NCBI GenBank assembly: GCA_043808095.1
Contig: JAZDFF010000011.1
Location: 48,030-112,029, forward strand
Direction: 5' to 3'
DNA length: 64,000 nucleotides
Source of the DNA: Candidatus Omnitrophota bacterium
GTDB taxonomy: Bacteria > Omnitrophota > Gorgyraeia > JAZDFF01
In this document: positions 1 to 64,000 of the stretch, piece by piece
Position numbering within the stretch: position 1 is the stretch's first letter
How the letters are laid out: each line of letters begins with the position of its first letter
Notes under the pieces: generated by a model
The model's input: the letters and a program-made list of their open reading frames with translations, nothing else
Told to the model about the DNA's origin: nothing
The model's database searches: none
Made by a program: the position numbers and the translations under genes

Positions 1-704
1 TTCGCCCCTAATTCTTTTATTTTTTTATCAAGTTGTCTTAAAGTCTTACGATACCAAATACCTAAAATAAAAATCGTAACCCCGAGGCAGATTAGCATTA
101 AAGGAAAGGCCTTAATGATAAAGTCCTCAAAACTTAAGCCTGCTTTAGTAGCAATCAAAATACCTATGGGATTACCTAAAACAGTACCGCTTGAGCCGAT
201 GTTAGTAACAAGCACTGAGCTGATAATAAAAGGAATCGGGTCAACCTCAAAATAATCGCAGATTTCTAAGATTGCTGCCACCATAAAGATGATGGAAGTA
301 ACCTCATCTACGGCGCAGGCAAGCAATGCAGAAATAATAGAAACTGAAATAAGGAATTTATTTGCCGTGAGATTACGAATTCTTAAAATAAGACTCACGA
401 GCCACGCAAAAAGTCCCGCATCCTTTAAGAGCCCGACCAAAATCATCATTCCTACTAAAAACAAGATTATTTCAAGGGAAGAGTATTTGATTAGACTTTC
501 TAAATCAATAGTGCGGCTAAGTAGCAATATAGAGGTTCCTAAAAAGGCAAAACTCAGACGAAAATCCCAGAAAAACAGGGTTCCCAATATCGAGGCGGAA
601 AATATGGAGATAGCAGTTGCCTGGTGGTAATTAAGTCCGATATTTTTTACAAAAAATCCCAGGCCTAATGAAATAATAATGAGAAAAATAAATTTTTTAA
701 TCAT
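1..704 (-). CDS. ArsB/NhaD-superfamily (citrate-transporter-like) permease, N-terminal part; gene runs off the window start
   Basis: Hand translation of the minus strand from the ATG at 702-704 gives MIKKFIFLIIISLGLGFFVKNIG..., a continuous hydrophobic ORF to position 1. It is paralogous to the 17998-19272 protein. It is absent from the ORF track because its stop lies outside the window. Confidence 0.6.
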   Translation of the reverse strand, partial: MIKKFIFLIIISLGLGFFVKNIGLNYHQATAISIFSASILGTLFFWDFRLSFAFLGTSILLLSRTIDLESLIKYSSLEIILFLVGMMILVGLLKDAGLFAWLVSLILRIRNLTANKFLISVSIISALLACAVDEVTSIIFMVAAILEICDYFEVDPIPFIISSVLVTNIGSSGTVLGNPIGILIATKAGLSFEDFIIKAFPLMLICLGVTIFILGIWYRKTLRQLDKKIKELGA

Positions 705-716
705 TTTTAAATTTGT

Positions 717-1169
717 TTAAGGAATATCTGCCTCTTTAGTTAATGCCTCAAGCACATCAGCCCTTGCCACAATTCCCACCACCCTACCCGTCTTATCTAA
801 AATAGGCAATCTCCTTGCCCTCTGGGTAAGCATAACCCTGGCTATCTCGCATAAAGTAGTCTCTTCATTTACAGTAACCACATCTTTACGCATAATCTGG
901 CTGACCTTAATATTGGCTAATTCATTGAATTTCCTTTTTGTTGATTTGAGATTTTCACTATAAACAAACCTACCTACTTTCTCGATATAGCTGGGCAGGA
1001 TATAACCTAAAACCTCCTTTTCCGTAAACATGCCTAAAAGTTTACCATTTTCGTCAATTACCGGCAGGCCGCTAATCTGCATCTTTTTTAACAACTTTAG
1101 TGCTTCGTGTACGTTGATATCAAGAGGAATGCTCTTTACATCTTTTGTCATTATCTCTTTTACCTTCAT
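717..1169 (-). CDS. CBS-pair domain protein
   Basis: 150 aa with two CBS motifs (IMTKDV...GLPVID ; IMRKDVVTV...RLPILD). Confidence 0.8.
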   Translation of the reverse strand: MKVKEIMTKDVKSIPLDINVHEALKLLKKMQISGLPVIDENGKLLGMFTEKEVLGYILPSYIEKVGRFVYSENLKSTKRKFNELANIKVSQIMRKDVVTVNEETTLCEIARVMLTQRARRLPILDKTGRVVGIVARADVLEALTKEADIP

Positions 1170-1382
1170 AATTTCCCCCCTATTATGAGAGTTTCTGCTA
1201 ACTTAACCGGGTTAAATTCGAAACACGAAGCACGAAATACGAAATAAACTCGCATTTTCTAATTCTTTAATGTTCAAGGCTTTTGTTTTGGGTTTGGTCA
1301 TTTGAAAATTTGGCCATTAAAAAATTGTTTCGGATTTAATGTCTATTTTCATTTTAAATTAGCAGTATCTTGAAATAAACTT

Positions 1383-1450
1383 TACCCCGACGCCCCGACG
1401 AAACGTCGGGGGTCGGGGTATCCCGACTGAAGCGAAGCGAAACGTCGGGA
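1383..1450. repeat. GC-rich nested hairpins of the CCCGACG-WWW-CGTCGGG family
   Basis: taccccgacgccccgacgaaacgtcgggggtcggggta is a roughly 17-bp-stem palindrome. A second hairpin, tcccgac...gtcggga, follows it. Confidence 0.7.
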
Positions 1451-1469
1451 AACCCCAAAAGAAAAGAGG

Positions 1470-1489
1470 CCACGGACTTCAGTCCGTGG
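1470..1489 (-). terminator. intrinsic terminator after the 1568-1840 gene
   Basis: ccacggacttcagtccgtgg is a perfect hairpin. On the minus strand it is followed by CCTCTTTTCTTTTGGGG. Confidence 0.6.
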
Positions 1490-1567
1490 AGTTTCACTAT
1501 TGTACGGGATAATCTGCGCTTATCTGTGATTGAGATATCCTTTAAAAAGACAATTCTCAATAATCCT

Positions 1568-1840
1568 TTATTTAGAAGAACTTTTATTGATGGTCTCTTC
1601 CATGGCCTTCTCGCGCTCTGCTTGCTGTTTATTAATTGCACCTACCTTGCTTTTTATGCTATCCAGCAGTGCTTTCTGATTTGTGCTATCAATACCTTCT
1701 TCTGTTAAGACTTTCTGGGTATCATTATTCAGGTTTGGCTTTTTTAAATAAGTCTTTAAGATAAAGTAACTCAAAAATGATATAATGACTAAAACCAATA
1801 AGATTTCAATAAAACCGAAAGCCCTTTTTTGTTTTAACAT
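1568..1840 (-). CDS. small membrane-anchored protein with a non-canonical prepilin-like N-terminus
   Basis: 90 aa, MLKQKRAFGFIEILLVLVIISFL. A basic leader precedes G-F-I-E and a hydrophobic helix. The Glu sits at +3 after Gly, not the canonical +5. Confidence 0.4.
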   Translation of the reverse strand: MLKQKRAFGFIEILLVLVIISFLSYFILKTYLKKPNLNNDTQKVLTEEGIDSTNQKALLDSIKSKVGAINKQQAEREKAMEETINKSSSK

Positions 1841-1955
1841 ATTTAATGAGTAGATAATTTATGCCATACAACCTACGTCACTTTGTTCCGAAAGTTACGG
1901 CTTCATTTAATTCTACTGCTAAAATCTTAAATAAACAATTTAAATTTTTTAACAC

Positions 1956-2963
1956 TTATTCTTCTAACAGGCCAAGATTAAGGCCTGACTTCACCGGCTG
2001 CCTCAGGCGGCATTCATCAATAATCTCAAACATTTCTTTTTTAGTCTTGGCGTAAGATGCCTTTTCTCGAAGCGGACGTATATTACTAAGGCCCTGACTA
2101 TACCAATGAAAGAATTTACGAAATCTGATCAACCCGTTTCTTTCGCCATAAAAGGCGATATTAGCTTTTAAATGTTTAGTCATTGTATCGCAGATCTCGC
2201 TAATCTTGGGTCTCTGGGGGGACTTATTATTTTTTAAAAACTTTTCGGTCTGCCTAAATATCCAGGGATTTCCCAGGGCGCCGCGGGCAAAGACTACGGC
2301 GTCGCAGCCTGTCTCATCAAACATTTTTTTAGCTAAAAACGGCGAAAATATATCACCGCTCGCAATAACCGGAATCACTATGGCCTTTTTTACTTTCCTG
2401 ATGATTTCATAATCTACTTTATCCCGGTATTCCTGGGCCTTGGTCCTGCCGTGGATAAACAAGCCGGCTATTCCGGCATCTTCACAGATGAGGGCAACAT
2501 CTCTGGCATTTATCGAATCCTGGTCCCAGCCGCTTCTTATCTTTACTGTAACCGGAACCTTTGAATTACTAACCAAATCTTTAAGCAGGTTTTGTAATTT
2601 TTTCGGCTCTTTTAAGAGACTGGCACCCTCGCCCCTATGCACCACCTTTCTTACCGGACAGGCGGCATTAAAATCCAAAAGATCAAACTTATACTTTTTC
2701 TGGACGATTTCCAATGCCATTAAAATAAATCTCGGCTCGCATCCTAATAACTGTATCCCTAAAGGCCTGTCTTTAGGATGTCCGGTGAGCATCTCTTCTG
2801 TCTTTTTGCTCTTATAACTAATAGAACGCACATTGAGCATCTCAACAAAAGCCAGCTCACAGCCAAATTCGCGGTTAAGCAGACGATATGGTAAATCGCT
2901 GATACCCGCCAGGGGTGAAAGAATAAGATTAGACTTTAATTTAAGGCTTCCGATTTTCAGCAT
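1956..2963 (-). CDS. tRNA-dihydrouridine synthase (Dus family)
   Basis: 335 aa with a Dus TIM-barrel signature (LSPLAGISDLPYR, NAACPV, GWD) and a C-terminal helical domain. Confidence 0.85.
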   Translation of the reverse strand: MLKIGSLKLKSNLILSPLAGISDLPYRLLNREFGCELAFVEMLNVRSISYKSKKTEEMLTGHPKDRPLGIQLLGCEPRFILMALEIVQKKYKFDLLDFNAACPVRKVVHRGEGASLLKEPKKLQNLLKDLVSNSKVPVTVKIRSGWDQDSINARDVALICEDAGIAGLFIHGRTKAQEYRDKVDYEIIRKVKKAIVIPVIASGDIFSPFLAKKMFDETGCDAVVFARGALGNPWIFRQTEKFLKNNKSPQRPKISEICDTMTKHLKANIAFYGERNGLIRFRKFFHWYSQGLSNIRPLREKASYAKTKKEMFEIIDECRLRQPVKSGLNLGLLEE

Positions 2964-3095
2964 AGTGGCTATTTATAAAATAAGGTGAGCAAAGTAAATC
3001 CCGTTAGAGAGTTTTCTAACGGGGTAAATTAAAAATCTTTTTACCTAACAGGATGGCGGACGTAAAAAATTTGTTCTTTGCGTTTTGGCGGTTAT

Positions 3096-3818
3096 TTAAA
3101 CCTTCTTTTCTTTGATGTCCCTGGCAAGAATTAAGGCCTCGGCTACCTCGCGCATGGATTTACGGCTGTCCATGCTTTGTTTTTGAATCAGCCGATATGC
3201 CTCTGATGGCAGAATATTTGCTTCCTGAGAAAGAATATCCTTTGCCCGTTCGATGAGTTTGCGGGTGGTGAGCGCCTCTTCGGCGCTGCGAACCTTTAAA
3301 TCCAATTCCGCGTTCTCAATAGCCACCGCTGCCTGATTAGCTAAGGCACTTAATAGACCCAATTCATGTTTAGTAAATTTATGTTTTTTAGAAGTATAGC
3401 AATTAAGCACACCTATGACCCTTCCCTTGACTGCCAAGGGAACACTGGCCAGAGAGCATAGCCTTTCTTTTTTGGCAATATCCCGGTTTAAGTAACGCTC
3501 ATCCTCTCTGACATCCAAGACGCAGATAGGTTTATTATCCCTGGCAACGATACCGGCAATCCCTTCCCCTAATTTTAAGTTCAGCTTTTTATTATAGGCC
3601 TCGGAGATTGACTGGGTAGCTTTTACTACTAACTCTTTTTTTCCCGGATCCAAAAGCATTAAAGAAGAGATCTTGGAATTCATTATCTCGGCGGTGACAT
3701 TAACTACCAGACGTAGTAGTTCTTCTAAATATAGGCCTGAGGTAATCAGATTGGCAATTTTCGAAAGGGCCTCGATCTGTCTCAAATAAACCTGATAACC
3801 CTTTTTTGACTTAGGCAT
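3096..3818 (-). CDS. GAF-ANTAR RNA-binding antitermination regulator
   Basis: 240 aa. An N-terminal GAF domain is followed by a C-terminal ANTAR helix bundle (...AKDILSQEANILPSEAYRLIQKQSMDSRKSMREVAEALI). Confidence 0.7.
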   Translation of the reverse strand: MPKSKKGYQVYLRQIEALSKIANLITSGLYLEELLRLVVNVTAEIMNSKISSLMLLDPGKKELVVKATQSISEAYNKKLNLKLGEGIAGIVARDNKPICVLDVREDERYLNRDIAKKERLCSLASVPLAVKGRVIGVLNCYTSKKHKFTKHELGLLSALANQAAVAIENAELDLKVRSAEEALTTRKLIERAKDILSQEANILPSEAYRLIQKQSMDSRKSMREVAEALILARDIKEKKV

Positions 3819-4107
3819 AAGTAATCCTTAAATTCGAAACAAATCTTTAGAAAACCCTAAACACTAAATTCTTCCCGCACAACTTGTAAAATATAGCGGG
3901 ATCCCGCAAAGCGGGAAAATCCTAAACAAACCTTAAACTCAAATTTTAAAATCCAAAAGCGCCTAACTTAGCTTGGGTTTTAGATTTTGTATTTTAGCCA
4001 TTTTGGGTTTATTTAGAGTTTGGGGTTTCGGATTTAGGGTTTACAATATTGGCTTTGTTGTTTTGGGATTCCATACTTCGTGCTTCGGATTTAGGGTTTA
4101 AATTAAC
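3819..4107. repeat. low-complexity intergenic region with inverted CCCTAAA/TTTAGGG words and a GCGGGATCCCGCAAAGCGGG hairpin
   Basis: Two copies of tcggatttagggttta occur, with inverted aaaaccctaaa and aatcctaaa words. ttcgtgcttcg is shared, as a reverse complement, with 1228-1239. Confidence 0.6.
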
Positions 4108-5439
4108 TTATAGTATCGGCAGGTATTTATCTATCTCGTATTGGGTAACCTGGGCTTTATATTCATCCCATTCCATTTTTTTGTTGCGGATAAAATATGC
4201 AAAAACGAAATCGCCTAATGCCTTTTTTACTAACTCGGATTTCTCGGTTAGTTTTATCGCTTCTAGCAAATCTTCTGGCAATGATTTAATCCTGGCGCGC
4301 TGTCTTTCTTCTTCAGTCATTCTATAAATATTGTCGTTTGCTGGCTCTATTAACGGGTATTTCTTTTCTAAACCCTCCAGTCCTGCGGTTAACATCGCCG
4401 AGAATGCCAGATAAGGATTGCAGGCCGGGTCAGGTGCGCGGTATTCAATACGCGTGGATTTTTCTCTACCGGGCTTATACATGGGAATGCGTATCAGCGC
4501 AGAACGGTTCATCTGTGCCCAGCACAGATACACCGGCGCTTCATATCCTGGAACTAATCTCTTATAGGAATTAACCCATTGGTTAGTCACCGAGGTAATT
4601 TCCGGAGCATGTTTAAGAAGGCCTGATATAAAGAGTTTGGCAATTTTGGAAATATGAAATTTATCTTTCGGATCAAAAAAGGCATTTCTTTTACCCTTAA
4701 AAAGAGACATGTGCGTATGCATTCCCGAGCCGTTTATGCCGAATACGGGCTTGGGCATAAAAGTAGCATGCAGGCCCTTTTGTTGGGCGAACTCCTTGAC
4801 TACAAAACGATAGGTCATGACATTGTCCGCCATAGTAAGTGCATCAGTATAACGCAGGTCTATCTCATGCTGGCTGGAGGCTACTTCATGATGGCTGTAT
4901 TCTACGACTATGCCTAACCCCTCCAGGGCCATAATAGTCTCCTGCCGCACATCCTGGGCAAAATCTAAAGGTGTCAGGTCAAAATATCCGCCCCTGTCCA
5001 AGACGATGGTGTTCTTAGGATTATTAAAATAAAAATATTCCAATTCCGGGCCGACATAATAGGTAAAACCCATCTTTTTTGCGCGCGCCAGGTTCTTTTT
5101 TAATACGTAGCGGGGGTCTCCTTCAAAAGGTTTGCCATCAGGGGTATAGATATCACAAAACATGCGGGCAACGTTACGGCCTTCTTTTGCCTCCCAGGGT
5201 AAAAGGGCAAAGGTATCCGGATCTGGCTTAGCAATCATGTCCGACTCTTCTATGCGGGCAAAACCCTCAATGGATGAGCCGTCAAATCCCATACCGTCTT
5301 CTAACGCCCGGGGCAATTCATCAATAGTCAAATCCAGGCCTTTTAAAAACCCCAATACGTCGGTAAACCAGAGCCGGATGTGTCTTACCTGCTTCTGTTT
5401 TACAATCTTCATTATCTCTTGTTTAGATCTTGAAGCCAT
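4108..5439 (-). CDS. glnA: glutamine synthetase type I
   Basis: 443 aa, with GS beta-grasp and catalytic-domain motifs (GFDGSS, HTHMS, NRSALIR). Confidence 0.9.
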   Translation of the reverse strand: MASRSKQEIMKIVKQKQVRHIRLWFTDVLGFLKGLDLTIDELPRALEDGMGFDGSSIEGFARIEESDMIAKPDPDTFALLPWEAKEGRNVARMFCDIYTPDGKPFEGDPRYVLKKNLARAKKMGFTYYVGPELEYFYFNNPKNTIVLDRGGYFDLTPLDFAQDVRQETIMALEGLGIVVEYSHHEVASSQHEIDLRYTDALTMADNVMTYRFVVKEFAQQKGLHATFMPKPVFGINGSGMHTHMSLFKGKRNAFFDPKDKFHISKIAKLFISGLLKHAPEITSVTNQWVNSYKRLVPGYEAPVYLCWAQMNRSALIRIPMYKPGREKSTRIEYRAPDPACNPYLAFSAMLTAGLEGLEKKYPLIEPANDNIYRMTEEERQRARIKSLPEDLLEAIKLTEKSELVKKALGDFVFAYFIRNKKMEWDEYKAQVTQYEIDKYLPIL

Positions 5440-5650
5440 TTATGCCTCCTTTAATGAGCGCTTGATTTATGGAGCACAAGGTGCGACATAAGTCAATCTT
5501 TTATGAATAGCATCTTTGATTGTGCGAATTGAATCCGCCAATGCTTTGTGGCGGATAGATTTCATTCGATTACAACGGATTTTTTTATTTTACATCAGTA
5601 CGAGTTTAAAGTAAAGCAAATTCCTCTGTTTGAATGGTTCAAATGGCAGG

Positions 5651-6406
5651 TTATCTCTTTTCTTGAGAGGTTAGTCTTTGTTGCAGAAATTCCCTGAACT
5701 CCTGGGGATACTCTATCTTTGCCTTCCCGGCTGAGCATTTATCGATACTTTCGATAATCTTGGGTATCCTCTCATAAGGAATGCTGATCAATAATTTATC
5801 TTTTTCTACATTACAGAGTTTTCTGGCAGTATAGTCATAGAAAGACAAATTAACCTCACCCGTTAGTAATGGATAGATGATACTCAACCGACAGGTCGGG
5901 CCTCCGATCTTAATCTTAGGCATATTGCCGTCTATAAAGGTTGAAAGCGTAAGCAGCCGGCAGGCGCTTTCGGGATTAGAGATAAAGATTACTAATTGCG
6001 GCTTAAATTCGCATTTTTCCATCGGGGAGAGGACAAAATAGGACTTAGAGTTATCGCCAACGTCTTCCATCTGGGAAATGAGCTTATCCAGGGCTTCGTA
6101 TGAACAGAATAACTTTTCTCCTTCAACCACAAACTGCTTTACCATCTGAATGATTTTGGGGTCTTTAAAATCGTAAAAACCCAAATGCCAGCCGGCCCCG
6201 AAACAGGCATTCGTGTCTTTGGCTATCTGAAGGGTCTCGCCTTTTGCGGCATCCAATATTGCCCGGCAGATGCGCAGCCTCTTATTACTATCTTTTAAAA
6301 ACGGTTCTTTCATACAGCTTAAGGCCACCGGGCTATATTCTAAATTAAGCAACTCTTTTAAAATTAATGAAAATTCCTGCCATTGTTTCTGCATAGTTAT
6401 CTCCAT
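5651..6406 (-). CDS. DUF169-like hypothetical protein
   Basis: 251 aa, soluble. Motifs NACFGAGWHLG and GGPTCRLS recall DUF169 (COG2043). The family assignment is from memory only. Confidence 0.4.
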   Translation of the reverse strand: MEITMQKQWQEFSLILKELLNLEYSPVALSCMKEPFLKDSNKRLRICRAILDAAKGETLQIAKDTNACFGAGWHLGFYDFKDPKIIQMVKQFVVEGEKLFCSYEALDKLISQMEDVGDNSKSYFVLSPMEKCEFKPQLVIFISNPESACRLLTLSTFIDGNMPKIKIGGPTCRLSIIYPLLTGEVNLSFYDYTARKLCNVEKDKLLISIPYERIPKIIESIDKCSAGKAKIEYPQEFREFLQQRLTSQEKR

Positions 6407-6500
6407 TAATGAGCAGACGACTTACGGAACGAAAGTGCGACGCCCTATTTCGCTAAAGCTTCCTACTACGCTAAAGCTTCGTAGGACAAGTCGTAGGGCT
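6407..6500 (-). promoter_or_regulatory. conserved structured 5' leader element, copy A (SD-proximal CTCATTAATGGAG plus an ACTTACG/CGTAAGT hairpin)
   Basis: Sense strand reads ...cgtaagtcgtctgctcattaatggagataactATG. It is homologous to 14548-14640 and 33515-33600. Confidence 0.55.
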
Positions 6501-6745
6501 GTTTCCGAGACCTTGGCGAAGGAAAACGTAAGTCGTAGCTCCGACGATACGTCGGAGCGCCTGCGCCTGCCTACTGGCAGGCGAGCATCCATACCGAAAA
6601 ACCGAGCTTCAAAACCTATGTACATAGTTTTGGCGGGTTTATCCCGTTACACCCAGAAAGCCCCGGTCTTAAGACTGGGATAAAATGGCAAATTAAAATT
6701 AACCATAGAAAATCCCCGTCCTTTATTGACAGGGTGTAATGGGGC

Positions 6746-7666
6746 TTACTTCTGTCGTGCTAGATATCTGAAGGCTGACAAGGCTGCCTTTGAGCCTTCT
6801 CCGGCTGCGATAATGATTTGTTTTTCCGGCATATCCGTAACATCGCCGGCTGCAAAAATTCCTGCGATATTAGTCTGGTTATAGCGGTCTATCTTGATTT
6901 CGCCGTATTGGTTTTTATCTATACCCTCGGCAAATTCCGAATTCGGAACAAGGCCGATTTCTACAAAAATCCCCTCAACCGGAATTGTCTCAACTTTACC
7001 TTCCCTTTTTATCTTGATGCCGCTTGCTAACTTCTGGCCGAGGACCGCTATCACCTGGCTATTATTAAGGACGGTTACTTTATTGCTTTCCTTAACCTTC
7101 TCCTGCATTATGGCGTCGCCGTTAAGGCCTGAGGCGCTATTTATAATATAAACGTGCCTGGCGATTCTTATTAATTGAAGCACGGCATCTAAGGCAGAGT
7201 TGCCGCCGCCGATAACCGCGACATCTTTTTGGCTAAACAACGGTCCGTCGCAGGTAGCGCAGTAGCTTAAGCCTTTATTCTTAAACTCACGTTCACCTGG
7301 TACATTAAGTTCTCTGGAGTGCTTACCCGAGGCAATAATCGCTGTCTTTGCTGTATAGGCGCCTTTATTGGTCTTAACGCTTACTATATTATTTACCTTT
7401 TTAATCTCAGCAACTATTTCGTTCTCTCTTAATTCAAGATTGTATTTACGCAGATGCTCTTCAAATTTAGCAGCTAACTCCGGACCGGTAATAAACTGAT
7501 AGCCGGTATAATTTTCTATATCACCGCTCCATGCAGCCTGACCGCCGATATCGCCGGTAATAACTAAGGTATTCAGCCTCTTACGTGCAGCGTAGACACT
7601 TGCGGTTATTCCCGCCGGACCTGCCCCGATAATAATCAAGTCATACATATCGTTTGTACTATTCAA
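6746..7666 (-). CDS. trxB: thioredoxin-disulfide reductase
   Basis: 306 aa with GAGPAG FAD motif, redox-active CATCDG and a second Rossmann motif. Confidence 0.9.
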   Translation of the reverse strand: MNSTNDMYDLIIIGAGPAGITASVYAARKRLNTLVITGDIGGQAAWSGDIENYTGYQFITGPELAAKFEEHLRKYNLELRENEIVAEIKKVNNIVSVKTNKGAYTAKTAIIASGKHSRELNVPGEREFKNKGLSYCATCDGPLFSQKDVAVIGGGNSALDAVLQLIRIARHVYIINSASGLNGDAIMQEKVKESNKVTVLNNSQVIAVLGQKLASGIKIKREGKVETIPVEGIFVEIGLVPNSEFAEGIDKNQYGEIKIDRYNQTNIAGIFAAGDVTDMPEKQIIIAAGEGSKAALSAFRYLARQK

Positions 7667-7679
7667 AAGTCATATTAAC

Positions 7680-7840
7680 AGCTTCCTTCGTTTTCGAAGC
7701 TCGTCTCTCGGTATGGATGCTCGTATCGATGCTCGTCTTTAGAGGCTCGTCCTTAAAATATTTTTCGAGCATCGAGCTTCCAGCTTCGATACTAGCATCT
7801 ACAACGTCAGACGAACATCTAGCATCTGGTATCTATAATC
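7680..7840. repeat. imperfect palindromic element of GATGCTCGT / CGAGCATC words, centred on TTAAAATATTTT
   Basis: gaagctcgtctctcggtatggatgctcgtatcgatgctcg ... cgagcatcgagcttccagcttcgatactagcatc. It lies between trxB and grx. Confidence 0.5.
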
Positions 7841-7847
7841 TATCTTC

Positions 7848-8087
7848 TTAACCTATCCCTAACGCCTGGCTTATCCTCTCTTTATCAAACCCGACTATAA
7901 TCTCTCCGTCTATATCTAAGACCGGAACACCCATCTGTCCGGAGATACGGATCATCTCCTCGGCTGCCTCGTGGTTGGCGGCTACATCAATATCTTGAAA
8001 TGAGATGTTGTTTTCCTTTAAGAATTGCTTGGCCCGGATACAGAAAGGGCACGTAGAGGTGCTATATACCTTGACTGTTTTATCCAT
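7848..8087 (-). CDS. glutaredoxin-like protein
   Basis: 79 aa with a CPFC active site in a thioredoxin fold. Confidence 0.75.
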   Translation of the reverse strand: MDKTVKVYSTSTCPFCIRAKQFLKENNISFQDIDVAANHEAAEEMIRISGQMGVPVLDIDGEIIVGFDKERISQALGIG

Positions 8088-8110
8088 GCATTGCCTCCTG
8101 GTATAATCGT

Positions 8111-8222
8111 TTAAGGGTCAGGAAGGGATAGTAGGAATCAGTAAGGGTTAGTAGGGGAGTTTAAAATTTTTAACCTTTCTAACCCTTTCTATCCCCTGCT
8201 ATAACCTACTAACCCCTAAACG
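8111..8222. repeat. ~110-nt G-arm/C-arm palindromic element, copy 1
   Basis: A left arm of GGGWTAG words and a right arm of CTAWCCC words flank a TTTAAAATTTTT centre. A near-identical architecture occurs at 24800-24912. Confidence 0.7.
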
Positions 8223-8255
8223 TACTGTAATTGTTTTATGAAGTTTATAGGATGC

Positions 8256-8732
8256 CTAAATAGATGCTCTTAAATCCAACAACTGCTTTAAGTGGCTTTG
8301 TTCTTGAGCAACCAAATTATCTATTGCCTTATGATCGCTTATTGGAACCACCTTCTTCATCCCCTCATAAAAAACAACTGAGTCCTTTTCAAACTTTATG
8401 CCGATGTCTACAGCTTCTTTATCGCCTTTAATTTTTTGCGCGATTTCGTTTCCTTTATTTTCCTGGGTAAACACATATTCTACGGCCAAAGCGCTCATAT
8501 AAGCCAGGTATTCTCCAGGATAAGATTCTGGCGGCTCATATCTGCCTACCGACTCCAGCATCTCTTGAAAGACAATAATGTGTTTTTCTTCCTCGCCTTT
8601 AAGAAATACAAAGACTTTCTTTATCCTGGGATCCCGGGTTTGACCTGCTATGGTGTTATAAAAATCCCTGCCATTTTTCTCAATCTGAATTCCCAACTCC
8701 ACTATCTCGCTACCTGAAAAAATATTGGCCAT
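8256..8732 (-). CDS. rubrerythrin-family (erythrin-like) ferritin-fold protein without a rubredoxin domain
   Basis: 158 aa with two E..E/ExxH di-iron motifs (EEKHI, EQSHL). Confidence 0.6.
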   Translation of the reverse strand: MANIFSGSEIVELGIQIEKNGRDFYNTIAGQTRDPRIKKVFVFLKGEEEKHIIVFQEMLESVGRYEPPESYPGEYLAYMSALAVEYVFTQENKGNEIAQKIKGDKEAVDIGIKFEKDSVVFYEGMKKVVPISDHKAIDNLVAQEQSHLKQLLDLRASI

Positions 8733-8734
8733 AA

Positions 8735-9205
8735 TTATCCTCCTGCCTTTATTCTATGCGGTGTAAGATCGACTAATTCTTTCACCTCCATGACAATCAT
8801 ATATTGCGGCTTTGGTAAAAGCGCCTCGGGATGCCTGGGATGGCCTTTCTCGCCGCGAAGATTCTTGATTATCCTCTGCGAAATTCTACCGGTTATCTTT
8901 TCATCCCAGGTTTTGATAATTTCAGGACTAAACTCATCCTCCTTGATAATCTTGCCCCTACCCTTCAGGCAATAGCCTTTAAATTTATGTTCATCTACCG
9001 CCGTAATACTCATTTGAGGATTGTATTTTAAATTATCAAACGTCTTGCCCTGATAAAGATCGAGTAAATAAACAAATCCTTCGGGTTCTATCTTTACCAA
9101 TCCCTTACAGGCCTCATGCGGCATTCTGTCTCTACCAATAGTAGAAACAATGACGAAATTCTGATTAGAAAAGAAATTTATTATCTCTTCTGTCAGTTTT
9201 TTCAT
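8735..9205 (-). CDS. pyridoxamine-5'-phosphate-oxidase-fold (FMN-binding split barrel) protein
   Basis: 156 aa with the PNPOx-like pattern ...FVIVSTIGRDRMPH... Confidence 0.5.
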   Translation of the reverse strand: MKKLTEEIINFFSNQNFVIVSTIGRDRMPHEACKGLVKIEPEGFVYLLDLYQGKTFDNLKYNPQMSITAVDEHKFKGYCLKGRGKIIKEDEFSPEIIKTWDEKITGRISQRIIKNLRGEKGHPRHPEALLPKPQYMIVMEVKELVDLTPHRIKAGG

Positions 9206-9281
9206 TAAGAGAATCTGACTCCCTGCAACTAAATATTTGCCTCGGCTATCCAGCGGCCGTGGACATTACAGTCCTCAATGA

Positions 9282-9725
9282 CTATAAGCCTGCCTCGCTA
9301 ATCCAGGCACCGTGCAGATTACAGAGCTCTATTACGCTAAGTTTGCCACTTGAAACCTTAAGGTGGAGCGCAGCTGCTGGATTGAGCTTATCAGGAGTTA
9401 AGATTACCCTAGAAATAAACTCATTGTCTATATAAAAGTCGATGTGAATAATATAGTGCTTGGCTTCCATAGGGTGTTGAATCTGGCCAATTTTTACATG
9501 CACATCTTGACAATCCTCGGGGATTAAACTACATTTTTTTACAACAGTAATAATCGGCAGGTGCTTTTTCTCTAACTCGGTTAGATTATTTACATCCTGG
9601 GCAGTCTTTATAGCATCCCCTCTTTCTTCAAAAGCCGTCTTAGGTGCACCACACACAGGACATCTCTCTGGTGCACTACCATTTATAGATATAAACCCGC
9701 AAACCTTACATACATATCCTTTCAT
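9282..9725 (-). CDS. superoxide reductase (desulfoferrodoxin/neelaredoxin family) with an N-terminal rubredoxin-like Cys4 knuckle
   Basis: CKVCGF...CPVCG is followed by the EKKHLP (E-K-HVP) motif, an H..H..H.C..H ligand set and LCNLHG. Confidence 0.7.
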   Translation of the reverse strand: MKGYVCKVCGFISINGSAPERCPVCGAPKTAFEERGDAIKTAQDVNNLTELEKKHLPIITVVKKCSLIPEDCQDVHVKIGQIQHPMEAKHYIIHIDFYIDNEFISRVILTPDKLNPAAALHLKVSSGKLSVIELCNLHGAWISEAGL

Positions 9726-9744
9726 AGCATTAGCCCCCTTTCAT

Positions 9745-10311
9745 TTAACCAGAAACGATTGCTTGCCCTGAATCATAAGCCTTTTTTAAAACCTCTGGTT
9801 GTTTTAGTATACTTTCCTTTCCATCAATGCCTGTACAGAAAAGCTCACCCTTATAGTCTGCATCAATTGTAGCAAAGAAATTTTTAACGATCGATTTGGC
9901 ATTTTCAAAGAAATCTTTCCTCTTAGAGCCTTCTACGGAAAAAAAATAACCTTTCTTGCTTTTTTTAAATATATCCTTCCCCAATATATACTTTGCCCTC
10001 CAGATACACTGAAAACGATCTATCATCATTTTTGTCTGGGCAGTTATGCTCCCAAAAAATATAGGGGATGCCAGGACAATAACATCTGCAGCTTCAATTT
10101 TTTTATAGAGAAGCTGCATATCATCTTCTACTATGCAGGTGCCATCATCCCGTAGTTCGTCGCACTCCAAGCAAGGAGAAAATTTAAGTCTGGCTAATTC
10201 TACCTTTTCTGTTTTGGCTCCTTTTTCTTTAGCTGCCTCTAGTACCTTGCTAAGCAAGATATCGGTATTACCGCCTATCCTGGGGCTACCCATTATGCCT
10301 AAAATATTCAT
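9745..10311 (-). CDS. NAD(P)H-dependent FMN reductase / iron-sulfur-flavoprotein-like (flavodoxin fold)
   Basis: 188 aa. MNILGIMGSPRIGGNT is a flavodoxin-like start, and a CLEC...C cysteine cluster is present. Confidence 0.55.
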   Translation of the reverse strand: MNILGIMGSPRIGGNTDILLSKVLEAAKEKGAKTEKVELARLKFSPCLECDELRDDGTCIVEDDMQLLYKKIEAADVIVLASPIFFGSITAQTKMMIDRFQCIWRAKYILGKDIFKKSKKGYFFSVEGSKRKDFFENAKSIVKNFFATIDADYKGELFCTGIDGKESILKQPEVLKKAYDSGQAIVSG

Positions 10312-10331
10312 GGCTAAGCGCCTAGTTTATC

Positions 10332-10907
10332 TTAATAATTTTCGCAAAGGAGTTCATAATATGCTTGGGGATGAGCACATGCAGGACATTCTTCGGGAGC
10401 TTCTTTACCCTCATGCACATATCCACAATTGCGGCATTTCCATTTGACAACAGTATCCCTTTTGAACACCTTGCCTTCTTTTAAATTTTTAAGCAGCTTT
10501 CGGTATCTCTTCTCATGCTGCTCTTCTACTTCTGCTATTTCCTTAAATTGAACTGCCACTTCTTCGAAACCTTCTTGACGCGCAACCGCTTCAGCTTCTT
10601 TGTAAAGCTTTGTCCATTCAAGATTTTCTCCGGACGCAGCAGCTCCTAGATTCTGGGCTGTATTTCCAATAACGCCGGCTGGATAACTCGCTACAATTTC
10701 CACCTCCCCACCCTCTAAGAATTTAAAGAATCTCTTAGCATGCTCTTTTTCATTATCAGCAGTCTCTAAGAATATTCCGGCTATCTGCTCGTAACCTGCC
10801 TTTTTTGCCACAGAAGCAAAATAGGTATAGCGATTCCTTGCCTGTGACTCTCCTGCAAAAGAAGCCAATAAATTCTTCTCCGTCTTTGTTCCCTTTATGG
10901 TCTTCAT
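10332..10907 (-). CDS. rbr: rubrerythrin (ferritin-like diiron domain plus C-terminal rubredoxin domain)
   Basis: The ORF track extends to 11015, but the real start is MKTIKG... at 10907, preceded by GAGGGAGGG. The C-terminal motif is CRNCGY...CPAC. Confidence 0.85.
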   Translation of the reverse strand: MKTIKGTKTEKNLLASFAGESQARNRYTYFASVAKKAGYEQIAGIFLETADNEKEHAKRFFKFLEGGEVEIVASYPAGVIGNTAQNLGAAASGENLEWTKLYKEAEAVARQEGFEEVAVQFKEIAEVEEQHEKRYRKLLKNLKEGKVFKRDTVVKWKCRNCGYVHEGKEAPEECPACAHPQAYYELLCENY

Positions 10908-11060
10908 ATCTAACCCTCCCTCAATGAGCCCGCCATTGATGCAGTGGCGGGCGATTTGATCCCGCCCTTTTGGATATATAAAGATTGGGGTTAACAAACC
11001 AAAAGGGCGGGACAAATTCGGACAGCAATTTACGTTCGCTTCGCTTCGTAAATTGCGTCT

Positions 11061-11222
11061 TCATATTATCTTCTCAAACATATCCTTGCTCACACCGCAT
11101 TCAGGACAGACCCAGGTATCCGGCAAATCACTAAAGGCTGTCCCCGCGTTTATGCCATTGTCCGGGTCACCAACCGCAGGGTCATAGATATAACCGCAAA
11201 CTGTGCAACGATATTTTTCCAT
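11061..11222 (-). CDS. rubredoxin (53 aa; below the ORF-track size cut-off)
   Basis: Hand translation gives [53 protein letters not shown], a classic CxxCG...CPxCG rubredoxin. Confidence 0.85.
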
Positions 11223-11389
11223 TGCCTTAACTCTCCTTATTTACGCCTATCTCTTTTTCTTCTTTGCCTTTTTCTTTGGTTTTTTTACTCCGCAGCCACA
11301 GCATCCCATCTCTACACCTCCTCAAATGACCCCCTGCTGTTTCGTTTTGTTTCGCTTGCTTCACAAAACGGAACAAAACGACAGGGGGG

Positions 11390-11640
11390 AATTTGATCCC
11401 GACGTATCGTCGGGGTAAGTGGTTCAACTTCGCTCTGGTTCGACTTTGCTCTGGTTCGACTTTGCTCACCATTCGCCCTGAGCAAGCTCGCCAGAGGCGA
11501 GCGCGTCGAAGGGCTCACCATCCTTCGAATGCATTCGACTACACTCAACATTCGTCCTGAGCTTGTCGAAGGACGAACCATCCTGAGCGCAGTCGAAGGA
11601 TTCGGCCTAATCCCGACGTATCGTCGGGATGGCCTCACTT
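11390..11640. repeat. composite MITE-like element bounded by identical 20-nt palindromes (ATCCCGACGTATCGTCGGG), carrying GTCGAAGG/CCTGAGC repeats
   Basis: The terminal hairpins lie at 11396-11415 and 11610-11630. The interior has duplicated ctctggttcgactttgct and an ~75-nt block whose reverse complement recurs at 31880-31955. The right terminal hairpin encodes the last 7 aa of FprA. Confidence 0.65.
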
Positions 11641-12812
11641 ATCTTCTGGGCAAAATCCTTTCCAAATTCATAACAGCGCTTTAGCTCAACATCATCCGGA
11701 ACATATTTAAAGCTTAATCCGGACTGAGCTAATTCTATTCCCGACTCTTTAAAAATATCCTCGATTTCCTTAACAGCACCACCTGACCAGCCGTAAGAAC
11801 CGAAGGCAGCTGCAATTCTTTTCTGCGGACGCAGGCCCTTTAAAAATTCCAGGAACCCGGCAATAGAGGTGAGCATATCATTATCATGTGTCGATGAGCC
11901 GATGACAAAGCCTTTGGCATCCAACATCTCTTTGATTACCTCAGTGCGATCAGACGTGGCGATGTCAAAAAGTTTTACATCCAATCCCGCAGCTATAATG
12001 CCCTCGGCTATGTATCTAGCCATCTTTTCGGTTGCGCCCCACATCGTCTCATAGACAATTACGGCTTTGGGCTTAGTCTCATTCTTTGCCCACGATACAT
12101 ATGCATTTACAATCTTGGCCGGGTCTTTGCGCCAGATAATCCCGTGGCTGGGTGCGATCATCTTAATAGGGATATTCATCTTCTGCACTTCTTCGATCTT
12201 TTTTAAGACCAGGCTGCTTAACGGCCAAAGGATATTACCATAATATTTTGCCGCCTCATCCATCAGCGCAGCAGAATCTACCTCATCGTCAAATCTCTGG
12301 GAGGTAGCAAAATGCTGGCCAAAGGCGTCATTGGGCAAAAGAATCGCGTCTTCAACCAGATAACTAAACATACTATCCGGCCAATGCAACATAGGTGCCT
12401 CAAGAAAGGTTAAAGTCTTCTTACCTAATTTTAATTTGTCTTTGGTCTTTACAACTTGAAAATCCATATCTAAATAATAATGTTTAAATAAACCCTCTTT
12501 GCACTTTGCTGTGCCAAAGACCTTGGCCTTGGGACACAGTTTCAATATTGCCGGAAGCGCGCCTGAATGGTCTATCTCTACGTGGTTGGCAATGATATAG
12601 TCGATTTTTTCAGGTGCAATAATCTGTCTGATTCTTTCAATCATCTCTTCGGCAAAAGGTCCATAGACAGTATCCACCAAGGCAATCTTGTCATCTACTA
12701 TAAGATAGGCATTATAGGTGGTTCCTCTTTTTGTGGTATAGGTATGCCCATGGAAGTTCCTGACGTTCCAATCAATAGCGCCTACTCAATGAACCTGTTT
12801 ATAAATTTCCAT
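11607..12812 (-). CDS. flavodiiron protein (rubredoxin:oxygen/NO oxidoreductase, FprA) with an in-frame TGA at codon 9
   Basis: A metallo-beta-lactamase-like diiron domain (HVEIDH...) is followed by a flavodoxin domain. The ATG at 12810-12812 is preceded by GAAGGGG. TGA at 12786-12788 replaces the conserved Trp of the YWVGA motif. The ORF track therefore begins at a GTG at 12680. Confidence 0.7.
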
Positions 12813-12826
12813 AATTACCCCTTCTT

Positions 12827-13534
12827 TTAATAACCCGCAAAGTTTTCCGTAACAATCTTATCTTGAGATAAAACCAAATCATCAGTAAGAATTTTCTTCA
12901 TGGCCTCGACCATTAAAGGAGGGCCACAGATATAAAATCTTCTTTGATTATAATCCGGGATTTCTTCTTTGATAACCTGACTGTTAATCCGGCCGGTTCT
13001 GCCATGCCATTCGGACCCAGCTTCGGAGAGGATGTGTACAACCTTTAAATTCGGATAATCCTTCTGCATTATAGCAAAATCTTCCTTAAAGGCTATATCT
13101 TTAGTGGTGCGGTTGGCATAGATTAAAACTATATCTGTGCCAATTTTTTTATCCACTACGAACTTTATGATGCTCCTTATAGGGGTTATCCCAATGCCGC
13201 CAGAAAGAAAGGCTATCTTAGGATATTCGCCTACAAAGGTAAATGCGCCAAAGGGGTATTTTATCTTCAAGCTATCAGCGGGCTTTAATTTATCCAATAT
13301 CTTTGAATATTCACTTTCCGTCAGTTTTTTGGTAAACTCAATAAAGCCTTTTTCCGTGGGGGAATTTGATATGGAAAAATAATGGTTTAGTTCTTTTCCG
13401 TTTTCTTTGACGAATGCCTGGAGAAATTGACCGGGCTTAAAATCTATCTCTTCTGAAACTGCGAAGCGAAAGCTCTTTACGTTGTATGTGCGCTCAATCA
13501 CTTCTTTTATTTGTAGTTCTAATTCCTTTGGCAT
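12827..13534 (-). CDS. FAD/NAD(P)-binding oxidoreductase (ferredoxin-NADP+ reductase-like)
   Basis: 235 aa. An FNR-type beta-barrel (RFAVSEE...GQFL...HYFSISN) is followed by the NAD-binding GGIGITP motif. Confidence 0.65.
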   Translation of the reverse strand: MPKELELQIKEVIERTYNVKSFRFAVSEEIDFKPGQFLQAFVKENGKELNHYFSISNSPTEKGFIEFTKKLTESEYSKILDKLKPADSLKIKYPFGAFTFVGEYPKIAFLSGGIGITPIRSIIKFVVDKKIGTDIVLIYANRTTKDIAFKEDFAIMQKDYPNLKVVHILSEAGSEWHGRTGRINSQVIKEEIPDYNQRRFYICGPPLMVEAMKKILTDDLVLSQDKIVTENFAGY

Positions 13535-13553
13535 AATAGTCCTTTTATCTATT

Positions 13554-14297
13554 TTAATGGAAATATCCTGCTACAAGTTTGCCTAAGAAAAATCCAGTTG
13601 CGCAGGATAAAACACCAATCAACAAAGTTTCTAAACCGCTTAAAAGCCAGTGAATCTTAGTAATTCTAGACTTGATTGTTCCTAAAATAAAAAGGAAGGT
13701 CAAAACCGATATCGCAGAAACAACCAAAGACTCTCTTAAGCCATCAAAGAGAAAAAATGGCAGAATTGCCGGCAACGCTCCAACTAGAAATGAACCCGCA
13801 GAGATAAATCCGATCTCCAAAGGGTTATCAATTAATCCCGGGCTGATACCGATTTCCTCCTGGACCATGAATTTAAGCCAACACTCTTTGTTAGCGGTAA
13901 TACGCCTTACCGCGATTTCCTGTTCGTCTTTTGTAAAACCCATCTCGCCAAAGATTTCTCTTATCTCTTGGGTTTCTTTTTGCGGATCCTCTTCTATTTC
14001 TCTTATTTCCCGCTCAATCTGATTCTCGAAAAAATGCTTCTGGGCTTTTGTAGATATATAAGAACCGAAGAATATTGCCACCGCCCCGGCTACTATCTGG
14101 ATTAAACTAGCTAAAATTATCTTATTCTTTGCAATCAAAGAAACCGAAACACCCGCAATAAAAGAGACCGTTGTAACCAGGCCTGTATCAATGGCATAGA
14201 CCACGTCTCTGATAATCCTTCCCTTGGCGGTATGCCAGTTTTCGCCGTGCCAGTTTTTTAGTCTTTGTTCTAAGGGGCTTCTAATTAGTTGCGCCAT
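13554..14297 (-). CDS. VIT1/CCC1-family iron/manganese transporter
   Basis: The VIT-family topology is present: cytoplasmic helical segments between TM helices, with conserved E/D-rich loops. The start at 14297 has a GAGGGGG SD, whereas the ORF-track M at 14336 lacks one. Confidence 0.6.
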   Translation of the reverse strand: MAQLIRSPLEQRLKNWHGENWHTAKGRIIRDVVYAIDTGLVTTVSFIAGVSVSLIAKNKIILASLIQIVAGAVAIFFGSYISTKAQKHFFENQIEREIREIEEDPQKETQEIREIFGEMGFTKDEQEIAVRRITANKECWLKFMVQEEIGISPGLIDNPLEIGFISAGSFLVGALPAILPFFLFDGLRESLVVSAISVLTFLFILGTIKSRITKIHWLLSGLETLLIGVLSCATGFFLGKLVAGYFH

Positions 14298-14310
14298 AGC
14301 TAACCCCCTC

Positions 14311-14547
14311 CTATATGGCAATAACCTCTTTAACACTTGGCACTTCTTGTTTAATCAATTTCTCAATGCCCATCTTCAGAGTCATTGAACTCATCGGACA
14401 ACAGCCGCAGGCACCGGTAAGTTTTACCTTTACCGTCCCGTCATCTGTTACCTCAACAAGCTGGACATCCCCGCCATCAGCCGCAAGCATGGGCCTGATC
14501 TTATTTAAGGCTGCCTCTACTTTTTCTTTCATGTTTTCCTCCTTCAA
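14311..14547 (-). CDS. NifU-like (Nfu C-terminal domain) Fe-S cluster protein
   Basis: 78 aa: ...GGDVQLVEVTDDGTVKVKLTGACGCCPMSSMTLK... Confidence 0.8.
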   Translation of the reverse strand: MKEENMKEKVEAALNKIRPMLAADGGDVQLVEVTDDGTVKVKLTGACGCCPMSSMTLKMGIEKLIKQEVPSVKEVIAI

Positions 14548-14640
14548 TGAGTAGACAACTTACGGAGTTCGAAGAACGACGTAAGTTGTAGGACGAAGTC
14601 CGTCTGCGAATTCCTGCCTGCCGGCAGGCAGGGAACCCAG
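14548..14640 (-). promoter_or_regulatory. conserved structured 5' leader element, copy B
   Basis: + strand reads ctccttcaatgagtagacaacttacggagttcgaagaacgacgtaagttgtagg...ccgtctgcgaatt...gcctgccggcaggc. Confidence 0.55.
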
Positions 14641-14794
14641 CACTTATTTTTGTAACTGGGCTTGGGTTCTAAATTTAACTTTAAATTCGAATTAAACTTC
14701 TTTAATTTTAACCTAGCAAATTTTCAAAAATAAGTGCTGGGTAAATTCGGTCATAAAACTTACGTTTACTTCGTTCCGTAAGTTTTGACCTCAT

Positions 14795-15346
14795 TTAAAT
14801 ATGATGCGCTACAAACTCCGCCAAAATGACGATATCTTCGGTGCAAAAAATATCCTTGATGCTTTTATCAAAAAGGATGTTGGCTTCAGGCCCGAATTCC
14901 GCATCGGCCCTATATAAGGTAATCAAAACCGCAACTCCCTCAAAGACATCTAAAACCACGCTAACATCGGCCAGTTGGACTCTCTTAGCAGAAAAACGCT
15001 CGGTTAATTCTAAGAGTCCGTCAATATTTGATCCGTATTTCTTTAATATCGGCTCGATTACCCTTTGTCGAAAAGCGGGATAATAGCCCTGCCCACCTTC
15101 TAATTGTTTAAAAGAAATCCACTCGCCCTGGACCTGGGGTAATCCTTTGAGCTTACGAGCCAGATAATGCAGTATAAGAATACTTAAATAGGTCTTTGCC
15201 GGGATATTGCAGGATAAAGAGAGGGCCTCTCTTTTTTCTAAATCGACGGTGTATTCGTCAGTCAAAAATTTAACCGCATAAATTTTTTCTTCTGCAATCC
15301 CTGCTAAATCTTCCCAGGCACCGGAAAGCGCAACTTCATAAGCCAT
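14795..15346 (-). CDS. hypothetical protein (possibly DUF3786-like)
   Basis: 183 aa, soluble. No motif could be assigned securely. Confidence 0.3.
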   Translation of the reverse strand: MAYEVALSGAWEDLAGIAEEKIYAVKFLTDEYTVDLEKREALSLSCNIPAKTYLSILILHYLARKLKGLPQVQGEWISFKQLEGGQGYYPAFRQRVIEPILKKYGSNIDGLLELTERFSAKRVQLADVSVVLDVFEGVAVLITLYRADAEFGPEANILFDKSIKDIFCTEDIVILAEFVAHHI

Positions 15347-15360
15347 GTTTAGACAATTCT

Positions 15361-15597
15361 TTATTTAGATTTTTCCAGCAGGGTTTTCAGATCTTCCGCG
15401 GGGGAAGTGATTAGTTTTAGATCAAACTTCTCTTTAAGGATATTAAATACATTCGTAGATATAAAGGCCGGAGGCGTAGGACCTACATACATGCCTTTTA
15501 TATTAAGATACAACAAAGTAAGCAATATTGCAACTGCTTTTTGCACCAACCAGAATAGTACCAAACTTAAAAAGCAGGCTATTTTAATTGCTTCCAT
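15361..15597 (-). CDS. small membrane protein
   Basis: 78 aa with two hydrophobic helices. It overlaps the upstream gene by 19 nt. Confidence 0.4.
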   Translation of the reverse strand: MEAIKIACFLSLVLFWLVQKAVAILLTLLYLNIKGMYVGPTPPAFISTNVFNILKEKFDLKLITSPAEDLKTLLEKSK

Positions 15598-15800
15598 CTA
15601 TCCTCACCAACGCACTCTCGGGCGTATCTGCACCAATCAACACAAGAAGGCAGTCTTTCTCTACAGACCAAATTCTTACATTTCGGGCATTTGATTTTCA
15701 CCTCATCAGAGAAAATCTCTACCCTATATCCGCAATCCGGACATTTGATTATCTCGACTCTAACATTTCTGCTATCCTGACCAGGACATTTGTTAATCAT
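15579..15800 (-). CDS. Cys-rich zinc-ribbon protein
   Basis: 73 aa with repeated CxxC pairs (CPDCG, CPKCK, C..C). Confidence 0.45.
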   Translation of the reverse strand: MINKCPGQDSRNVRVEIIKCPDCGYRVEIFSDEVKIKCPKCKNLVCRERLPSCVDWCRYARECVGEDRWKQLK

Positions 15801-15888
15801 CTTAATTTTTCTCCAATCTTAATAAACAGCCCTTCGCCAAATTCCGCCTCGGGCTGTTGATCAAGGGCGAAACGTTTTTTGTAAAGCC

Positions 15889-16284
15889 CTATAATAAAGA
15901 CCCTACGCTGATACTTCGCAATTCCCTAACCACATATTTTTCGATTTTATTTATTTTTCTTCTTAAGGCGCAGGTTCTGGTATTAGGGCAAACAATCTTT
16001 TTTAGGAAACACTCGTTTAATTTAAACGGCCCCTGGAATATCTCTAATAAATCCATGATTAAAATTTTGTCGGCTGGGATATTAAGCGAAAACCCACCGC
16101 CTAATCCTTTATACGATTCAAGAACGCCTTTCTTATTTAGTACCTGAAGGATCTTTCTCAAAAACGGATTAGGTATTTTAAGGGCCTTGACTAATTGCCT
16201 GACCGAAACGACTTTATTTTTTGACTTGGCAAGATAGCAAAGAGCCCTGATTGCATAATCGGTATCTCTGGTTATTAATTTCAC
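15889..16284 (-). CDS. Rrf2-family transcriptional regulator (IscR-like, three Cys ligands)
   Basis: The N-terminus is a wHTH. KGLGGGFSL matches the Rrf2 hallmark, and CPNTRTC supplies cluster ligands. Confidence 0.8.
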   Translation of the reverse strand: MKLITRDTDYAIRALCYLAKSKNKVVSVRQLVKALKIPNPFLRKILQVLNKKGVLESYKGLGGGFSLNIPADKILIMDLLEIFQGPFKLNECFLKKIVCPNTRTCALRRKINKIEKYVVRELRSISVGSLL

Positions 16285-16424
16285 CCCGCCCTCCTCAACA
16301 AGATTATAACAATGGGCAGTTTATTGTCGTACCCAGGACTACATACCGCAACCCTCCCTACAATGCGCAATCGGTCGCAGCATATATTTAACGGTTATAT
16401 TCATATTATCACGTCCTTTCTTTC

Positions 16425-16447
16425 ATTAAAATGATACCACAATAGTA
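16425..16447. promoter_or_regulatory. perfect palindrome AATGATAC-N7-GTATCATT; candidate Rrf2 operator
   Basis: It lies ~140 nt upstream of the Rrf2 start. The half-site ATGATACCAC recurs at 19289-19299, just upstream of the ArsB/NhaD gene. Confidence 0.3.
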
Positions 16448-16830
16448 TCATTATGTCAAGTAAAATTTGCCAACTGGCGTTTAAATTTTGCTTGATGCCG
16501 CAAAGGCTTTTGCGGCCAAGGAAAATAATAACTATTGCTTATTTTTGCTTGATGCCGAAAATACTTTTTCGGCCAAGCAAAAACTACCAACTGGCATTTA
16601 AATTTTGTCCCGAATGTAGCCGTTCTTCTGCCGAATGTAGTATCTCTGTGAAGTATTACTTCGGCATCCCGAAGAAATTCTTAAGAAGTTTCTTCATTCG
16701 GGAGAAGTGTCACTTCGGGATCCCGACGAATTGCTAAATAAATTTACTTCATTCGGGGCTTGATGCTCCGCCTAAGGCGGACAGGCCTGCCTGCCGGAGT
16801 TTTAGCGAAGTAGGGCGCAAGGAAAGAAAA

Positions 16831-17997
16831 TTATTTAAAAATTATATTGGCTAGATATCCGAGGATTAAAATTTGAGGAACGCTAACAATAGGAAGCCAC
16901 AAGGCAGTGCGTCTGCCTACATTCGTCCAAAGCAGCCCTATCTCAGTGTAATCCGTGGCTACCCCGGCCATTAAAAATACAAAACTGTTTCCCAGGGCCC
17001 TGGTTTGACGATATATCTCAAAGGCCAAAGGCGAAGAACCTTCTGAACATACCTCTATTACAGTAGCCAAAACCAAGGTAACAATTAAACCCAAGAAAGT
17101 CGGGCCCATAAATCTATGAAAGAAATGTACGGGGATAAACGCAGCGGCTATGCTGGCAAAGAGTATACCTAGGACAATCCACCATAAGACCATATTAGAA
17201 AGCATGATTGCACCGCCAATAATGCCTTTAAAATCATTTAGGAGAGTCTTGAATCCGAATCTGTAATTCTGTGCGCGTTGTCTAAAATCTTTTAAAATCG
17301 AAAAATCCTGCGCCACCTCTACTGTATTTTTGTTTTTTTCAATCAGCCCTTTCTTATCCAAAAGCATAAATATGAATCCGGTATTAATAGCCACGATTAT
17401 CGCAGCAATGATAATAAATAAGCCTTTCCAGCCAAAGAAACCAATCAGCATTAAGGTAATGGTAAGGTTTGCCCAGGGACTGGCAAGCAAGAAACTTACC
17501 ACCGCCGGATTTGATGCGCCTTTTTTGTGTAATTGAATAGATAAGGCCAGGATACCATGACTACAGGCACTCATCAAAAAACCCAAAGAGACCGCATTAA
17601 ATATCGTATACGGCGACTTTTTGGCAAGGATTTTAGAGATATATTCCTGAGGTATATAGTAATCAATAAACCCACCCAAAAATAAACCCAAGGCTACTGC
17701 CCACCAAATTGTTTTTAAATACATGAGGAAGGATTTACGGAATGGTTCCAAGAACGGAATAAAAAGCGAGGCTAATAATAAGAGCGCGCAAATGCCTGTA
17801 ACAATAAATAATTTATTCTTAAAAAATGCCTCTGTTTGACCAGGATAACAAACTGCTCTTTCACTTATGCCCTCTTGTTTGATAAACTTATCTTTACAAA
17901 GAGCACTGCAAAAGAAATAGTCTTTGCCGTCCTTAGTCACCTTGATATCTATATCTGTATCTACCTGCATCCCGCAGATAGGGTCTTTTGCTTTCAT
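16831..17997 (-). CDS. YHS-domain-fused COG0701/DUF318 permease
   Basis: The N-terminal domain MKAKDPICGMQVDT...YFFCSALC is a YHS metal-binding domain. It is followed by a multi-TM permease paralogous to 38850-39818 and 46830-48002. Confidence 0.65.
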   Translation of the reverse strand: MKAKDPICGMQVDTDIDIKVTKDGKDYFFCSALCKDKFIKQEGISERAVCYPGQTEAFFKNKLFIVTGICALLLLASLFIPFLEPFRKSFLMYLKTIWWAVALGLFLGGFIDYYIPQEYISKILAKKSPYTIFNAVSLGFLMSACSHGILALSIQLHKKGASNPAVVSFLLASPWANLTITLMLIGFFGWKGLFIIIAAIIVAINTGFIFMLLDKKGLIEKNKNTVEVAQDFSILKDFRQRAQNYRFGFKTLLNDFKGIIGGAIMLSNMVLWWIVLGILFASIAAAFIPVHFFHRFMGPTFLGLIVTLVLATVIEVCSEGSSPLAFEIYRQTRALGNSFVFLMAGVATDYTEIGLLWTNVGRRTALWLPIVSVPQILILGYLANIIFK

Positions 17998-19272
17998 TTA
18001 ATATTTACCCCAGATAAACCAGACAAATAGATAGGCGGCAGTTACTGCTGCCAGTGTAAAAGGAAGCCCAATCTTTGCAAAATCCTTAAATTTAACCTCG
18101 TAGCCTTCTTTCTTCAATAAACCGCAAGCCACGATATTTGCCGATGCACCAATAGGAGTAACATTACCGCCTAAACTCGCACCGATAAGTAGACCGAAGA
18201 GAAATAAAGACGGATTTATATTAAGTTTGGCGGACATAGAGATTGCCACCGGTAGCATCGCCGCCAGGAACGGGACATTATCCACAAATGCCGAGACAAA
18301 GACAGCAACAAAAACCAGCAAGGTATAGCCTAAGAATATATTAGTGCCTATCAAGCCTGAAAGAAAGCCTGAAGTCGTATCAATCCAACCGGTTAAGGTA
18401 ATACTGCCTACAAGGATAAAAATACCTGCCAGGAAAAAGGTAGTATCCCAATCCAAAGACCTTATTCCTTCCAGAAAAGAGCTTCTATTAACAAATTTTT
18501 CCCAAAGTATAGAGATAATGCCAAATACCATACAAATCAGTCCTGCAAGATAAGAAAACCCGGTATCAAAGAATGAAGATATCGCCAATAAAAAGACTAG
18601 GCTTACTAAAATAATCGTCGGCATCCATGATTTGACCTTTTCAACGGGTATAAGTTTAGCCTTCTCTTTATGTTTCCTAAATATAATATATAGGACTAAA
18701 AAAGAAGCCACTGCCCCTATCTCAACCGCAAAGAATATGCTGGGCCTGCCCCGGTAAAAGAAAAAGTCCATAAAATTCATCTTGGCAAAACCGCCTAAAA
18801 TCATACTGGGCGGGTCTCCGATTAAAGTAGCGGTTCCCTGCAGATTGCTTGAAACAGCAATGGCAATCATCATATTCATCGGATTTATCTTTAATTTCTT
18901 TGCCAAAGATAATGCAATAGGTGCAACGATTAAGACAGTAGCCACATTTTCCACGAACGCCGAAATAAAACCGGTTAATAAACAAATCAACAGAATTGCC
19001 CAGGCGGTATTCCTGGCCTTATCTACGATTATCTCGGCAATATAGGCGGGGACCCGGCTTTCCATAAAGATATCTGCCACTATCAATGTACCGACGAATA
19101 TTCCCATGACATTCCAGTTAATGGCTGAAAATGCCTCTTTAAAAGAAATTGTCCCGGTTAAAATAAGTAAAAATGCCGAAATTACTGCAAAATGAGTCCT
19201 TCTCTTGGGAAAGAATATAAAAAGTAAATATGTGCTAATAAAAACTATTAAAGAAACAATCTTGTAGTCCAT
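17998..19272 (-). CDS. ArsB/NhaD-superfamily anion permease
   Basis: 424 aa with ~10 TM helices and an internal repeat. It is paralogous to the partial gene at 1-704. Confidence 0.65.
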   Translation of the reverse strand: MDYKIVSLIVFISTYLLFIFFPKRRTHFAVISAFLLILTGTISFKEAFSAINWNVMGIFVGTLIVADIFMESRVPAYIAEIIVDKARNTAWAILLICLLTGFISAFVENVATVLIVAPIALSLAKKLKINPMNMMIAIAVSSNLQGTATLIGDPPSMILGGFAKMNFMDFFFYRGRPSIFFAVEIGAVASFLVLYIIFRKHKEKAKLIPVEKVKSWMPTIILVSLVFLLAISSFFDTGFSYLAGLICMVFGIISILWEKFVNRSSFLEGIRSLDWDTTFFLAGIFILVGSITLTGWIDTTSGFLSGLIGTNIFLGYTLLVFVAVFVSAFVDNVPFLAAMLPVAISMSAKLNINPSLFLFGLLIGASLGGNVTPIGASANIVACGLLKKEGYEVKFKDFAKIGLPFTLAAVTAAYLFVWFIWGKY

Positions 19273-19440
19273 TATGCCTTTCCTTTAGGTGGTATCATTA
19301 TTTTACTAAATTGCCTCACTTTTATCCAGCAATATAAAACAGTGACTAAGAATAAGTTCTTTTTTTATTATATGACTCTTAATTAAATATATCAAGAAAA
19401 TACGAAAATCAAAAAGGCAGGACAATAAAGAGAGATTTTT

Positions 19441-20046
19441 CTATTTGTTGAATAATCGCTGGAACTTCTCGATTTCTTTCTTTACATCAGGTTTGGTAAC
19501 TACTGCCGATATCGCACATAATCCATCAGTGCCGGCCTGAATAACTCTATGCGCATTTGACAGATTTATACCACCTATGGCAACTATGGGAATGGAAACG
19601 CACCTTTTTATCTCTTTTAATAATTCAACGCCTACGGGAATTCCGGCGTCTTTTTTCGTGCCTGTGGAAAAAATCGGCGATATGCCTAAATAATCTGCTC
19701 CCATTCTTTGTGCCTCTCTGGCCTGTTTAAGATTATGAACGGTTACGCCAATTATTTTATTTTTGCCAAGAATTTTTCTGGCAACTGAATAAGAAAGGTC
19801 ATCCTGTCCGAGATGCACGCCGTCTGCGCCAACAGCAACTGCGATATCCAGCCGGTCGTTGATTAAGAAAGTTATATTCTTACATATCTTTCTCAATTTT
19901 AAGGCCTCATCGAACATCTCTTTTGTACATGCGCATTTATCCCGGTATTGAATAATTTTTACGCCTACTTTTAGCGCATTTTTCACATCGCTAATATTGC
20001 CCCTTCGGCTTAGCCTTGAGTCGGTAATAAAATAATAGCCCATCAT
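19441..20046 (-). CDS. thiE: thiamine-phosphate synthase
   Basis: 201 aa with ThiE TIM-barrel motifs (HLGQDDL, GISP). Confidence 0.85.
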   Translation of the reverse strand: MMGYYFITDSRLSRRGNISDVKNALKVGVKIIQYRDKCACTKEMFDEALKLRKICKNITFLINDRLDIAVAVGADGVHLGQDDLSYSVARKILGKNKIIGVTVHNLKQAREAQRMGADYLGISPIFSTGTKKDAGIPVGVELLKEIKRCVSIPIVAIGGINLSNAHRVIQAGTDGLCAISAVVTKPDVKKEIEKFQRLFNK

Positions 20047-20846
20047 TCTTCTATGCGCTGCATTTTATCAATGGTCTCTTTATTGAGTTGGTAGAGATAA
20101 TCAAAAATTCTTTCTTTAAACTCACCCGGGCCGAATGAATTTTTAGCGGCGAGCTCTGCGGCAATCTCAAAACAAACAAGGCCAGCGGTTGCGGCAAGGG
20201 CTAAATCTTTTTCGACCGCGGCAAATGTCCCGATAACCGAGGTTGCCATGCATCCGGTCCCGACTATATGCGTCATCAGGGGATGTCCGTTTTTTACTAA
20301 ATAAATTTTCTTGCCATCAGTAATGACATCTTCTTTGCCGGTAATCACCACTGTACATTGTCTTCTTTGGGCCAGTTTTTTGGCAAGTTCAATCATGTCC
20401 TTCTCAACAGAAACCGCATCCACCCCTTTTGTCCTAACGGCCTCTCCGCTGATCCTAGCCACTTCCGAGGAATTACCTTTTATAATATCAATCCTGACTT
20501 CATCTAATAGCTCAAAAGACTTCTTATCGCGCAGGTCTGTTGCGCCTGCGCCGCAGACATCTAATATCACAGGGATACCTTTAATATTGGCGCTTCTGGC
20601 GGCTATTTTCATTGCATCCACAAAACCAACAGTTAAAGTCCCAATATTTAAAACCAGGCTTGAGGCGATACCAGCCATCTCGCCAACCTCTTCTTCAGCA
20701 TGGGCCATTACCGGTGAGGCGCCCAGCACCTTAACCACATTTGCGCAATCATAGATAGTCACCCAGTTGGTCAGATGGTGTACAACGGGCTTGTCTTTTC
20801 TAATCTTCTCTAACAAGGCATAGGCATCAATAATTATTTTCTTCAT
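20043..20846 (-). CDS. thiM: hydroxyethylthiazole kinase
   Basis: 267 aa with a ThiM signature (VVHHLTN...VLGASPVMA). Confidence 0.85.
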
Positions 20847-21616
20847 AGCCTTTCAGTTAAATCCTTGGCTACTTTTTTGCCAGCCAAGAGCATCCCGCCG
20901 AATATTGGCCCCATGCGCGGGCCGCCAAATACCGTATTTGCACACATTCCACAAGCATAAAGGCCGGGACAGACTTCTTTAGAATTCTTGACAATTGTAT
21001 CTTCGGCTACCTGTGCCCACATCGATTGTTCGCCCATAATATTACCAGTTTTTGTATTAAGCTTTATGCCGGATTTTCTTTCTACTATACGCACAATCTC
21101 TGCGTCGTGCCCTGTGGCATCGACAACAAACTTTGCCCTCATCGTAATCGGGTCCACATGTAAATGCGCCATTTCAACCGCAGTCCAGTTTAACACCAAG
21201 CCGCAAACGCGTCTGGCCCTTACCATTACGTCTTCAGCGCTCATCAGGTTAAATATCTTTACTCCTTGCCTGACTGTCTTTGCGCAAATAGCACAGACGG
21301 ACTCAATAGAATCAGCCAAGTAATAACCTTTCTCATAAATTCTCGTTCTAATTCCGAATTCATCCATGATGTTTTTGGCTTTCTCCTGTATCACGATTTC
21401 ATTAAACATTATACCGCCGCCCCACATGCCGCCGCCTACAGATAATTTTCTTTCAAAAATTACGACTTTCTTGCCCGCCTTAGCCAGATAATAAGCGCAG
21501 ACCATCCCTGCAGGGCCAGCGCCTACAATCGCTACATCCACGTCAAGGGCACTGACTAATTTGTTTCTATAAGAGTCTATTATTGCCTTTGAAATTTTTA
21601 TCTCATCTAATTTCAT
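20843..21616 (-). CDS. thi4: thiazole synthase, Thi4 type
   Basis: 257 aa with a GAGPAG dinucleotide fold and a Thi4-family pattern. Confidence 0.8.
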
Positions 21617-21702
21617 TTGAAGACTCCTTCAATGAGCACATAAATTACGCCTGTCTGGCCTCAGACAGGGACTTTTGCGCCTTTGCGGTATAAAAAAAGT
21701 AT

Positions 21703-21882
21703 TTAACCAAAAAATTTCTCGCCCTGCGCCCAGTTCGCGCCGTCTACCTCGTCAATCACCAAATAGGTATAATCTTTCGGCTTTCCTGCTACTTTTAAGA
21801 GGGTATCGGTAAATTCTTTGGCAATTTGCTCTTTTTGTGCTTTGGAAAGTTTTCCCACGAGTTTTAAATTAATAAAAGGCAT
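21703..21882 (-). CDS. 4-oxalocrotonate tautomerase-family protein (59 aa; below the ORF-track cut-off)
   Basis: Hand translation gives MPFINLKLVGKLSKAQKEQIAKEFTDTLLKVAGKPKDYTYLVIDEVDGANWAQGEKFFG*. It has the N-terminal Pro1 and a beta-alpha-beta fold. Confidence 0.75.
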   Translation of the reverse strand: MPFINLKLVGKLSKAQKEQIAKEFTDTLLKVAGKPKDYTYLVIDEVDGANWAQGEKFFG

Positions 21883-21893
21883 AGTCTTCCCCC

Positions 21894-22487
21894 TTATTTT
21901 GAAAGTACTAAGATCCCGCTTTGGGCAAGAAGATTAGGCAATAACAATATCCGCCTAAATTCTGTGATAAATGCCTTATGCTCAATCTTAATATTGTTTT
22001 TGCGGCAATGGTCGAGGAAATCCGAGATACTGAAAAAATGCAGGTTAGGAGTTTCATACCAGGGATATGGCAAGGATGGTGTCACCGGTACTCTGCCTTT
22101 AAAAAATAACTGGGATCTCGCTTTTAGGTAGGCAAAGTTCGGAAATCCCACTATTACTTTTTTCCCCACACGCAAAGATTCCGAAAGTACCTGCTTGAGA
22201 TATCTAACCTGCTGAATACTCTGATTCAATATCACATAGTCAAACGATTTATCCCGATAATCCGTCAGGCCTGAATCGATATCGCCATGAATGACATTCA
22301 GGCCCTTTTCCACACATTTATAGATTGCCTGTTCATCAATCTCTATACCTTGGCCGCGCACATTCTTTTCTTTAATCAGAAGGTAGAGTAACTCACCCGT
22401 GCCGCAACCCAAATCAAGGACGCTGGTGCGCGGTTCGACGAAGTCTAATATTATGCGATGATCGAGTTTAATAGAATCATAATTCAT
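21894..22487 (-). CDS. metW: methionine biosynthesis protein MetW
   Basis: 197 aa with an SAM-MTase fold (LDLGCGTG). It overlaps metX. Confidence 0.8.
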   Translation of the reverse strand: MNYDSIKLDHRIILDFVEPRTSVLDLGCGTGELLYLLIKEKNVRGQGIEIDEQAIYKCVEKGLNVIHGDIDSGLTDYRDKSFDYVILNQSIQQVRYLKQVLSESLRVGKKVIVGFPNFAYLKARSQLFFKGRVPVTPSLPYPWYETPNLHFFSISDFLDHCRKNNIKIEHKAFITEFRRILLLPNLLAQSGILVLSK

Positions 22488-23670
22488 AATTACCTGTCAC
22501 CTCGTAAGCGTAAAACACCTTTTTTAGAAAATGACTAATGAGATGTGTTTCCTCTTCAACCTCTAAAAGAAAGGCATCATGGCCGTAAGTAGAATTAATC
22601 TCGCAGTAAGTCGCCTCAAGGCCTGCGAGTTTACAGGCCTTAACAATCTCCTTGGACTGGTATGCCGGATAAAGCCAATCCGATTTAAAGGCAATTACTA
22701 ACACCTTTGCCTTTAGGCCCTTTAATGCCTCAGAAAAAGGCCTGCTAGCTGAGGCGTCAAAATTATCCATGGCCTTGGTGATATATAGATAGGAGTTGGC
22801 ATCAAACCTCTTTACGAAATTATCCCCGCGATAACGCAGGTACCCTTCGACCTCAAAATCTGCGGTAAATTTAAAAGGCTCTTTATCGCTCTTTTTCTGC
22901 CTGCCGAACTTCTCGGTCATTGAGGAATCACTCATATAGGTAATATGGCCGATCATCCTGGCAACAGCCAGGCCCTTAGAAGGCAGGCGCCCCCCATAGT
23001 AATTACCGTCCTTCCAATCCGGATCAGCCATTACCGCCTGACGGCCAACCTCATCAAAGGCAATCTGTTGCGGAGTATGCTTTAAAGTAGTAGCAATAGG
23101 TATGACGCTAAGGACTTTCTCGGGGTATTTAATAAGCCAGCTTAATACCTGCATCCCGCCCATTGAGCCGCCTACTACCGTCAATAACTTATCAACACCC
23201 AGGTGGCCAATAAGTTCTTTTTGACAGGCAACCATATCGTTGATAGTGATAATAGGAAAATCTATGGCAAACGGATGGCCTTTCTTGGGATTTATGCTTG
23301 AGGGCCCGGTCGTACCCTGACAGCCTCCCAATATATTTGAGCAGATAACAAAATATTTATTAGTATCAAAGGCCTTGCCTGCACCGATCATCGAATCCCA
23401 CCAGCCTGGTTTATCACTTCCTTTATGAAAACCCGCAGCATGGGCATCTCCGGAAAGCGCATGGAGAATTAAAATCGCATTTGATTTCTCTTTATTAAGC
23501 GTCCCGTAAGTTTCATAGGCCAGGGTAATGGGCCCGAGCTTCTCTTTGCTTTCAAGGGTAAATTCTTTGGGCGGATTGGCAAAGGTAAAATATTTCGTCT
23601 CAGCAATTAAAGCGTTGTCTTTTTGGGCAATCATTCCTACTCCCTGGTATAATCTTTTAGGTATCACCAA
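22477..23670 (-). CDS. metX: homoserine O-acetyltransferase
   Basis: 397 aa, alpha/beta hydrolase, with a GGSMGG nucleophile elbow. Confidence 0.9.
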   Translation of the reverse strand: MVIPKRLYQGVGMIAQKDNALIAETKYFTFANPPKEFTLESKEKLGPITLAYETYGTLNKEKSNAILILHALSGDAHAAGFHKGSDKPGWWDSMIGAGKAFDTNKYFVICSNILGGCQGTTGPSSINPKKGHPFAIDFPIITINDMVACQKELIGHLGVDKLLTVVGGSMGGMQVLSWLIKYPEKVLSVIPIATTLKHTPQQIAFDEVGRQAVMADPDWKDGNYYGGRLPSKGLAVARMIGHITYMSDSSMTEKFGRQKKSDKEPFKFTADFEVEGYLRYRGDNFVKRFDANSYLYITKAMDNFDASASRPFSEALKGLKAKVLVIAFKSDWLYPAYQSKEIVKACKLAGLEATYCEINSTYGHDAFLLEVEEETHLISHFLKKVFYAYEVTGNYEL

Positions 23671-23833
23671 AAATTATACCTGATTACTGTGATTATTTTA
23701 GATTTCAGAGATTAATCGCTGTAATCTTATTTTTCCCGCAAAGCGGGATCCCGTTGGATTCCTTTTATTTTGGTGCGGGATAATCATTGAAATCAGGCAT
23801 CCTTAATTGTTTCTCTTTATAGGATGCCTAAAT

Positions 23834-24763
23834 TTATTTTTCTTGAAACAACCAGGTTGAGAGATATCTTTCTCCGGTATCAGGTAGCACTACTATAATC
23901 AGTTTCCCCTTGTTCTCCTTACGTTTGGCGACCTCTAATGCCGCCCATAAGGCCGCGCCGCTTGAGATGCCGGCAAGAATGCCCTCTTCTTTTGCCAGGC
24001 GCCTGGCAGTTATCCCGGCATCTTCATTAGTAACTTGAATTATCTCATCAATTATATCACGATTTAAAACCTGGGGTACAAAGCCTGCACCGATTCCCTG
24101 AATCTTATGCGGACCAGGTTGGCCACCAGATAATACAGCTGAGGCAGTAGGTTCAACAGCAATAGCCTGAAAACCCTTTTTCCTTTTTTTGATTACCTCA
24201 GCTACTCCGGTAATCGTACCTCCTGTCCCTACCCCCGATACCAGGATATCGACCTTGCCATCTGTATCATTCCAGATTTCTTCGGCGGTAGTCTTACGGT
24301 GGATTTCGGGGTTAGCCGAATTATTGAACTGCTGGAGGATAACCGCTCCGGGAGTAACTTTGGCTAATTCTTCTGCTTTTTTGATTGCGCCTTTCATGCC
24401 TTCTACGCCCGCAGTTAAGACGAGCTCTGCGCCAAAAATGGAAAGTAACTGCCGCCTTTCTATGCTCATCGTATCCGGCATAGTAAGTATCAGCCGATAT
24501 CCTTTGGCCGCCGCTACGAAGGCCAGGGCAATCCCCGTGTTTCCGCTAGTAGGTTCAATAATCACCGAACCTTTTTTGAGCGCTCCTTTTTTTTCGGCGT
24601 CTTCAATCATCGCCACCCCGATTCTGTCCTTTACGCTGGATAAGGGATTAAATGATTCAAGCTTTGCCAGTATCTGGGCTTCCAAGCCTTTACCTATGCG
24701 GCTAAGCCTTACCAGGGGAGTATTTCCAATGGTCTTTGTAATATCTTCAAATATTCTCACCAT
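23834..24763 (-). CDS. cysK: cysteine synthase A (O-acetylserine sulfhydrylase)
   Basis: 309 aa, PLP fold II, with a [10 protein letters not shown] motif. Confidence 0.9.
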
Positions 24764-24799
24764 CTGCCTCCAAATCTTTTCAAAAATCGTAATAGTTCA

Positions 24800-24912
24800 T
24801 TTAAGGGTTAGGAAGGGGTAGTATGGGTTAGAAAGGGATAGTGGGGGAGTTTTTTAAAATCCCCCCTACTTACCCCTGCTGACCCTTCCTGTCCCTTGCT
24901 ATCCCCTAAACG
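24800..24912. repeat. ~110-nt G-arm/C-arm palindromic element, copy 2
   Basis: tttaagggttaggaaggggtagtatgggttagaaagggatagtgggggag TTTTTTAAAA tcccccctacttacccctgctgacccttcctgtcccttgctatcccctaaacg. Confidence 0.7.
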
Positions 24913-24935
24913 TCTTTTCTTTGAAGTTAGCGGTT

Positions 24936-26273
<1,338 letters not shown>

Positions 26274-26307
26274 TTATCTGACTTAATAAATCTTGTCCTT
26301 TATTAAC

Positions 26308-26748
26308 TTATATGGCATAACTAAATGCCCCTTTACTTACTTTTAATTGGTTAGCCAGATCTTCAAAGGTGATGTTATCAATGATATCAGAGGTTGCCTC
26401 TGCTACCTGGTTCCATATGCCTCTAAACACGCACCTATATAAATCACTGCATCCTGAATAATCTTTTCCTATACAACCGATCGGTTCAATCGGGCCATCC
26501 ACAAAACGGATAACCTCACCCAACCTTATCTGGCAAGGTTGCCTAGCCAAGAGATATCCTCCTTCTTTTCCGCGCCTGCTCTCTACGAATCCGCCGCGTT
26601 TTAAATCCAGGAGTATCCTCTCTAAAAATTTAATCGGGATATCCAAACGTTTAGCCAACTCAGAGATAGTAACCACCCCGCTGCCATAATGTATGGCCAG
26701 ATCCAGAACTGTCTTTAAGGCATAATCTCCTTGATACGTTATACGCAT
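26308..26748 (-). CDS. Rrf2-family regulator (CymR/IscR-like), head of the sulfur-amino-acid gene string
   Basis: 146 aa. RRGKEGGYLLAR is an Rrf2 hallmark, and three Cys residues are present. Confidence 0.8.
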   Translation of the reverse strand: MRITYQGDYALKTVLDLAIHYGSGVVTISELAKRLDIPIKFLERILLDLKRGGFVESRRGKEGGYLLARQPCQIRLGEVIRFVDGPIEPIGCIGKDYSGCSDLYRCVFRGIWNQVAEATSDIIDNITFEDLANQLKVSKGAFSYAI

Positions 26749-26787
26749 ATCTTTCCTCTTAGTCTATAATCTCTATAATGATAGTAT

Positions 26788-26816
26788 AGTATATATGAAA
26801 AAAATAAAATTGTCAA
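26788..26816 (-). promoter_or_regulatory. sigma70-like promoter TTGACA-17-TATACT for the Rrf2 gene
   Basis: On the minus strand: cTTGACAattttatttttttcataTATACTatac. Confidence 0.35.
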
Positions 26817-26900
26817 GTCCTTTTTTGTACGGAATTAGCATCTTATTTATTTACAATAAGATATGAAAATATATTTTTTGTAATCGGAGTTTATCTAAAA

Positions 26901-27569
26901 TTATTTTGACCTTATTGCCAGGACCTTAATAAAATCCGCTGCGTCTTCTATCTTGTCTGTGACCCCTTCTAAATATTCCGCTAATTGATAGCTCAATAAT
27001 AACGTGGCCGGCTCAAGTTTAACATGTATAATGGACTCGATTAAAGTCTTTTTCTGGTCGTCAGCCTCATGTTCGAACCTATCCACTTCATCGCAATCAA
27101 GAAGTGCTTTTTTAAGGTCGTTTTTGATTACTGCCTGAATTGCCTCTTTTAGTTTCGAAATTGAGGCAAAGATTAATTCGGTGGCAGTGGCAATGTTTTT
27201 AAGAACATTCTCCGGTAGCCTCTGTTCGATAAAACCCAAAAGGCGGGCGGCACCATTAGTCCAGTCGGCAATCTTATCCAGGGTATTGGCAAAATGCATC
27301 AGATCTTCTCTGTCCGGAGGGAGCAATAGGCCCTCTGAAAGCTCACTAACCATTTTTGCACGCAAGATATCTGCTTGATGTTCGCCTTCCCTAACTTTCT
27401 CAATGGCAATAGTCTTGGCTTCAAGGTCACCTTGGATAAAGGCCTTGACCGCCTCGGAAAAATACGAAACCGTCTGACAGGTCTCCTCAACATGTTTCTG
27501 GGCATCCTTTAATATGGACTGTTCCTCTGCCATTCCTAACCATCCCAAAATATTTCTCCTCTCTTTCAT
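26901..27569 (-). CDS. DUF47 (PhoU-like) phosphate-transport accessory protein
   Basis: 222 aa, helical. It is paired with the Pit gene and its start has a GGAGG SD. Confidence 0.7.
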   Translation of the reverse strand: MKERRNILGWLGMAEEQSILKDAQKHVEETCQTVSYFSEAVKAFIQGDLEAKTIAIEKVREGEHQADILRAKMVSELSEGLLLPPDREDLMHFANTLDKIADWTNGAARLLGFIEQRLPENVLKNIATATELIFASISKLKEAIQAVIKNDLKKALLDCDEVDRFEHEADDQKKTLIESIIHVKLEPATLLLSYQLAEYLEGVTDKIEDAADFIKVLAIRSK

Positions 27570-27656
27570 CTTAACCTCCGATTTGCTGTATTTTTTCTTC
27601 TGTCTGCAAATCGTCCCGAGTCCCGACGTAACGTCGGGACGAGGGACAATTATACC

Positions 27657-28637
27657 TTATATTTTAATAAATAGCCTGATCCCCATCAAAACCAGAAAAC
27701 TAATTAAGCCGGAAACAAAAGGCGTGGCCAGCCAACAAAAAATTATTTCTCTCATAATACCGACGTTTAAAACCCTTAACCCCTTAACTAGCCCCACCCC
27801 AAAAATTGCCCCGACTATAGAATGGCTCGTAGAAACCGGTATCCCGAAAACAGTATAAATATGGACATTAATGGCGCTAGCCAATTGCACTGAGAAGGCC
27901 ATAATCGGCAAGAGATTAGTTATTCCTGAGCCGATGGTCCCAATAACCTTATAGCCCCAAGTCATAATACCTAAGGCTATTGCCAGTCCGCCTAAAATAA
28001 TACTCACATTCGGAGTAAGAATCCCCGCGCCCACAATTACGCCTGTGGCATTAGCCACATCGTTTGCGCCCCAGGAATAAGCCACATAACAGCCGCTGCC
28101 AATTATAAGGATTGTAAAAATTACCCTTAAGTATCTGCGCGGAATATTTCTATAAAATATATTTTTAAAAATCCGGTAAAATATATAGCCTAAAATAGCC
28201 GCTCCAATCGGAGTAAAAATCCAGCAGATGAAAATATCTAAAAGCGCCTTCCATTTTATCGGTACGCCTAAGGCAAGGCCAGCGCCTGCTACTGCGCCCA
28301 CAATGGAGTGGCTCGTAGAGATCGGCATCTTCCAATAAGTCGCCAGAATTACCCAGGCGCAGGCAGCAAAACTAGCCACTAAGGCAATATACAAAGATAA
28401 GGTTTTATCCAATTTATCCATCGGCACAATGCCCTTTCCGATGGTCTTGGCCACGTGACCGCCTTGTAAAAACGCGCCCAGAAATCCGAATATAGCAATT
28501 AAAATAATGGCCTGTCTTAAGGTCAAAACCCTTGAGCCAACCGCAGTGCCCATTGAATTAGCCGCATCATTGGCGCCGATTGACCAACCAACACCGATAG
28601 CCATTAATATAGTTAGGGAAATTAATAAGAAATCCAT
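27657..28637 (-). CDS. pit: inorganic phosphate transporter, Pit/PHO4 family
   Basis: Two GANDAAN motifs are present (GANDAANSMGTAVGS and GANDVANATG). Confidence 0.9.
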   Translation of the reverse strand: MDFLLISLTILMAIGVGWSIGANDAANSMGTAVGSRVLTLRQAIILIAIFGFLGAFLQGGHVAKTIGKGIVPMDKLDKTLSLYIALVASFAACAWVILATYWKMPISTSHSIVGAVAGAGLALGVPIKWKALLDIFICWIFTPIGAAILGYIFYRIFKNIFYRNIPRRYLRVIFTILIIGSGCYVAYSWGANDVANATGVIVGAGILTPNVSIILGGLAIALGIMTWGYKVIGTIGSGITNLLPIMAFSVQLASAINVHIYTVFGIPVSTSHSIVGAIFGVGLVKGLRVLNVGIMREIIFCWLATPFVSGLISFLVLMGIRLFIKI

Positions 28638-28696
28638 TATAAAAAAGTTATTGGTGGGATATTTTACCTAAAACAACAGATAAGAACGCTGTTATT

Positions 28697-31600
28697 TTAC
28701 TCTTTTTTCTCTTTCTTTTCAAGAATTATTTTTGCAGCAATCTCGGCAGGAACCTGGTTGTAGCGGTCAAAATGCATGGAACAACTGGCCCGGCCGCTGC
28801 TTAGGGAGCGGAATGCCGCCGCATAACCAAACATCTCGGCAAGAGGCGCCTCAGCATAAATAATCTTCTGATTGGCCTTAGTTTCTATATTTAGGATTTT
28901 GCCTCTGCGCTGGCAGATATTGCCCACGATATTATTCGCATATTCCTCGGGGGTAGTAACCTCAAAAAGCATGCACGGCTCCAGTAATATCGGATTTCCC
29001 TTCATAAAAGCCTCTTTAAAACCAAGGATTGCCGCCATCCTGAAGGCCAATTCCGAAGAATCTACCTCATGAAAAGAACCGTCCACCAGATCAACCTTTA
29101 CGTCCACAACCGGAAATCCTGCATACGCGCCTTTTTGTATCGCTTCTTTTACGCCTTTTTCTACTGCCGGGATAAATGACTTGGGAATCGCCCCGCCCCG
29201 TATACTATCGATAAATTCCAGGCCCTTGCCTGATTCACCCGGTGCAATCTCCATAACCACATGTCCGTATTGGCCCCTTCCGCCTGATTGTTTGATGTAT
29301 TTGCCTTCGGCACTTGCCTGGCTGGTTATAGTCTCTTTGTAGGCCACCTTAGGCTGGCCTACAATAGCATCAACATTAAATTCGTTTTTGAGCCTGTCAA
29401 CGATAATTTCAAGGTGCAGCTCTCCCATGCCGGTTAAAAGGGTCTCTTTAGTCTCAAGGTCTGACTGGACAATAAATGTCGGGTCCTCTTCCGCTAGCCT
29501 GCCCAGGCCTCTGCCTAATTTGTCCTGGTCCTGGCGTGTCTTGGGTTTGATGCTTAAGGACACTACCGGTGTGGCAAACTGCATCTTCTCAAGCAGGATG
29601 GGATTATCAGAGTCGGAAAGAGTATCTCCGGTTGAGGTATTACTCAGGCCTACGGCCGCGACAATCTCTCCGGCAAAGGCGTATTCGATATTCGTCTTCT
29701 GATTTGCATGCATGCGCACGATGCGCGATACCCTTTCTTTTTTATCCTTGGTGACATTTAAGACATATGAACCGGCAACGAGCACACCGGAGTAAATCCT
29801 TACATAGACCAGGTTCCCGATATGCGGGTCAGCCTGTAATTTAAAGGCTAAGGCACAAAACGGCCCTTTATAATCAGGCAGTCTCTCCAGGGGCTTTTCA
29901 GGATCCTGCGGGTCGCTTCCTTTTACGGGAGGTAAATCTTTTGGCGACGGCAGGAAATTTAGTATGGCATCAAGCAGTTTCTGCACGCCCTTATTTTTAA
30001 GCGCGGTCCCGCATACCACGGGAACCATCTTATTTGCAATCGTTTCCCTTCTTATCGCCGCTATCAAATCTTGCTGGCTAATTGAACCTTCGGCCTCAAG
30101 GTGTTTCTTCATTAAAGCCTCGTCAAGGCTAGCCACCTTTTCAACAATCGCATGACGAGTCTGTCGGGAAATTTCTTTAAATTCTTCAGGGATATCTTCT
30201 ACCGTAAACTCTTTTCCCTGGGATTCTTCATTAAAAATATAGGCCTTCATTTCTAATACATCGATAACACCGCGGAAATTTGCCTCTGCCCCCATCGGGA
30301 TTACAACCGGAGCCACATTAGCAGCCAGACTATGCTCCATGCCTTTTAAAACGGCGAAATAATCCGCGCCCAGCCGGTCCATCTTATTAATAAAGGCAAT
30401 CTTGGGAACGTTGTATTTGTCTGATTGGCGCCAGACTGTCTCTGTTTGAGATTCCACGCCGTTTACGGCATCAAAAACCGCGACTGCACCGTCTAAAACG
30501 CGCAAGCTCCTTTCAACCTCCACAGTAAAATCAACATGGCCTGGAGTATCGATGATGATGATACGATGGTCTTTCCAGAAACAGGTGGTTGCTGCGGCAG
30601 TAATAGTAATGCCTCTTTCCTGTTCTTGTTTCATCCAGTCCATCTGGGCCTTGCCTTCATGGACCTCGCCGATTTTATGGGTCTTTCCGGTGTAAAATAG
30701 AATCCTTTCGCTTAAAGTAGTCTTACCCGCATCAATATGGGCTATGATCCCGATGTTCCTGGTTCTGTCGATGTCAATTTCAGGAGTGGCAGATAGAAGG
30801 TCTTTGGGTTTATGCTCCCGGATTTCTTCTGCTTCGGGGGTAGGCTTCGCCTCCTCTTCTTTAGCAGGCGCTTGTTTCTCGGCTGGTTTTTCTTCAGCGG
30901 GCTCTTTTATGGCTGGAGGCTCTTCGACTGGCTCTTTAATTTCCTCAGCAGGCTTTTCTTCAGGAACTACCGGAGGAGGCTCTTCAATTTTGGGACTAGC
31001 AGGCGGTTCTTGCGGCAGTGCCTCCTTTACTTCCTGCTCTTCGGATCTTATTGGTGAACCTGCCTCGATTAACTGCATCTTCAGGCGGATTCTTTCCTCA
31101 TTTACCGCCTTAAGCTGTTTTTCGGCCGTCTCTAATTCTTTCTCAAGTTCGGTATACTCCTCATTCAACCTCTCAAAATCTTTCTTGGGAACCCATTCGC
31201 TCTCTTTCTGCTTTCTCTCAAGCGAATATGCGGTATCTGCGTGTTTTTGCGCCTCCTCAGTGAGTTTTTCTATCTTAAGGTTTAACTTCAGGATATCATT
31301 AGCCAGTTTACGGTTTTGTTCTTCGGATAATTTTAGTTTTTCTTTAAAAAATACCAACTCCTGATTTAAATTTACGTTTTTATCAAAGACAGCTAATAAT
31401 TCCTTTCCCTTTTCTCTTAATTTTTCGGAAACCTCAGCGCTCTCCTGTTTGACCTTACCTAATAACTCTTCGTCCTTTTTAACCCATTCATCGCGTTTGA
31501 TTAATTTCTCTAATAAATCCGCCTTGGCATTTTGGACTTCCTCGAGTTCTCTTTTCTCTGCCTCCTGAGCCAATCTTAAATTCTCAATCTCGTTTCTTAA

Positions 31601-31771
31601 GGAAGATGCCTCTTCCTGCAGAGTCAGTATTCTTTGGGCCCGCGTATCCATCTCCTGCGGCCGGGGAATACGAGTGGCCTTCTTCTTTACTGGGGGCTCG
31701 CTGCCCAGTAATAGCCCATAACCAATAAGCACAATTCCGCCAAATGCTAAAATAACAATCGCAATAAACAT
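28697..31771 (-). CDS. elongation factor G paralog with a ~330-aa N-terminal extension (TM helix, coiled coil, Pro/Glu/Lys-rich linker)
   Basis: The C-terminal ~690 aa is full-length EF-G: [17 protein letters not shown] and NKMD motifs, then domains II-V. The N-terminus starts with [23 protein letters not shown], followed by E/K heptad coiled coil and PEPK-like repeats. Confidence 0.8.
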
Positions 31772-31859
31772 ATTTATTTTGGTTTGTGGAGCCCACCTTA
31801 ATGTTTATTTTATAAGGCCCCCTCCCGAGGCAACGCAGCATTCAGCCCCGGGTTCCCCC

Positions 31860-31975
31860 TCGACTTGGCTCTGGATGGTTCGCGAGAGATGGTGAGTCCT
31901 TCGACGCGCTCGCCTTTGGCGAGCTTGCTCAGGGCGAATGGTGAGCAAAGTCGAACCAGAGCACCGCCGAACTAA
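31860..31975. repeat. inverted partial copy of the MITE-like element
   Basis: gatggtgagtccttcgacgcgctcgcctttggcgagcttgctcagggcgaatggtgagcaaagtcgaaccagagc is the reverse complement of 11445-11520, with 2-3 mismatches. Confidence 0.75.
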
Positions 31976-32094
31976 AACCCGTGGAAATCTGCCGAGGGAT
32001 TAGAAATGGTTTAAGGTATTACACGGTATTATAGCAGAAATTTTTATCTTGATAAGAAGTTTGTTTTGGCGGGAATTAATTCTGCGGCAACTTG

Positions 32095-32823
32095 TTACTG
32101 GCAGCCCGGGATAGTGCCTAAAGGAAGATTCCTGTCCACGAATTCGATGATCTTTTTTTGTGTGTCGCTGTCAACATTGTGAAATTCTAAGCCCATGCCG
32201 GGATAGATCTGCGGCTGAAGTTCCTGCTGCACAAACCAAACTACTTTGGTATCCACCTCAATTGATCCCGGCCTAGGCATTAGCGAAATCTTCAAATCCA
32301 ATATCTCGCCCAGCGGATAGACCTTCTCGGAAAATACTAAAATCCCGACGGCACTAAGATTAAGGACCTTGCCGCGATGGAACTCCTCTGCCTTTGATTT
32401 TGACTTAAATTGGACATCTATATCCAATTCAATCCGCTGAAATCTTCTTCTTAGATTTTTCTTCTGAATCTGGGAAATAACCCTGTCTTCTTCAAAGTCC
32501 CTAAGGGCTGACTCCTCGTCATCGTAAATTTCAAAGACCCGGTCAATACAGACGAGCGAAAAATTATTTTTGATATGGGTTGCTACATTAACAAATTTCA
32601 TCCTGCCTTCATGATTAATCACATTTTTATAGGCGATGGTTAAAACCGAAAGACCGGCATAATCAACCAAAGTGACATTCTCAAAATCACAGAGGATGTC
32701 CTTATGGCCATTCTCAAGGCACCAGCCGACTTTCTCGACAAGGCCGGAAGAATCTATATCAATAGTGCCTGAAAGATCCAGGATGGCTATTGAATTAAAT
32801 ATCTTTAGGGTTATTTCTAGCAT
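32095..32823 (-). CDS. STAS (anti-sigma-factor antagonist) - PilZ (c-di-GMP binding) fusion protein
   Basis: The N-terminus is SpoIIAA-like (ILDLSGTIDIDSSG). The C-terminus has the PilZ motifs RRFQR and NLSAVG (D/NxSxxG). Confidence 0.65.
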   Translation of the reverse strand: MLEITLKIFNSIAILDLSGTIDIDSSGLVEKVGWCLENGHKDILCDFENVTLVDYAGLSVLTIAYKNVINHEGRMKFVNVATHIKNNFSLVCIDRVFEIYDDEESALRDFEEDRVISQIQKKNLRRRFQRIELDIDVQFKSKSKAEEFHRGKVLNLSAVGILVFSEKVYPLGEILDLKISLMPRPGSIEVDTKVVWFVQQELQPQIYPGMGLEFHNVDSDTQKKIIEFVDRNLPLGTIPGCQ

Positions 32824-33198
32824 TTACCAGATCCCTTCCTTGACCATAAAACAAGCGTTGTAAACAACATTGATGCCGTATTTTTTAGCATTATCTATCG
32901 CCAGGCGGGATTCAGAGCCGGGCTGCATCCAGATTTCCTTTATGCCTAATTCCTTACATTCTTCGACAATAGCCTCGGTAACTTTGGACGTAACAACCGT
33001 AATCACTAAATCAGGCACTTCGGGAAGCTCTGATAAACTCTTATAGATCTTTCTGCCTAAGATCTCGCCATTATTGGGATTAACCGCCCAAACATGATAG
33101 CCATTCTCAGCCAGATCTCTAAAAATCCTGTAGCCGAATTTTTCCGTCCTTTCGGAAACCCCCACAACGGCAATTACTTTCTCTGAGGCGCCGCCCAT
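32824..33198 (-). CDS. CoA-binding domain protein (YccU-like)
   Basis: 124 aa (IAVVGVS...GYHVWAVNP) on a Rossmann-like fold. Its stop abuts the STAS-PilZ start. Confidence 0.7.
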   Translation of the reverse strand: MGGASEKVIAVVGVSERTEKFGYRIFRDLAENGYHVWAVNPNNGEILGRKIYKSLSELPEVPDLVITVVTSKVTEAIVEECKELGIKEIWMQPGSESRLAIDNAKKYGINVVYNACFMVKEGIW

Positions 33199-33223
33199 CT
33201 ATATAGCAGAAATCATCTCTAAG

Positions 33224-33514
33224 CTAGCGATTCATCATGGGATGCTGCATCATTGGGCTGGACCCTACCCCTTGCATCTTCATCATCTGCTGCATCGCCC
33301 TCATCATAGGGTGTTGACCGGTTATCAAGATATACAGGCCGACGCATAATAACAGGGCCGCACAAATCCACAGAAGCACGCAAACCACGTAACCGAATTT
33401 TTTAAGCCCCCGGGGTTCTATCTTAAGCAGAGTAAACAAGACAAAAAAGCTGACAGTCAACAGCACGGTTGCCGGAATAATTGTAAACAATCCTGACAAT
33501 CTCATCACCAGCAT
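33224..33514 (-). CDS. small 2-TM protein with a Met/His-rich C-terminal tail
   Basis: 96 aa. The tail HPMMRAMQQMMKMQGVGSSPMMQHPMMNR carries MxxM/HPMM motifs. Confidence 0.5.
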   Translation of the reverse strand: MLVMRLSGLFTIIPATVLLTVSFFVLFTLLKIEPRGLKKFGYVVCVLLWICAALLLCVGLYILITGQHPMMRAMQQMMKMQGVGSSPMMQHPMMNR

Positions 33515-33600
33515 ATTTCCCTCCTTTTAATGAGCAGACGACTTACGGAGTCGAAGACGACGTAAGTCGTAGGCCTAAAAGGCCGTCTGCGAATTAATCC
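33515..33600 (-). promoter_or_regulatory. conserved structured 5' leader element, copy C
   Basis: + strand reads ccctccttttaatgagcagacgacttacggagtcgaagacgacgtaagtcgtaggcctaaaaggccgtctgcgaatt. Confidence 0.55.
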
Positions 33601-33724
33601 CGAAGCCTGCGCAGAAAATTTCTTGCGAAATTTTCAAGCGTTTTGGCGAGGGATCTCAAGGTTAACTTATAACCTTATTTATTATATCACAATTTTACAG
33701 CAATTTTCAGGGCTTATTGATTTT

Positions 33725-34216
33725 TCAAAATTTCTGCCGGTTGAGTTGTCCGGCGGCCCGGATTTCCACAATCTCTTCTATCTTAACCTTGAAGAAAATT
33801 ACGCGCTCGGGAAAGGTCAGCTCAAAATCTCTATGCTTTGCACCTCGCTGGATGCCCTCGATAATGCGCGTAACTGAGAGATTTATCTGTTTATCTTTTA
33901 GTTCGCGCAATAACTTTTCGTATAACGGGCCTTTGTCTATAACCTCTACCGCCCCGTTTATCTGATGACCGGTCAAGGTGTCCCTATCTGAAACCGACAA
34001 TGAAACCCTGGTATTAATTTTTAGATTCTGCCAGGTCCTGCCGATAACATGATCGGCCAAATAAATATACTTATCCTCGACCTTTAGTAAAAACTTAGGC
34101 GCCACATTCGGACGGCCGTCAAAATCAGCTGTAGCCACATAAACAAATTCCCTTTTCGAAAGTATTTCCTCTATATCTTTCATTAGGCAATCATTGGATT
34201 CTAATAATATTTTCAA
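33725..34216 (-). CDS. pyridoxamine-5'-phosphate-oxidase-fold FMN-binding protein
   Basis: 163 aa (...FVYVATADFDGRPNVAPK...). Confidence 0.5.
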   Translation of the reverse strand: MKILLESNDCLMKDIEEILSKREFVYVATADFDGRPNVAPKFLLKVEDKYIYLADHVIGRTWQNLKINTRVSLSVSDRDTLTGHQINGAVEVIDKGPLYEKLLRELKDKQINLSVTRIIEGIQRGAKHRDFELTFPERVIFFKVKIEEIVEIRAAGQLNRQKF

Positions 34217-34265
34217 TCATATTATTATATTTGCCTTAGATCTAACTCTATGTTAACATAAAACT

Positions 34266-35306
34266 ATGCTAAAGAAAATAAAAAATAAGATAGATAAAGA
34301 GCTTGCCGTTTATATGGGCGGCATTAATAGATTTTACGGCCTTGGCCGAATCTCCCCGGTCCTTTTTAGCTGCATTAAAGACTTTATCAAAAGAAAAGGC
34401 AAAAGAGTCAGGCCTGTGCTTTTTGTTGTCGGGTATCTGGGTTTTGCCAAAAAAGAGGCCCCCGGACTCTATAAAAGCGCAGTTGCAATTGAAATCTTCC
34501 ATGATTTTATGCTGGTGCATGATGATATCATCGACAAATCCCAAACCCGCCGCGGGAAACCCTCTATGCATGCAATGCTTAACCGCTATTTATCCGGCAA
34601 AGGAGATATTAAGTTCAGCGGCCAGGACTTAACCATAGTAGCGGGCGACGTAATGTATGCCCTGGCGATAAACGCCTTCTTTTCGGTTAAAGAAGAGCCA
34701 TATCGCAAGGAAAAAGCCCTGCGCCGGCTTATTGATGCAGCCGTCTATACCGGAAGCGGGGAATTTGTCGAACTTTTATGCGGAATAAAGAATATTGATA
34801 AAATCACAAAAGAAGATATCTACAAAATATATGACCTTAAAACCGCCAATTACACCTTCTCTTCTCCTCTTAGCATCGGCGCCATCCTTGCCGGAGCGCC
34901 GCTTAAAGAAGTAAATAAACTTTCCCAGTACGGGATGTACCTGGGCAGGGCCTTTCAGATTAAAGATGATATCCTGGGTATATTCGGCGAAGAGTCTTAT
35001 ACCGGAAAATCCAATCTGACAGACTTAAGGGAAGGCAAAAAAACCATCCTTATCTGGTATGCCTTTCATCATACGGATAAAAAAGAAAAGCTGATCATCA
35101 AAAGTATTCTGACTAAAAGAAATATCGTAAAATCGGATTTATTCAAGGTGCAAAATATCTTAATAAACTCCGGTGCCATTAATTACGCCGGGAAAGAAAT
35201 TGCCAGGCTGACAGAAAAATCTAAAATCCTCCTAGAGTCATCAAAGATGCTCACCCGATATAAAAAACTCCTCGAAGCTTTCTCTGGAGGCCTGTTTAAT
35301 CTCTAG
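34266..35306 (+). CDS. polyprenyl diphosphate synthase (GGPP/FPP synthase family)
   Basis: A first DDxxD motif (DDIID) and a second KDDILG motif are present. Confidence 0.8.
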   Translation: MLKKIKNKIDKELAVYMGGINRFYGLGRISPVLFSCIKDFIKRKGKRVRPVLFVVGYLGFAKKEAPGLYKSAVAIEIFHDFMLVHDDIIDKSQTRRGKPSMHAMLNRYLSGKGDIKFSGQDLTIVAGDVMYALAINAFFSVKEEPYRKEKALRRLIDAAVYTGSGEFVELLCGIKNIDKITKEDIYKIYDLKTANYTFSSPLSIGAILAGAPLKEVNKLSQYGMYLGRAFQIKDDILGIFGEESYTGKSNLTDLREGKKTILIWYAFHHTDKKEKLIIKSILTKRNIVKSDLFKVQNILINSGAINYAGKEIARLTEKSKILLESSKMLTRYKKLLEAFSGGLFNL

Positions 35307-35358
35307 GGCACCTCTTTTTTCAATGGAAAGTTTACGGGTTTGACTGTAAGATATAGGC

Positions 35359-36234
35359 ATGCCTCCCATACCGGATGAAAAATTAATAAAAGAGGGATTT
35401 GATATTGCCAGAGACTTGGCAAAAAAATACGCCGGGACTTTCTATCTAGCATCAATTTTTTTGCCGACTAAGGAAAAATGCGCGGCTTGTTCTGTATACG
35501 CCTTATGCAGGGTAAGTGATGAGGCGGTAGATAGCCTGACCGAAGCACCCAGCAGGGAAAAATTAGGGCAGATTAAAGAGAAAATTGATTTGGCCTACCA
35601 ACAGGACAGCCTAAATGACAACCTCCTGCTTTGTTTTCGACATACCGTAAATAACTATAAAATCCCCAGGGAATATTTTTATGAATTTATCGAAGGCATG
35701 CAGATGGATTTAGATAAATCCCGCTATAAGGACTTTAACGAATTATATGATTACTCCTATAAAGCCGCCGCAGTTATAGGCCTTATCATGCTTAAAATAT
35801 TCGGATATTCCGATAGGAATGCAGAAAAATATGCTATAGATTTAGGCACTGCCTTTCAGCTTACTAATATCTTAAGAGACATAAAAGAAGATTTCCAAAG
35901 AGGCAGGATTTATCTGCCTCAGGATGAAATGGCGCGCTTCGGAACCAGCGAATCGGATATAGCAGGAGAAAATCTTAGTCAAAATTTTAAGGACCTCCTG
36001 AAGTTTCAGATTAACCGGGCAAGGAGTTATTTCCGGTCTTCCGAGGATGGTATCAGAATGATTAATGGCAAAAGTAACCGCCTTGTGGTTTTCCTGATGA
36101 AAGAACTTTATGCAGGCATACTTGATTCTATAGAGGGCAATGATTATGATATATTCTCCAAGCGCGCCTCTGTAAATAATTTTAAAACGGTTGCTATAAT
36201 CTTAAAAATTATATCAAAAGGAAAATACTTATGA
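35359..36234 (+). CDS. squalene/phytoene synthase family (head-to-head prenyl condensing enzyme)
   Basis: 291 aa with YALCRVSDEAVD and a second Asp-rich region. Confidence 0.75.
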   Translation: MPPIPDEKLIKEGFDIARDLAKKYAGTFYLASIFLPTKEKCAACSVYALCRVSDEAVDSLTEAPSREKLGQIKEKIDLAYQQDSLNDNLLLCFRHTVNNYKIPREYFYEFIEGMQMDLDKSRYKDFNELYDYSYKAAAVIGLIMLKIFGYSDRNAEKYAIDLGTAFQLTNILRDIKEDFQRGRIYLPQDEMARFGTSESDIAGENLSQNFKDLLKFQINRARSYFRSSEDGIRMINGKSNRLVVFLMKELYAGILDSIEGNDYDIFSKRASVNNFKTVAIILKIISKGKYL

Positions 36235-37067
36235 AGGTAACCCTGGCAAAATCTGCTGGTTTCTGTTTTGGAGTAAAAAGGGCAATTGATATCGCACTCC
36301 AGACAGCTGCATCAGGCAAAGAAATATATGCACTTGGTGACATCGTCCATAATGAAGATGTGGCAAGAGAAATTGCAAAGGCAGGTATAAAGAAAATTAA
36401 AAAGCTATTCAAAGGAAAAAACAAAATATTGCTTATCCGCGCTCACGGTATTGGCCTCACCGCTTTGAAAAAGGCAAAACAGCTCGGATACAAGATAATA
36501 GATGCCACCTGCCCTATGGTCAGAGAGATACATAAGATTGCCAAGGAAATGGAAAAGGCAGGCTATAAAATTATTGTTATAGGCGACAAGGTCCATGATG
36601 AAGTAAAAGGGATTGTCGGACAATTAAGGCAAAAGGCAATTGTGATTGATAATTTAAAAATGATTCCTTTGTCGAAGATAAGAAAAATCGAAAAGGCTGC
36701 TGTAGTGGTCCAATCTACGCAGAATTTAATCAAGGTGCTTGAGATTCTAAAGGTTTTGAAGCGGCATATTAAAGAGGTGAGATTTTTCAATACCATCTGC
36801 AGGCCTACGACTATAAAACAGGAAGAAATGAAAAAGATGCCCAAAGAGAACGACGTAATGATTATTATCGGCTCAAAAACCAGCGCCAATACCAAAAGGC
36901 TTTATGAGATATCCAAGTCCCTGAATGAAAGAAGCTACCGGGTAAGTTCAAAAGGCGAGATTAGGCCCTACTGGTTTAAAGGCGCAAAATGTGCAGGAAT
37001 TACTGCCGGGGCATCTACTCCGGAGGCAACCATCAAAAATATCGTCCGCTACCTATCAAGTCTGTAA
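36231..37067 (+). CDS. ispH: 4-hydroxy-3-methylbut-2-enyl diphosphate reductase
   Basis: 278 aa with the three conserved Cys residues (FCFGV, ATCPMV, NTIC). Confidence 0.9.
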   Translation: MKVTLAKSAGFCFGVKRAIDIALQTAASGKEIYALGDIVHNEDVAREIAKAGIKKIKKLFKGKNKILLIRAHGIGLTALKKAKQLGYKIIDATCPMVREIHKIAKEMEKAGYKIIVIGDKVHDEVKGIVGQLRQKAIVIDNLKMIPLSKIRKIEKAAVVVQSTQNLIKVLEILKVLKRHIKEVRFFNTICRPTTIKQEEMKKMPKENDVMIIIGSKTSANTKRLYEISKSLNERSYRVSSKGEIRPYWFKGAKCAGITAGASTPEATIKNIVRYLSSL

Positions 37068-38108
37068 CAACGGTCCTATTTTTCTCAATCTCATTATACG
37101 CCGCGAGGGGATAAACATATCCCAAATAGAACTTGGATTTAAAGCAAATATCAGACTATGGGCATTACAGCCAATATTATAACAAGCCCTGCATTTGGTC
37201 TTAGTGGAATTTTCCCAAGCCCTTTTTAAACCAACCTCTAAAAAATTTAATGCCTTGAACTTACCCACCAATTCCCAACAGGGATAAATCAATCCATCGC
37301 CCTCAATATGACAATGAAATCTTCTCATACGGCAAGGCACAAGATGATTAGAAGCCACAATCTCTTTGTCGTATAATTGCTTCTTGCGATAAGATATTCT
37401 TTTCCCCCAGTTTAAGAAATTCTCATATACTTTGATTGGAAAATCAACAGGCAACCCTCTCTTTTTATAATCTATTATTTCCTGAATGGCTTTTATCAGT
37501 TCTTCATCATCTAACCCAAAGTTCTTATCTCCCCGATAACGATGAAATTGAGATTGGCACTTATAAAGACAGGCAAGGTTTAATATGTCTTTAATATGAC
37601 CTACGTTGTTTTTTGTAAGGACTGTGGTGATATGAAATTTAATTTCTTCTTTGGTTAATAGTTCTATTGCCTTAACAACCTTATCATAGGTTCCTGCCCC
37701 CCGAAGCGAATCATGGCTCTCTCTGTTGCCCTGAAGACTTATGGCTATTGAATCAAACTTCTTTATAAGCGGGATATTGTCTTTAATGAGCAGACCATTT
37801 GTGGTAAGGTGGCAGAGAATATTCTTCTTCTTAATCTTCTCAATAATAACATCCAAGTCATCTCTTAAAAGTGCCTCTCCCCCGTTTATTGAGAAATACC
37901 TTGTCCCCATTCCAATCAGTTCTTCTACTAAATTTGATAATTCCCGTAGAGTAAAATCTCTTTGATTTCTGATTTCCTTCTGGAAACAGTATAGACAGTT
38001 AAGATTGCACTTATTAGTAATAACTATTGAAGCAGAAATAGGAATGTTTTGATGTAAAAGGTGTGTTTTTAATAACTGAAATCCAATATTGTATTTTCTA
38101 AAATCCAT
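37056..38108 (-). CDS. radical SAM enzyme with a C-terminal SPASM/twitch-like Cys cluster
   Basis: CNLNCLYC is a CxxxCxxC motif and GGEALL is present. The C-terminus reads HCHIEGDGLIYPC...CRACYNIGC. Its 3' end overlaps ispH by 12 nt, convergently. Confidence 0.7.
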   Translation of the reverse strand: MDFRKYNIGFQLLKTHLLHQNIPISASIVITNKCNLNCLYCFQKEIRNQRDFTLRELSNLVEELIGMGTRYFSINGGEALLRDDLDVIIEKIKKKNILCHLTTNGLLIKDNIPLIKKFDSIAISLQGNRESHDSLRGAGTYDKVVKAIELLTKEEIKFHITTVLTKNNVGHIKDILNLACLYKCQSQFHRYRGDKNFGLDDEELIKAIQEIIDYKKRGLPVDFPIKVYENFLNWGKRISYRKKQLYDKEIVASNHLVPCRMRRFHCHIEGDGLIYPCWELVGKFKALNFLEVGLKRAWENSTKTKCRACYNIGCNAHSLIFALNPSSIWDMFIPSRRIMRLRKIGPLLQT

Positions 38109-38345
38109 AATATTTACTCTTTAAATAAATTTTAATATTATTGATAAGCCTTTTTAAAACTGCCCTTCGATTACACTTTAGTTACTCTACCACAATTAGA
38201 AGTGATGAGCAAGCCCGCAAATAAAAAAATGGTGTCAGAACTCGGAATTAAATCATAACATCAAAAATATCAGATACTTAAGCAGTTCTGACACCATTTT
38301 CCCGACAGACAATACATTGTACCGTTGGAAGCTAATGGTAATGAG

Positions 38346-38837
38346 CTACTGCTTTAATTTCTTGATGGCTTCCTGTATCCTAAAGTTATTTACAATATCC
38401 ATAAACTTTTCGTTTTTCATCAAGGCCTGGATATCGCCGGCTTTTACGGCTTCTTGGATCTCTGGGTCTTTCGCTAACTCTTGAATCCGCGGATCGGCAG
38501 CTAAGCCTGTAATAATAGCTGCATTTTCCGGATTACTCATCAGAGTCTCGCCATAGCTTTGAATTTGAGATTGAGCGGGGTTTTCTCTCCCAACGGATGA
38601 GTTAATGGCGTTGCCAGGCAAAGAGGAATTTAGTGACTCAATCTTAGAAACATTTGCTGCCTCTATTTTTATTTCTCCAAAGGCGGCAGTGCTTATAGCA
38701 TAGACCCCACTCGCATAAGAAATTATCTCGCCATTAATTACGCTGCCATCAGTCAATTCAATCCTGCTTAACTGCCCGCAATAGGCGGTGACATTGAACA
38801 CTACTGACAATAAGCAAAAAATAATAATCCTTTTCAT
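38346..38837 (-). CDS. secreted hypothetical protein with C-terminal IQE-repeat helices
   Basis: A signal peptide (MKRIIIFCLLSVVFNVTAYC) is followed by repeats: DPRIQELAKDPEIQEAVKAGDIQALMK...RIQEAIKK. Confidence 0.45.
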   Translation of the reverse strand: MKRIIIFCLLSVVFNVTAYCGQLSRIELTDGSVINGEIISYASGVYAISTAAFGEIKIEAANVSKIESLNSSLPGNAINSSVGRENPAQSQIQSYGETLMSNPENAAIITGLAADPRIQELAKDPEIQEAVKAGDIQALMKNEKFMDIVNNFRIQEAIKKLKQ

Positions 38838-38849
38838 ATCTAGCCTCTT

Positions 38850-39818
38850 CTATTTTAATATAAAGTTAAACAGATATCCGGTAAAGACAATCCCTGTCCC
38901 GACAATCCCGGCAAATAGAACCAATAATTTTACCTTCATTACTTTCTTTAAAATCATAAATTCAGGTAAAGATAGCCCGGTAACAGCCATCATAAATGTC
39001 AGGGTCGTACCCATGCTTACGCCCTTCTCAGTCAAAACGCTTACCAAGGGAATAATGCCTGCGGCATTAGAATATAGCGGAATTCCGATAAGCGTAGCTA
39101 CGGGCACTGCATACCACCTCGTGCCCCCTGCATATCTTGCCAGAAAATCGCTCGGGACATATCCGTGCATCCAGGCGCCCAGGCCTATACCCACAATAAC
39201 ATAAGGCCATACTCCCTTGATTATACAAAGGGTGTATTCCCGGGCTAATCTTATCCTGTCTTTGGACGATAACTTAAGGCCGGCTATAAAAGAATCGGCT
39301 GAAGGCTTAAAGGCGATTTTCTCAATAAGTTTTTCTACCCTCAGTTGCCCGATAATTATGCCCGCAACAATGGCAATAATAAGCCCGCTTACAGCATATA
39401 TTAGCGCTATCTTTAAACCAAACATACCTAATAGCATGACCAGGGCAACCTCGTTTATCATAGGCGAAGAAACCAGGAAAGAAAAAGTAACGCCCAAAGG
39501 GATTCCTGCTTCGAGAAATCCCAGAAAAAGAGGAATAGCGCTACAGGTGCAAAAAGGCGTGATAATCCCGAAAACTGCTGCCAGGATATTTCCCATATAC
39601 TTATTTTTACGGAAGAGTATCTTTCTTATCTTCTCAGGTGGCAGAAATGAGCGGATTATGGATACGGAAAAGATTATTACCGCAAGCAGGAAAAATATCT
39701 TTATTGTGTCATAGATAAAGAAGTTTACTGCCTCAGCGAGCAGCGTCTCAGGCGGGATTGCAAAGATTTTATAGGTTAGCCAATCGGCAAAAATTTTTAC
39801 CGGGTGAAAGATATCCAT
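38850..39818 (-). CDS. COG0701/DUF318 predicted permease
   Basis: Multi-TM protein paralogous to 16831-17997 and 46830-48002. The ORF track starts at a TTG at 39854, but the ATG at 39818 is more plausible. Confidence 0.6.
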   Translation of the reverse strand: MDIFHPVKIFADWLTYKIFAIPPETLLAEAVNFFIYDTIKIFFLLAVIIFSVSIIRSFLPPEKIRKILFRKNKYMGNILAAVFGIITPFCTCSAIPLFLGFLEAGIPLGVTFSFLVSSPMINEVALVMLLGMFGLKIALIYAVSGLIIAIVAGIIIGQLRVEKLIEKIAFKPSADSFIAGLKLSSKDRIRLAREYTLCIIKGVWPYVIVGIGLGAWMHGYVPSDFLARYAGGTRWYAVPVATLIGIPLYSNAAGIIPLVSVLTEKGVSMGTTLTFMMAVTGLSLPEFMILKKVMKVKLLVLFAGIVGTGIVFTGYLFNFILK

Positions 39819-39822
39819 ATTT

Positions 39823-39885
39823 TCTATGATACTCCAAACAAAAACCAAATTCAAGCCAGGAAAATATAGGAGTGAATTTATCCTG
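39823..39885. repeat. direct repeat, left copy, flanking the ICMT cassette
   Basis: tatgatactccaaacaaaaaccaaattcaagccaggaaaatataggagtgaattta is ~80-85% identical to 40768-40830. Confidence 0.65.
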
Positions 39886-39990
39886 AGCCCTTCGGCAAGC
39901 TCAGGGTAAACTGAGTCGAGGTATTTCGCAACTGGCTATGCTCGAAAGAGGCTGAAAAACTATACAAAGAAATACTTAATATCTAATGAA
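39886..39990. repeat. MITE-family fragment (CCTGAGCCCTTCGGCAAGCTCAGGGTAAACTGAGTCGAGG)
   Basis: Its reverse complement occurs at 43172-43215. Confidence 0.65.
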
Positions 39991-39991
39991 G

Positions 39992-40738
39992 TCATCTACC
40001 GGGAACATTTAGCAGCTTTGTTTTCTTCTTTAATATAAAACATGTCAGGTATATGATTAAACCAACTATGAAAAAATATATCCAAGACCTGTGAACTTCA
40101 AATTTGCCATAAAGCAAAAAGTTAGTGCTTACTTCTAAGAAAAAGAAAACAGCTACGATTGAAAAAAAAGTAGAAAATTCTCTTCTGATTACTGTTTTTG
40201 AGGAAAAGGGTAAGTCCGGCTTCTTCCAGTTACTAAAATTGGGAATAAGGACAGGGGTTTTATTTGCCCATTCAATAAACAAAACCCCAAATTTCTTTCT
40301 TAAGAACTCCTCCTCGGAAAAGATTATCCTTTCATAATACAGCCAAAATCCAACCCATACCACTAAAGCGAACCACCATACCTGAATAAACAATGTAATT
40401 CCAAAAACTATAATAAAATTACCCAGATAAATAGGATTTCTTGTGATGGAATACATTCCAGTCGTATTTAAACTTTCCGCTAATTGGGATTTTGTGTTTC
40501 TGCCTGATGTCCCCCTTGGGACATACCCAACTGTAAGACAACGGATACCTAATCCTAAAAACGATATAAAAATCGATAAAGTTTCCCAGCAATCTGCAGC
40601 CCTGTCTCCAAAAATATACTCAAGCACTCTAGCATGCCGCAAGGCAACAATAAATATCGGAATTACCAATAAGGGTAGGTAACTCCTCCATCTGAATAAC
40701 CAATTTCCCTGTTTTTCTATATCTTCTCTTAAGGCCAT
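39992..40738 (-). CDS. isoprenylcysteine carboxyl methyltransferase / phospholipid methyltransferase-family membrane protein
   Basis: 248 aa with 5-6 TM helices and the C-terminal motif ITRNPIYLGNF...E. Confidence 0.6.
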   Translation of the reverse strand: MALREDIEKQGNWLFRWRSYLPLLVIPIFIVALRHARVLEYIFGDRAADCWETLSIFISFLGLGIRCLTVGYVPRGTSGRNTKSQLAESLNTTGMYSITRNPIYLGNFIIVFGITLFIQVWWFALVVWVGFWLYYERIIFSEEEFLRKKFGVLFIEWANKTPVLIPNFSNWKKPDLPFSSKTVIRREFSTFFSIVAVFFFLEVSTNFLLYGKFEVHRSWIYFFIVGLIIYLTCFILKKKTKLLNVPGR

Positions 40739-40767
40739 TCTTATCCTATTCTAAATTATGAGTTAAG

Positions 40768-40830
40768 TTTATTATATCCCAGGCAAAAACTAAATTCAAG
40801 CCCGGAAAATATTAGGTGTGAATTCATTAG
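40768..40830. repeat. direct repeat, right copy
   Basis: tatatcccaggcaaaaactaaattcaagcccggaaaatattaggtgtgaattcatt. On the minus strand it continues into a relic of the permease N-terminus, LNLVFAWDII. Confidence 0.65.
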
Positions 40831-40855
40831 GTAGGCGTCTGCGCAATGCCAAAAA

Positions 40856-41344
40856 TCAGCGCGCTGCGGGGTCTTTTATCCTGCGGATAAACTCTAATAC
40901 CAGCCAGAGATTATTCTCTTCCTCAGAAAGGCTGCCTGCCTGCTTCTTCTCTAAGATTTCTTTCTGCCTTTCGGGTGAAAGTTCCCTTCTAATAAACTCC
41001 TCTAACATAGCGACAATTGCTTTTTCTTCTTTGCCTTCGAAAGAAAGCGTCTCAGCACCGGATGCCTCAGGATGAACCGCCCCGACATAAACCTGATGTT
41101 TTTTAACGGACAACCTGGCGTCAAGGCAAAACTGGAATGTATTTTCTTCTCTATCTTTTATCACGATACCAATGGTGCCGCCGTCGCGATAATATAAGGC
41201 CTGTTCAAGTTTAAGAGGCCAATGCAAAACAACTGTCCTGCCTGAAAGTGGGATTTCTACTGTTTCCTCCTCCCCGGCCTGGCCTGTGCCTGTAAAGATT
41301 ACCACCGCCAAGATAATCGCAAAGAATATGGCTATTTTCTTCAT
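40856..41344 (-). CDS. secreted hypothetical protein
   Basis: 162 aa with a signal peptide, MKKIAIFFAIILAVVIFTGTGQA. Confidence 0.4.
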   Translation of the reverse strand: MKKIAIFFAIILAVVIFTGTGQAGEEETVEIPLSGRTVVLHWPLKLEQALYYRDGGTIGIVIKDREENTFQFCLDARLSVKKHQVYVGAVHPEASGAETLSFEGKEEKAIVAMLEEFIRRELSPERQKEILEKKQAGSLSEEENNLWLVLEFIRRIKDPAAR

Positions 41345-41518
41345 ATATTTATTCTAAAAACCCTCTGCAATATATTCTATTACAGGGGGTTAAGAAGTAA
41401 GGATCCGCTTTGGGACGCAACTGGAGCATGTCGGAGGAAGCGGAGAAATTATACCAGGAACTCATCCCGGTTATTTAAACTACTCCTTTGGTCCGGGACG
41501 GGATACTTATTTCCGTAA

Positions 41519-41971
41519 CTAGGCCTTTTTTTTCGCAATAGCACGAACAATATCTTTCTTCGTAATCACGCCCACTAACCTATCTTTGTCTACCACGGGT
41601 AAATAATAAATCTCCCTTTCAATCATTAAAGTAGCGGCATCCTCTATTTCTACGTCAGGATAGACAGTAACTGTATCTTTTTCCATGATGCTGGATACCT
41701 TGTCTGCCGTAATCTTTTTAATTTCTTCATTGTATCTGTCGGTTCCCAGGGTAAGAAACCCGAAAGTAAGATTGATAAAGGTCGGTAGATGCACTCTTTT
41801 ATCCTGAAAAATCACGCCTTCTTCCTTCACAACTCCCAATAATTTTCCGCTCTTATCTACTACCGGAGCGCCGCTTATGTTTTTCTCCATAAATAATTCT
41901 GCCAATTTGTGAATGCTCATTTCAGGGTCAACCGTAATCACGTTCCTTGTCATTATATCTTTTATCAACAT
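41519..41971 (-). CDS. CBS-pair domain protein
   Basis: 150 aa with two CBS motifs. Confidence 0.8.
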   Translation of the reverse strand: MLIKDIMTRNVITVDPEMSIHKLAELFMEKNISGAPVVDKSGKLLGVVKEEGVIFQDKRVHLPTFINLTFGFLTLGTDRYNEEIKKITADKVSSIMEKDTVTVYPDVEIEDAATLMIEREIYYLPVVDKDRLVGVITKKDIVRAIAKKKA

Positions 41972-42130
41972 AGGCCCTCCTTGTTAATTATCTAATTATA
42001 TCACTTCGATTTAAAAATAGTAAGATAAAAAAACCCTCTGTAGTATAAATTGTCACAGAGGGTAAAAAAGACAAAATTAGGTATGTGTCCCCAGAATTGG
42101 AGAAATTGATTTATATTCCTTTTTAGGTGT

Positions 42131-42535
42131 TCAGTCTTTCTTTATATCCGCTTTTTTAAAAACGTTCTTTACAAAATCCAAATATTCACGGCTATCCTTT
42201 TCACCCACAAAGAATCCGCCGTCATAAAGATTAAAATTGCGTTCCTGTCTCATCTTGTTGCCAAGCACGATGATATCTTCATCTTTCAGTATATAGCTCA
42301 GTTTCTCCATGATCTTAACATGGTGGCCGGTTGTACTTCTTATTTTATGCCCCTTCTTGGCAATTAAAACTATGCCTAATTTTATGAGGGCATCGTAACT
42401 GAATTTGAAAATAACATCCGGAATATCCGATGACTCGGCTATTTGGAGATCATGCAAAGCAGATTTTGAGAATTGCGCAATTTGCTCTTGTTTAAATGGC
42501 AGTTTTTGAAAGTATTGCCTTTCAAAATTAATCAT
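42131..42535 (-). CDS. HEPN-domain protein (toxin of a HEPN/MNT pair)
   Basis: 134 aa. An Rx4HH motif (IRSTTGHH) sits in a helical domain. Confidence 0.55.
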   Translation of the reverse strand: MINFERQYFQKLPFKQEQIAQFSKSALHDLQIAESSDIPDVIFKFSYDALIKLGIVLIAKKGHKIRSTTGHHVKIMEKLSYILKDEDIIVLGNKMRQERNFNLYDGGFFVGEKDSREYLDFVKNVFKKADIKKD

Positions 42536-43110
42536 GGGAGCCTTATAGTCTTGGTTTTAAAGATACGGCTTATAAAAGGGTCTTTAGCCTTTTTCTTTGC
42601 GGAAAAATCTTGCGGGCTTAAATTCGTTATATTGAATTCTCTGCCTGTATCCTTCTGCAATTCAGCGATAAGCCTCTGTAAACCCAGAACAGAGTGCGAA
42701 CCAATAGCCAGAATGTCAATATCGCTTGATGAATCCATTTTATTGGTTGCGTATGAGCCGAATATATATGCCTCTTTAATCCCCTTGATATTCCCAAATA
42801 TATCTTTAAGCCTTTTCTCTATGCCGTATGTCTTAAGGAAAATCTGGCGGTAATGCTCTAAAATCGGGTTATCCTTGGCAAGAAAGAAATACCTTTCTTT
42901 CCCGCGGAATTCGCTCTTTAAAAGACCGTTTTTTTCGAATTCCTTAAGCTTGGCCTCGGTGTTTTTGGGATCTAACTCTAAAATCCTTGCCAGTTCGTTA
43001 ATGTATGCTTGAGCATCCGAATTAAGAAAAAAGTAATCCAGCAGTTTTATGGCCACCTTTGAACGTAGGGATATCATCTTTTCACCATGTTTATGGTAAT
43101 ATGTTACCAT
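42532..43110 (-). CDS. minimal nucleotidyltransferase (MNT) with an N-terminal wHTH; antitoxin partner
   Basis: GSYATN...DSSSDIDIL is a GS...DxD nucleotidyltransferase motif. The gene ends in ATGA, overlapping the HEPN gene. Confidence 0.6.
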   Translation of the reverse strand: MVTYYHKHGEKMISLRSKVAIKLLDYFFLNSDAQAYINELARILELDPKNTEAKLKEFEKNGLLKSEFRGKERYFFLAKDNPILEHYRQIFLKTYGIEKRLKDIFGNIKGIKEAYIFGSYATNKMDSSSDIDILAIGSHSVLGLQRLIAELQKDTGREFNITNLSPQDFSAKKKAKDPFISRIFKTKTIRLP

Positions 43111-43139
43111 AATCGATTATTTTGTCAAGAAGATATTTT

Positions 43140-43430
43140 GGGGGTGGGCAGGCGCAACAAAGTATCCTTCGACTCAGTTTACCCTGAGCTTGCCGAAGGG
43201 CTCAGGGTGGATTCTCCGCGCCCAAATGGTTAGTCTATCGAACCATAAATGACAACGCCCTTCGCTATCCAAGGCTTACTTTACCACATAATAAAATGGT
43301 GAGCAAGCCCTGAACGAAATGAAGGGCGCGTCGAACCACTCCCCTTCGTGGACGACCTTCGCAACACTTCGACAAGCTCAGTGCAAGCTTTTTTGGAGGA
43401 ATTTAAGAGCTATTGTTTAAGTCAGGAAGC
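43140..43430. repeat. MITE-family repeat block (GTCGAAGG / CCCTGAGC...GCTCAGGG hairpins)
   Basis: tccttcgactcagtttaccctgagcttgccgaagggctcaggg ... ggtgagcaagccctgaacgaaatgaagggcgcgtcgaacc. Confidence 0.65.
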
Positions 43431-43437
43431 AGAGAGA

Positions 43438-44517
43438 TTACTTGAAGAAATGTCTGGTTCTCAAGCATACTCTCACTAACATTAACATAACTGGCACTTC
43501 AATCAGCACTCCAACAACAGTTGCAAGAGATGCCCCAGAAGATAACCCAAAAAGCATCGCTGATGTGGCAATGGCAACTTCAAAGTGATTACTCGCCCCT
43601 ATCAATGCCGAAGGAGCTGCATCCACGTATGGTAATTTTAACCATTTTGCTAATCCGTATGTTAAGGCAAAAATTAAACAAGTCTGAATAAAAAGTGGTA
43701 TTGCTATTAAAAATATCACCTGAGGTTGTTTTATAATCAATCCCCCCTTAAACGAAAATAAAAGGATAAGCGTAACAAGTAACGCCCCTATAGAGACTGG
43801 CGTTAAATAATGAAGAAATTTTTCTTCAAACCACTTCAACCCTTTTTTGGCAATTATATATTTTCTAGAATGATACCCTAAGAAAAGCGGCAAACCCACA
43901 TAGATAATGACTGATAATACTATTGTCTGCCAGGGAATAGGCATTTTGTTCACCCCTAAAAGCCACCCTCCTAAAGGCGCATAAAGAAATAACATTGTAA
44001 GTGAGTTTATCGCTACCATAACAAGAGTATGCCCATCGTTACCTCTTGCTAAATGACCCCAAACAAGAACCATAGCTGTGCAAGGAGCAATCCCGAGCAA
44101 TATACAGCCAGCAATATAAGAACGGAAAAGCTCAACCTGAGCACCGCCCTTAATGATCTCAACGCCAGGAAGCCAACCCTTAAAGACAAAGCCAAGAAAA
44201 AAAGTGGCAATAGCGAGCATGGTAAAAGGCTTGATACACCAGTTTACAAACAAAGTAAGCAATACTGGCTTAGGCGTCTTTCCCGCTTTAACAACCTCGG
44301 CAAAATCAATCTTCACCATAATCGGATACATCATAAAGAATAGACATATCGCAATGGGAATGGATACTTGATATATCGAAAATTGATCAAGCGTAACAGC
44401 CATCTGAGGAAATAGCTTACCAAGAATTATGCCAAGTCCGATGCAAAGGACTACCCATCCGGTGAGATATTTTTCAAAAAAACCTAATTTTCGTTCTTCG
44501 TAGATAACTCGCTCCAT
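43438..44517 (-). CDS. acr3: arsenite efflux permease, ACR3 family
   Basis: 359 aa with a BASS/ACR3 fold. The ACR3-typical proline-rich TM pattern is present. Confidence 0.8.
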
Positions 44518-44529
44518 AGATTTTTCCTT

Positions 44530-45225
44530 CTACATAAAATTGGTAATGATATAACCCCAGATAAAATAAATTCCGACAAGTATAAAGATAATACCAGTAA
44601 TCTTTCTCGTACATAATTCAAGCGCCGCTACTTTACGGAACCATTTTGAAAAGGACGTTACGCCTATTGTAATACCCAATGCAAATACCACTACAGGAAT
44701 ACCTGTGCCTATACCGTAAAAGAAAGGCAAAATAATTCCATAACTGCTTTTTAACGCGAGAGGAATTAAGCTGCCAAAAAATAATGCCGCAGCGATTGGA
44801 CAGAAAGATAGGGCAAATATTGCTCCGAGCGTAAAAGAACCTTTTATTCCTGATTCGACTAATGCAGTTTGCTTCTGTTGCGAAACTGAGAAAATCGGAA
44901 TGTCCATCTTTATTATATCTAATAGAAACAACCCAACTATCAGTAAAACAGGGCCTAATATTTTGTTGATATATTTCTGCAAGAAATTGGCTGTTGCGGG
45001 AACGCTTGCTAATGAAGTTATGATAACTACCCCTAATACAGCATAAGTAAGCATACGTCCAACGGTATAAGCAATGCTAGATTGCAACACGAGCCTGGGG
45101 TGGCTTATTTTTTTTGATAAGAACGATATAGCTGCTATATTTGTAGCAAGAGGACACGGGCTTATAGAAGTAAGAATACCGAACCATAATGCAAAGACAA
45201 AAGGTAGTATAATCTGAATCATCAC
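44530..45225 (-). CDS. CcdA/DsbD-type transmembrane thiol-disulfide transporter
   Basis: 231 aa. Two TM cysteines are present (SPCPL and SFCPIAA). Confidence 0.7.
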   Translation of the reverse strand: MMIQIILPFVFALWFGILTSISPCPLATNIAAISFLSKKISHPRLVLQSSIAYTVGRMLTYAVLGVVIITSLASVPATANFLQKYINKILGPVLLIVGLFLLDIIKMDIPIFSVSQQKQTALVESGIKGSFTLGAIFALSFCPIAAALFFGSLIPLALKSSYGIILPFFYGIGTGIPVVVFALGITIGVTSFSKWFRKVAALELCTRKITGIIFILVGIYFIWGYIITNFM

Positions 45226-45641
45226 TGATTATCCTTTAAGTAATTATTGATTTCGGTTGTCACGTAGTTAAAGAATTTCCTTTTATCTCTCACATATTCC
45301 CATATCTTCGTAAGATTCTTATGCCGTATTTCTTTACCATTTTCTACGCGTGAGATTATAAGTGATTTCGTATAAAGTTGGTAATCATTCACGAAGTGCT
45401 CATTGCCTTTTTCTTCAACGTTTACTGTCTTAACGACAAGTAAGCCGTTAGCCAATTCATTCTTAAAATTCTCCTCAATTGCCTCCTTTGTATACTGTTC
45501 CATCTTATGACAAGTTGGACAACGGACATTACCGTGAAAATAATAAGCAATTATCTTAGCATCAGCACTAAACGCCAATGTTGCGCCTATTGCTAACACT
45601 ACCGTTAAAATGATTGGTGCGAGAAAACGCTTTATAACCAT
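45222..45641 (-). CDS. periplasmic thioredoxin-like CxxC protein
   Basis: A signal peptide precedes an RCPTCH motif. It overlaps ccdA. Confidence 0.5.
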   Translation of the reverse strand: MVIKRFLAPIILTVVLAIGATLAFSADAKIIAYYFHGNVRCPTCHKMEQYTKEAIEENFKNELANGLLVVKTVNVEEKGNEHFVNDYQLYTKSLIISRVENGKEIRHKNLTKIWEYVRDKRKFFNYVTTEINNYLKDNQ

Positions 45642-45859
45642 TTTCTAATCTCCTCTGCTGATAAAGTTTTTCCTGATGATTTGACTTTACCGTCTATAAC
45701 AAGAGCGGGCGTCATCATAACTCCGTATTCTATAATTTTATCCATATCCTCAACTTTAATAACCTCTGCCTGAACACCTTTTTCTTCAACCGCTTTCTTT
45801 GCGTTTTCATAAAGCATTTTACATTTAGGACAACCCATCCCGAGAATTTCGATTTTCAT
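45632..45859 (-). CDS. redox-active disulfide protein 2 (small thioredoxin-family protein)
   Basis: 75 aa, MKIEILGMGCPKCK..., with a CPKC active site. Confidence 0.75.
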   Translation of the reverse strand: MKIEILGMGCPKCKMLYENAKKAVEEKGVQAEVIKVEDMDKIIEYGVMMTPALVIDGKVKSSGKTLSAEEIRKWL

Positions 45860-45874
45860 TTTGCCTCCGTTATT

Positions 45875-46657
45875 TTATCTTTTTACGGCAGAAACTTTTA
45901 TGCTTGCTACTGCATCTTGAGCACCCTCAAGATTATCAAACATGGCATCCACCGGATAACTCGATTCGCTGATCACTTTAACATCCTTAAAACCAGCCAT
46001 TGCTATGAATTTTAGATATTCGTCTTTTTTAATCGCGCCGGCAAGGCAACCCACATATGCCTCAACCGATTCTTTGATAGCATCCGATAATTCCTTAACC
46101 AACACCAGATCCGAAACCATCAACCTGCCACCGGGCTTCAATACCCTAAAAGCTTCCTTAAATACCTTATTTTTATCCGGAGAGAGGTTAATAACGCAGT
46201 TTGATATGATCACATCGACCGAGCTATTATCAACCGGCAACTTTTCGATTTCGCCAAGCCTGAATTCTACATTCGTATAGCTGTCTTTTTTGGCATTCGC
46301 TTGTGCTTTTTCAATCATCTCCGGCGTCATATCAACGCCAATGACACGGCCGGCTTTCCCAACTTTAGGAGAAGCCAGAAATACATCAAACCCTGCACCG
46401 CTGCCCAAATCAAGCACCACATCGCCTTCTTTTAAGGATGCGAGTGCTACCGGATTGCCACAACCAAACCCCAGATTCGCGCCTTCAGGAACAGCATTCA
46501 TTTCCACATCGCTATATCCTACCGTCTTACTTATAGTTTTAGCTTGGCTTGTGCCGCTACAACAAGAACTTGAAGAACAACATGAAGTAGTCTGCTTCAC
46601 TGCTTTTGCGTAACCTTCCCTGACAATTTTCTTGATTTCATCTGCTTTTCCTTTCAT
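45875..46657 (-). CDS. arsM: arsenite S-adenosylmethionine methyltransferase
   Basis: SAM-MTase (VLDLGSGAG) with conserved Cys residues in FGCGNP and SNCVINL, plus a Cys-rich N-terminus. Confidence 0.8.
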   Translation of the reverse strand: MKGKADEIKKIVREGYAKAVKQTTSCCSSSSCCSGTSQAKTISKTVGYSDVEMNAVPEGANLGFGCGNPVALASLKEGDVVLDLGSGAGFDVFLASPKVGKAGRVIGVDMTPEMIEKAQANAKKDSYTNVEFRLGEIEKLPVDNSSVDVIISNCVINLSPDKNKVFKEAFRVLKPGGRLMVSDLVLVKELSDAIKESVEAYVGCLAGAIKKDEYLKFIAMAGFKDVKVISESSYPVDAMFDNLEGAQDAVASIKVSAVKR

Positions 46658-46658
46658 C

Positions 46659-46823
46659 CTATATCCTTTCCCGCTTCATCTTTGAGGCGTTTTCCCTGTT
46701 GATTTGTTTCTTTATCACTTCCTTAACGAAATCCAACGCCCCGTCTTTATCATGATCGATCACAATTTTCTCTACTTTGAGCAAATCATCATCCGTAAGA
46801 TTAATAATCTTTTTATTCGTCAT
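46659..46823 (-). CDS. 54-aa hypothetical protein (below the ORF-track cut-off)
   Basis: MTNKKIINLTDDDLLKVEKIVIDHDKDGALDFVKEVIKKQINRENASKMKRERI*. It is tightly packed between the permease and arsM. Confidence 0.4.
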   Translation of the reverse strand: MTNKKIINLTDDDLLKVEKIVIDHDKDGALDFVKEVIKKQINRENASKMKRERI

Positions 46824-46829
46824 TCGTCC

Positions 46830-48002
46830 CTACTTTACGATAAATCCAAAAATCATTCCGCATATAGTTGCCATAACAACAACAAGACCAGCATATACGA
46901 TTGTTTTCTTGGTACCAATAATACCTCGTATAACCAACATGCTGGGTAAACTTAAAGCGGGCCCGGCCAAAAGAAGCGCCAAAGCAGGCCCCTTGCCCAT
47001 ACTTGAGCCGATCAAACCCTGTAAAATTGGCACTTCGGTAAGTGTAGCAAAATACATAAAAGCGGCAACTATCGAAGAAAAGAAATTTGCGCGCAGGGAA
47101 TTACCGCCCACTAGCATTTCAACAAAACTTGAAGGAATAACTCCCTCATGCCCAACTCTACCCAGTAAAAATCCCGAAATGAGCACCCCTCCCAGCAAGA
47201 GAGGAAGAATTTGCAAAGCGAAACCCCATGTTGCAGATGTCCATTCCTTTAATTCTTCTTTCTTGAACCATTTGAAAATCATAAGGGCGAGGCTAAAAAG
47301 AGAAAAACCGGCAATCCACCATTTATATTGGTAAATTAATGACCATATTCCCTGATCGCCCTCAAGAGATTTGCCCCAGTTGGCAAAAACGAGAAAAGCA
47401 ACCATAGAAGCAAAGTACAGAATTGTCTTGCCTAAAGAGCGATTTTCTTTTATCTCGCCTATGGCAAAATCGCCGTTTGCATGGCGCTGTCTTTCTTCTT
47501 TTAAGAATATCAAGTGCATTAATAAGCCGATAACGACGCTAAATAGAACTGCACCTATGGCCCTTGCTAATCCAAGTTGCCAACCAAGGATGCGGGCGGT
47601 AAGAATTATTGCAAGGACATTGATTGCCGGGCCTGAATATAAAAAAGCAATCGCTGGTCCTAAGCCAGCGCCCCTTTTATATATGCCAGCAAAAAGCGGT
47701 AAAACTGTACAAGAACATACTGCAAGGATTGCTCCTGAAACAGAGGCAACGCTGTAAGAAAGGAATTTGTTTGCCTTTACCCCGAAATATTTCATCACCG
47801 AGGCCTGGCTGACAAAAACAGAAATTGCGCCGGCTATAAAGAAAGCTGGCACAAGACACAAAAGCACATGTTCCCGGGCATACCACTTTACCAATGCCAA
47901 AGATTCAAAGATTGGGTTTCTAAAAGGCAAAAGTTCTACCGGCAGAAAGTAACATCCTAAGAATACAGCCAGTATTAAGAAAAACCTATTCTTCTCTTTC
48001 AT
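46830..48002 (-). CDS. COG0701/DUF318 predicted permease
   Basis: 390 aa, multi-TM. It overlaps the DUF134 gene by 4 nt. Confidence 0.65.
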   Translation of the reverse strand: MKEKNRFFLILAVFLGCYFLPVELLPFRNPIFESLALVKWYAREHVLLCLVPAFFIAGAISVFVSQASVMKYFGVKANKFLSYSVASVSGAILAVCSCTVLPLFAGIYKRGAGLGPAIAFLYSGPAINVLAIILTARILGWQLGLARAIGAVLFSVVIGLLMHLIFLKEERQRHANGDFAIGEIKENRSLGKTILYFASMVAFLVFANWGKSLEGDQGIWSLIYQYKWWIAGFSLFSLALMIFKWFKKEELKEWTSATWGFALQILPLLLGGVLISGFLLGRVGHEGVIPSSFVEMLVGGNSLRANFFSSIVAAFMYFATLTEVPILQGLIGSSMGKGPALALLLAGPALSLPSMLVIRGIIGTKKTIVYAGLVVVMATICGMIFGFIVK

Positions 48003-48304
48003 TTCTTTCCTCGCATAATAATCTTACAGCAACCGCCTTCGATTCTTATTGCCTTAACATTTACTAAAGCATCAGCTATTTTTTTATGAGCTGAATCAAC
48101 GATTCTCGAAATAGTAGAACGATGGACTTTCATTTTTTTAGCAATTTTTTCTTGGTCTAACCCTTCTAAATCGCTAAGTCTTATAGACTCAAACTCATCA
48201 ATGGTCAAAATAACCCCTTTTAATTTATTTAATGGTTTGCATTGTGGACGGAAACACCTTTCTCCTGGCTCACATTTAACCCATCTTATTTTTTTAGGTC
48301 TCAT
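47999..48304 (-). CDS. DUF134/UPF0251 predicted DNA-binding protein
   Basis: 101 aa. The pattern MRPKKIRWV...P...FRP...L..DE.E.IRL.D..GL matches DUF134. Confidence 0.6.
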   Translation of the reverse strand: MRPKKIRWVKCEPGERCFRPQCKPLNKLKGVILTIDEFESIRLSDLEGLDQEKIAKKMKVHRSTISRIVDSAHKKIADALVNVKAIRIEGGCCKIIMRGKK

Positions 48305-48326
48305 TTGATCCCCGCTTTTTTATTTC

Positions 48327-48375
48327 GCACATATGTGCATAATAAGTATACCACATGCTATCTTTTCTTGTCAAA
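48327..48375 (-). promoter_or_regulatory. promoter TTGACA-N18-TATACT with the palindromic operator GCACATATGTGC overlapping the transcript start
   Basis: The minus strand reads tTTGACAagaaaagatagcatgtggTATACTtattatGCACATATGTGCgaaat, then the DUF134 ATG. Confidence 0.4.
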
Positions 48376-48831
48376 TAAAAACCTACCTAATAAACTAGAG
48401 AGGTATCTTGCCAATTTCTTATATAATGCCCAGAAATGCATCCTGATATCGTCGGATTCTGTCAATAATTTCATTATATACAAGCCATTATATAAAAGCC
48501 ATTTTAGAGATACATTGCAAGTAATTGAAAGAAAATTTAACCTGCTCTTTGATAAAAGCTTAAACCCTCCATTTCATTTACTAGAGATAAATCAAGCCAA
48601 TTCCTAGAAAATGGCCATAATAAATCAAAGAAAAATCAAATATCTCAGCTAAAAAGCATTTACTAGGCACCATTTACTAAGATGGCTTTTAGAGATAATT
48701 AGCGCTATATTCGACGAGCTTTGGAAAGTGACTCTGAGATTTTGCAAGGAGGAGTAAATTTGATCGATTGATCTACCCAACAAATAAAAAATAATGCCCC
48801 AACTCTTTAAAACCTAAAGGCATAAAAAAAG

Positions 48832-48858
48832 CTCTGATTGAATTTGTCAATCAGAGCT
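48832..48858 (-). terminator. kdpD terminator (bidirectional hairpin)
   Basis: aaaaaaaGCTCTGATTGAatttgTCAATCAGAGCtttt. Confidence 0.7.
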
Positions 48859-49005
48859 TTTGACCTCTCTCGACGGAGAATGAGAGAGAAGAAACTGGCT
48901 CCCCCGCGAGGACTCGAACTAATACTTAATCCTGTTTGTATTTATCGCTCTAACCTTAATTATACTTAACCCTTCTTAACCGGGCTTAATCCTTCTAACT
49001 TGATA

Positions 49006-51186
49006 TTACTTTTCTGATTCAATTATTTGTGGCAACTCAGCAATAAGAGTATTTAAACGCTCTGTTTCTTGACGCATCTTCTCTATTAAGGCAGAACGCT
49101 TTGATTCATTATTTAGATTTTCCGGATTTAACAATTCCGAAGCTGTTTGAGAAATAGATGTTAACGGCTCAGTGAGTCCTGAGGAAAACGTAGTTAAAAG
49201 CAGATTACGTAGACGCTCATTCTCAATCCTAGATTCCGCATCAAGAGCTGCTGCAGCAAGCTGTGCACCTTCGACAGCCAAAGCAGTTTGATTGACGAAC
49301 ATCTCCAATATATGTAACTGTTCCGGGTCAACAAATTGTGTCTCCTGAGTCGGAAAAACTCCCAAAACTCCCACTGTTTTTTCTGCGCCAGTAAAAGGCA
49401 AGTACATACCGTTTGATCCGGGCAGAGTATCTGTACCCTTACCTGCGGATTTCTTATGCTCAAATACCCATTGTGCAACAGCCACCTCATTTGAATCTAG
49501 CGCTAATTGTACAACTTCACCAAACCGGGCTTCCAGCCTCTTGTTTTTATCCGGCACAAAAATAACTGCTCTGCACTTAAAAAAATCTTCGATATGCGAA
49601 AGTGCAATCTTAAACAATTCATCGGGATAAGAACTTTTTGAAAGCTCGTGGCTTAAGGCATAAAGCGTTTTAGTTCGGTCTTCACGAATCCCCATGTTAA
49701 TAGTTTGGCGCCTAAGTTGCCCAGTTAAATGCGCTATCATAAGACCAACGCCCAGCATCACTATAAATGTAAAAACATACTCAACATCTGCTACCGCAAA
49801 AGTAAAATATGGCCGCACAAAAAAGAAATCAAAAAATAAGACACTAAAAAACGATGCTATCATTGATATCCGGCGTCCATACCGGAAAGCAATCCAAGTT
49901 ACGCCAAGAAGGTAAACCATAATCAAATTAACTAGCGATAAGTGCAACAAAAGCAGAATCCAGTCAACTAAAGTACAAATAATAACAACGCCAATAGCCA
50001 GCCCCAGATTTTTCCAAGAAAAAGGAATCAAGGCAGGCGGCTTAAATTTAACCGGCTGCTCCTGGGTATCCCCGCTCAACAAATACAGATCAATGTCCTG
50101 GCATTTACGGGCTAATTTGTCAAATATTGAACCGAAAATCAATTCACGCAGCTTTGGTTTTCCAGGCTTTCCAATGATTATCTTTGTTACATTTTTTGAG
50201 CGGGCGTATGAAATTAATGTCTCTACGATATCCTGACCACTAAGCGTTACAATTTGAGCGCCCAATTTTTCCGCAAAATTAAGCATCTCGGACACCCTGT
50301 TTTTATCTTCCGGACGCAATTCGGCAAGAGGTTCAACATATGCCACGATCCACTCTACTCCCAAATCTAAAGCGATACGCTTACCCGCTCTGATTAATCC
50401 CATCGCAGAGGGGCTCGGACTTATACAGACCAAAAATCTATCCCTCACATTCCAAACTTTTGAAACAGCGTGTTCTTTTTTATATGACATCAATTTACTG
50501 TCAACATTGCGCTCTGTATAGCGCAGGGCCAATTGACGCAAAGCAATCAAATTACCCGGCTGGAAGAAATGTTCTGTTGCCGCTTGAGCTTGTTCACCAA
50601 GATATACCTTTCCTTCTTTTAACCGTTTGAGAAGCTCTTCGGTAGGAAGATCCACTAGCTCTATTTCGTCAGCCTGTTCGATAAATGTATCAGGAATAGT
50701 TTCGCGTACGATAACGCCGGTTACCTGAGCCACAATATCGTTGGCGCTTTCGCAATGCTGGACATTTAAGGTAGTATATACATCAATGCCTTGGTCGAGA
50801 AGTTCTTGGACGTCTTGCCAGCGTTTTGGATGACGAGAACCGGGAGCATTGGTATGTGCTAATTCGTCCACTAAAATAAGCTTTGGTTTTCTCTTTAAAC
50901 CAGCATCAATATCAAATTCACGCAACTGAACATTTTTATAAGAGATGATTTTAGGCGGGAGTATTTCGAGGCTTTCCAAAAGCGCTTCAGTCTCAGCGCG
51001 TTTATGAGTTTCTACATATCCGACCACAACATCAATACCTTCTTTTTTGCAGGCCCTGGCGGCTTCAAGCATCGAATAAGTTTTTCCGACACCCGCGACT
51101 GCTCCAAAGAAAATCTTAAGTTTACCGCGCTGGCTCTCTTCGGCTTTAACCTTAGCTAAGATTACATCAGGATCTGGTCTTTCCAT
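49006..51186 (-). CDS. kdpD: KdpD-like sensor protein without a kinase domain
   Basis: It has a KdpD N-terminal domain (GAVAGVGKTYSM), then USP, four TM helices and GAF. The DHp remnant reads SSGLTEPLTSI where SHELRTPLT is expected. There is no HATPase domain. Confidence 0.8.
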   Translation of the reverse strand: MERPDPDVILAKVKAEESQRGKLKIFFGAVAGVGKTYSMLEAARACKKEGIDVVVGYVETHKRAETEALLESLEILPPKIISYKNVQLREFDIDAGLKRKPKLILVDELAHTNAPGSRHPKRWQDVQELLDQGIDVYTTLNVQHCESANDIVAQVTGVIVRETIPDTFIEQADEIELVDLPTEELLKRLKEGKVYLGEQAQAATEHFFQPGNLIALRQLALRYTERNVDSKLMSYKKEHAVSKVWNVRDRFLVCISPSPSAMGLIRAGKRIALDLGVEWIVAYVEPLAELRPEDKNRVSEMLNFAEKLGAQIVTLSGQDIVETLISYARSKNVTKIIIGKPGKPKLRELIFGSIFDKLARKCQDIDLYLLSGDTQEQPVKFKPPALIPFSWKNLGLAIGVVIICTLVDWILLLLHLSLVNLIMVYLLGVTWIAFRYGRRISMIASFFSVLFFDFFFVRPYFTFAVADVEYVFTFIVMLGVGLMIAHLTGQLRRQTINMGIREDRTKTLYALSHELSKSSYPDELFKIALSHIEDFFKCRAVIFVPDKNKRLEARFGEVVQLALDSNEVAVAQWVFEHKKSAGKGTDTLPGSNGMYLPFTGAEKTVGVLGVFPTQETQFVDPEQLHILEMFVNQTALAVEGAQLAAAALDAESRIENERLRNLLLTTFSSGLTEPLTSISQTASELLNPENLNNESKRSALIEKMRQETERLNTLIAELPQIIESEK

Positions 51187-51223
51187 AAGTCTAATTATAC
51201 CTCATAAAATATGTCTATGTTAT

Positions 51224-51802
51224 TCATTTCTTATAAGCATCTAACGCTAAATTTAGTTCCAGCACATTTACAACCGGCTCCCCTATAATTCCAAATAAAC
51301 GCCCAGAAGTATGCTTGGCGATGAGAATCCTAATTGTATCTTGTGATAATCCCCTAAGCCGTGCAATACGCGGAGCCTGATAATACGCCGCCGCTAAACT
51401 AATATGCGGATCCAGCCCGCTTGCTGATGAAGTAACTAAGTCAACCGGTATAGGAGTTGTATTGTCAGAATCGGCTAGCCTTAAAGCTTTAATGCGCGCT
51501 TTCACTGCCTCAAGTAATACCGGATTAGACGGCCCTAGATTTGAGCCTGACGAAGAAGCTGCGTTAAAAGAAACAGGCGATGTCGCTGAAACACGACCCC
51601 AAAAATACTTGGGATCATTAAATGCCTGGCCGATAAGAGATGAACCAACCGGCTTACCGTTTCGGTAGATTAAACTGCCATTGGCTTGATTCCGAAAAAA
51701 TACTTGAGCAATCCCGGTAATAAAAAGCGGATAAATAATGCCTGTCATTATTGATAAAACTATAAAAATTAGAATCGCTTGTTTTATTTGTCCCTTAAAC
51801 AT
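51224..51802 (-). CDS. kdpC: K+-transporting ATPase subunit C
   Basis: 192 aa, full-length KdpC. Confidence 0.9.
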   Translation of the reverse strand: MFKGQIKQAILIFIVLSIMTGIIYPLFITGIAQVFFRNQANGSLIYRNGKPVGSSLIGQAFNDPKYFWGRVSATSPVSFNAASSSGSNLGPSNPVLLEAVKARIKALRLADSDNTTPIPVDLVTSSASGLDPHISLAAAYYQAPRIARLRGLSQDTIRILIAKHTSGRLFGIIGEPVVNVLELNLALDAYKK

Positions 51803-51810
51803 ATTTGTCC

Positions 51811-53889
51811 TTATCGAACTAAATGTAGTGCCACTAAAACCATATCAATCAATTTTATCCCTATAAATGGCGCAATAATTCCGCCAACTCCATAGATAAA
51901 TAAATTATCACGTAAAAGCCGGCTTGCCGGCATCGGCTTATAATGAATGCCTTTTAATGCTAGAGGAATAAGAAATATAATAATAAGCGCGTTAAATATG
52001 ACCGCAGACAGAACCGCACTCCCAGGCGTAGACAAATGCATAATATTAAGTGCGCCAAGTGCCGGATATGTTCCTACAAAGGCAGCCGGTATAATAGCAA
52101 AGTACTTAGAGACATCGTTAGCGATACTAAATGTCGTAAGTGAGCCGCGGGTCATAAGAAGCTGCTTGCCAATTTCAACGATCTCAATAAGCTTTGTGGG
52201 ATTAGAATCAAGATCAACCATATTCCCAGCTTCCTTTGCAGCCTGCGTTCCGGTATTCATAGCAACAGCTACATCAGCCTGCGCAAGAGCGGGCGCGTCA
52301 TTTGTCCCGTCACCGGTCATTGCAACAAGCCTGCCCCTTTCCTGCATTTTACGTATATATTTAAGCTTGGTTTCAGGTGTGGCTTGCGCCAGAAAATCAT
52401 CCATACCGGCTTCAGCGGCAATTGCTGCGGCAGTCAAAGGATTATCTCCTGTAATCATTACGGTTTTAATACCCATACGCCTGAGTTCGGCAAAACGCTC
52501 TTTAATGCCGCCCTTAATAATGTCTTTTAGCTGAATTACCCCAAGCACATTATTATGTTCTGCGACAACCAAAGGTGTCCCCCCGCTTTTAGATATGGAA
52601 TCAATAGATGCCTTTAAATCTTCGGGAAATAAACCGTTGAGTTTCTTTACATAATCTTCGATAGCATCAACTGCTCCTTTTCTGATTTGCCTGCCATCGC
52701 CTAAATTAACTCCGCTCATCCGCGTTTGTGCCGAAAAGGGAATAAAATGTGCGCTAAGTTCATGAATTTGGCGCTCCCTGATGCCGTATTTCTCTTTAGC
52801 CAATACTACAATGCTCCTTCCTTCGGGAGTTTCGTCTGACAAGGAAGCAAGCTGAGCTGCATCGGCCAACGCTTCAGCACTAATTCCCTGAGACGGAAAA
52901 AAAGCTACCGCTTGTCTATTACCAAGTGTGATTGTTCCAGTTTTATCCAAAAGTAATACGTCCACATCTCCGGCTGCTTCTACTGCCCGACCCGATGTAG
53001 CGATGATATTTGCTTGAATCATCCTATCCATGCCAGCGATACCTATAGCAGACAACAATCCTCCAATAGTAGTAGGAATAAGACATACAAGCAATGCAAC
53101 TAATACCGTTACTGTAATAGGCTGGCCTTGACCGGCTGCGTTTACGCTATAAAGAGAAAATGGCAATAGCGTTGCTGTGGCTAAAAGAAAAATAAGCGTA
53201 AAAACTGCCAAAAGGATGCTAAGCGCGATTTCATTGGGAGTCTTCTGCCTTTTTGCTCCTTCAACCATCGCAATCATATGATCAAGGAATGTCTCTCCCG
53301 GATTAGAAGTGATACGGACCACAAGCCAGTCCGAAAGCACTTTTGTTCCGCCGGTAACAGCGCTGCGGTCTCCTCCGCTTTCGCGTATAACCGGAGCGCT
53401 CTCTCCAGTAATTGCGCTTTCGTCAACAGAAGCCACTCCCTCGATTACATCTCCATCCATTGGGATAATGTCGCCTGCCTCAACGAGAATAACATCTCCT
53501 TTGCGAAGTGTAGTAGCAGATACTTTCTCCTGAGCGGAGCCATAATTTGGCTTTAAAAGTTTTCTAGCAATAGTATCCTTGCGGGCTTTTCTTAAACTCT
53601 CAGCCTGAGCTTTTCCGCGGCCTTCAGCCATAGCTTCGGCAAAATTGGCAAAAATAAGGGTAAACCACAACCAAAGTGTTATAGCTAATATAAAACCTGC
53701 GGGAGCTTCCCCACGCCCCATTAAGGCTTGGAAATATAAACCCGTAGTCAAAAGACTCCCCACTAAAACTACAAACATTACGGGATTTTTAATCTGATGT
53801 CGGGGATCTAATTTTTTTATTGAATTGACGGCTGCCGGCCCACAAATAGCCGGATCAAATAAAGATTTAGCTTTATGTGATTTACTCAT
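51811..53889 (-). CDS. kdpB: K+-transporting P-type ATPase subunit B
   Basis: DKTGTIT, TGDN and [10 protein letters not shown] motifs are present. Confidence 0.95.
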
Positions 53890-53897
53890 AAAAACTC

Positions 53898-55643
53898 CTA
53901 AATACTGCGCAACATAAGATGCTCAACAATCGGTCCCAAAGCCAAAGCCGGAAAAAATGTAAGCGCTCCAACGATTAAAATAACCATAACTAAAAATATA
54001 ATAAAAAGCGGCGTATGCGTAGGTAGTGTCCCTGGACTTGCCGGAACAATCTTTTTCTTGGAAAGCGAACCTGCTATGGCTAGCATCGGTATGGCCAGCC
54101 AGTATCTAGCAAAAAACATTGCTAATCCTTGGGCTATATTATAAAAAAGATTATTAGTAGATAATCCAGCAAACGCACTCCCATTGTTATTACTTGCCGA
54201 TGAAAAAGCATATAATATTTCACTAAATCCGTGAGGCCCGGGATTTAAAATCGAGTTTTTCCCTGCGGGCACAATAACTGAAATTGCTGTGCCTATAAGA
54301 ACAAGTATAGGCGGTATTAAAATCATAAGTGAAGCCATTTTCATTTCGTAGCTTTCGATTTTCTTACCTAAATATTCGGGAGTCCTGCCAATCATAAGTC
54401 CGGAAATAAAAACAGCAATAATTACAAAAGCGATCATGCCATAAAGACCGGAACCAACTCCGCCAAAGATTACTTCTCCTAATTGCATAAGCCACATCGG
54501 AATCATTCCACCCAGAGGCATATAAGAATCGTGCATTGAATTTACCGAACCATTGGATGCCGCGGTTGTAGCCGTTGCCCAAATAGCAGAATTTACTATT
54601 CCAAAACGCGCTTCCTTCCCTTCCATGTTACCACCAGCCTGAGATGTTGAATAATTTTGATCAATACCGAGATTGTTAAACAATGGGTTTCCTTTTTGCT
54701 CGAAATGAATACATGTCCATAGGCAAGGAATAAAAATAATCAACATCGCAATTAACAACGCCCAACCTTGTCGACGGTCTCTAACCATATACCCGAACGT
54801 ATAACATAATGCAGCAGCTATTAAAAGTATGGCCAAAACTTCCAGAAAGTTTGACAAAGGCGTGGGGTTCTCAAAAGGATGAGCAGAATTGACATTAAAG
54901 AACCCGCCCCCATTAGTGCCTAGTTGTTTAATGGCAACCTGCGATGCAGCAGGGCCTAAAGCAATTACTTGTTCTGTAACAGCCTTTCCATCCGTATCTT
55001 TCGAAACCTCAAGCAAGGCTACTTTTGCGCCAGGTTTAAAAGTCTGGACAACCCCTTGAGATACTAAAATAAAAGACAGAAGTAATGCGAGAGGAATTAA
55101 AATATAAAGTACGGATCTAACCAAATCTACCCAAAAGTTACCGATTGTTTCTGCCTGTTTCTGGATAAATCCCCTGATTGAAGCTACAAGAATTGCCATA
55201 CCCGTTGCCGCAGAAACAAAGTTTTGCACAGTTAACCCAAGCATCTGCGTAAAATAACTCAAAGTTGTTTCGCCACCGTAACTTTGCCAATTTGTATTAG
55301 TTGCAAAACTTACCGCCGTATTAAAGGCCAAGTCTGGCTTAACCGCAGGCATAGACATGGGGTTCAAAATAAAGTGCGCTTGAAAACGCTGAAGGGCGTA
55401 TACAACAATTATACCTATAATATTAAACAGCATCATGCTAACGGCATAAGTTTTCCAGGACATTTCTTGTTCGGGTTTAACTCCACAGGTTCGGTAAATT
55501 AACTTTTCTAACCATACAAACCAAACATTTAAACCTGCCGGCTTGCCTTCGTAAATTCGCGCCATATAAATCCCGAGCGGCTTAACCATAAAAAGCAATA
55601 CAGCAATATAGACGGTGCTTTGAATGAGATTATTCCAATTCAT
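53898..55643 (-). CDS. kdpA: K+-transporting ATPase subunit A
   Basis: 581 aa with a 10-TM KdpA channel-like fold. Confidence 0.9.
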
Positions 55644-55656
55644 GAGAAAATCTCCA

Positions 55657-56628
55657 TTACAAAATATCCTTTTCTTCTATTATCTTCATCTCAACAATTT
55701 CGTCCATTCCTTTTACCAACGCTGTCGCTTTTTCTTTTCCTAAGACAAAAATGGCGGTACTCATCGCATCCGCTGCAGTTGTGGTATCAGCTACGATAGT
55801 TACAGAAACAATCCCATTATCAACCGGATAGCCTGTTTTAGGATTTATGATATGGCTGTAACGTTTCCCGTTAAGCATAAAAAATTGCTCGTAGTCACCT
55901 GATGTGGCTACTGCCTGGTTTTCAAGATCCAAAGGATAGAGTATCTGGCCAGGATTGCGTGGATGACGTATGGCCACTCGCCATTTACGGTTTCCTCTCC
56001 TGCCCAAACAGTAGATATCACCGCTTAAGTTTACCATTGCCGAGGTTATTCCCAAAGACTTAAGACGGCCGACGGCTTTATCGACTGCGTATCCCTGAGC
56101 AATTCCTCCCAAGTCAATTGCCATACCTGGCTGCATAAACGTAATCAAAGATGTTGTTTCATCAATTGAAATTTTTTCCGAGCCAATGAGCGGCAACTTT
56201 GCGTAGATATCATGAGAAGGAGGCAACGATACTTGCGTTTTTTCCTCCTGCGCCTCTTTGATTTTTTGTTTCCATATATCAGCCACGGGACTAACGGTAA
56301 TATCAAATGCATCGTTACTGAGCTTGTGGTATTTAAGCGAATTTTTCACCAGGGCCATCATATCGCCTGATGCCTTGAGGGTTCCCATTCTGTTCAGTTG
56401 CGATATTTCTGATGAGGGGTCAAAATTACTGGCTATTGCCTCGATCTTGCTTATCTCCTCAAACGCAGCATTAATTGCGTCTTTATCCTGGCAGGTAATT
56501 TCTGCAAACGTCCCCATTACAATACGAGTCTCTGTATAGTAAGGTCTGGAACAACCGAATAATCCAAACCACAGGACCAAGAGAATCGAAATCCTAAAAA
56601 AGAAACATCGGAAACTATTAATCCTCAT
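55657..56628 (-). CDS. apbE: FAD:protein FMN transferase (ApbE-family lipoprotein)
   Basis: A lipobox-like LFGC is followed by ...RIVMGTFAEI (the MGT motif) and an ApbE fold. Confidence 0.75.
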   Translation of the reverse strand: MRINSFRCFFFRISILLVLWFGLFGCSRPYYTETRIVMGTFAEITCQDKDAINAAFEEISKIEAIASNFDPSSEISQLNRMGTLKASGDMMALVKNSLKYHKLSNDAFDITVSPVADIWKQKIKEAQEEKTQVSLPPSHDIYAKLPLIGSEKISIDETTSLITFMQPGMAIDLGGIAQGYAVDKAVGRLKSLGITSAMVNLSGDIYCLGRRGNRKWRVAIRHPRNPGQILYPLDLENQAVATSGDYEQFFMLNGKRYSHIINPKTGYPVDNGIVSVTIVADTTTAADAMSTAIFVLGKEKATALVKGMDEIVEMKIIEEKDIL

Positions 56629-56717
56629 GAGAAAATCTCCGGTTTCAGAAGGGCAATCAAAAGATAAATCAGTAAAAGTACTGAAACAATACTACCAATC
56701 CAATAAATAGCTGGCAT
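56625..56717 (-). CDS. kdpF: K+-transporting ATPase subunit F (30 aa; absent from the ORF track)
   Basis: Hand translation gives MPAIYWIGSIVSVLLLIYLLIALLKPEIFS*. An AGGAGG SD lies 9 nt upstream, and the stop overlaps the apbE start (ATGA). Confidence 0.7.
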   Translation of the reverse strand: MPAIYWIGSIVSVLLLIYLLIALLKPEIFS

Positions 56718-56729
56718 GCGATAGGCCTC

Positions 56730-56810
56730 CTATACCTTACTACACAGAATAATGAACGCAAAAGAAGTTATGGCTAAACCTATTATTATAATTACTAAAA
56801 GAATATCCAT
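56730..56810 (-). CDS. 26-aa hydrophobic peptide between the riboswitch and kdpF (possible leader peptide; speculative)
   Basis: MDILLVIIIIGLAITSFAFIILCSKV*, preceded by a GAGGAG SD. Confidence 0.25.
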   Translation of the reverse strand: MDILLVIIIIGLAITSFAFIILCSKV

Positions 56811-56822
56811 CGCCCGCTCCTC

Positions 56823-56849
56823 AAAAAAACCAAAGAACGCTTTCTCTGG
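56823..56849 (-). terminator. riboswitch expression-platform terminator
   Basis: Minus strand reads CCAGAGAAAGCGTTCTTTGGTTTTTTT. Confidence 0.6.
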
Positions 56850-56854
56850 TGTGT

Positions 56855-56980
56855 TCTCTCTACTGGCCTACGAGGTTAGCTGTCGGGCTCGGGTCGAGCA
56901 ACCCTAATCTGATATTACTAGATATTCGCCCCAAGATCACAACTTGATCAGATTCTTGGGTTCCCCGCTATCTTTTTAGG
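56855..56980 (-). promoter_or_regulatory. cyclic-di-AMP (ydaO/kimA-type) riboswitch in the kdp leader
   Basis: Minus strand reads ...gcGGGGAACCcaag...CGACCCGAGCCCGACAGCTAACCTCGTAGGCcagt. This matches the conserved ACCCGACAGCUAACCUCGUA 3' signature of the ydaO class. Confidence 0.65.
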
Positions 56981-57142
56981 TTTGAAATATCACCCAAAAA
57001 GAGATTAAGCTTATTGAAATTAAATATAGCGCAATTAATCCTTTTGTCAAGTTTGATCACTCGCTAGTTAAGCAAGATGTTCACGCTCAAAACGCCCTGA
57101 AGTGACTCACCATAAAATACTCTCTCTAAACAGGCAGGACAA

Positions 57143-57811
57143 CTATTGAAGTTTTTCTGGATGATGCCTTATAACTTCTGCTTGAACCATGTAGATCACG
57201 TCTTCTGCGATATTTGTAGTGTGATCGCATATCCTTTCTAAAAACCGAGCTATCAATAACAACTGAACTGCTCTCGGAGCCGAAGAGCCGTCCTTTACCA
57301 TATAATCCTCAACAAGCTCTTTCTGTATCATATTTCTTAGCTGATCGGCTTCGGAATCAGATAATAAGACTTTTTTAGCTAAAGCGATATCTCCTTTCAC
57401 AAATGAATCTATGGACATCTTTACCATGTTTTGAGCGACAGCTGCTAGCTTAGGTATATCAATCAATGGTTTTAATAGGGGCTTATCCACTATCTCTAAA
57501 GTACGCTGAGCTATATCCACCGCAATATCAGCTATCCTTTCGAGTTCGGCATTTATCTTCATACCAGTTGTGATAAAACGAAGGTCTTTGGCCATTGGCT
57601 GGTGTCGTGCTATCAAATCTATACATTTCTCATCTATCGCCAATTCCAATTTATCAATATTGGTATCGTTGTCTATAACGCCCTTAGCCATTATCTTATC
57701 TCGATTTTTGAGTGCTTCAATAGATTTATAGATTGCCTCTTCTGCAAAGGCTCCCATCTTCAAAATATCTTTATTCAGTTCTTTTAACTCTTGGTCAAAA
57801 TGTCTTTCCAT
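57143..57811 (-). CDS. phoU: phosphate signalling complex protein PhoU
   Basis: 222 aa with two PhoU repeats. Confidence 0.9.
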   Translation of the reverse strand: MERHFDQELKELNKDILKMGAFAEEAIYKSIEALKNRDKIMAKGVIDNDTNIDKLELAIDEKCIDLIARHQPMAKDLRFITTGMKINAELERIADIAVDIAQRTLEIVDKPLLKPLIDIPKLAAVAQNMVKMSIDSFVKGDIALAKKVLLSDSEADQLRNMIQKELVEDYMVKDGSSAPRAVQLLLIARFLERICDHTTNIAEDVIYMVQAEVIRHHPEKLQ

Positions 57812-57903
57812 CTTAAACCTCCTGATTTTTACTCCGTAAAAATCATCCCGAAGTCTGCGAACGCAATTTCGAGGAAATTGCGGAGCGCTTAGACAAGGGA
57901 GAT

Positions 57904-58605
57904 TTATCCATACCTTCCAGTAATGTAATCTTCTGTACGTTTATCGTGCGGCGCTGTAAATAATTCTTGGGTCTTACCAAACTCTATTAACTCACCTAAG
58001 AGCATAAAGCCCGTATCATCAGAGACACGCGCTGCCTGTTGCATATTATGAGTAACTATTATTATAGTATAATTTGCTTTAAGTTCACGCATTAATTCCT
58101 CAATCCTTGCTGTAGCCTGCGGATCCAAAGCAGAGCATGACTCATCCATTAACAATACATCGGGCTTAACCGCAATAAGCCTGGCAATACACAATCTTTG
58201 CCTTTGCTCTAACGATAACCGTAAGGCAAACTCATTTAACCTGTCTTTTAAGTCATCCCATAAGAGGACACTTTTTAAACTTTTCTCGACAACCTCATCT
58301 AGGGCATCGCGTTTTACATTATCACCGTGGATCTTTTCCCCGAAAACAATGTTTTCATAAATCGAAAGTGGAAATGGGTTTGGCCGCTGGAATACCATTC
58401 CTACCTTCTTCCTCAATGTTACTAAATCTGTGTGGGAATTAAGAATATTTTTACCGTCAATCAAGACTTCGCCTTCAGTACGTACGCCTTCGATTAAATC
58501 ATTCATGCGGTTAAAAACCCTAAGCAAGGTAGACTTGCCGCATCCGGAAGGCCCGATGATAGCAGTAATCCTATTCGCTTCGAAGGCCGAGTTTATATCC
58601 TTCAA
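57904..58605 (-). CDS. pstB: phosphate ABC transporter ATPase PstB1 (degenerate signature motif LSLEQ)
   Basis: Walker A (GPSGCGKST), Q-loop (FQRPNPFP), Walker B (LLMDE) and H-loop (VTHNMQQ) are intact. The signature is LSLEQRQR instead of LSGGQQQR. Confidence 0.9.
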
Positions 58606-58724
58606 AGCATGAAAACTACCGTACCAGAAATTTAGGTTTTTAGTTATTATCTTTGCCAGTGGAGTCTCCTTTTTTCTGTCGTACTCCCTCCCCGTAGGGG
58701 AGAGCGAAGCCTCCCCGAAGGGGA

Positions 58725-59471
58725 TTAACCAAACTTTCCTCTAATATAACCATCCGTGCGTTTGTCCTTCGGAGCAGTAAAAATTATATCCGTTTTATCT
58801 ATTTCGATAAGTTCACCGCTTAAGAAAAAGGCTGTTCTATCTCCTACTCTTGCCGCCTGTTTTACATTATTAGTCACCAAAACGATAGTATATTTTTCTT
58901 TTATCTTGACCATGGCGTCTTCTACTTTGGCAGTAGAGATAGGGTCTAGTCCAGAGCAGGGTTCGTCAAACAAAATTACCTCCGGCTCAACCGCTAATGT
59001 CCTTGCAATGCAAAGACGTTGCTGCTGGCCGCCAGATAATTCGAAAGCTGATTCATCTAACCTATCCTTTACTTCTTCCCAGAGATATCCTTGTTTTAAC
59101 GCTTCTTCTACCTTCTCGGTGAGTCTCTTTTTATCTCTTACGCCATTCATCCTTAACCCGTAAGCCACATTATCAAAAATAGATAACGGAAGCGGCAAGG
59201 GCAGCGCAAATACCATGCCTACTTTACGGCGCAATGATTCTATATCCAGCCCACGAATATCTTTCCTCTCTAATTCTACCGCTCCGGATATCTTATAGCC
59301 TATAGTAAGATCATTCAGGCGATTTAGCGTTCTTAAGAAAGTCGTCTTTCCGCTATTTGAAGGCCCAATGATGCTTAAGATCTCGTTAGAATTGATCTCA
59401 ATATTAATATGCTTTACGGCATGCACGGCGCCAAACCATATGTTTAAATCGTGGGTTTCAAATTTTACCAT
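58725..59471 (-). CDS. pstB: phosphate ABC transporter ATPase PstB2 (degenerate Q-loop and H-loop)
   Basis: It has GPSNSGKTT, an intact LSGGQQQR signature and ILFDE. The Q-loop is FALPLP and the H-loop is VTNNVKQ. Confidence 0.85.
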
Positions 59472-60313
59472 TTCTTTTTCTTTCTAAACCTATAGCGTAT
59501 GATTATAGCGACTAAATTCATGAATAAAACGAGGGCCAAAAGCACAAAAGCGGTCCCGTATCTTATTTTTTCATCTACATTAGGCACCTGGGTTGAAATA
59601 ACATAGAGATGATACGGTAATGCCATTGCCTGATCAAATATGGACTTTGGAAGCCGCGGTAAATAAAATGCCGCTACGGTAAAAAGAATCGGCGCTGTTT
59701 CTCCTGCCGCCCTTCCTAAGCCCAGGATAGTCCCAGTTAATATTCCCGGTATGGCGTTAGGTAAAACAATATACCTGATAGTCTGCCACTTACTTGCCCC
59801 CAAAGATAAACTTACTTCCCGAAATGTTTGCGGAACACTTTCCAGGGCCTCGCGCGAAGTAGTTATGATAATAGGAAGTATCATAATACCCAAGGTAAGA
59901 GAACCTGAAAGAATCGATGCGCCAAATTTTAAGAATACTACAAAAAGCGCTAAGCCAAAAAGTCCGTAAACTACCGAAGGCACGCCTGCAAGATTAACGA
60001 TTGCTAATTTAATCAACCTATTAAGCAAGTTATCTTTTGAATACTCGCTTAGATATATTGCAGCCAGAAGGCCTATGGGTAAAGCAAATATAATCGCGCC
60101 TAAAACTAAATATATTGTTCCTACAATCGCGGGAAAGATTCCGCCAGAGCGCATCCCCTGACGAGGAATATCTGTAAGAAACTGCCAATTTATCGCCGGC
60201 AGGCCCTTCTGAATTATAATTACAATAATGATGCCTACTGGAACCACTATTAAGAGGGTTGCCAAGAATAGAAAGAAAAATGCGATATTTTGTGTTCTAT
60301 GTGGATTCCTCAT
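59465..60313 (-). CDS. pstA: phosphate ABC transporter permease PstA
   Basis: 282 aa with an EAA-loop permease fold. Confidence 0.9.
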   Translation of the reverse strand: MRNPHRTQNIAFFFLFLATLLIVVPVGIIIVIIIQKGLPAINWQFLTDIPRQGMRSGGIFPAIVGTIYLVLGAIIFALPIGLLAAIYLSEYSKDNLLNRLIKLAIVNLAGVPSVVYGLFGLALFVVFLKFGASILSGSLTLGIMILPIIITTSREALESVPQTFREVSLSLGASKWQTIRYIVLPNAIPGILTGTILGLGRAAGETAPILFTVAAFYLPRLPKSIFDQAMALPYHLYVISTQVPNVDEKIRYGTAFVLLALVLFMNLVAIIIRYRFRKKKKW

Positions 60314-61173
60314 TGTTTCTTATGCAAAAATAAATCTGCTGTTACGTTGATCGCAAAACTGATAACAAATAAAACTATACCTATAGCAAATAAAGCAAAA
60401 TAGTGCTCACTACCCACCACGGCCTCTCCCATTTCAGCGGCAATGGTAGCAGTCAAGGTCCTTACCGGCACTAAAATACTATTCGGGATAACCGCGGCAT
60501 TTCCGGTAATCATCATTACCGCCATTGTTTCACCTATTACCCTTCCGATTCCCAGCATTACTGCAGCAAGTATCCCGCTTGAAGCAGACGGTAACATTAC
60601 TCGCCATATCGTCTGCCAATGCGTTGCCCCTAACGCAAGTGCGCCTTCTTTATAATTTTTGGGAACAGAATAAAGCGCGTCTTCTGCAATTGAAACTATC
60701 GTTGGCATCGCCATAAAAGCCAGCATGATCGAACCTGATAAAGCAGTTAACCCCGTAGGCAGATGAAAAACTGTTTTTGCTAACGGCACGAGCGTAACCA
60801 TTCCGATAAAACCCAGTACTACACTCGGGATAGCAGCCAATAACTCAATACCTGCCTTAAGGATTTCTTTGATCTTTAGAGGAGCTATTTCGGCAATATA
60901 AATCGCGCAACCCACACCTATGGGGACTGAAATAATTGCCGCGCCCAAAGTAACAAGTAGTGAACCGAGAATTAAAGGAAGAATTCCTAACTGCGCTGGT
61001 TCCGAAATCGGATACCAGCTCTTCCCAAAAAGAAATTTAAAAGGGCTCACAGTCTTAAATACCGCAAGCCCTTCTTTTAAGAGAAACAAGAAAATCAGCG
61101 CTACAAAGAATATTGACGCTATGCCGCAAATCAATATAAGCTTTTCAATAATAAACTCTTTAAGTTTACGCAT
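60310..61173 (-). CDS. pstC: phosphate ABC transporter permease PstC
   Basis: 287 aa. Confidence 0.9.
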   Translation of the reverse strand: MRKLKEFIIEKLILICGIASIFFVALIFLFLLKEGLAVFKTVSPFKFLFGKSWYPISEPAQLGILPLILGSLLVTLGAAIISVPIGVGCAIYIAEIAPLKIKEILKAGIELLAAIPSVVLGFIGMVTLVPLAKTVFHLPTGLTALSGSIMLAFMAMPTIVSIAEDALYSVPKNYKEGALALGATHWQTIWRVMLPSASSGILAAVMLGIGRVIGETMAVMMITGNAAVIPNSILVPVRTLTATIAAEMGEAVVGSEHYFALFAIGIVLFVISFAINVTADLFLHKKQ

Positions 61174-61268
61174 TGAGCCCCTAATTTTTCTTGTCGTGAC
61201 GAAATCACGCCGAGCGTGTCAAAATTATCTGGGATAATTTTGACACAGTTTGCGAGGCGGGGTATATT

Positions 61269-62123
61269 TTATTTACTGATCGGTACAAAATCGGTTGCCA
61301 AAACAATATCCTGACCTTCTTTAGAAAGTATAAATTCCACAAATTCCTTTACCAAACCTTGTGGCGCACCGTTTGTGTATATAAATAGCGGCCTGGAGAT
61401 TGGGTATTTTCCGTTTACGACATTCTCTATTGTTGGTGATTCATATTCTAACTTTTCATCTTTGGCAACAGAAACCGGTTTTTGTTTTGCCGAAATATAT
61501 CCCATTCCGTAATATCCTACTGCCGCAGAATTACCCGCCACTTCATCTGCGATAGCCTGTGAAGACGAGAGCATTAATGCGCTTGGAGCAAACTCTTCCT
61601 TGCTGTTAGGATCATTCTTTCTTAATACGTGCTCCTTAAAATAAACATGCGTTCCGGAGTTGACTTCTCTAGATAATATCACGATCTTCTCGTCCTTGCC
61701 ACCGACTTCTTTCCAGTTAGAAATTCTTCCGGTAAAAATATCAGCGAGCTGAGTTAAGGTAATCTTGCTAATAGGATTACCCGGGCTTACTACCACCGCA
61801 AGACCGTCTAACGCAACTTTTATTTCGTTTGGGTTTATGCCTTTCTGCTTGGCAATAGCAATCTCCTTTTCTTTGATATTTCTTGAACTCATAGCAATAT
61901 CGCAGCTGCCACTTATGAGACTGGAAAGCCCTGTACCGGAACCGCCGCCTGTGACTGCAACGAAATCAGTGGGATTCTTCTCCATATATTTCTCAGCCCA
62001 GGCCTGGCCTAGATTGACCATTGTATCCGAACCTTTGACCTGTATTGAGTTTTTATCTTTCGCCGCAAATGCGGAAGTGATAAATATGAACGCTACCAGA
62101 ACAAGTAACCATTTTTTAAACAT
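61269..62123 (-). CDS. pstS: phosphate-binding protein PstS
   Basis: A signal peptide precedes the PstS family fold (GSDTM...SRE.NSGT). Confidence 0.85.
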   Translation of the reverse strand: MFKKWLLVLVAFIFITSAFAAKDKNSIQVKGSDTMVNLGQAWAEKYMEKNPTDFVAVTGGGSGTGLSSLISGSCDIAMSSRNIKEKEIAIAKQKGINPNEIKVALDGLAVVVSPGNPISKITLTQLADIFTGRISNWKEVGGKDEKIVILSREVNSGTHVYFKEHVLRKNDPNSKEEFAPSALMLSSSQAIADEVAGNSAAVGYYGMGYISAKQKPVSVAKDEKLEYESPTIENVVNGKYPISRPLFIYTNGAPQGLVKEFVEFILSKEGQDIVLATDFVPISK

Positions 62124-62181
62124 ATCTTCCTCCTTTTTGTTTATAGTATATTTTAACTACATTATATCTATATGAAGCTAA

Positions 62182-62203
62182 TGTAAAATCTATGTAAAAT
62201 CTT
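62182..62203 (-). promoter_or_regulatory. Pho-box-like direct repeats (TTTACA, 11-bp periodicity) upstream of pstS
   Basis: Minus strand reads gaTTTTACAtagaTTTTACAttag. Confidence 0.4.
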
Positions 62204-62246
62204 AGACCCTTCCCTAATAGGTATGGGTAAGGTCTATCCCTTAGGA

Positions 62247-62903
62247 TTAAAACGCTATTTTTAGCTTCGTACCTAATACATTAGTATCTACCCACTTCCC
62301 TGAGCTCTTGGTACTCTGCAACATATAATAAATTTCTGCTTTTAGATTCTTAGTTAAATTCATACCAAGCCCGGAAGAAAATCTGTTTTGGTTAAGTTCG
62401 CTAATCGTACTGAAACCAATGAAAATTTCATCCGCAAGATACGGCTGAATCTCCATCTTGGTAAACTTCCAAGGTAATTTTACTGTAGCCTTATTACGAT
62501 ACCTCCAAGAATCATCCTGATAGTCAAAATGGCGGTATTCCATGCGGTTACGATCCTCAAACTTAAATCCTTTTAAGTCCCAAAGTAAGGTTGCGGTTAC
62601 ATAGGGCTCGTTTTCCAGTTTAAATTCCCCTTTCTTTAATTCATAAACATGGCGGTACCCGCCTCCGATATTCAACCATTTTTGCAGATTATAGAAGAAC
62701 CCCACATCGTAGTGATGATAAAAAAATTCATGAGCATTATCTCCACAGCGAAATTCTTCCTCAAATGCTATTTTCGCATTCTTATTGACTTTGAATTCCT
62801 CTACATCTGTATTCCATACTTGAAAATCTCCGTCTTCGTAGGCATAAACTTTTGCTGTTAAAAGTAATACCAATCCGATTATTACAAAAATCACCTTCTT
62901 CAT
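62247..62903 (-). CDS. outer-membrane beta-barrel protein, DUF2490-like (putative phosphate-regulated porin)
   Basis: A signal peptide is followed by alternating amphipathic strands rich in Y/W/F. The C-terminus ends in Phe (KLKIAF). Confidence 0.5.
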   Translation of the reverse strand: MKKVIFVIIGLVLLLTAKVYAYEDGDFQVWNTDVEEFKVNKNAKIAFEEEFRCGDNAHEFFYHHYDVGFFYNLQKWLNIGGGYRHVYELKKGEFKLENEPYVTATLLWDLKGFKFEDRNRMEYRHFDYQDDSWRYRNKATVKLPWKFTKMEIQPYLADEIFIGFSTISELNQNRFSSGLGMNLTKNLKAEIYYMLQSTKSSGKWVDTNVLGTKLKIAF

Positions 62904-63046
62904 CTTCTCTCCTTTCAGAATGATTGCTTTCTTTCAATCCAAATAAAATGCACAATACATATAACAAACTAAACTCAATAAACATATCACCTCCCTTCTT
63001 TCAATTCTAAAAGAAGTATATAATGATGATATTAAATCTGCTTCAA

Positions 63047-63069
63047 GGGTAAGTAAAATTTGGGTAAAG
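63047..63069 (-). promoter_or_regulatory. second Pho-box-like repeat (TTTACC-N5-TTTACT) upstream of the DUF2490 gene
   Basis: Minus strand reads cTTTACCcaaatTTTACTtaccc. Confidence 0.3.
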
Positions 63070-63088
63070 CTTTCTGCGGTATTGTGGG

Positions 63089-64000
63089 TTACTTAGGAAG
63101 GATAAACCAAAACTTTGAACCAAATCCTTCGGTGCTTTCTACGCCGACGCTACCGCCGTGTAATTCGACGATATGCTTGACAATAGAAAGGCCGAGGCCA
63201 GTTCCGCCGAGTTCGCGCGAGCGCGCTTTGTCGACGCGATAAAAACGTTCAAATATACGAGATAGGTCTTTTATAGGAATACCAATCCCGGAATCTTCGA
63301 CTATAATCTTTATGCCACTATCGGAGTCTTGATTATAAATCTTTATAAAGCCATTGTCCTTATTAAACTTGATAGCATTATCGATTAAATTGGTAACAAC
63401 CTGTTCTATTTTTTCTTTATCTGCTTTAACTGATAAATCTTTAGGCAAATCATTCTGAATTTTGATTAGTTTTTTCTTCAATTGCGACCTAAAGCCGGCT
63501 AAAACCTCATCGGTCAGCTCTTTTGAATTTATTTGCTGTTTTGATAGTTTTATCTCTTTAGATTCAATATGCGACAGCGTAAGCAAATCGTTAATTAAAC
63601 TATGAAGCCGCTCGGCATGATCCTGAATTATCTTTAAAAAATGACGGCTATTCTCTTTATCTTCCGAGGCACCTTCCAATAAAGTTTCCACGAATCCTTT
63701 TATGGATGTAAGCGGCGTTTTTAACTCATGAGAGACATTAGCTACGAAATCACTACGCATGGTCTCTAAATTTCGTATCTGGGTTATATCATGAATAACC
63801 ACTAAACATCCTGTTACAGCATTGTTTTCAAAAATAGGTGTAGCATTAACCTCAAATATCCTGCGCATAGGATAAACCAGCGATAACTCGCTCGATATTG
63901 ACTTTCCCTTCTTCAAAACACTATTTATGATTTCCGAAATGTCGTTATTGCGTATCGACTCAAGAAAAACTTTGCCTTCTACGTCTTTCTTGGTAATGCC
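63089..64000 (-). CDS. phoR: phosphate regulon sensor histidine kinase PhoR (C-terminal part; gene continues beyond the window end)
   Basis: A PAS segment is followed by HisKA (SHELKTPLTSI) and HATPase (GGTGLGLSIVKHIV). The reading frame stays open through 64000. Confidence 0.85.
   Translation of the reverse strand, partial: GITKKDVEGKVFLESIRNNDISEIINSVLKKGKSISSELSLVYPMRRIFEVNATPIFENNAVTGCLVVIHDITQIRNLETMRSDFVANVSHELKTPLTSIKGFVETLLEGASEDKENSRHFLKIIQDHAERLHSLINDLLTLSHIESKEIKLSKQQINSKELTDEVLAGFRSQLKKKLIKIQNDLPKDLSVKADKEKIEQVVTNLIDNAIKFNKDNGFIKIYNQDSDSGIKIIVEDSGIGIPIKDLSRIFERFYRVDKARSRELGGTGLGLSIVKHIVELHGGSVGVESTEGFGSKFWFILPK

Follow-up and report, generated by a model that had tools for sequence, protein, structure and literature searches.

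Codon 9 of an fprA-type flavodiiron gene in an Omnitrophota population carries a probable recent nonsense mutation

The flavodiiron gene fprA in the 64-kb stretch of Omnitrophota DNA analyzed here (the window) is complete except for one in-frame TGA at codon 9. We consider it likely that a genuine, recent G-to-A transition in the sequenced population converted the tryptophan codon TGG at this position into the opal codon TGA. As far as loss of function can be judged from the DNA, the resulting allele would be null or at most a leaky hypomorph. The TGA is neither a recoding device nor a sign of a variant genetic code. A preliminary description of the same DNA had listed four origins for the stop, i.e., a sequencing error, a recent pseudogenizing mutation, programmed readthrough, or re-initiation giving a truncated protein, without committing to any of them. 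The recent nonsense mutation emerges as the best supported, with TGG in the closest relative, TGA in none of 82 related loci, an intact downstream reading frame and the same base in a separately built assembly.

The encoded protein, a member of a family that detoxifies oxygen and nitric oxide, is readily identified. Pfam searches returned PF19583 (ODP, E=7e-20), PF00753 (Lactamase_B) and PF00258 (Flavodoxin_1, E=1e-17), in the domain order of FprA-type proteins with a metallo-beta-lactamase-like N-terminal and a flavodoxin-like C-terminal part. The best match of solved structure was Moorella thermoacetica FprA (PDB 1YCF, E=2e-153, residues 5-392). All diiron ligands (H77, E79, D81, H82, H143, D162 and H223) are present, occupy invariant columns in our alignment (A1) and align with those of 1YCF. 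The two-domain architecture is shared with Moorella FprA, the Methanothermobacter F420H2 oxidase (2OHH) and Desulfovibrio gigas ROO (1E5D). As in other class-A flavodiiron proteins, the diiron domain is metallo-beta-lactamase-like and the FMN domain flavodoxin-like, and the HxExDH...H...D...H ligand set is that of Moorella FprA-type proteins. Where the window gene has TGA, 1YCF carries a tryptophan (..DGIYWVGAVDW..). The gene thus shows every defining feature of the class-A family save an open frame: all 82 related loci are open at codon 9, and here the frame from the normal N-terminus is broken at that codon. The window gene differs from known class-A systems by this TGA and by a C-terminal tail that has been rewritten by a repeat insertion, described below. 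Assignment as flavorubredoxin NorV was rejected, with scores below both NCBIfam equivalog cut-offs (NF003954 and NF008887; 431.7 vs 711 and 511.8 vs 635). Furthermore, Pfam found no fused C-terminal rubredoxin domain in the fprA ORF, rubredoxin being encoded by a separate gene.

The ancestral frame runs on the minus strand over positions 11607..12812. It is opened by an ATG at 12812..12810 and closed by a TAG at 11609..11607, with 401 codons in total and the TGA at 12788..12786 as sole interruption. Codons 2-8 read GAA ATT TAT AAA CAG GTT CAT, so that residues 1-8 are MEIYKQVH. After the TGA the sequence continues GTA GGC GCT ATT GAT TGG..., read as VGAIDWNVRNFHGHTYTTKRGTTYNAY..., and 392 codons stay open, with no diiron ligand lost and a whole flavodoxin domain. 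The frame is not a chance alignment of codons, since the MEIYKQVH encoded before the TGA is identical in the closest relative, where W (TGG) and VGAIDW come next. The ATG also lies at the position of the relative's ATG, and a Shine-Dalgarno-like GAAGGGG (12818..12824, minus strand), which probably serves as ribosome-binding site, is found 5 nt upstream of it. The preliminary description had placed the TGA, the ATG and this motif correctly; its spacing of 15 nt from the upstream stop needs a small correction. The upstream gene, an FAD/NAD(P)-binding oxidoreductase (12827..13534, minus strand; Pfam FAD_binding_6 and NAD_binding_1), ends with TAA at 12829..12827, and the spacer to the fprA ATG, AAGAAGGGGTAATT, measures 14 nt. 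The order of these two genes is kept in the closest relative. A promoter and terminator scan of positions 10900-14700 gave background-level signals only.

Downstream of fprA lies a rubredoxin gene (11061..11222, minus strand; Pfam Rubredoxin), the product of which is likely the electron donor for the flavodiiron protein. The whole cluster comprises genes for a NifU-like protein, VIT1, the oxidoreductase, FprA, rubredoxin, rubrerythrin, an FMN reductase and desulfoferrodoxin. Rubredoxin, rubrerythrin, desulfoferrodoxin and NAD(P)H oxidoreductase are the usual neighbors of class-A flavodiiron genes, and the neighborhood is a typical anaerobe oxidative-stress cluster. A tblastn search found no second FprA copy in the 64-kb window, so the gene is single-copy there. 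In one related MAG (JBBIPY01, Omnitrophota), two loci on contigs 1 and 65 (L008 and L009) encode the same flavodiiron N-terminal sequence. Relatives thus have the gene, or the contig with it, in duplicate, which bears on whether losing one copy matters.

Evidence for a change from TGG comes from the related genes. P0002, the closest relative, shares 95% of its amino acids with the window protein and has the same N-terminus with tryptophan at codon 9, MEIYKQVHWVGAIDW. Its DNA reads ...CAG GTG CAT TGG GTA GGG GCT ATT GAC TGG..., as compared to ...CAG GTT CAT TGA GTA GGC GCT ATT GAT TGG... in the window. Two contigs carry this relative, k141_364582 from ENA (L001) and Ga0315289_10007967 from JGI (L002), which are 99.97% identical. 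Blastn aligned 1,184 nt of the window gene with L001 at 91.3% identity and zero gaps. Together with 80 loci from GTDB species-representative genomes (L003-L082, almost all Omnitrophota MAGs), these two make up the 82 related loci in which we compared the codon aligned to the TGA, a comparison that the preliminary description had recommended. The codon is TGG in 58, a serine TCN codon in 24 and TGA in none; the stop is thus unique to the window sequence. The claim of a conserved tryptophan at this position consequently holds for the majority (58/82) and not as a strict rule (serine in 24/82).

The residue before the VG(A/V)(I/V)DW motif switches between Trp (TGG) and Ser (all four TCN codons) among Omnitrophota flavodiiron proteins. 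This is an unusual pair, and TGG is one base away from TCG. An exact pattern taken around codon 9 had no match in the species-representative genomes, and the same scan of JGI metagenomes returned one contig, that of the TGG-bearing relative. Exact-protein look-ups with the GenBank product, the 357-aa product starting at TTG and the rubredoxin gave no matches, and no second sample carrying either codon-9 allele at strain level was found by these look-ups.

The rest of the gene bears no mark of decay. Comparing the window fprA with L001 by the Nei-Gojobori method (NG86) gave a dN/dS of 0.065 (dN 0.025, dS 0.38), and there are no indels between the two. Of 18 amino acid differences in the aligned core, polarized against 64 outgroup sequences, some 6 are derived in the window lineage and some 7 in the L001 lineage. 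The signs of relaxed selection expected of a pseudogene, i.e., a raised dN/dS and further lesions past the stop, are absent. These figures show that fprA was under strong purifying selection for nearly all the time since the split from the L001 lineage. From the low dN/dS and the balanced derived changes it follows that the stop is very recent, or is not real, or that the gene is still used. The allele resembles ordinary nonsense pseudogenes and strain-level null alleles in being a single TGG-to-TGA transition where each relative has a sense codon, with a stop that is not conserved. Unlike ordinary nonsense pseudogenes, the window gene lacks any downstream decay, and if it is a pseudogene it is very young.

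Two properties of the window DNA bear on what a TGA can mean in it, namely which codons terminate genes and which start codons remain behind the stop. Among 71 long, non-overlapping ORFs, which cover 87% of the window, 39 end in TAA, 17 in TAG and 15 (21%) in TGA. At least five of these TGA stops lie within ATGA stop/start overlaps. The rubredoxin gene ends in TGA, and so does kdpF (56625..56717, PF09604), inside such an overlap. In 27 gene ORFs that we checked, 84 TGG codons and no internal TGA were counted. When every stop codon was scanned for long open frames on both sides, frames split by TGA were not in excess. The statement of the preliminary description that TGA is a stop elsewhere and TGG encodes tryptophan was borne out, and the many internal TGA codons at Trp or Gly positions by which it would have recognized an alternative code are absent from the 27 genes. 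TGA is a working stop, and a variant code is excluded as far as the 64 kb goes.

The kdp region to which kdpF belongs (49006-57021, minus strand) has features of its own. A c-di-AMP riboswitch (RF00379, 71.8 bits, 56851-57021) precedes kdpF, and an ApbE-family gene (55657-56628) lies between kdpF and kdpA, followed by kdpB, kdpC and a KdpD-like gene. The 726-aa KdpD-like protein has KdpD, Usp, DUF4118 and GAF domains and gave no match to a histidine-kinase domain.

Behind the TGA, start codons for the remaining frame are poor. GenBank lists the product of this gene as MFH1201605.1 (P0001, "MAG: flavodoxin domain-containing protein"). The entry matches the window protein at 100% identity, lacks the first 12 residues of the full frame, has 389 aa and begins with MDWNVRNF. 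Its start is the ATT of codon 13 (12774..12776, minus strand), a non-canonical initiator past the TGA; the pipeline called no pseudogene, and so the interrupted gene is shown as an intact 389-aa protein. This ATT lies 9 nt past the TGA with a weak AGG as its only upstream signal. The first canonical in-frame start past the TGA is the TTG of codon 45 (12678..12680, minus strand), which the gene caller of the Logan contig described below selected. The preliminary description had put a GTG at 12680; the codon at 12680..12678 is TTG, and GTG follows directly at 12677..12675. No ribosome-binding site is visible upstream of this TTG/GTG pair (codons 45/46), and the next in-frame option, an ATG at codon 57, lies still further downstream. 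To evaluate the structural effect of these starts, we used the AlphaFold model of the TGG relative for its N-terminal strand layout only, its pLDDT of 76 being moderate. It predicts strands at residues 2-4, 7-9, 12-14, 31-33, 36-39 and 43-46. A start at codon 13 would remove two of the predicted N-terminal beta-strands. A start at codon 45 would delete most of the first six, so that the metallo-beta-lactamase-like domain is unlikely to fold, in agreement with the earlier expectation that a product truncated in this way is probably non-functional. Judged from the model, re-initiation is unlikely to rescue FprA function.

These data allow the alternatives to a recent nonsense mutation to be weighed. 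The position of the TGA, where relatives have tryptophan in a conserved frame, recalls codes with reassigned UGA, i.e., code 4 (Trp) of Mollicutes and some insect endosymbionts, and code 25 (Gly) of Gracilibacteria/Absconditabacteria. This position is the sole support for the TGA being decoded as an amino acid, either by such a code or as selenocysteine, and we regard that as scarcely credible. Unlike in reassigned codes, TGA demonstrably terminates other genes in the window, with its share of long ORFs and the ATGA overlaps given above, and the in-frame instance is single; codes 4 and 25 were rejected on these grounds. A literature search on stop-codon reassignment gave no mention of Omnitrophota, and the window contains no tRNA genes of any kind. 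In bacterial selenoprotein genes a SECIS element directly follows the UGA and homologues carry Cys or Sec at the aligned position, and the window fprA shows neither. No SECIS-like fold was detected 3' of the UGA (-10.8 kcal/mol and z=-0.04 for the 59 nt that begin with it), Rfam gave no match in the fprA TGA region, and the residue in homologues is Trp or Ser and in no case Cys; selenocysteine was rejected as well. The nucleotides past codon 9 are furthermore near-identical to those of the TGG relative, which also argues against a decoding signal. It would be less far-fetched, if still improbable, that the stop is tolerated because useful FprA is made by UGA-to-Trp readthrough or by restart at the ATT of codon 13 or the TTG/GTG of codons 45/46, the allele then being functional and tuned down. 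Of the stop codons UGA leaks most, and tRNA-Trp, which reads it as a near-cognate, would put back the original residue. Only 8 codons separate the stop from a strong start, the in-frame ATT follows close behind it, and because serine is accepted at codon 9 in 24 relatives, products of readthrough or misincorporation could be active. On the other hand, the absence of TGA from all 82 related loci gives no hint of a selected programmed signal. No stable structure follows the stop, and the 106-nt context around the UGA folds at z=-0.70, similar to the TGG relative. Structure-stimulated readthrough is thus without support, and conserved programmed readthrough, one of the options raised earlier, was rejected on the basis of the 82 loci and the near-identical flanks of TGG in the nearest relative; an unprogrammed near-cognate leak could still occur. 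The base after the stop is a G, and UGA with G as fourth base is not known as one of the leakiest contexts in E. coli. ATT is a very poor initiator, and restart at codon 13 or 45 would entail the strand losses predicted above.

An error in the sequence deserves more attention, although we still hold it to be unlikely. In this view the organism really has TGG and a normal fprA, and the TGA arose in sequencing or consensus calling, or belongs to a minority allele that was raised to the consensus. The stop is a single-base difference in an otherwise perfect gene with low dN/dS and intact ligands. MAG consensus sequences can blend strains, and in the protein collection searched the allele occurs once, the MFH1201605.1-type product forming a cluster of size 1, with no other truncated or identical product. 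Against this, the upstream oxidoreductase, searched as an exact protein, led to a Logan contig from run SRR27925880 (L083, 2,462 bp) that matches window positions 14605..12144 at 100% identity and includes ...CAT TGA GTA.... Logan is a differently built assembly, and since its contig carries the same TGA, neither the assembler nor the polishing of the MAG can have created the stop. Both assemblies may share reads, and with them a read-level artefact, so that the contig weakens the error option of the preliminary description without settling it. Substitution errors are rare in short-read consensus sequences, and repeated identical ones are unlikely. In addition, the window, 87% coding, contains no other interrupted gene, which points to a low error rate. 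The pattern found, a stop within the frame where orthologues have a sense codon, reproducible in DNA, is one that marks a nonsense allele.

With a real nonsense mutation as the preferred reading, its consequence would be simple. Ribosomes would initiate at the AUG at 12812 and stop after 8 residues, and the following 392 codons, with the diiron site and the FMN domain, would be left essentially untranslated. Near-cognate reading of UGA by tRNA-Trp occurs at low frequency in bacteria; such occasional events would be the sole path to normal protein, with the wild-type residue restored. A compensating paralogue or a suppressor tRNA may be encoded outside the 64 kb.

The flanks of fprA differ between the window and L001. 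The gap between fprA and the rubredoxin gene is about 17 nt in L001, and in the window blastn break points delimit a repeat-rich insertion of 402 nt (11248..11649) between the 3' end of fprA and rubredoxin. It is bounded by two identical ATCCCGACGTATCGTCGGG palindromes (11396-11414 and 11610-11628) and holds three 16-nt tandem units (11420-11467) as well as units of the CCTTCGAC...GCTCAGGA type. The insertion supplies the last codons of fprA (..SEAIPTIRRD) and its stop, giving a tail ..FAQKISEAIPTIRRD where the relative has ..FASKMV. It looks like a MITE/REP-like element. The palindrome CCCGACG-WWW-CGTCGGG occurs at five sites in the window (1394-1410, 6540-6556, 11398-11414, 11612-11628 and 27622-27638), compared to 0.01 expected with up to two mismatches. 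At least those at 6540 and 27622 sit in gaps between long ORFs. The exact pattern CCCGACGWWWCGTCGGG was found in none of 83 fetched loci, and the motif looks like a REP- or terminator-like hairpin that is specific to this genome. On the other side of the gene, the spacer between oxidoreductase and fprA in L001 is about 210 nt long (2741-2950) and contains a repeat (..CCTTCGCTTCGCTCAGGATTCCTCGAAGGACCCCGAGCGAAGTCGAGGGGC..), compared to the 14 nt of the window (12813-12826), and the ribosome-binding sites of the two are unlike. With repeats in the L001 spacer and on the 3' side of the window fprA, related repeat motifs have landed on opposite flanks of the gene. Identity between window positions 5637-15814 and L001 is mosaic, with 96% for the rubrerythrin, FMN reductase and desulfoferrodoxin genes (9204-10929), 91% for the oxidoreductase and fprA, and 64-86% for the other shared genes. 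Judging from the alignment, parts of the oxidative-stress cluster may have been recombined or exchanged.

The finding is nothing new in kind, as it concerns a known protein family and a textbook TGG-to-TGA transition. Its general significance is small: one recent nonsense change, in one gene, in one uncultured population. Within the 64 kb, at least, neither a variant code nor a selenoprotein holds for this Omnitrophota lineage. It is very improbable that the TGA allele is both real and maintained, either because low readthrough or re-initiation gives a small dose of FprA or because loss of FprA is adaptive in a permanently anoxic niche. If true, a leaky opal codon in an Omnitrophota oxidative-stress operon would here serve, in nature, to tune expression or to bring about an adaptive loss of the gene. 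The finding also calls for caution with the annotation, since metabolic reconstructions may err in scoring this MAG as FprA-positive.

Follow-up and report, generated by a model that had tools for sequence, protein, structure and literature searches.

A direct repeat on either side of a methyltransferase gene in an Omnitrophota genome as two putative promoter regions with a probably locally copied segment

Results

Genes and features of the locus

The window, by which we mean the whole 64 kb stretch of DNA that was analysed, carries on its minus strand a gene for a membrane methyltransferase (MT) of the PEMT/ICMT family and, downstream of it, a gene for a permease of the ArsP_1 (COG0701) family, each preceded by one copy of a direct repeat (Table 1). 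Both are clear Pfam members with hundreds of close orthologues. The methyltransferase scored 44.9 bits against PF04191 (PEMT, cut-off 25) and 22.8 bits against the ICMT model, just below the cut-off of 24, while the permease gave a full-length match to PF03773 (ArsP_1; 256 bits, profile positions 2–294 of 294). A total of 4809 homologues of the methyltransferase were found, and the best 120 of these were 67–100 % identical, nearly all 248 aa in length and in many cases named as Omnitrophota or Omnitrophica. MT is a conserved Omnitrophota gene. The genes neighbouring the repeat encode the permease, secreted proteins, a CBS protein and a nucleotidyltransferase. No close homologue was found for the 162-aa protein encoded upstream of MT, the best of its 233 remote homologues being 38 % identical.

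Table 1. Features at the methyltransferase/permease locus, in window positions
Feature	Position	Strand	Basis
ArsP_1/COG0701 permease gene, 322 aa	38850–39818	−	Pfam ArsP_1, 256 bits; orthologue lengths; NCBI gene call
Repeat copy A, putative permease promoter region (U_A 39847–39881, D_A 39825–39846)	39825–39881	−	Alignment; promoter scan; L008 homology; module profile
38-nt GC-rich palindromic REP/MITE-like element, adjoining U_A	39882–39919	+	Identical inverted copy at 43169–43206; hairpin in minimum-free-energy fold
3′ remnant (ending in VFRNWLCSKEAEKLYKEILNI and a stop) of a small gene convergent with MT	~39921–39986	+	Cut off at the REP-like element
PEMT/ICMT-family membrane methyltransferase (MT) gene, 248 aa	39992–40738	−	Pfam PEMT; homologues
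MT leader with Shine–Dalgarno AGGA, outside the repeat	40739–40769	−	Conserved with MT orthologues
Repeat copy B, putative MT promoter region (U_B 40791–40827, D_B 40770–40790)	40770–40827	−	Alignment; promoter scan; L001/L004/L026 homology
Gene for a 162-aa protein with hydrophobic N-terminus, likely secreted as judged from its sequence	40856–41344	−	
Canonical hairpin-terminator/promoter module (CCCCCTG...CAGAGGG and T-run), upstream of the 162-aa gene	41354–41393	−	−17.9 kcal/mol, z −6.1
Canonical hairpin-terminator/promoter module, upstream of the CBS-domain gene	42005–42063	−	Homologous module immediately before the L006 permease, 78 % over 69 nt
Second, inverted and identical copy of the 38-nt REP/MITE-like element, between the nucleotidyltransferase and ACR3 genes	43169–43206	−	

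The best local alignment of the two copies (plus strand, 39825–39881 against 40770–40827) comprised 58 columns with 48 identities (83 %) and one 1-nt indel, at a start-to-start spacing of 945 nt. The original prediction had placed here a direct repeat of about 60 bp, about 945 bp apart and 80–85 % identical, and this was found almost exactly. The alignment score of 36 exceeded those of all 3000 pairs of 122-nt windows drawn at random from the 64 kb (mean 8.5, sd 1.5, maximum 24) and of all 2000 shuffles (maximum 15). The 21-nt core of the repeat was present at only two places in the window, compared with a chance expectation of 0.01 matches, and no other such pair of repeats lies within the 64 kb. 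Similarity between the copies ends one base past the −10 hexamer.

Permease start and putative promoters

The repeat had been thought to contain the first codons of the permease, with copy B retaining a relic of the permease N-terminus (LNLVFAWDII compared with MNLVFVWSII). The length of the permease was 322 aa in 103 of its 120 best orthologues, as it is in the NCBI call for the same protein, and these lengths rule out TTG 39854 and place the start codon at ATG 39818. Copy A ends 7 nt upstream of this ATG. As the permease starts there, the repeat is wholly non-coding and includes no permease codons, and both of the supposed peptides are translations of non-coding promoter DNA. Owing to the same artefact, some permease orthologues are annotated as too long in public data: the peptides MLQRVFVWSIME / MLQRVSVGSIIE of two of them (P0125, P0133) are translated module sequence (described below), which also speaks against a start at TTG 39854.

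Putative sigma-70-like hexamers are present in the same register in both copies, on the minus (gene) strand and directly upstream of a gene. Copy A has a −35 TTGAAT (39854–39849) and a −10 TATCAT (39831–39826) at 17-nt spacing (9/12), 7 nt before the permease ATG, and copy B has a −35 TTGAAT (40799–40794) and a −10 TATAAT (40776–40771), also at 17-nt spacing (10/12), 32 nt before the MT ATG. A promoter scan of the region gave 7 sites compared with 7.1 in shuffles, which is no excess, and the predicted promoters thus rest on position, register and conservation. The MT leader is identical to that of the L001 orthologue from the −10 through the ATG. Promoter activity of both copies is suggested by these features. 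Copy B would drive MT, whose transcript would begin with a 31-nt Shine–Dalgarno leader (40739–40769), and copy A would drive the permease, whose mRNA may be leaderless or nearly so with an ATG 7 nt past the −10. The repeat is thus read, with fair but far from complete confidence, as a non-coding promoter region that is present twice, before the MT gene and before the permease gene.

A shared RNA structure of the copies was also considered and rejected, as longer folds differed and short folds shared a weak AT hairpin no better than those of shuffles. An Rfam scan of 37.5–43.5 kb (E≤1) yielded three sub-threshold chance matches, none of them on the repeats.

The downstream half is shared with a terminator/promoter module

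Each copy can be divided into a 5′ half, U (~36 nt), and a 3′ half, D (~21 nt). D consists of a T-run, then GG(G/A), then the −10 hexamer and, on sequence comparison, is the promoter half of a strongly conserved ~50-nt terminator-hairpin/promoter module set before many genes in this Omnitrophota lineage, with which it is collinear. The consensus stem of the hairpin family is 13 bp long and includes four covarying pairs; a T-run and then TAGAAT/TATAAT come after it. Canonical hairpins (CCCTCTG-loop-CAGAGGG) fold at −14 to −20 kcal/mol (z −3 to −6). An nhmmer profile of the module matched the repeats at the D positions only (model 33/34 to 56/59, at 39823–39846 and 40765–40790), with E-values of 3–5 that are weak because the match is short. 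A simple terminator/promoter scanner with strict criteria left the canonical hairpins unflagged, their stems having mismatches and the −35 hexamer matching at 3/6. Concerted evolution of the modules within a genome was rejected, as hairpin identity was 68 % within a locus versus 71 % between loci.

When the MT locus was compared by BLAST with L001, L004 and L026, homology extended over the 3′ flank, the CDS, the leader and D_B and stopped at 40790/40791 each time, while that of the permease to L008 ended at 39846. D_B was ~90 % identical to the D of L001 and D_A ~86 % identical to that of L008 (hand count), versus 76 % between D_A and D_B by alignment; with a D of just 21 nt, this orthologue-closer-than-paralogue comparison rests on two to three positions, and more weight falls on the unbroken BLAST homology. 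These comparisons suggest that each D was probably inherited together with its own gene. Orthologous modules precede MT in L001, L004 and L026 and the permease in L006, L008 and L023, so that D did not arise in both copies through a single duplication.

The upstream half was found only in the two copies

U ends in the −35 TTGAAT and, in both copies, stands in place of the canonical GC-rich hairpin, which is present at this position in the MT orthologues of L001, L004 and L026 and in the permease orthologues of L006, L008 and L023. U_A and U_B are 86 % identical. A weak AT-rich inverted repeat (AAATTCA/TGAATTT) is all that U keeps, and the copies fold at −7.5 and −7.7 kcal/mol (z about −1) with no stable stem-loop of the canonical type. 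As this hairpin is weak and non-significant, the repeat copies probably no longer terminate transcription.

Fuzzy searches for U found it neither in the rest of the window nor in 18 related loci. An exact 20-of-21-nt pattern gave five matches in the GTDB species representatives, all in unrelated taxa, and seven in JGI metagenome contigs; in neither set was there flanking similarity, and the matches are attributed to chance. These sequence collections were scanned by exact match only, and this genome over the 64 kb window of a 114-kb contig; more copies of U may exist in other parts of the genome or in diverged relatives.

Promoter-coupled intrinsic terminators, in which the stem DNA gives the −35, the T-tract lies in the spacer and the −10 follows just after, have been described experimentally (Fletcher et al., bioRxiv 10.64898/2026.08.19.745784). 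The canonical modules of the relatives and the two of the window (41354–41393 and 42005–42063) share this layout in having a stable stem-loop, a T-tract and a −10 a few bases on, with a 3′ stem arm that gives a −35-like hexamer, TTGCAG, spaced 17 nt from the −10. In the repeat copies the T-tract, the −10 and the place of the −35 are retained, but U stands where those modules have a strong stem-loop.

Sequence between the repeats

The statement that only the MT gene and a MITE fragment (39886–39990) lie between the repeats was accurate as to the extent, which is the MT gene plus ~105 nt, but the repeat element occupies only 39882–39919, about one third of the supposed fragment. Like other dispersed palindromes of the REP/MITE type, this 38-nt element is GC-rich and has an identical second copy; it is not the direct repeat and merely adjoins copy A. 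Related clusters were seen at about 11.5, 31.9 and 43.4 kb. The small gene convergent with MT is present as a 58-aa version in L003, ending in EFRNWCMTEDAEKLCKELLKVQ and a stop, and as a shorter remnant in L001.

Gene order in relatives

Gene order at the locus differed from that of every relative examined. Adjacency of MT and the permease was not found in six distinct MT contexts or five distinct permease contexts of relatives, so that among these 11 contexts the two families are neighbours only here. No functional link between the two genes was found. The MT unit, consisting of promoter core, leader, CDS and 3′ flank, had a different neighbourhood in each of the six contexts. Relative to L004 (MT-AsmA-163aa) the permease looks inserted. 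L006 has ACR3 and the permease without MT, but the entire 3.6 kb between them differs and U is absent. In L001, positions 5949–6793 correspond to window 40790–39946 and positions 5925–5954 to window 41356–41385 (100 %); the terminator hairpin that adjoins the MT promoter core in L001 is parted from it in the window by 565 bp (40791–41355), made up of the 162-aa gene and U_B. Either gene may have been the one that moved; the nearest relatives in the databases are only 83–90 % identical at the protein level, too distant to polarise the order of events.

Discussion

On balance we favour the view that the repeat is an ordinary feature, reflecting the local copying of a promoter segment where rearrangement is frequent. 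Given the 86 % identity of U_A and U_B and the lack of any third copy in the searches, the most likely course is that one U was copied onto the other promoter 945 bp away. We infer that this may have been a gene conversion or a non-reciprocal recombination for which the prior similarity of the modules provided the seed, or alternatively that it took place during the rearrangement that joined the genes; either gene may have been the donor. The second of two origins originally proposed, a leader duplication that captured the MT gene, is closer to these facts in that a ~36-nt segment through the −35 is shared by both promoters and by nothing else found, which points to a local copy event.

An unlikely alternative is recombination mediated by the modules themselves, in which a segment carrying MT (or the permease) and a module recombined, at the shared D-like sequence TTG...GTTTTTGYYTGG.ATAT.AT, with a module already in place, leaving a copy of the module on each side of the incoming gene. 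Synteny breakpoints do coincide with module boundaries, both at 40790/41356 relative to L001 and at 39822, where the module of the L006 permease matches the CBS module of the window. A crossover at the junction of U and D would also leave hybrid copies with a shared U and a gene-specific D, and in L001, L004, L006 and L008 many neighbouring genes each have a module, with gene order scrambled among relatives. However, both partners would already have needed the rare U, of which no third copy is known, breakpoints in intergenic promoters are expected anyway, as it is such rearrangements that survive selection, and modules within a locus are no more alike than modules of different loci. If recombination of this kind took place, the modules would be hot spots shuffling single-gene units.

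Less likely still is that U is a shared operator, bound over the −35 by a transcription factor recognizing AAATTCA-N19-TGAATTT and co-regulating MT and the permease, with selection maintaining the similarity. Both copies retain the arms of the inverted repeat, which differ by a single G/A change and lie at the −35, and co-regulation would be plausible for genes that lie beside a cluster of those for ACR3, DsbD_2, a thioredoxin-like protein, a SAM-methyltransferase, a second ArsP_1 and a DUF134 regulator. Palindromic stems of terminators are reported to be able to serve as transcription-factor sites as well (bioRxiv 10.64898/2026.08.19.745784). Against this, the loop is as conserved as the arms, so that the half-sites are not singled out; U precedes no further gene of the window, it is upstream of neither gene in any relative examined, and MT and the permease are not neighbours in relatives but lie in unrelated contexts. 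Regulation through U would be compatible with its origin by copying.

We find it more doubtful than either of these that the modules are in general substrates of integrase-independent gene shuffling in Omnitrophota, with units of a module plus one gene swapped in a variable region near dnaX-recR and the pair of U segments as a fresh product.

It is very improbable that, as had first been proposed, MT entered the leader and 5′ coding sequence of the permease as a cassette and in doing so duplicated a target of ~60 bp, the distal copy of which would be a decayed permease start. Target-site duplications of IS elements and transposons are typically 2–15 bp, near-identical and abut the ends of the element, and integron cassettes as a rule lack a promoter and have attC at their 3′ end. 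The locus resembles the former in having direct repeats on both sides of a single-gene-sized segment, but these are 58 bp long, diverged to 83 % identity with one indel and free of permease codons, and each is partly orthologous to the upstream region of a different gene: D_B and the leader are orthologous to the sequence upstream of MT in L001, L004 and L026 and are not copied permease sequence. A search for terminal inverted repeats (39881–39940 against the reverse complement of 40710–40769) gave a best score of 5, a 7-nt match, and no transposase or recombinase was found between or beside the repeats, the only substantial ORF between them being MT. The likeness to integron cassettes and attC sites, including CALIN arrays, is that of a ~60-nt repeat beside single genes in a region of variable gene content. 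Unlike attC sites, the repeats lack core sites and a significant palindrome, lie 5′ of the genes and carry putative promoters. Core sites (RYYYAAC/GTTRRRY) were absent from copy A, and the one chance site at copy B lay outside the repeat. No integrase was found among the ORFs listed for 36–50 kb, sixteen of which were scanned against Pfam (ten at 36.2–44.5 kb, six at 44.5–48.3 kb).

In favour of an insertion of MT, L006 has ACR3 and the permease arranged and oriented as in the window but lacks MT; it offers no clean MT-sized gap, the difference extending across all 3.6 kb. The description of MT as behaving like a cassette holds weakly, given L006 and the six distinct contexts of the MT unit, but the permease is equally variable in context. 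The GC content of MT (35.5 % versus 41 % for the window) was rejected as a sign of horizontal transfer: five of six orthologous MT genes examined were 5–7 points below their own loci (L022 showed no deficit), which makes low GC a trait of the family.

Mere background resemblance of AT-rich, low-complexity promoter DNA can be dismissed with near certainty, because, although D is indeed a family resemblance common to many modules, the score of 36 exceeds that of every random genomic pair, typical module pairs share just 71 % (hairpin) and 52 % (D), and U is absent from all other modules.

The value of the finding is mainly corrective, in that what appeared to be an insertion scar with relic coding sequence is, on the reading preferred here, two promoters. 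The canonical modules provide a natural example, from an uncultivated phylum, of the recently described promoter-coupled terminator architecture. They could help to annotate transcription units in Omnitrophota MAGs and could be used to ask if modules of this kind promote rearrangement locally.

The direct repeat upstream of the methyltransferase and permease genes

The predicted pair of ~60 bp direct repeats (39823–39885 and 40768–40830) is real and was correctly located. Repeat search, MAFFT and local alignment agreed on 39825–39881 (copy A) and 40770–40827 (copy B), whose starts are 945 nt apart and which match in 48 of 58 columns, with a single indel. The alignment scored 36, whereas random window pairs from the same 64 kb averaged 8.5 and reached at most 24, and shuffled sequences at most 15. 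The conserved 21-mer of the repeat occurred only in the two copies and short-word BLAST across the window revealed no further one. The similarity can thus not be put down to chance or low complexity.

All genes relevant to the repeat are on the minus strand of the Candidatus Omnitrophota MAG contig, with copy A ahead of the ArsP_1/COG0701 permease and copy B ahead of the PEMT/ICMT-family methyltransferase (MT). A promoter scan identified TTGAAT-17-TATAAT in copy B (40799–40771, minus strand) and TTGAAT-17-TATCAT in copy A (39854–39826, minus strand), with the hexamers in the same register within the repeat and the similarity of the copies ending one base past the −10 hexamer. Promoter-like sites in the region showed no excess over shuffles, and so the argument depends not on count but on position, register and conservation, by which both copies look like promoters. 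A 31-nt leader (40739–40769) lies 3′ of copy B, with AGGA ahead of the MT ATG. The permease ATG is only 7 nt downstream of copy A, which implies that the permease mRNA may be leaderless or near-leaderless.

The original prediction started the permease at TTG 39854, placing its first codons inside the repeat. A length of 322 aa in 103 of the 120 best homologues, including NCBI's call for the same protein, corresponds to a start at ATG 39818, so that the repeat stops 7 nt before the coding sequence. The supposed relic N-terminus (LNLVFAWDII versus MNLVFVWSII) is simply conserved DNA translated in one frame. Two permease orthologues with over-long gene calls begin MLQRVFVWSIME... and MLQRVSVGSIIE..., which is translated TTGCAGAGGGTTTTTGTTTGG..., the canonical form of the putative terminator/promoter module described below. 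These public calls, P0125 (337 aa) and P0133 (336 aa), take the TTG within the module's TTGCAG as start codon, and their false N-terminal extension (MLQRVFVWSIMEIT...) is translated module. Permease homologues with 71–72 % identity are annotated in Candidate Phyla Radiation lineages (P0202, P0223, P0231 and P0236; Nealsonbacteria, Zambryskibacteria, Gribaldobacteria and Moraniibacteriota), which suggests that the 322-aa permease may have been transferred across phyla.

Positions of genes in the window, in 5′ to 3′ order, and of canonical modules in the window and related loci
Feature	Sequence	Position	Strand	Order
ACR3-type transporter	window	44517-43438	-	first
Nucleotidyltransferase (192 aa) and 134-aa partner	window	43110-42131	-	second
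CBS-domain protein	window	41971-41519	-	third
162-aa protein, hydrophobic N-terminus, likely secreted	window	41344-40856	-	fourth
PEMT/ICMT-family methyltransferase (MT)	window	40738-39992	-	fifth
ArsP_1/COG0701 permease	window	39818-38850	-	sixth
163-aa protein, hydrophobic N-terminus, likely secreted	window	38837-38346	-	seventh
Modules	window	41354-41393; 42005-42063	-	
Modules	L001	5918-5973; 6894-6951; 5217-5272	-	
Modules	L004	5923-5977; 6888-6946		
Modules	L006	1802-1854; 2436-2494; 3592-3648; 4919-4976		
Modules	L008	3061-3108; 4372-4427; 4940-4996		
Module	L023	4940-4996		
Module	L026	3924-3975		
Module	L028	2752-2800		

Upstream of the repeat, the stretch 43438–48304 (minus strand) contains a gene cluster of thiol/metalloid type. 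It encodes a putative DUF134 regulator, a second ArsP_1 permease (390 aa), a SAM methyltransferase with a Cys-rich N-terminus, a Thioredoxin_3 protein, a 139-aa protein of no known family, a DsbD_2 membrane protein and the ACR3/SBF transporter. The nucleotidyltransferase (Polbeta/NTP_transf_2 with an N-terminal HTH) overlaps its 134-aa partner gene, whose product had no Pfam match; the two are probably a toxin–antitoxin-like pair. For the 162-aa protein, the closest identity was ≤41 % among 1.8 billion cluster representatives and the best of 233 remote relatives was 38 % identical. Its ATG lies ~11 nt past a terminator T-run, without a Shine–Dalgarno sequence.

A dispersed putative terminator/promoter module

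In the related Omnitrophota loci searched, AACCCTCTG-loop-CAGAGGGTTTTTGTTTGGGATAGAATAA was found ahead of many different genes, 25–45 nt before start codons. It belongs to a dispersed, strongly conserved module of ~50 nt (AACCCTCTG-loop-CAGAGGG followed by TTTTTGTTTGGGATAGAATAA), behind which the genes are unrelated. Canonical copies numbered four in L006, three each in L008 and L001, and two in L004; those within the 64 kb window were confined to 41.3–42.1 kb. In it, a stable hairpin with covarying pairs is followed by a T-run and a −10-like hexamer. The RNAalifold consensus stem is 13 bp long and four of its pairs show compensatory changes; single hairpins, followed by a U-run, folded at −14 to −20 kcal/mol (z-scores −3 to −6). 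A −35-like TTGCAG is provided by the 3′ arm of the stem, the T-tract falls within the spacer and the −10 comes next. This layout is that of 'promoter-coupled terminators', which have been shown experimentally in Acinetobacter and reported in diverse bacteria (bioRxiv 10.64898/2026.08.19.745784).

Each repeat copy has two halves with different affinities

The module profile matched copies A and B over the 3′ half (D, ~21 nt) only. MT orthologues (83–90 % identical) were compared in six contexts (L001/2, L003, L004/5, L022, L024/5 and L026/7). BLAST homology to L001, L004 and L026 started ~46–68 nt past the MT stop, took in the coding sequence and leader, and ended at 40790/40791 in all three; D_B (GTTTTTGCCTGGGATATAATA) and the leader can thus be assigned to the MT gene. 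For the permease, orthologues (80–83 % identical) were compared in five contexts (L006/7, L008, L009, L023 and L028/9). Homology to L008 reached 39846, with GTTTTTGTTTGAGATATCATA in L008 and GTTTTGTTTGGTATATTATA in L023 at the position of D_A (GTTTTTGTTTGGAGTATCATA). By hand count, D_A and D_B were 76 % identical, while D_B was ~90 % identical to D of L001 and D_A ~86 % to that of L008, each being closer to its orthologue than to its paralogue.

Directly upstream of D, the GC-rich hairpin CCCTCTG-loop-CAGAGGG was present at MT in L001, L004 and L026 and at the permease in L006, L008 and L023. In the window, both genes have instead the ~36-nt 5′ half of the repeat, U: (G)ATAAATTCACTCCT-ATATTTTCCTGGCTTGAATTTG; (A)ATGAATTCACACCTAATATTTTCCGGGCTTGAATTTA. 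The only fold of U is a weak AAATTCA/TGAATTT hairpin (~−7.5 kcal/mol, z about −1). The two U sequences were 86 % identical (hand count), compared with 71 % for the hairpins and 52 % for D in ordinary module pairs, and U occurred neither elsewhere in the window nor in any of the 18 related loci. Exact scans with a U core of 20 specified bases gave five matches in GTDB species representatives and seven in JGI metagenome contigs, all unrelated and attributable to chance. Absence elsewhere and the lower similarity of ordinary module pairs mark the U pair as a derived state that the two copies specifically share. One U would then have been templated on the other, or both would derive from an unseen third copy.

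Origin of the repeat

In the best-supported reading, the promoter half of a lineage-typical module would be native to MT and to the permease alike, the hairpin half having been replaced at both genes by the same U through a local copy event. Module-mediated recombination as the origin of the U pair, and a role of U as an operator, are possible but unsupported. Insertion of MT as a cassette with duplication of its target is not supported: MT is conserved and has thousands of homologues (the best 120 being 67–100 % identical and nearly all 248 aa), and no terminal inverted repeats, attC cores or recombinase were found at it. Its low GC content (35.5 % vs 41 %), a proposed sign of insertion, recurs as a deficit relative to the gene's own locus in five of six orthologous MT genes, the exception being L022.

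Gene order is scrambled among relatives across dnaX, recR, ABC-F, AsmA, PagL, ACR3, MT and the permease. L006 has ACR3 (86 % amino acid identity) and the permease (83 %) in the window's order with three unrelated small genes between them, and its permease module matches the window module ahead of the CBS gene. L004 has the order MT–AsmA–163-aa protein (55 % identical to the window's), so that relative to L004 the permease is the extra gene. Relative to L001, the extra DNA is a 565 bp segment (40791–41355) that comprises the 162-aa gene and U_B and separates a 30-nt hairpin (100 % conserved with L001) from the MT promoter core. With the 162-aa protein only remotely matched, these comparisons give no clear direction of events.

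A MITE fragment had been proposed at 39886–39990. A repeat element was found only at 39882–39919 (plus strand), a 38-nt GC-rich, REP-like palindrome (CCTGAGCCCTTCGGCAAGCTCAGGGTAAACTGAGTCGA) with an identical inverted copy at 43169–43206 (minus strand) and related clusters near 11.5 (11499–11620), 31.9 (31911) and 43.4 kb (43367–43381). This inverted pair, 3.3 kb apart, brackets the MT, 162-aa, CBS and nucleotidyltransferase/134-aa partner genes. The stretch at 39921–39986 (plus strand) is instead a gene remnant encoding ...VFRNWLCSKEAEKLYKEILNI*, corresponding to the final ~22 codons of a small gene in convergent orientation to MT; the full-length version in L003 (1797–1973) encodes a 58-aa protein with no Pfam match. 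The small gene is cut in L001 too, at another point. The cut in the window places a rearrangement breakpoint right at the REP-like element beside U_A.

The repeat itself is biologically ordinary, and the module family around it is a by-product more noteworthy than the repeat.

Follow-up and report, generated by a model that had tools for sequence, protein, structure and literature searches.

An arsenic-resistance operon of Candidatus Omnitrophota is headed by the gene for a cysteine-bearing DUF134 protein, which probably acts as an autorepressor that is released by As(III), with ArsR/SmtB proteins absent from this role. We give this whole explanation, drawn from sequence comparisons, a probability of about 0.8. 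The proposed regulator is new and non-homologous to ArsR, while the arsenic-resistance system itself is known.

Gene content of the operon and its relatives

The operon lies in the window, by which we mean the whole 64-kb stretch of DNA that was analysed. Eight minus-strand open reading frames (ORFs) are tightly packed between 43438 and 48304, with neighbours that overlap by at most 10 nt or lie at most 15 nt apart, in the order DUF134-arsP-orf54-arsM-arsE-arsF-arsG-acr3. Such a cluster had been described in an earlier note on this DNA; all ORFs were found at the positions it gave, and its family assignments were upheld by profile scores:

47999-48304, minus strand: DUF134 (UPF0251) gene, 101 aa (PF02001, 79.3 bits, cut-off 27)
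46830-48002, minus strand: ArsP_1-family permease, 390 aa, CSC motif (PF03773, 261 bits)
46659-46823, minus strand: conserved 54-aa protein (149 homologues)
45875-46657, minus strand: ArsM, As(III) S-adenosylmethionine methyltransferase (NF008823, 355.8 bits, cut-off 263)
45632-45859, minus strand: ArsE, 75-aa cytoplasmic thioredoxin-like protein, CPKC (PF13192; TIGR00412, 111.9 bits, cut-off 62)
45222-45641, minus strand: ArsF, membrane-anchored thioredoxin fold, CPTC, predicted to face outward (NF040494, 112.6 bits, cut-off 60)
44530-45225, minus strand: ArsG, CcdA/DsbD-type membrane protein, GTG start (NF040495, 268.3 bits, cut-off 200)
43438-44517, minus strand: ACR3 arsenite efflux transporter (TIGR00832, 398 bits, cut-off 282.8)

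These genes are one arsenic-resistance operon, in which the arsenite efflux pump looked for in an ars operon is ACR3 (TIGR00832). The start of arsP overlaps the stop of the DUF134 gene by 4 nt. The arsP product matched the SaoE and SO_0444 models below threshold only, and from the operon context we infer that it effluxes an organoarsenical, namely methylarsenite. The 149 homologues of the 54-aa ORF, which are 52-88 aa and nearly all 53-54 aa long, mark it as a genuine conserved gene. It is also located between ArsP and ArsM in the related loci L038, L081-L083 and L088; in L054 it lies directly 5′ of ArsM, but is preceded by an ArsG-like gene. ArsM harbours the motifs CC...CC, GCGNP, SNCV and GCLAGA and the SAM motif VLDLGSGAG, and its cysteine motifs presumably correspond to the catalytic cysteines of characterised ArsM. 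The label 'redox-active disulfide protein 2' stems from TIGR00412, the 'MTH895/ArsE' model.

The nearly identical operon L084 has the order ArsR-ArsP-ArsM-ArsE-ArsF-ArsG-ACR3, and its canonical ArsR contains an LCVCEI motif (PF01022, 72.8 bits). Homology between L084 and the window extends exactly from arsP to acr3, and the ACR3 proteins are 89% identical. By this comparison, the DUF134 gene occupies the ArsR slot of an otherwise orthologous operon. No ArsR was found in the 64-kb window by motif regexes, Pfam scans of 20 small ORFs or tblastn with ArsR sequences, and no ArsC by regexes and scans of the same kind or by tblastn with ArsC sequences, among them that of a relative. The absence of both that the earlier note had claimed is thus confirmed within the window.

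We compared 80 species-level DUF134 loci, nearly all of them from uncultured MAGs, among about 90 related operons altogether. DUF134 comes first in 80/80 loci, with an ars gene directly behind it on the same strand. The next gene encodes ArsP (47 loci), an ArsP-like protein (19), ACR3 or an ACR3-like protein (10), ArsF (2) or ArsM (2), and the minimal units are DUF134-ACR3, DUF134-ACR3-ArsC and DUF134-ArsP. An ArsR-like gene on the same strand, at most 9 kb further downstream, was found in two of the 80 loci, and one anywhere in the surrounding DNA examined in four. The two regulators are therefore not strictly exclusive.

The candidate operator and the recognition helix

The promoter region of the operon contains the following features:

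48369-48374, minus strand: -35 hexamer TTGACA (promoter matching the consensus at 11 of 12 positions)
48345-48350, minus strand: -10 hexamer TATACT with upstream TG (extended -10) and 18-nt spacer (sigma-70 match)
48323-48342, no strand assigned: candidate operator, core palindrome GCACATATGTGC at 48327-48338
48827-48861, minus strand: perfect hairpin of 15 bp with a T-run behind it

Both the TTGACA-N18-TATACT promoter and the GCACATATGTGC palindrome had been noticed before and were confirmed here, the former as the best sigma-70 match within 43000-49000. The candidate operator spans the predicted transcription start. Its family consensus, TTATGCACATATGTGCATAA, contains the core GCACATATGTGC, and the promoter-distal flank is degenerate in the window. 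The hairpin is the terminator of a kdpD-like gene that lies upstream, and it insulates the ars promoter.

A GCACATATGTGC-type site occurs once in the 64-kb window. Since a lone 12-bp palindrome is not improbable in 64 kb, the significance of the operator rests on its conservation at 79/80 orthologous positions. In these 79 loci a palindrome of 16-20 bp is located 11-36 nt 5′ of the DUF134 start codon. Moreover, the motif was matched 79 times in the 1.1 Mb of loci, 78 times at the DUF134-upstream position, with one site per locus. The palindrome overlaps the -10 box in 39 loci and lies just 3′ of it in 25 loci and in the window. TTGACA with at most one mismatch was found upstream of the operator in 73/80 loci.

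The DUF134 protein is a clear family member, with residues 2-93 matching positions 6-95 of the 98 in PF02001. Its HTH helices comprise residues 51-58 and 62-81, with the recognition motif V60-H-R-S-T-I-S-R67. The Pfam scan gave no PF01022 (HTH_5) or PF12840 match for this protein, and its core resembles sigma-70 region 4 and DeoR HTH domains, with weak Foldseek matches (E ~0.04). One rival view is that DUF134 drives the operon instead of repressing it, as an activator of the sigma-region-4 kind or as an alternative sigma fragment; the core fold and the weak Pfam and NCBIfam matches to sigma-70 region 4 and ECF -35-binding domains agree with it. However, the Sigma70_r4 score is 22.5 bits against a cut-off of 24.1, region 2 is missing, the dyad sits on the -10 box or the start and not on the -35 hexamer, and the promoter is already near consensus in the 73 loci. 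We consider such a role highly improbable.

Recognition helix and operator covary. The operator GCAC/GTGC is paired with the helix VHRSTISR (44/44 loci), GAAC/GTTC with ISRPTFSR (29/29 for Ser61 and Phe65) and GCAT/ATGC with IHQSTISR (6/6). Across the 79 classified loci, His/Ser61 and Ile-Val/Phe65 predict the operator variant without exception, and the five columns with the highest mutual information are all within residues 50-65. The association persists across at least seven inferred switches in a tree of non-HTH residues (about 73 columns); operator and helix types are partly confounded by shared ancestry. In addition, the code called the operator correctly in 6/6 extra loci, which independent searches with ACR3 or the 54-aa gene had brought up.

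The palindrome could instead form a 5′-leader RNA hairpin or be the site of another protein, such as an ArsR encoded elsewhere, with a different role for DUF134. Symmetric changes between the three operator variants would keep an RNA stem too, and the site in the window lies at or after the predicted start. In the 39 loci with an overlapped -10 box, on the other hand, the left arm would stay untranscribed. Also against this explanation, the site is present once per locus, only 5′ of DUF134, and its variant is predicted by DUF134 residues 61-65 in the classified and the further loci. We find it scarcely credible. The leading position of DUF134, the conserved operator, its covariation with the helix, the 6/6 correct calls, the ArsR slot in L084 and the clade-specific cysteines described below strongly support the repressor role suggested in the earlier note. 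The DUF134 clade would be an autoregulatory, probably metalloid-responsive repressor that replaces ArsR, with GCACATATGTGC as its operator.

Cysteines, proposed mechanism and the ArsEFG module

DUF134/UPF0251 comprises more than 3,400 representative clusters; we found no solved structure, and no paper on its function in the literature searched. Other DUF134 proteins have Zn-ribbon tails and are encoded beside NifX-like FeMo-cofactor-binding proteins. The protein in the window contains Cys11, Cys17, Cys22, Cys92 and Cys93. The AF2 model is confident for the HTH core and of low confidence for the N- and C-terminal tails that bear these cysteines. Cys11, Cys17 and Cys93 are invariant in 53 sequences, and a few members have other residues in place of Cys22 and Cys92. 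In a diverse set of 150 DUF134 representatives, the same five positions are for the most part occupied by Phe, Tyr, Gly, Asn and Tyr; the cysteines are a specific trait of the ars-linked clade.

DUF134 may also autoregulate through the palindrome while sensing thiol, redox or Fe-S status, in an operon that would be a general thiol-stress unit; its cysteines could hold a metal cluster (Zn or Fe-S) or form disulfides. The cysteine-rich protein, the three thiol-redox proteins ArsE, ArsF and ArsG encoded in the operon, and the Zn-ribbon tails and NifX-like neighbours of other DUF134 proteins are in line with this idea. It is unlikely in view of the minimal DUF134-ACR3 and DUF134-ACR3-ArsC units, which are without redox genes, the location of the DUF134 gene in an ArsR slot and the restriction of the cysteines to the ars-linked clade.

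For the preferred explanation, As(III)-released autorepression, we infer the following steps. The 101-aa protein would dimerise, and its HTH, with the recognition helix from residue 61, would contact the half-sites ATGCAC/GTGCAT, 10 bp apart from centre to centre. The operator sits across the -10 box or transcription start of a near-consensus sigma-70 promoter, so that bound DUF134 would block RNA polymerase and repress its own operon. As(III), and possibly also methyl-As(III) or Sb(III), would bind to the thiolates of clade-specific cysteines in the flexible tails (presumably Cys11, Cys17 and Cys93, with or without Cys22 and Cys92), upon which DUF134 would leave the DNA. After induction, ACR3 would export As(III), ArsM would methylate it, ArsP would probably export the methylated product, and ArsE-ArsG-ArsF would run as a thiol module.

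The earlier note had pointed to a CcdA/thioredoxin-like relay between the methyltransferase and the pump. The genes are real, but the set already has a name: ArsE, ArsF and ArsG are adjacent, in the order E-F-G, beside the arsenite pump, and all score above the curated NCBIfam cut-offs. The AF2 model of ArsF (pLDDT 84) has a TM helix at residues 8-26, and its top PDB matches are all thioredoxins (E 1e-4 to 2e-3); it also matches the DsbD C-terminal domain in structure. ArsG matches DsbD_2 (PF13386, 61 bits, cut-off 24.9) and DsbD_TM. It is structurally sound to read ArsE/G/F as a thiol relay of the DsbD type. The module goes back to Chen, Zhang and Rosen (2019, Environ Sci Technol 53:6182), as cited in PMC9144182. 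According to the family names and PMC9144182, it is assigned to aromatic arsenicals, with reduction of the nitro group of trivalent roxarsone/nitarsone and efflux of the amine product.

It had also been proposed that this relay replaces the arsenate reductase ArsC in the lineage, as the lack of ArsC in the window and the anatomy of a DsbD-like reductant relay might suggest. However, an LMW-phosphatase-type ArsC is encoded 3′ of the operon in 14/80 relatives, and in 7 of these together with ArsF or ArsG. The closest operons holding the 54-aa gene end with ACR3-ArsC, and L081-L083, L088, L114 and L153 carry both ArsC and ArsF/ArsG. Since ArsEFG co-occurs with ArsC in relatives, it does not replace it. 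ArsEFG is moreover a named module with the assignment given above, and an anaerobe that meets mostly As(III) has no need of ArsC. We therefore dropped the proposal as very unlikely; by the same comparison, ArsC is missing locally in this genome, and the idea that its lack characterises the system found no support.

Comparison with known systems

To our knowledge, all repressors characterised at the head of prokaryotic ars operons are ArsR/SmtB proteins. Like these proteins (e.g. R773 ArsR), DUF134 is small (about 100 aa), comes first in its operon, carries a dyad on its own promoter as the operator, and contains cysteines to which As(III) could bind; it very likely works like ArsR. Unlike them, it is not homologous to ArsR, has no HTH_5/HTH_20 winged helix but a three-helix, sigma-region-4-like core (PF02001), and bears its cysteines in the N- and C-terminal tails, neither in nor beside the HTH. 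Its operator sequence is different, too.

If this holds true, a second, unrelated scaffold has taken over the job of ArsR in a clean non-orthologous displacement, and As(III)-binding cysteine sites have evolved readily in a further case. DUF134/UPF0251 gains a first likely, testable function, together with an operator and a specificity code. Annotation of arsenic-resistance loci would improve in Omnitrophota and the uncultured phyla related to it, where ArsR-based surveys would miss the regulator, and arsenic biosensors could make use of a compact 101-aa repressor-operator pair.

Within the family, general-type DUF134 paralogues resemble the ars clade in being preceded by palindromes (TTAT-N6-N6-ATAA) at the -10 box. 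In contrast to other DUF134 proteins, the ars clade is without Zn-ribbon or NifX-type C-terminal extensions, has cysteines in place of the conserved Tyr17, Gly22 and C-terminal residues, and is tied to ars genes and not to NifX-like genes.

Unlike known ArsEFG systems, this one is found in an uncultured anaerobe, whose habitats are unlikely to contain synthetic nitro-aromatic arsenicals. Its combination of a cytoplasmic Trx-like protein, a CcdA-like membrane protein and an exported protein with a Trx fold suggests a disulfide-reductant relay. As in DsbD and CcdA-ResA, a DsbD_2/DsbD_TM protein (ArsG) is combined with a membrane-anchored thioredoxin fold with CxxC (ArsF), and ArsE is a candidate cytoplasmic CxxC donor. 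Unlike in those systems, ArsE, ArsF and ArsG are separate small proteins inside an ars operon, with no cytochrome c maturation context.

Taken together, these comparisons allow a broader reading, which we put forward tentatively and at somewhat less than even odds. All DUF134/UPF0251 proteins might be small autorepressors on TTAT-N6/N6-ATAA dyads at their own -10 box, in which residues 61, 62, 63 and 65 set the half-site bases and interchangeable sensor tails tune the clades. The ars clade would be an independently invented As(III) sensor that took the place of ArsR across several hundred Omnitrophota and neighbouring lineages, and natural ArsEFG would be a DsbD-like relay that protects or reduces envelope thiols under arsenic stress rather than a nitroreductase for synthetic drugs.

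Operon genes and promoter

Eight minus-strand open reading frames fill positions 43438-48304 of the window, with spacings of -10 to +15 nt.

Genes of the ars operon, with family matches
47999-48304, minus strand, DUF134/UPF0251 protein, 101 aa (PF02001, 79 bits in a profile search)
46830-48002, minus strand, ArsP_1 permease (PF03773, 261 bits)
46659-46823, minus strand, 54-aa protein, without family match
45875-46657, minus strand, ArsM (NF008823, 356 bits, exceeding the cut-off)
45632-45859, minus strand, ArsE, thioredoxin-like, with CPKC (TIGR00412, MTH895/ArsE family)
45222-45641, minus strand, ArsF family, with CPTC (NF040494)
44530-45225, minus strand, ArsG (NF040495, 268 bits; also Pfam DsbD_2)
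43438-44517, minus strand, ACR3 (TIGR00832, 398 bits)

An NCBI entry from a Candidatus Omnitrophota MAG, named only 'DUF134 domain-containing protein', matches the DUF134 protein at 100% identity; in NCBIfam its only match is a sub-threshold 'hypothetical protein' model. Conservation marks the 54-aa frame as a real gene: it has 149 homologues, of which nearly all measure 53-54 aa, and the 120 listed among them are 69-93% identical. Its place is between arsP and arsM of a DUF134-headed operon in five of the six loci inspected; in the exception, L054, it precedes arsM but comes after an ArsG-like gene.

Upstream of DUF134, TTGACA-N18-TATACT with a TG extension is the top sigma-70 match of the region. 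The palindrome GCACATATGTGC is found at 48327-48338, and no second such site was detected within the window. A perfect hairpin followed by a T-run (48827-48861) terminates the upstream kdpD-like gene, and the ars operon therefore has its own promoter. In all checkable details (reading frames, families, promoter and palindrome), the operon had been described accurately in the earlier note. When 43000-49100 was searched against Rfam, the sole match was a sub-threshold ylbH over the kdpD terminator, which was dismissed as chance.

In the 700-nt spacer between this terminator and the ars promoter, a 28-nt AT-rich direct repeat occurs three times (48471-48512 and 48670-48697), and there is also a 15-nt inverted pair (48493-48507 / 48677-48691). 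The KdpD-like protein (49006-51186, 726 aa) contains KdpD sensor, Usp, DUF4118 and GAF domains, and Pfam reports no histidine-kinase (HisKA/HATPase) domain in it. The reading frames that follow on the same strand (51224-55643) are, judged by size only, compatible with kdpC, kdpB and kdpA. Downstream of acr3, a GC-richer spacer harbours a 34-nt imperfect inverted repeat (43165-43198 / 43367-43400; 74% complementary, arms 168 nt apart) without Rfam match.

Candidate operator and helix in DUF134-headed loci

Scanning a single genome for each species gave 368 relatives, the best 80 of which (67-86% identity) were fetched with their surroundings. Most of these come from Omnitrophota, and some from bins of Auribacterota and Thermodesulfovibrionia. 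In all 80 loci an ars gene directly follows DUF134 on the same strand: ArsP (47), a shorter ArsP-like permease (19), ACR3 or an ACR3-like protein (10), ArsF (2) or ArsM (2). Modules found downstream are ArsE in 57 loci, ArsG in 44, ArsF in 42, ACR3 in 33, ArsM in 18 and ArsC in 14, and the smallest units seen are DUF134-ACR3, DUF134-ACR3-ArsC and DUF134-ArsP. The downstream content is thus modular, and a constant first gene before shuffled resistance genes is the mark of an operon's regulator. The shorter permease (about 318 aa, TPFCSCSSIP motif; L060:10428-11384, and also in L042, L043, L046, L050, L051, L059 and L077) is 20-30% identical to the 390-aa permease of the window, so that two distinct PF03773-type classes occur under one regulator type.

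In 79 of the 80 loci a dyad of 16-20 bp with the consensus TTATGCACATATGTGCATAA lies upstream of the DUF134 start, at a distance of 11-36 nt (13-21 in most). The motif, allowing up to two mismatches, occurs 79 times in the 1.1 Mb of fetched DNA, 78 times at this position. TTGACA (at most one mismatch) lies upstream of the dyad in 73 loci. The first dyad bases are shared with the -10 box (TATAAT-GCAC) in 39 loci, and in 25 others and the window the dyad begins about 6 nt past this box. In both placements the dyad lies where a repressor acting on a strong promoter binds, and the 10 bp between its half-site centres is the spacing to be expected of a dimeric HTH protein. That DUF134 acts instead as a sigma-like activator is unlikely; this reading was rejected on the position of the operator and a sub-threshold Pfam score for Sigma70_r4, and the dyad itself also speaks against it.

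The dyad has three symmetric versions, each paired with one version of DUF134 residues 60-67.

Operator versions and the DUF134 residues 60-67 paired with them
ATGCAC..GTGCAT, 44 loci including the window, V-H-R-S-T-I-S-R
ATGAAC..GTTCAT, 29 loci, I-S-R-P-T-F-S-R
ATGCAT..ATGCAT, 6 loci, I-H-Q-S-T-I-S-R

Residues 61 and 65 follow the operator type with zero exceptions, and when alignment columns are ranked by their mutual information with operator type, the top five are 65, 61, 50, 54 and 63. An AF2 model of DUF134 (core pLDDT 83-90) has helices at 35-46, 51-58 and 62-81, which places the covarying residues in the HTH and at the start of the recognition helix. In L077 a hybrid dyad is matched by a hybrid helix, ISRSTFSR. 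On a neighbour-joining tree from which residues 48-70 were omitted, and which is short and noisy, the operator type switches at least seven times and the helix switches each time, a sign that the link may not simply reflect two ancient clades. In an out-of-sample check on six further loci, found by way of the 54-aa gene or ACR3 and not by way of DUF134, the helix predicted the dyad every time; one of these loci encodes a 59%-identical protein and combines HQSTISR with ATGCATACGTATGCAA. If this code is true, H61S/S63P/I65F would shift the preference to ATGAACATATGTTCAT and R62Q to ATGCATATGTATGCAT.

Symmetric changes in the dyad would also fit a palindrome that acts as an RNA hairpin. However, the left arm lies within the -10 box in 39 loci and would hence be untranscribed, for which reason this reading was rejected; moreover, an RNA structure leaves the covariation with a protein helix unexplained. 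Dyads of the same layout also occur at the -10 boxes of three DUF134 paralogues of the general type, which bear a Zn-ribbon tail, come from the same or from different genomes and have no ars genes beside them (L046:4440-5336, TTATTGGCATATGCCAATAA; L050:12880-13250, TTATTAGCATATGCTAATAA; L150:17290-17730, TTATGAGCATATGCTTATAA). Directly after the L046 paralogue comes a NifX-like protein (PF02579). These three examples hint that the whole DUF134 family may consist of autorepressors with the same operator layout.

The ArsR slot and the cysteines of DUF134

An ACR3-centred scan of metagenome contigs yielded L084, whose ACR3 is the closest to that of the window (89% identical). Its operon (L084:4996-9800) reads ArsR-ArsP-ArsM-ArsE-ArsF-ArsG-ACR3, with an ArsP of 72% identity. 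The first gene encodes a canonical ArsR (PF01022, 73 bits) with an LCVCEI motif and a C-terminal CC, and is preceded by an inverted repeat, ATATAGC..GCTATAT, unlike that of the window. Of the loci in the ACR3-centred sample, four are headed by DUF134; an ArsR-like gene precedes ACR3 in about 32. DUF134 therefore occupies the exact ArsR slot of orthologous operons, and the L084 operon is a natural comparison pair for that of the window. Homology between the two, both nucleotide and translated, is limited to arsP through acr3, and a replacement of the regulator in situ between shared flanks was rejected on this ground.

ArsR-like genes are rare in the DUF134-headed set: four loci have one anywhere in the fetched DNA, and in two loci one lies on the same strand no more than 9 kb downstream. 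In L028 (9402-10285) such a gene lies divergently, immediately upstream of a DUF134-headed ars operon, showing that both regulator types can co-occur. Within the window, neither ArsR nor ArsC was found by motif regexes, by Pfam scans of 20 small reading frames or by tblastn with ArsR and ArsC sequences as queries, in agreement with what had been noted from the sequence.

The proposal that DUF134 regulates the operon is strongly supported by comparison, and we put its probability at about 0.8: DUF134 is in first position in 80/80 loci, has an operator in 79/80, covaries with it through the helix and takes the place of ArsR. A redox or Fe-S sensor is chemically plausible but fits poorly, being ill-suited to DUF134-ACR3(-ArsC) units and to the exchange with ArsR.

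The DUF134 protein of the window carries Cys11, Cys17 and Cys22 (K-C-E-P-G-E-R-C-F-R-P-Q-C) and Cys92-Cys93 (G-G-C-C). C11, C17 and C93 do not vary across 53 close homologues, in which C22 is conserved to 90% or more; in a few members another residue takes the place of C92. Of the 3,420 representative DUF134 clusters returned by an exhaustive HMMER search, just three reach E <=1e-30. In the best 150 representatives the cysteine positions hold mostly Phe, Tyr (79/150), Gly (121/150), Asn and Tyr, and many bear Zn-ribbon or NifX-like C-terminal extensions instead. The ars-linked clade thus gained its cysteines at sites that are otherwise conserved. ArsR S3 sites arose several times, and by analogy with ArsR proteins we infer that these cysteines may bind As(III). 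They fall in AF2 segments with pLDDT <50 (residues 1-25 and 91-101), from which binding-site geometry is not inferable; such low-confidence tails would fit ordering on ligand binding. A PDB sequence search gave a best E of 0.2 and no solved DUF134 structure, and Foldseek returned only weak matches to the HTH core (E >=0.04).

ArsEFG, ArsC and known systems

The 'CcdA/thioredoxin-like relay' of the earlier note is, by its family matches, the named ArsEFG module. The ArsF model (pLDDT 84) has an N-terminal membrane helix and a thioredoxin fold, and its top PDB matches are all thioredoxins, including the DsbD C-terminal domain. Together with the CcdA-like ArsG, this upholds the structural reading of a thiol relay, and ArsE, ArsF and ArsG have the anatomy of a split DsbD. 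In PMC9144182, ArsG is listed among organoarsenical efflux transporters and ArsE and ArsF among proteins conferring organoarsenical resistance, with Chen, Zhang and Rosen 2019 cited as the source.

The further suggestion that this chemistry substitutes for ArsC was not borne out. ArsC follows the operon in 14/80 relatives, seven of which also have ArsF or ArsG, and the operons most like that of the window (with the 54-aa gene), L081-L083, end in ArsG-ACR3-LMWPc. The loss or absence of ArsC in the window is therefore local. No remnant was detected downstream of acr3 or anywhere in the window by tblastn with a relative's ArsC. At the ArsC position of the relatives, about 330 nt downstream of acr3, 42131-43110 holds a nucleotidyltransferase gene (Pfam Polbeta/NTP_transf_2) and an overlapping 134-aa reading frame without Pfam match, which may form a toxin-antitoxin-like pair. 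The absence of ArsC is unremarkable for an anaerobe meeting mainly As(III). The window also encodes an oxidative-stress cluster of rubrerythrin, a PNPOx-like protein and desulfoferrodoxin and, elsewhere, two Rrf2-family regulators (8256-9725, 15889-16284 and 26308-26748), which fit an anaerobic lifestyle.

No paper that deals with what the family does turned up in the literature under DUF134, UPF0251, PF02001 or COG1342, most 'DUF134' matches being DUF134x families. As far as can be told, the function of the DUF134 family is new; the operon type is already known, and its regulator here is a non-homologous replacement.

Follow-up and report, generated by a model that had tools for sequence, protein, structure and literature searches.

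A c-di-AMP riboswitch-associated kdp operon with a histidine-kinase-dead KdpD and an inserted apbE gene in Candidatus Omnitrophota

Organization of the Operon

A kdp operon of an uncultured Candidatus Omnitrophota bacterium, represented by a metagenome-assembled genome, was analyzed together with its surroundings in a stretch of 64 kb, hereafter the window. The order is riboswitch, terminator, orf26, kdpF, apbE, kdpA, kdpB, kdpC, and kdpD, and all parts of the operon described below lie on the minus strand. The operon ends in a strong intrinsic terminator (48824..48861; 15-bp stem and U7, −20.4 kcal/mol, z −6.7). All the features listed in a previous sequence-only reading of this DNA are present, with small corrections of their coordinates. 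Eight related kdp operons (L090–L097, with L090 from an independent JGI assembly) served for comparison, and 60 ORFs of the window were scanned against Pfam. The layout of riboswitch, kdpFABC, and a KdpD of about 725 aa is not unique; this type of operon is widespread across Omnitrophota, a point absent from the sequence-only reading.

Neither kdpE nor any other OmpR-type response regulator was found in the window, in agreement with the earlier statement that no kdpE is adjacent: the 60 ORFs scanned against Pfam include no Response_reg/Trans_reg_C protein, and a PhoB-like regulator used as tblastn query gave no hit. Searches of the same 64 kb for a diadenylate cyclase and for FMN_bind, Rnf, and Nqr genes also gave none. 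No trace of kdpE or of a catalytic KdpD domain is seen in the 700-bp spacer 3′ of kdpD, which has no ORF and matches no RNA family significantly. A fragment resembling a tRNA 3′-end is present 3′ of kdpD, and tmRNA genes follow kdpD in L091 and L092; a comparison of the fragment with these tmRNA genes showed no similarity.

The Leader Region

Directly upstream of the aptamer lies a sigma-70-like promoter sequence, TTGACA-16-TATATT (57023..57050), which matches the consensus at 11 of 12 positions and ties for the highest score in the 9 kb that were scanned; this match suggests that the site may function as the promoter of the operon. It is followed by an aptamer of the c-di-AMP riboswitch family RF00379 (ydaO/yuaA class; 56851..57021), which scores 71.8 bits (E 1e-14) against an Rfam gathering score of 38 and covers model positions 1–134 of 134. 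The ydaO-class assignment in the sequence-only reading was thus correct and stands above the Rfam threshold, but the extent given there, 56855–56980, spans just the 3′ two thirds of the aptamer. Five of the eight related kdp operons carry the same riboswitch upstream of kdp (L091, L092, L093, L096, and L097; 59.9–77.1 bits).

The predicted expression platform is an intrinsic terminator (56823..56850) consisting of a 9-bp stem (56850–56829), a 4-nt loop, and U7 (−9.7 kcal/mol, z −3.1), which begins 1 nt past the aptamer; the terminator had been recognized earlier, and its coordinates needed only a slight change from 56823–56849. The hairpin is kept in L090, L091, L092, L095, and L097, and the stem of the relatives is a perfect 9 bp, with a G-C pair where the window has G-U. 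Folding of the leader gave no convincing antiterminator, and inspection by eye revealed a weak 7-bp alternative pairing (AGAGAAC/GUUCUUU). Experiments have shown that a riboswitch of this class can act as an OFF switch for kdp (Wang et al., 2019; PMC6488665), and the predicted riboswitch here would respond to c-di-AMP with the same OFF logic.

The Small ORFs and the KdpFABC Pump

Between the terminator and kdpF lies orf26 (56730..56810), which encodes a 26-aa hydrophobic peptide (MDILLVIIIIGLAITSFAFIILCSKV) and has its own GAGGAG ribosome-binding site. It occupies the same place in six relatives (L090, L091, L092, L093, L095, and L097), and its differences per codon position, 22/10/46, show an excess at the third position. 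It matches no Pfam or NCBIfam family and is a candidate for an additional small subunit or a leader peptide of this Kdp family. The following kdpF (56625..56717; 30 aa) is recognized by PF09604 (E 5.5e-7) and TIGR02115 (33.2 bits; cut-off 26.85), so that both small ORFs of the sequence-only reading are upheld, one by its conservation and the other by its family matches.

The larger subunits, which that reading had also named, each have their Pfam matches: kdpA (53898..55643; 581 aa) matches PF03814 with 824 bits, kdpB (51811..53889; 692 aa) encodes a P-type ATPase with E1-E2 ATPase and HAD domains (PF00122 and PF00702), and kdpC (51224..51802; 192 aa) matches PF02669 with 253 bits. KdpB contains DKTGT at 315–319 and TGES at 161–164, in which Ser164 is the equivalent of E. 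coli Ser162. With all four subunits and the KdpB catalytic motifs DKTGT and TGES, kdpFABC is complete.

A KdpD without Histidine-kinase Function

The last gene, kdpD (49006..51186), encodes a protein of 726 aa that consists of KdpD_N with Walker A and B motifs, Usp, a 4-TM DUF4118 region, GAF_3, and a DHp-like tail lacking the acceptor His. Ser669 occupies the position of E. coli His673, and the Pfam scan detected neither HisKA (PF00512) nor HATPase_c (PF02518), the CA domain being absent. The earlier description of a KdpD without the DHp His and without an ATPase domain therefore holds. Against NCBIfam PRK10490, the protein aligns with model positions 6–717 of 895 and scores 686 bits, below the cut-off of 1123. 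It also scores below the cut-off of NF038185, a 373-aa KdpD-like non-kinase potassium sensor (381.5 versus 550 bits), and unlike this short form it adds the TM, GAF, and DHp-like regions.

The His-less architecture is common to at least 119 clusters of KdpD homologs of about 725 aa with at least 68% identity. Among 119 homologs, the His673 position is most often Ser (83), followed by Tyr (24) and Leu (4). The Walker A G-x5-GKT and the Walker B DE never vary among them, nor does the Arg that corresponds to R190; in the window these sites are GAVAGVGKT at 28–36, DE at 107–108, and the adenine-binding Arg within KRLKEGKVY. The position of W39 is Tyr throughout the family. The Usp domain matches the c-di-AMP-binding motif of S. 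aureus-type KdpD, SxS-X20-FTAxY (PMC4686210), only in part, as SPS (256–258)-X20-WIVAY (279–283): SxS and the final Tyr are kept, and F is replaced by W, T by I (T occurs in 34 of the 119 homologs), and A by V.

Because it has neither an acceptor His nor an ATPase domain, this KdpD cannot act as a histidine kinase, and since the N-terminal domain with its invariant Walker motifs is kept, the protein is most likely solely an atypical serine kinase. The N-terminal domain of KdpD by itself phosphorylates Ser162 of KdpB, deletion of DHp-CA has no effect on this activity, and KdpDs with truncated DHpCA are found in species without KdpE (Silberberg et al., 2024; PMC11018627). The KdpD studied here would accordingly be expected to phosphorylate KdpB. 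This published role of kinase-less KdpD was missed in the sequence-only reading.

The apbE Gene and Its Product

Between kdpF and kdpA lies apbE (55657..56628), whose ATG overlaps the TGA of kdpF as ATGA. Its product is an FAD:protein FMN transferase by its match to PF02424 (288.5 bits; cut-off 25.6) and is a predicted lipoprotein with the lipobox LFGC (Cys26) in an N-terminal signal region homologous to those of P0003, P0008, and P0020. Both the assignment to ApbE-family lipoproteins and the overlap with the kdpF stop had been noticed from the sequence, and the unrelated family assignment that had been allowed for there did not emerge from the HMM search. The best match among solved structures is 7esa (E 2.4e-43), and the segments containing His259 (YSHIINP) and Asp287/Thr291 (DAMSTA) align with solved ApbEs; following work on V. 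cholerae ApbE (PMC5655446) and our own reading of the alignment, His259 is taken to be the catalytic His and Asp287 and Thr291 the Mg2+ ligands. An uninterrupted ORF of 323 codons, with dN/dS of 0.26 relative to L090, apparently encodes a functional periplasmic lipoprotein flavin transferase. The NCBI annotation has a shorter product of 286 aa that starts at Met38.

The third-position GC content of apbE is 0.43 versus 0.33–0.37 in the kdp genes. The flavinylation motif [S/T]GA[S/T] is absent from KdpF, KdpA, KdpB, KdpC, KdpD, and the orf26 peptide. When every ORF of the window with 80 aa or more was searched, a single Dxx[S/T]GA[S/T] motif appeared, in an SBF-family transporter (43438–44517) that is probably Acr3, and its occurrence there is probably by chance.

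Insertion of apbE into the kdpF/kdpA Junction

The gene is flanked by two copies of a 16-nt direct repeat, GGAGATTTTCTCATGA. The left copy (56625..56640) comprises the last codons and stop of kdpF, and its ATG now starts apbE; the right copy (55640..55655), 1 nt past the apbE stop, gives kdpA its ribosome-binding site and ATG. The 64 kb contain exactly two copies, with none expected, and the operons L091–L094, which lack apbE, have this sequence as a single copy where kdpF and kdpA overlap. The insert is exactly one ORF, starting right after the shared ATGA and ending 1 nt past its stop. Because the ribosome-binding site and ATG are duplicated, both apbE and kdpA would still be served translationally. 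A transposon origin was considered and rejected, the insert being a lone ORF without a recombinase; Pfam scans of the neighborhood detected no transposase or integrase, and no terminal inverted repeats were visible by eye.

In all seven canonical operons, L091–L097, kdpF overlaps kdpA and apbE is absent. As for the relatives in which the sequence-only reading had wished to look for the gene, seven lack it and one other contig, L090, carries it. A scan of genome and metagenome contigs for ApbE returned 83 loci, none with a kdp neighbor, and the same is true of six loci of ApbE orthologs (L036–L041), making 89 other ApbE loci in total; orthologs with 60–72% identity occupy other genomic contexts. 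In L036, for example, apbE lies upstream of a PhoR-like kinase gene.

Between the window and L090, apbE is 91.5% identical in nucleotides and its flanks are 78–82% identical; the corresponding dS is 0.225 for apbE and 1.3–1.44 for kdpA and kdpB, and dS of kdpA and kdpB between the window and apbE-free operons is 0.37–0.8. The two kdp operons are therefore not each other's closest relatives, yet both have apbE at the identical junction. Because apbE has a lower dS than its flanks and its carriers are not sisters, the cassette must have moved between kdp operons or have been kept while its flanks were replaced. In L090 the aptamer is truncated and kdpA has frameshifting deletions of 85 and 23 nt, and apbE is intact. 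These comparisons indicate that apbE is a rare, recent insertion; its identical junction in two diverged operons hints at selection for the arrangement.

Control of the Operon and the Place of apbE

The reading that we favor, and regard as probable, is that of a Kdp operon governed by c-di-AMP independently of KdpE, with a histidine-kinase-dead KdpD and with apbE as a co-regulated passenger. Transcription would run from the sigma-70-like promoter into the ydaO-class aptamer; when c-di-AMP is high, in K+-replete cells, the hairpin and U-tract would end transcription, and when c-di-AMP falls under K+ limitation, read-through would give expression of orf26-kdpF-apbE-kdpA-kdpB-kdpC-kdpD. Upon the return of K+, KdpD would phosphorylate the serine in TGES of KdpB and switch the pump off. 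The apbE gene would have dropped into the kdpF/kdpA overlap with duplication of the 16 nt that carry the ribosome-binding site and ATG, and would merely be co-transcribed under the riboswitch as a passenger, the substrates of ApbE being encoded elsewhere in the genome. Most likely, apbE plays no part in potassium transport.

A real link between K+ and flavinylation is given a low probability. If flavinylation capacity had to rise at low K+ or low c-di-AMP, apbE might have been kept in kdp for adaptive co-regulation, either because a K+-activated periplasmic ApbE loses activity at low external K+, or because flavinylated pumps such as Rnf and Nqr need rebuilding to power K+ uptake. In favor of this, K+ specifically raises the activity of V. 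cholerae ApbE about 10-fold (PMC5655446). The cassette, younger than the kdp genes around it, occupies one junction in two diverged operons; the insert is closely confined to the ORF, with translational coupling intact on both sides; and dN/dS of 0.26 points to purifying selection at this location. However, there are just two carriers, and seven further operons of this family, like 89 other ApbE loci, show no such link; apbE persists in L090 despite the destroyed riboswitch and the frameshifted kdpA; K+ activation is known for one distant ApbE only; and the literature searched, including the portion of the eLife flavinylation survey supplement that was available (PMC8238504), connects ApbE with Kdp nowhere. 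Adaptive co-regulation is therefore considered unlikely. A more specific version, quite unlikely in our view, holds that apbE is a small mobile cassette that recombines at the conserved 16-nt kdpF/kdpA junction of diverged operons and is kept because cells short of K+ or low in c-di-AMP need more activity of its product, a K+-activated periplasmic flavin transferase. If either were true, the c-di-AMP regulon would reach protein flavinylation, and hence c-di-AMP and K+ status would control the covalent flavinylation of membrane redox pumps of the Rnf/Nqr type, a link so far undescribed.

The sequence-only reading suggested that K+ uptake has a flavinylated partner or receives a redox input, which the analysis does not support. 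KdpC possesses a periplasmic domain, which, like KdpF, the loops of KdpA, or the orf26 peptide, might be a non-canonical flavinylation substrate providing a redox input to the pump. The position of apbE within the operon, its translational coupling to kdpF, and the predicted periplasmic location of its lipobox-containing product would suit such a role, and some genomes in the eLife survey carry apbE without an identified substrate (PMC8238504). Nevertheless, the Kdp proteins lack the motif; because they are 80–95% identical to those of apbE-free operons, no substrate-specific adaptation is visible in them; and the very rare arrangement, the relatives without apbE, and the insertion signature speak against this idea, which is very improbable. 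It is equally hard to credit that the position of apbE reflects a chimeric contig from misassembly or misbinning, or that the gene is a decaying pseudogene, even though the source is metagenome-assembled and the NCBI product is shorter. The independent assembly L090 has both junctions alike, the ORF is intact with low dN/dS, the lipobox is homologous to those of relatives, the segments with His259 and Asp287/Thr291 are conserved, and the duplicated 16 nt are the mark of a biological insertion.

Relation to Known Kdp and ApbE Systems

Riboswitch control of kdp and a histidine-kinase-dead KdpD are known designs. The kdpFABC operon of Bacillus thuringiensis BMB171 has a ydaO aptamer and an intrinsic terminator in its 5′ leader, terminates at high c-di-AMP and is read through under K+ limitation, lacks kdpE (as does the window here), and has a non-histidine-kinase kdpD downstream of kdpC (Wang et al., 2019; PMC6488665), which bears out the earlier remark that some Firmicutes combine riboswitch control with a truncated KdpD. 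The arrangement was found in only 12 species and considered restricted to Bacillales (PMC6488665). Unlike that system, the present one belongs to the phylum Omnitrophota, has a conserved 26-aa ORF before kdpF and apbE between kdpF and kdpA, and encodes a KdpD of 726 aa with TM, GAF, and a His-less DHp-like tail instead of a 365-aa N-terminal domain only. A large and highly conserved family of such operons in Omnitrophota and neighboring uncultured phyla extends the range of the design far beyond Bacillales.

With its Walker A, Walker B, and adenine-binding Arg, the TGES of KdpB, and no nearby KdpE, the KdpD resembles the serine kinases without histidine-kinase activity described by Silberberg et al. 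(2024; PMC11018627) and fits their class of “C-terminal DHpCA domains truncated, removing HK activity,” although W39 is Tyr and the Usp motif match is partial. This class is reported mainly from Campylobacterota and Archaea, and the riboswitch was tied to short KdpD/Usp forms of Bacillota alone (PMC11018627), whereas here a truncated-DHpCA KdpD with TM and GAF is combined with the riboswitch. Since KdpD keeps these K+-sensing domains, this version of the operon is a hybrid.

ApbE itself resembles ApbE/Ftp transferases (the 7esa chain, V. cholerae ApbE, and T. pallidum Ftp) in PF02424, the lipoprotein signal, and the motifs YSHIINP, DAMSTA, and GGIAQG. Known apbE genes cluster with those of their substrates (nqr, rnf, nos, pplA, DUF2271, DUF3570, and similar), whereas this one lies in an ion-pump operon with a c-di-AMP riboswitch and no recognizable substrate. 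The insertion is a clean natural case of splicing into an operon without loss of translational coupling, through a duplicated ribosome-binding site and start codon. In layout, the operon can be likened to kdpZYABCXDE of Clostridium acetobutylicum, which, apart from the KdpF equivalent, has extra small hydrophobic ORFs before kdpA and contains a foreign-looking gene; the clostridial operon is controlled by KdpDE and not by a riboswitch.

Insertion of apbE between kdpF and kdpA

The apbE gene (55657-56628, minus strand; PF02424, 288 bits) is a rare and precise insertion in the kdp operon. Its ATG overlaps the TGA of kdpF (56625-56717, minus strand; matched in Pfam and NCBIfam) as ATGA, and in four related kdp operons free of apbE (L091-L094) the kdpF-kdpA overlap reads ...GGAGATTTTCTCATGAATTGG... 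instead. A 16-mer, GGAGATTTTCTCATGA, has exactly two copies in the 64 kb (0 expected), at 56640-56625 and 55655-55640. The left copy is the end of kdpF, and the ATG within it serves as the present start of apbE. Beginning 1 nt past the apbE stop codon, the right copy provides the ribosome-binding site and ATG of kdpA. Since the two copies bound apbE on each side, the insert comprises exactly one ORF, and translational coupling is kept at both junctions. Among the eight related kdp operons on other contigs, apbE is present in L090 and absent in L091-L097, with none called upstream of kdpA in L095-L097, which have the most similar KdpA (91-93% identity). The order orf26-kdpF-apbE-kdpA-kdpB and its junctions are common only to the window and L090, whose ApbE proteins are 88% identical. 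ApbE looks functional: its lipobox, LFGC with Cys26, is homologous to that of relatives, solved ApbEs align with it over the motif segments containing His259 and Asp287/Thr291, and its dN/dS against L090 is 0.26.

The insert has its own history, apart from its flanks. The apbE genes of the window and L090 align without gaps at 91.5% DNA identity (dS 0.225). Identity drops to 82% in the left flank and to 78% in the 5′ part of kdpA (Fisher p 2e-4 and 5e-16), and dS is 1.3-1.44 for kdpA and kdpB. The window kdpA and kdpB are nearer to those of the apbE-free L092, L095, L096 and L097 (dS 0.37-0.8) than to those of L090, and the window leader is likewise closer to these four (82-90% identical) than to L090. 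Because apbE is closer than its flanks between otherwise diverged operons, either the cassette moved between kdp operons, perhaps via recombination in the short conserved junction, or the flanks were replaced up to the cassette edges.

Outside kdp, the gene for a 72%-identical ApbE orthologue (L036) is flanked by a tRNA-Gln gene and an sdpI-like gene, with a two-component system, a porin gene and pst-phoU genes downstream of it. Orthologues of about 60% identity have polX on one side and an NfnAB-like gene pair on the other. None of the 89 other ApbE loci has a kdp neighbor. In other Omnitrophota (L038 7038-10257, L039, L040 10001-13109, L041), polX-apbE-(DHODB_Fe-S_bind)-(Fer4_20/Pyr_redox_2) forms a conserved block that adjoins the NfnAB-like pair, with stop and start codons touching or overlapping. 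ApbE of L040 and L041 is 282 aa long, leaving no room for a signal peptide, and may thus be cytoplasmic.

Passenger or functional link

The locus is probably a Kdp system of standard type under c-di-AMP control, in which apbE, a recent and precise insertion, is carried along as a co-transcribed passenger. The sequence-only reading described the features of the operon correctly and took apbE to suggest a flavinylated partner or a redox input to K+ uptake. An adaptive coupling of flavinylation to K+ through apbE in kdp seems unlikely. K+ gives ApbE of V. cholerae a specific activation of about 10-fold (PMC5655446), so that, by speculative analogy with this distant homolog, inducing apbE along with kdp when K+ is low could be compensatory. 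The proposed partner or input finds no support, since no operon product carries a [S/T]GA[S/T] flavinylation motif and the Kdp proteins share 80-95% identity with their counterparts in apbE-free operons. The decay of L090 also speaks against it: a tRNA-His gene replaces the 5′ three quarters of the aptamer (2386-2560), leaving about 25 nt of its 3′ end and the terminator, and kdpA (region 3748-5380) is frameshifted by out-of-frame deletions of 85 nt and 23 nt, but apbE is intact. A literature search, also counting against a link, found no paper connecting ApbE with Kdp. The passenger reading leaves one point that we regard as unexplained, the discordant histories of apbE and its flanks in two diverged kdp operons, and it is mainly for this reason that a functional link is not dismissed outright.

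Riboswitch leader and orf26

The leader had been recognized from sequence as a c-di-AMP riboswitch, and its identity holds, with RF00379 matched over the whole model at 71.8 bits against a gathering score of 38 (E 1e-14); its extent does not, as only the 3′ two thirds of the aptamer (56851-57021, minus strand) had been spotted. A promoter-like site, TTGACA-16-TATATT (57050-57023, minus strand), has 11/12 matches. Directly after the aptamer is a hairpin of 9 bp with a U7 tail (56850-56823, minus strand; -9.7 kcal/mol, z -3.1), and a strong terminator ends the operon (48861-48824, minus strand; -20.4 kcal/mol). Of eight related leaders inspected, those of L091, L092, L093, L096 and L097 carry the riboswitch (59.9-77.1 bits), and those of L090, L094 and L095 give no match at the RF00379 threshold. 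That this class of riboswitch acts on kdp as an OFF switch was demonstrated in B. thuringiensis (Wang et al., 2019, PMC6488665), and that study found the design in 12 species only, all of them Bacillales and all with a KdpD of 365 aa. In Omnitrophota, where the design is widespread, the riboswitch is paired instead with a long KdpD lacking the His. The family thus extends the phylogenetic range and is a hybrid in architecture, but represents no new principle, and published work already explains the riboswitch and the kinase-less KdpD.

Between the riboswitch terminator and kdpF, the operon family conserves orf26, a gene for a 26-aa hydrophobic peptide (56730-56810, minus strand) with its own GAGGAG ribosome-binding site and the consensus MDILFVVIIIGLAI.SFAFIILCSKV. 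It is found in L090 (2580-2660), L091 (5572-5652), L092 (5271-5351), L093 (5356-5436), L095 (from 483) and L097 (from 310). Its substitutions show third-position bias (22/10/46 by codon position), and no family was found for it in Pfam or NCBIfam. The peptide could serve Kdp as an additional small subunit or act as a leader peptide.

KdpD without a histidine kinase module

Pfam and NCBIfam confirm KdpA, KdpB and KdpC downstream of apbE; KdpB keeps TGES (161-164) and DKTGT. In the same databases KdpD (726 aa) matches KdpD_N, Usp, DUF4118 and GAF domains, with no match to HisKA or HATPase_c. Precomputed Pfam lists for at least 120 cluster representatives of KdpD homologs (at least 68% identity), nearly all 722-732 aa long, lack both domains in all but one homolog, P0202. 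When 119 homologs were aligned with E. coli KdpD, Walker A (G-x5-GKT), Walker B (D-E) and the Arg equivalent to R190 were invariant, and Ser (83), Tyr (24) and Leu (4) were the commonest residues at the His673 position. The DHp-like tail is conserved equally with other KdpD domains (0.78 vs 0.76-0.89). The invariant N-terminal motifs and the conserved tail point to a selected kinase-dead form and rule out a pseudogene. The N-terminal domain of KdpD works as an atypical serine kinase, inactivating KdpB at Ser162, DHp-CA deletion has no effect on this action, and KdpDs with a "truncated DHpCA" were found in species without KdpE (Silberberg et al., 2024, PMC11018627). The kinase-less KdpD noted from sequence is thus real and already explained. 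No kdpE, diadenylate cyclase or Rnf/Nqr gene was found within the 64-kb window.

In NCBI, MAG proteins from a 114-kb contig match the window's ApbE and KdpD at 100% identity, and the MAG is that of a Candidatus Omnitrophota bacterium. KdpD and KdpA of this family (70-84% identity) are annotated in MAGs assigned to Omnitrophota, Sedimentisphaerales, Margulisiibacteriota, Patescibacteria, Elusimicrobia and Poribacteria, a spread that suggests either that the whole operon is often transferred horizontally or that contigs were misbinned.

Surroundings of the operon

Just past the kdpD stop codon (48941-49000 and 48896-48919, minus strand), five GGTTAAG/GATTAAG-like heptamers run in succession, followed by GTTCGAGTCCTCGCGGGGGAGCCA, which by its sequence resembles the T-loop, acceptor strand and CCA end of a tRNA and is a possible att-site remnant; no intact tRNA was found anywhere in the 64-kb window. 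The smpB and tmRNA genes that follow kdpD at 1.3-3.6 kb downstream in L091 and L092 show no similarity to the tRNA-like fragment.

Directly upstream of the kdp leader, a pstSCAB-phoU operon holds two tandem pstB-like genes (57904-58605 and 58725-59471, minus strand), which match PstB of L036 at 56% and 51% identity. L036 shows synteny across the pst region and has its apbE on the other side of the cluster. After kdpD lies an arsenic/thiol-type cluster (43438-48304, minus strand) of a DUF134 regulator, an ArsP_1 permease, a SAM methyltransferase, DsbD_2 and an SBF-family transporter, probably Acr3. Within the window, [S/T]GA[S/T] occurs once, as SGAS at residue 327 of the SBF-family protein, probably a chance match. 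A similar DUF134-ArsP_1-DsbD_2 cluster precedes kdp in L096 (5126-9391), so the two modules travel together in differing order.

An EF-G homolog of 1024 aa (28697-31771, minus strand) has an N-terminal extension of about 335 aa without Pfam match and a GTPase domain spanning 274 residues against a profile length of 188. In L091 (19245-21425), the QueC gene is split by an intein with a LAGLIDADG endonuclease domain, giving 726 aa as compared with 223 aa in L092.
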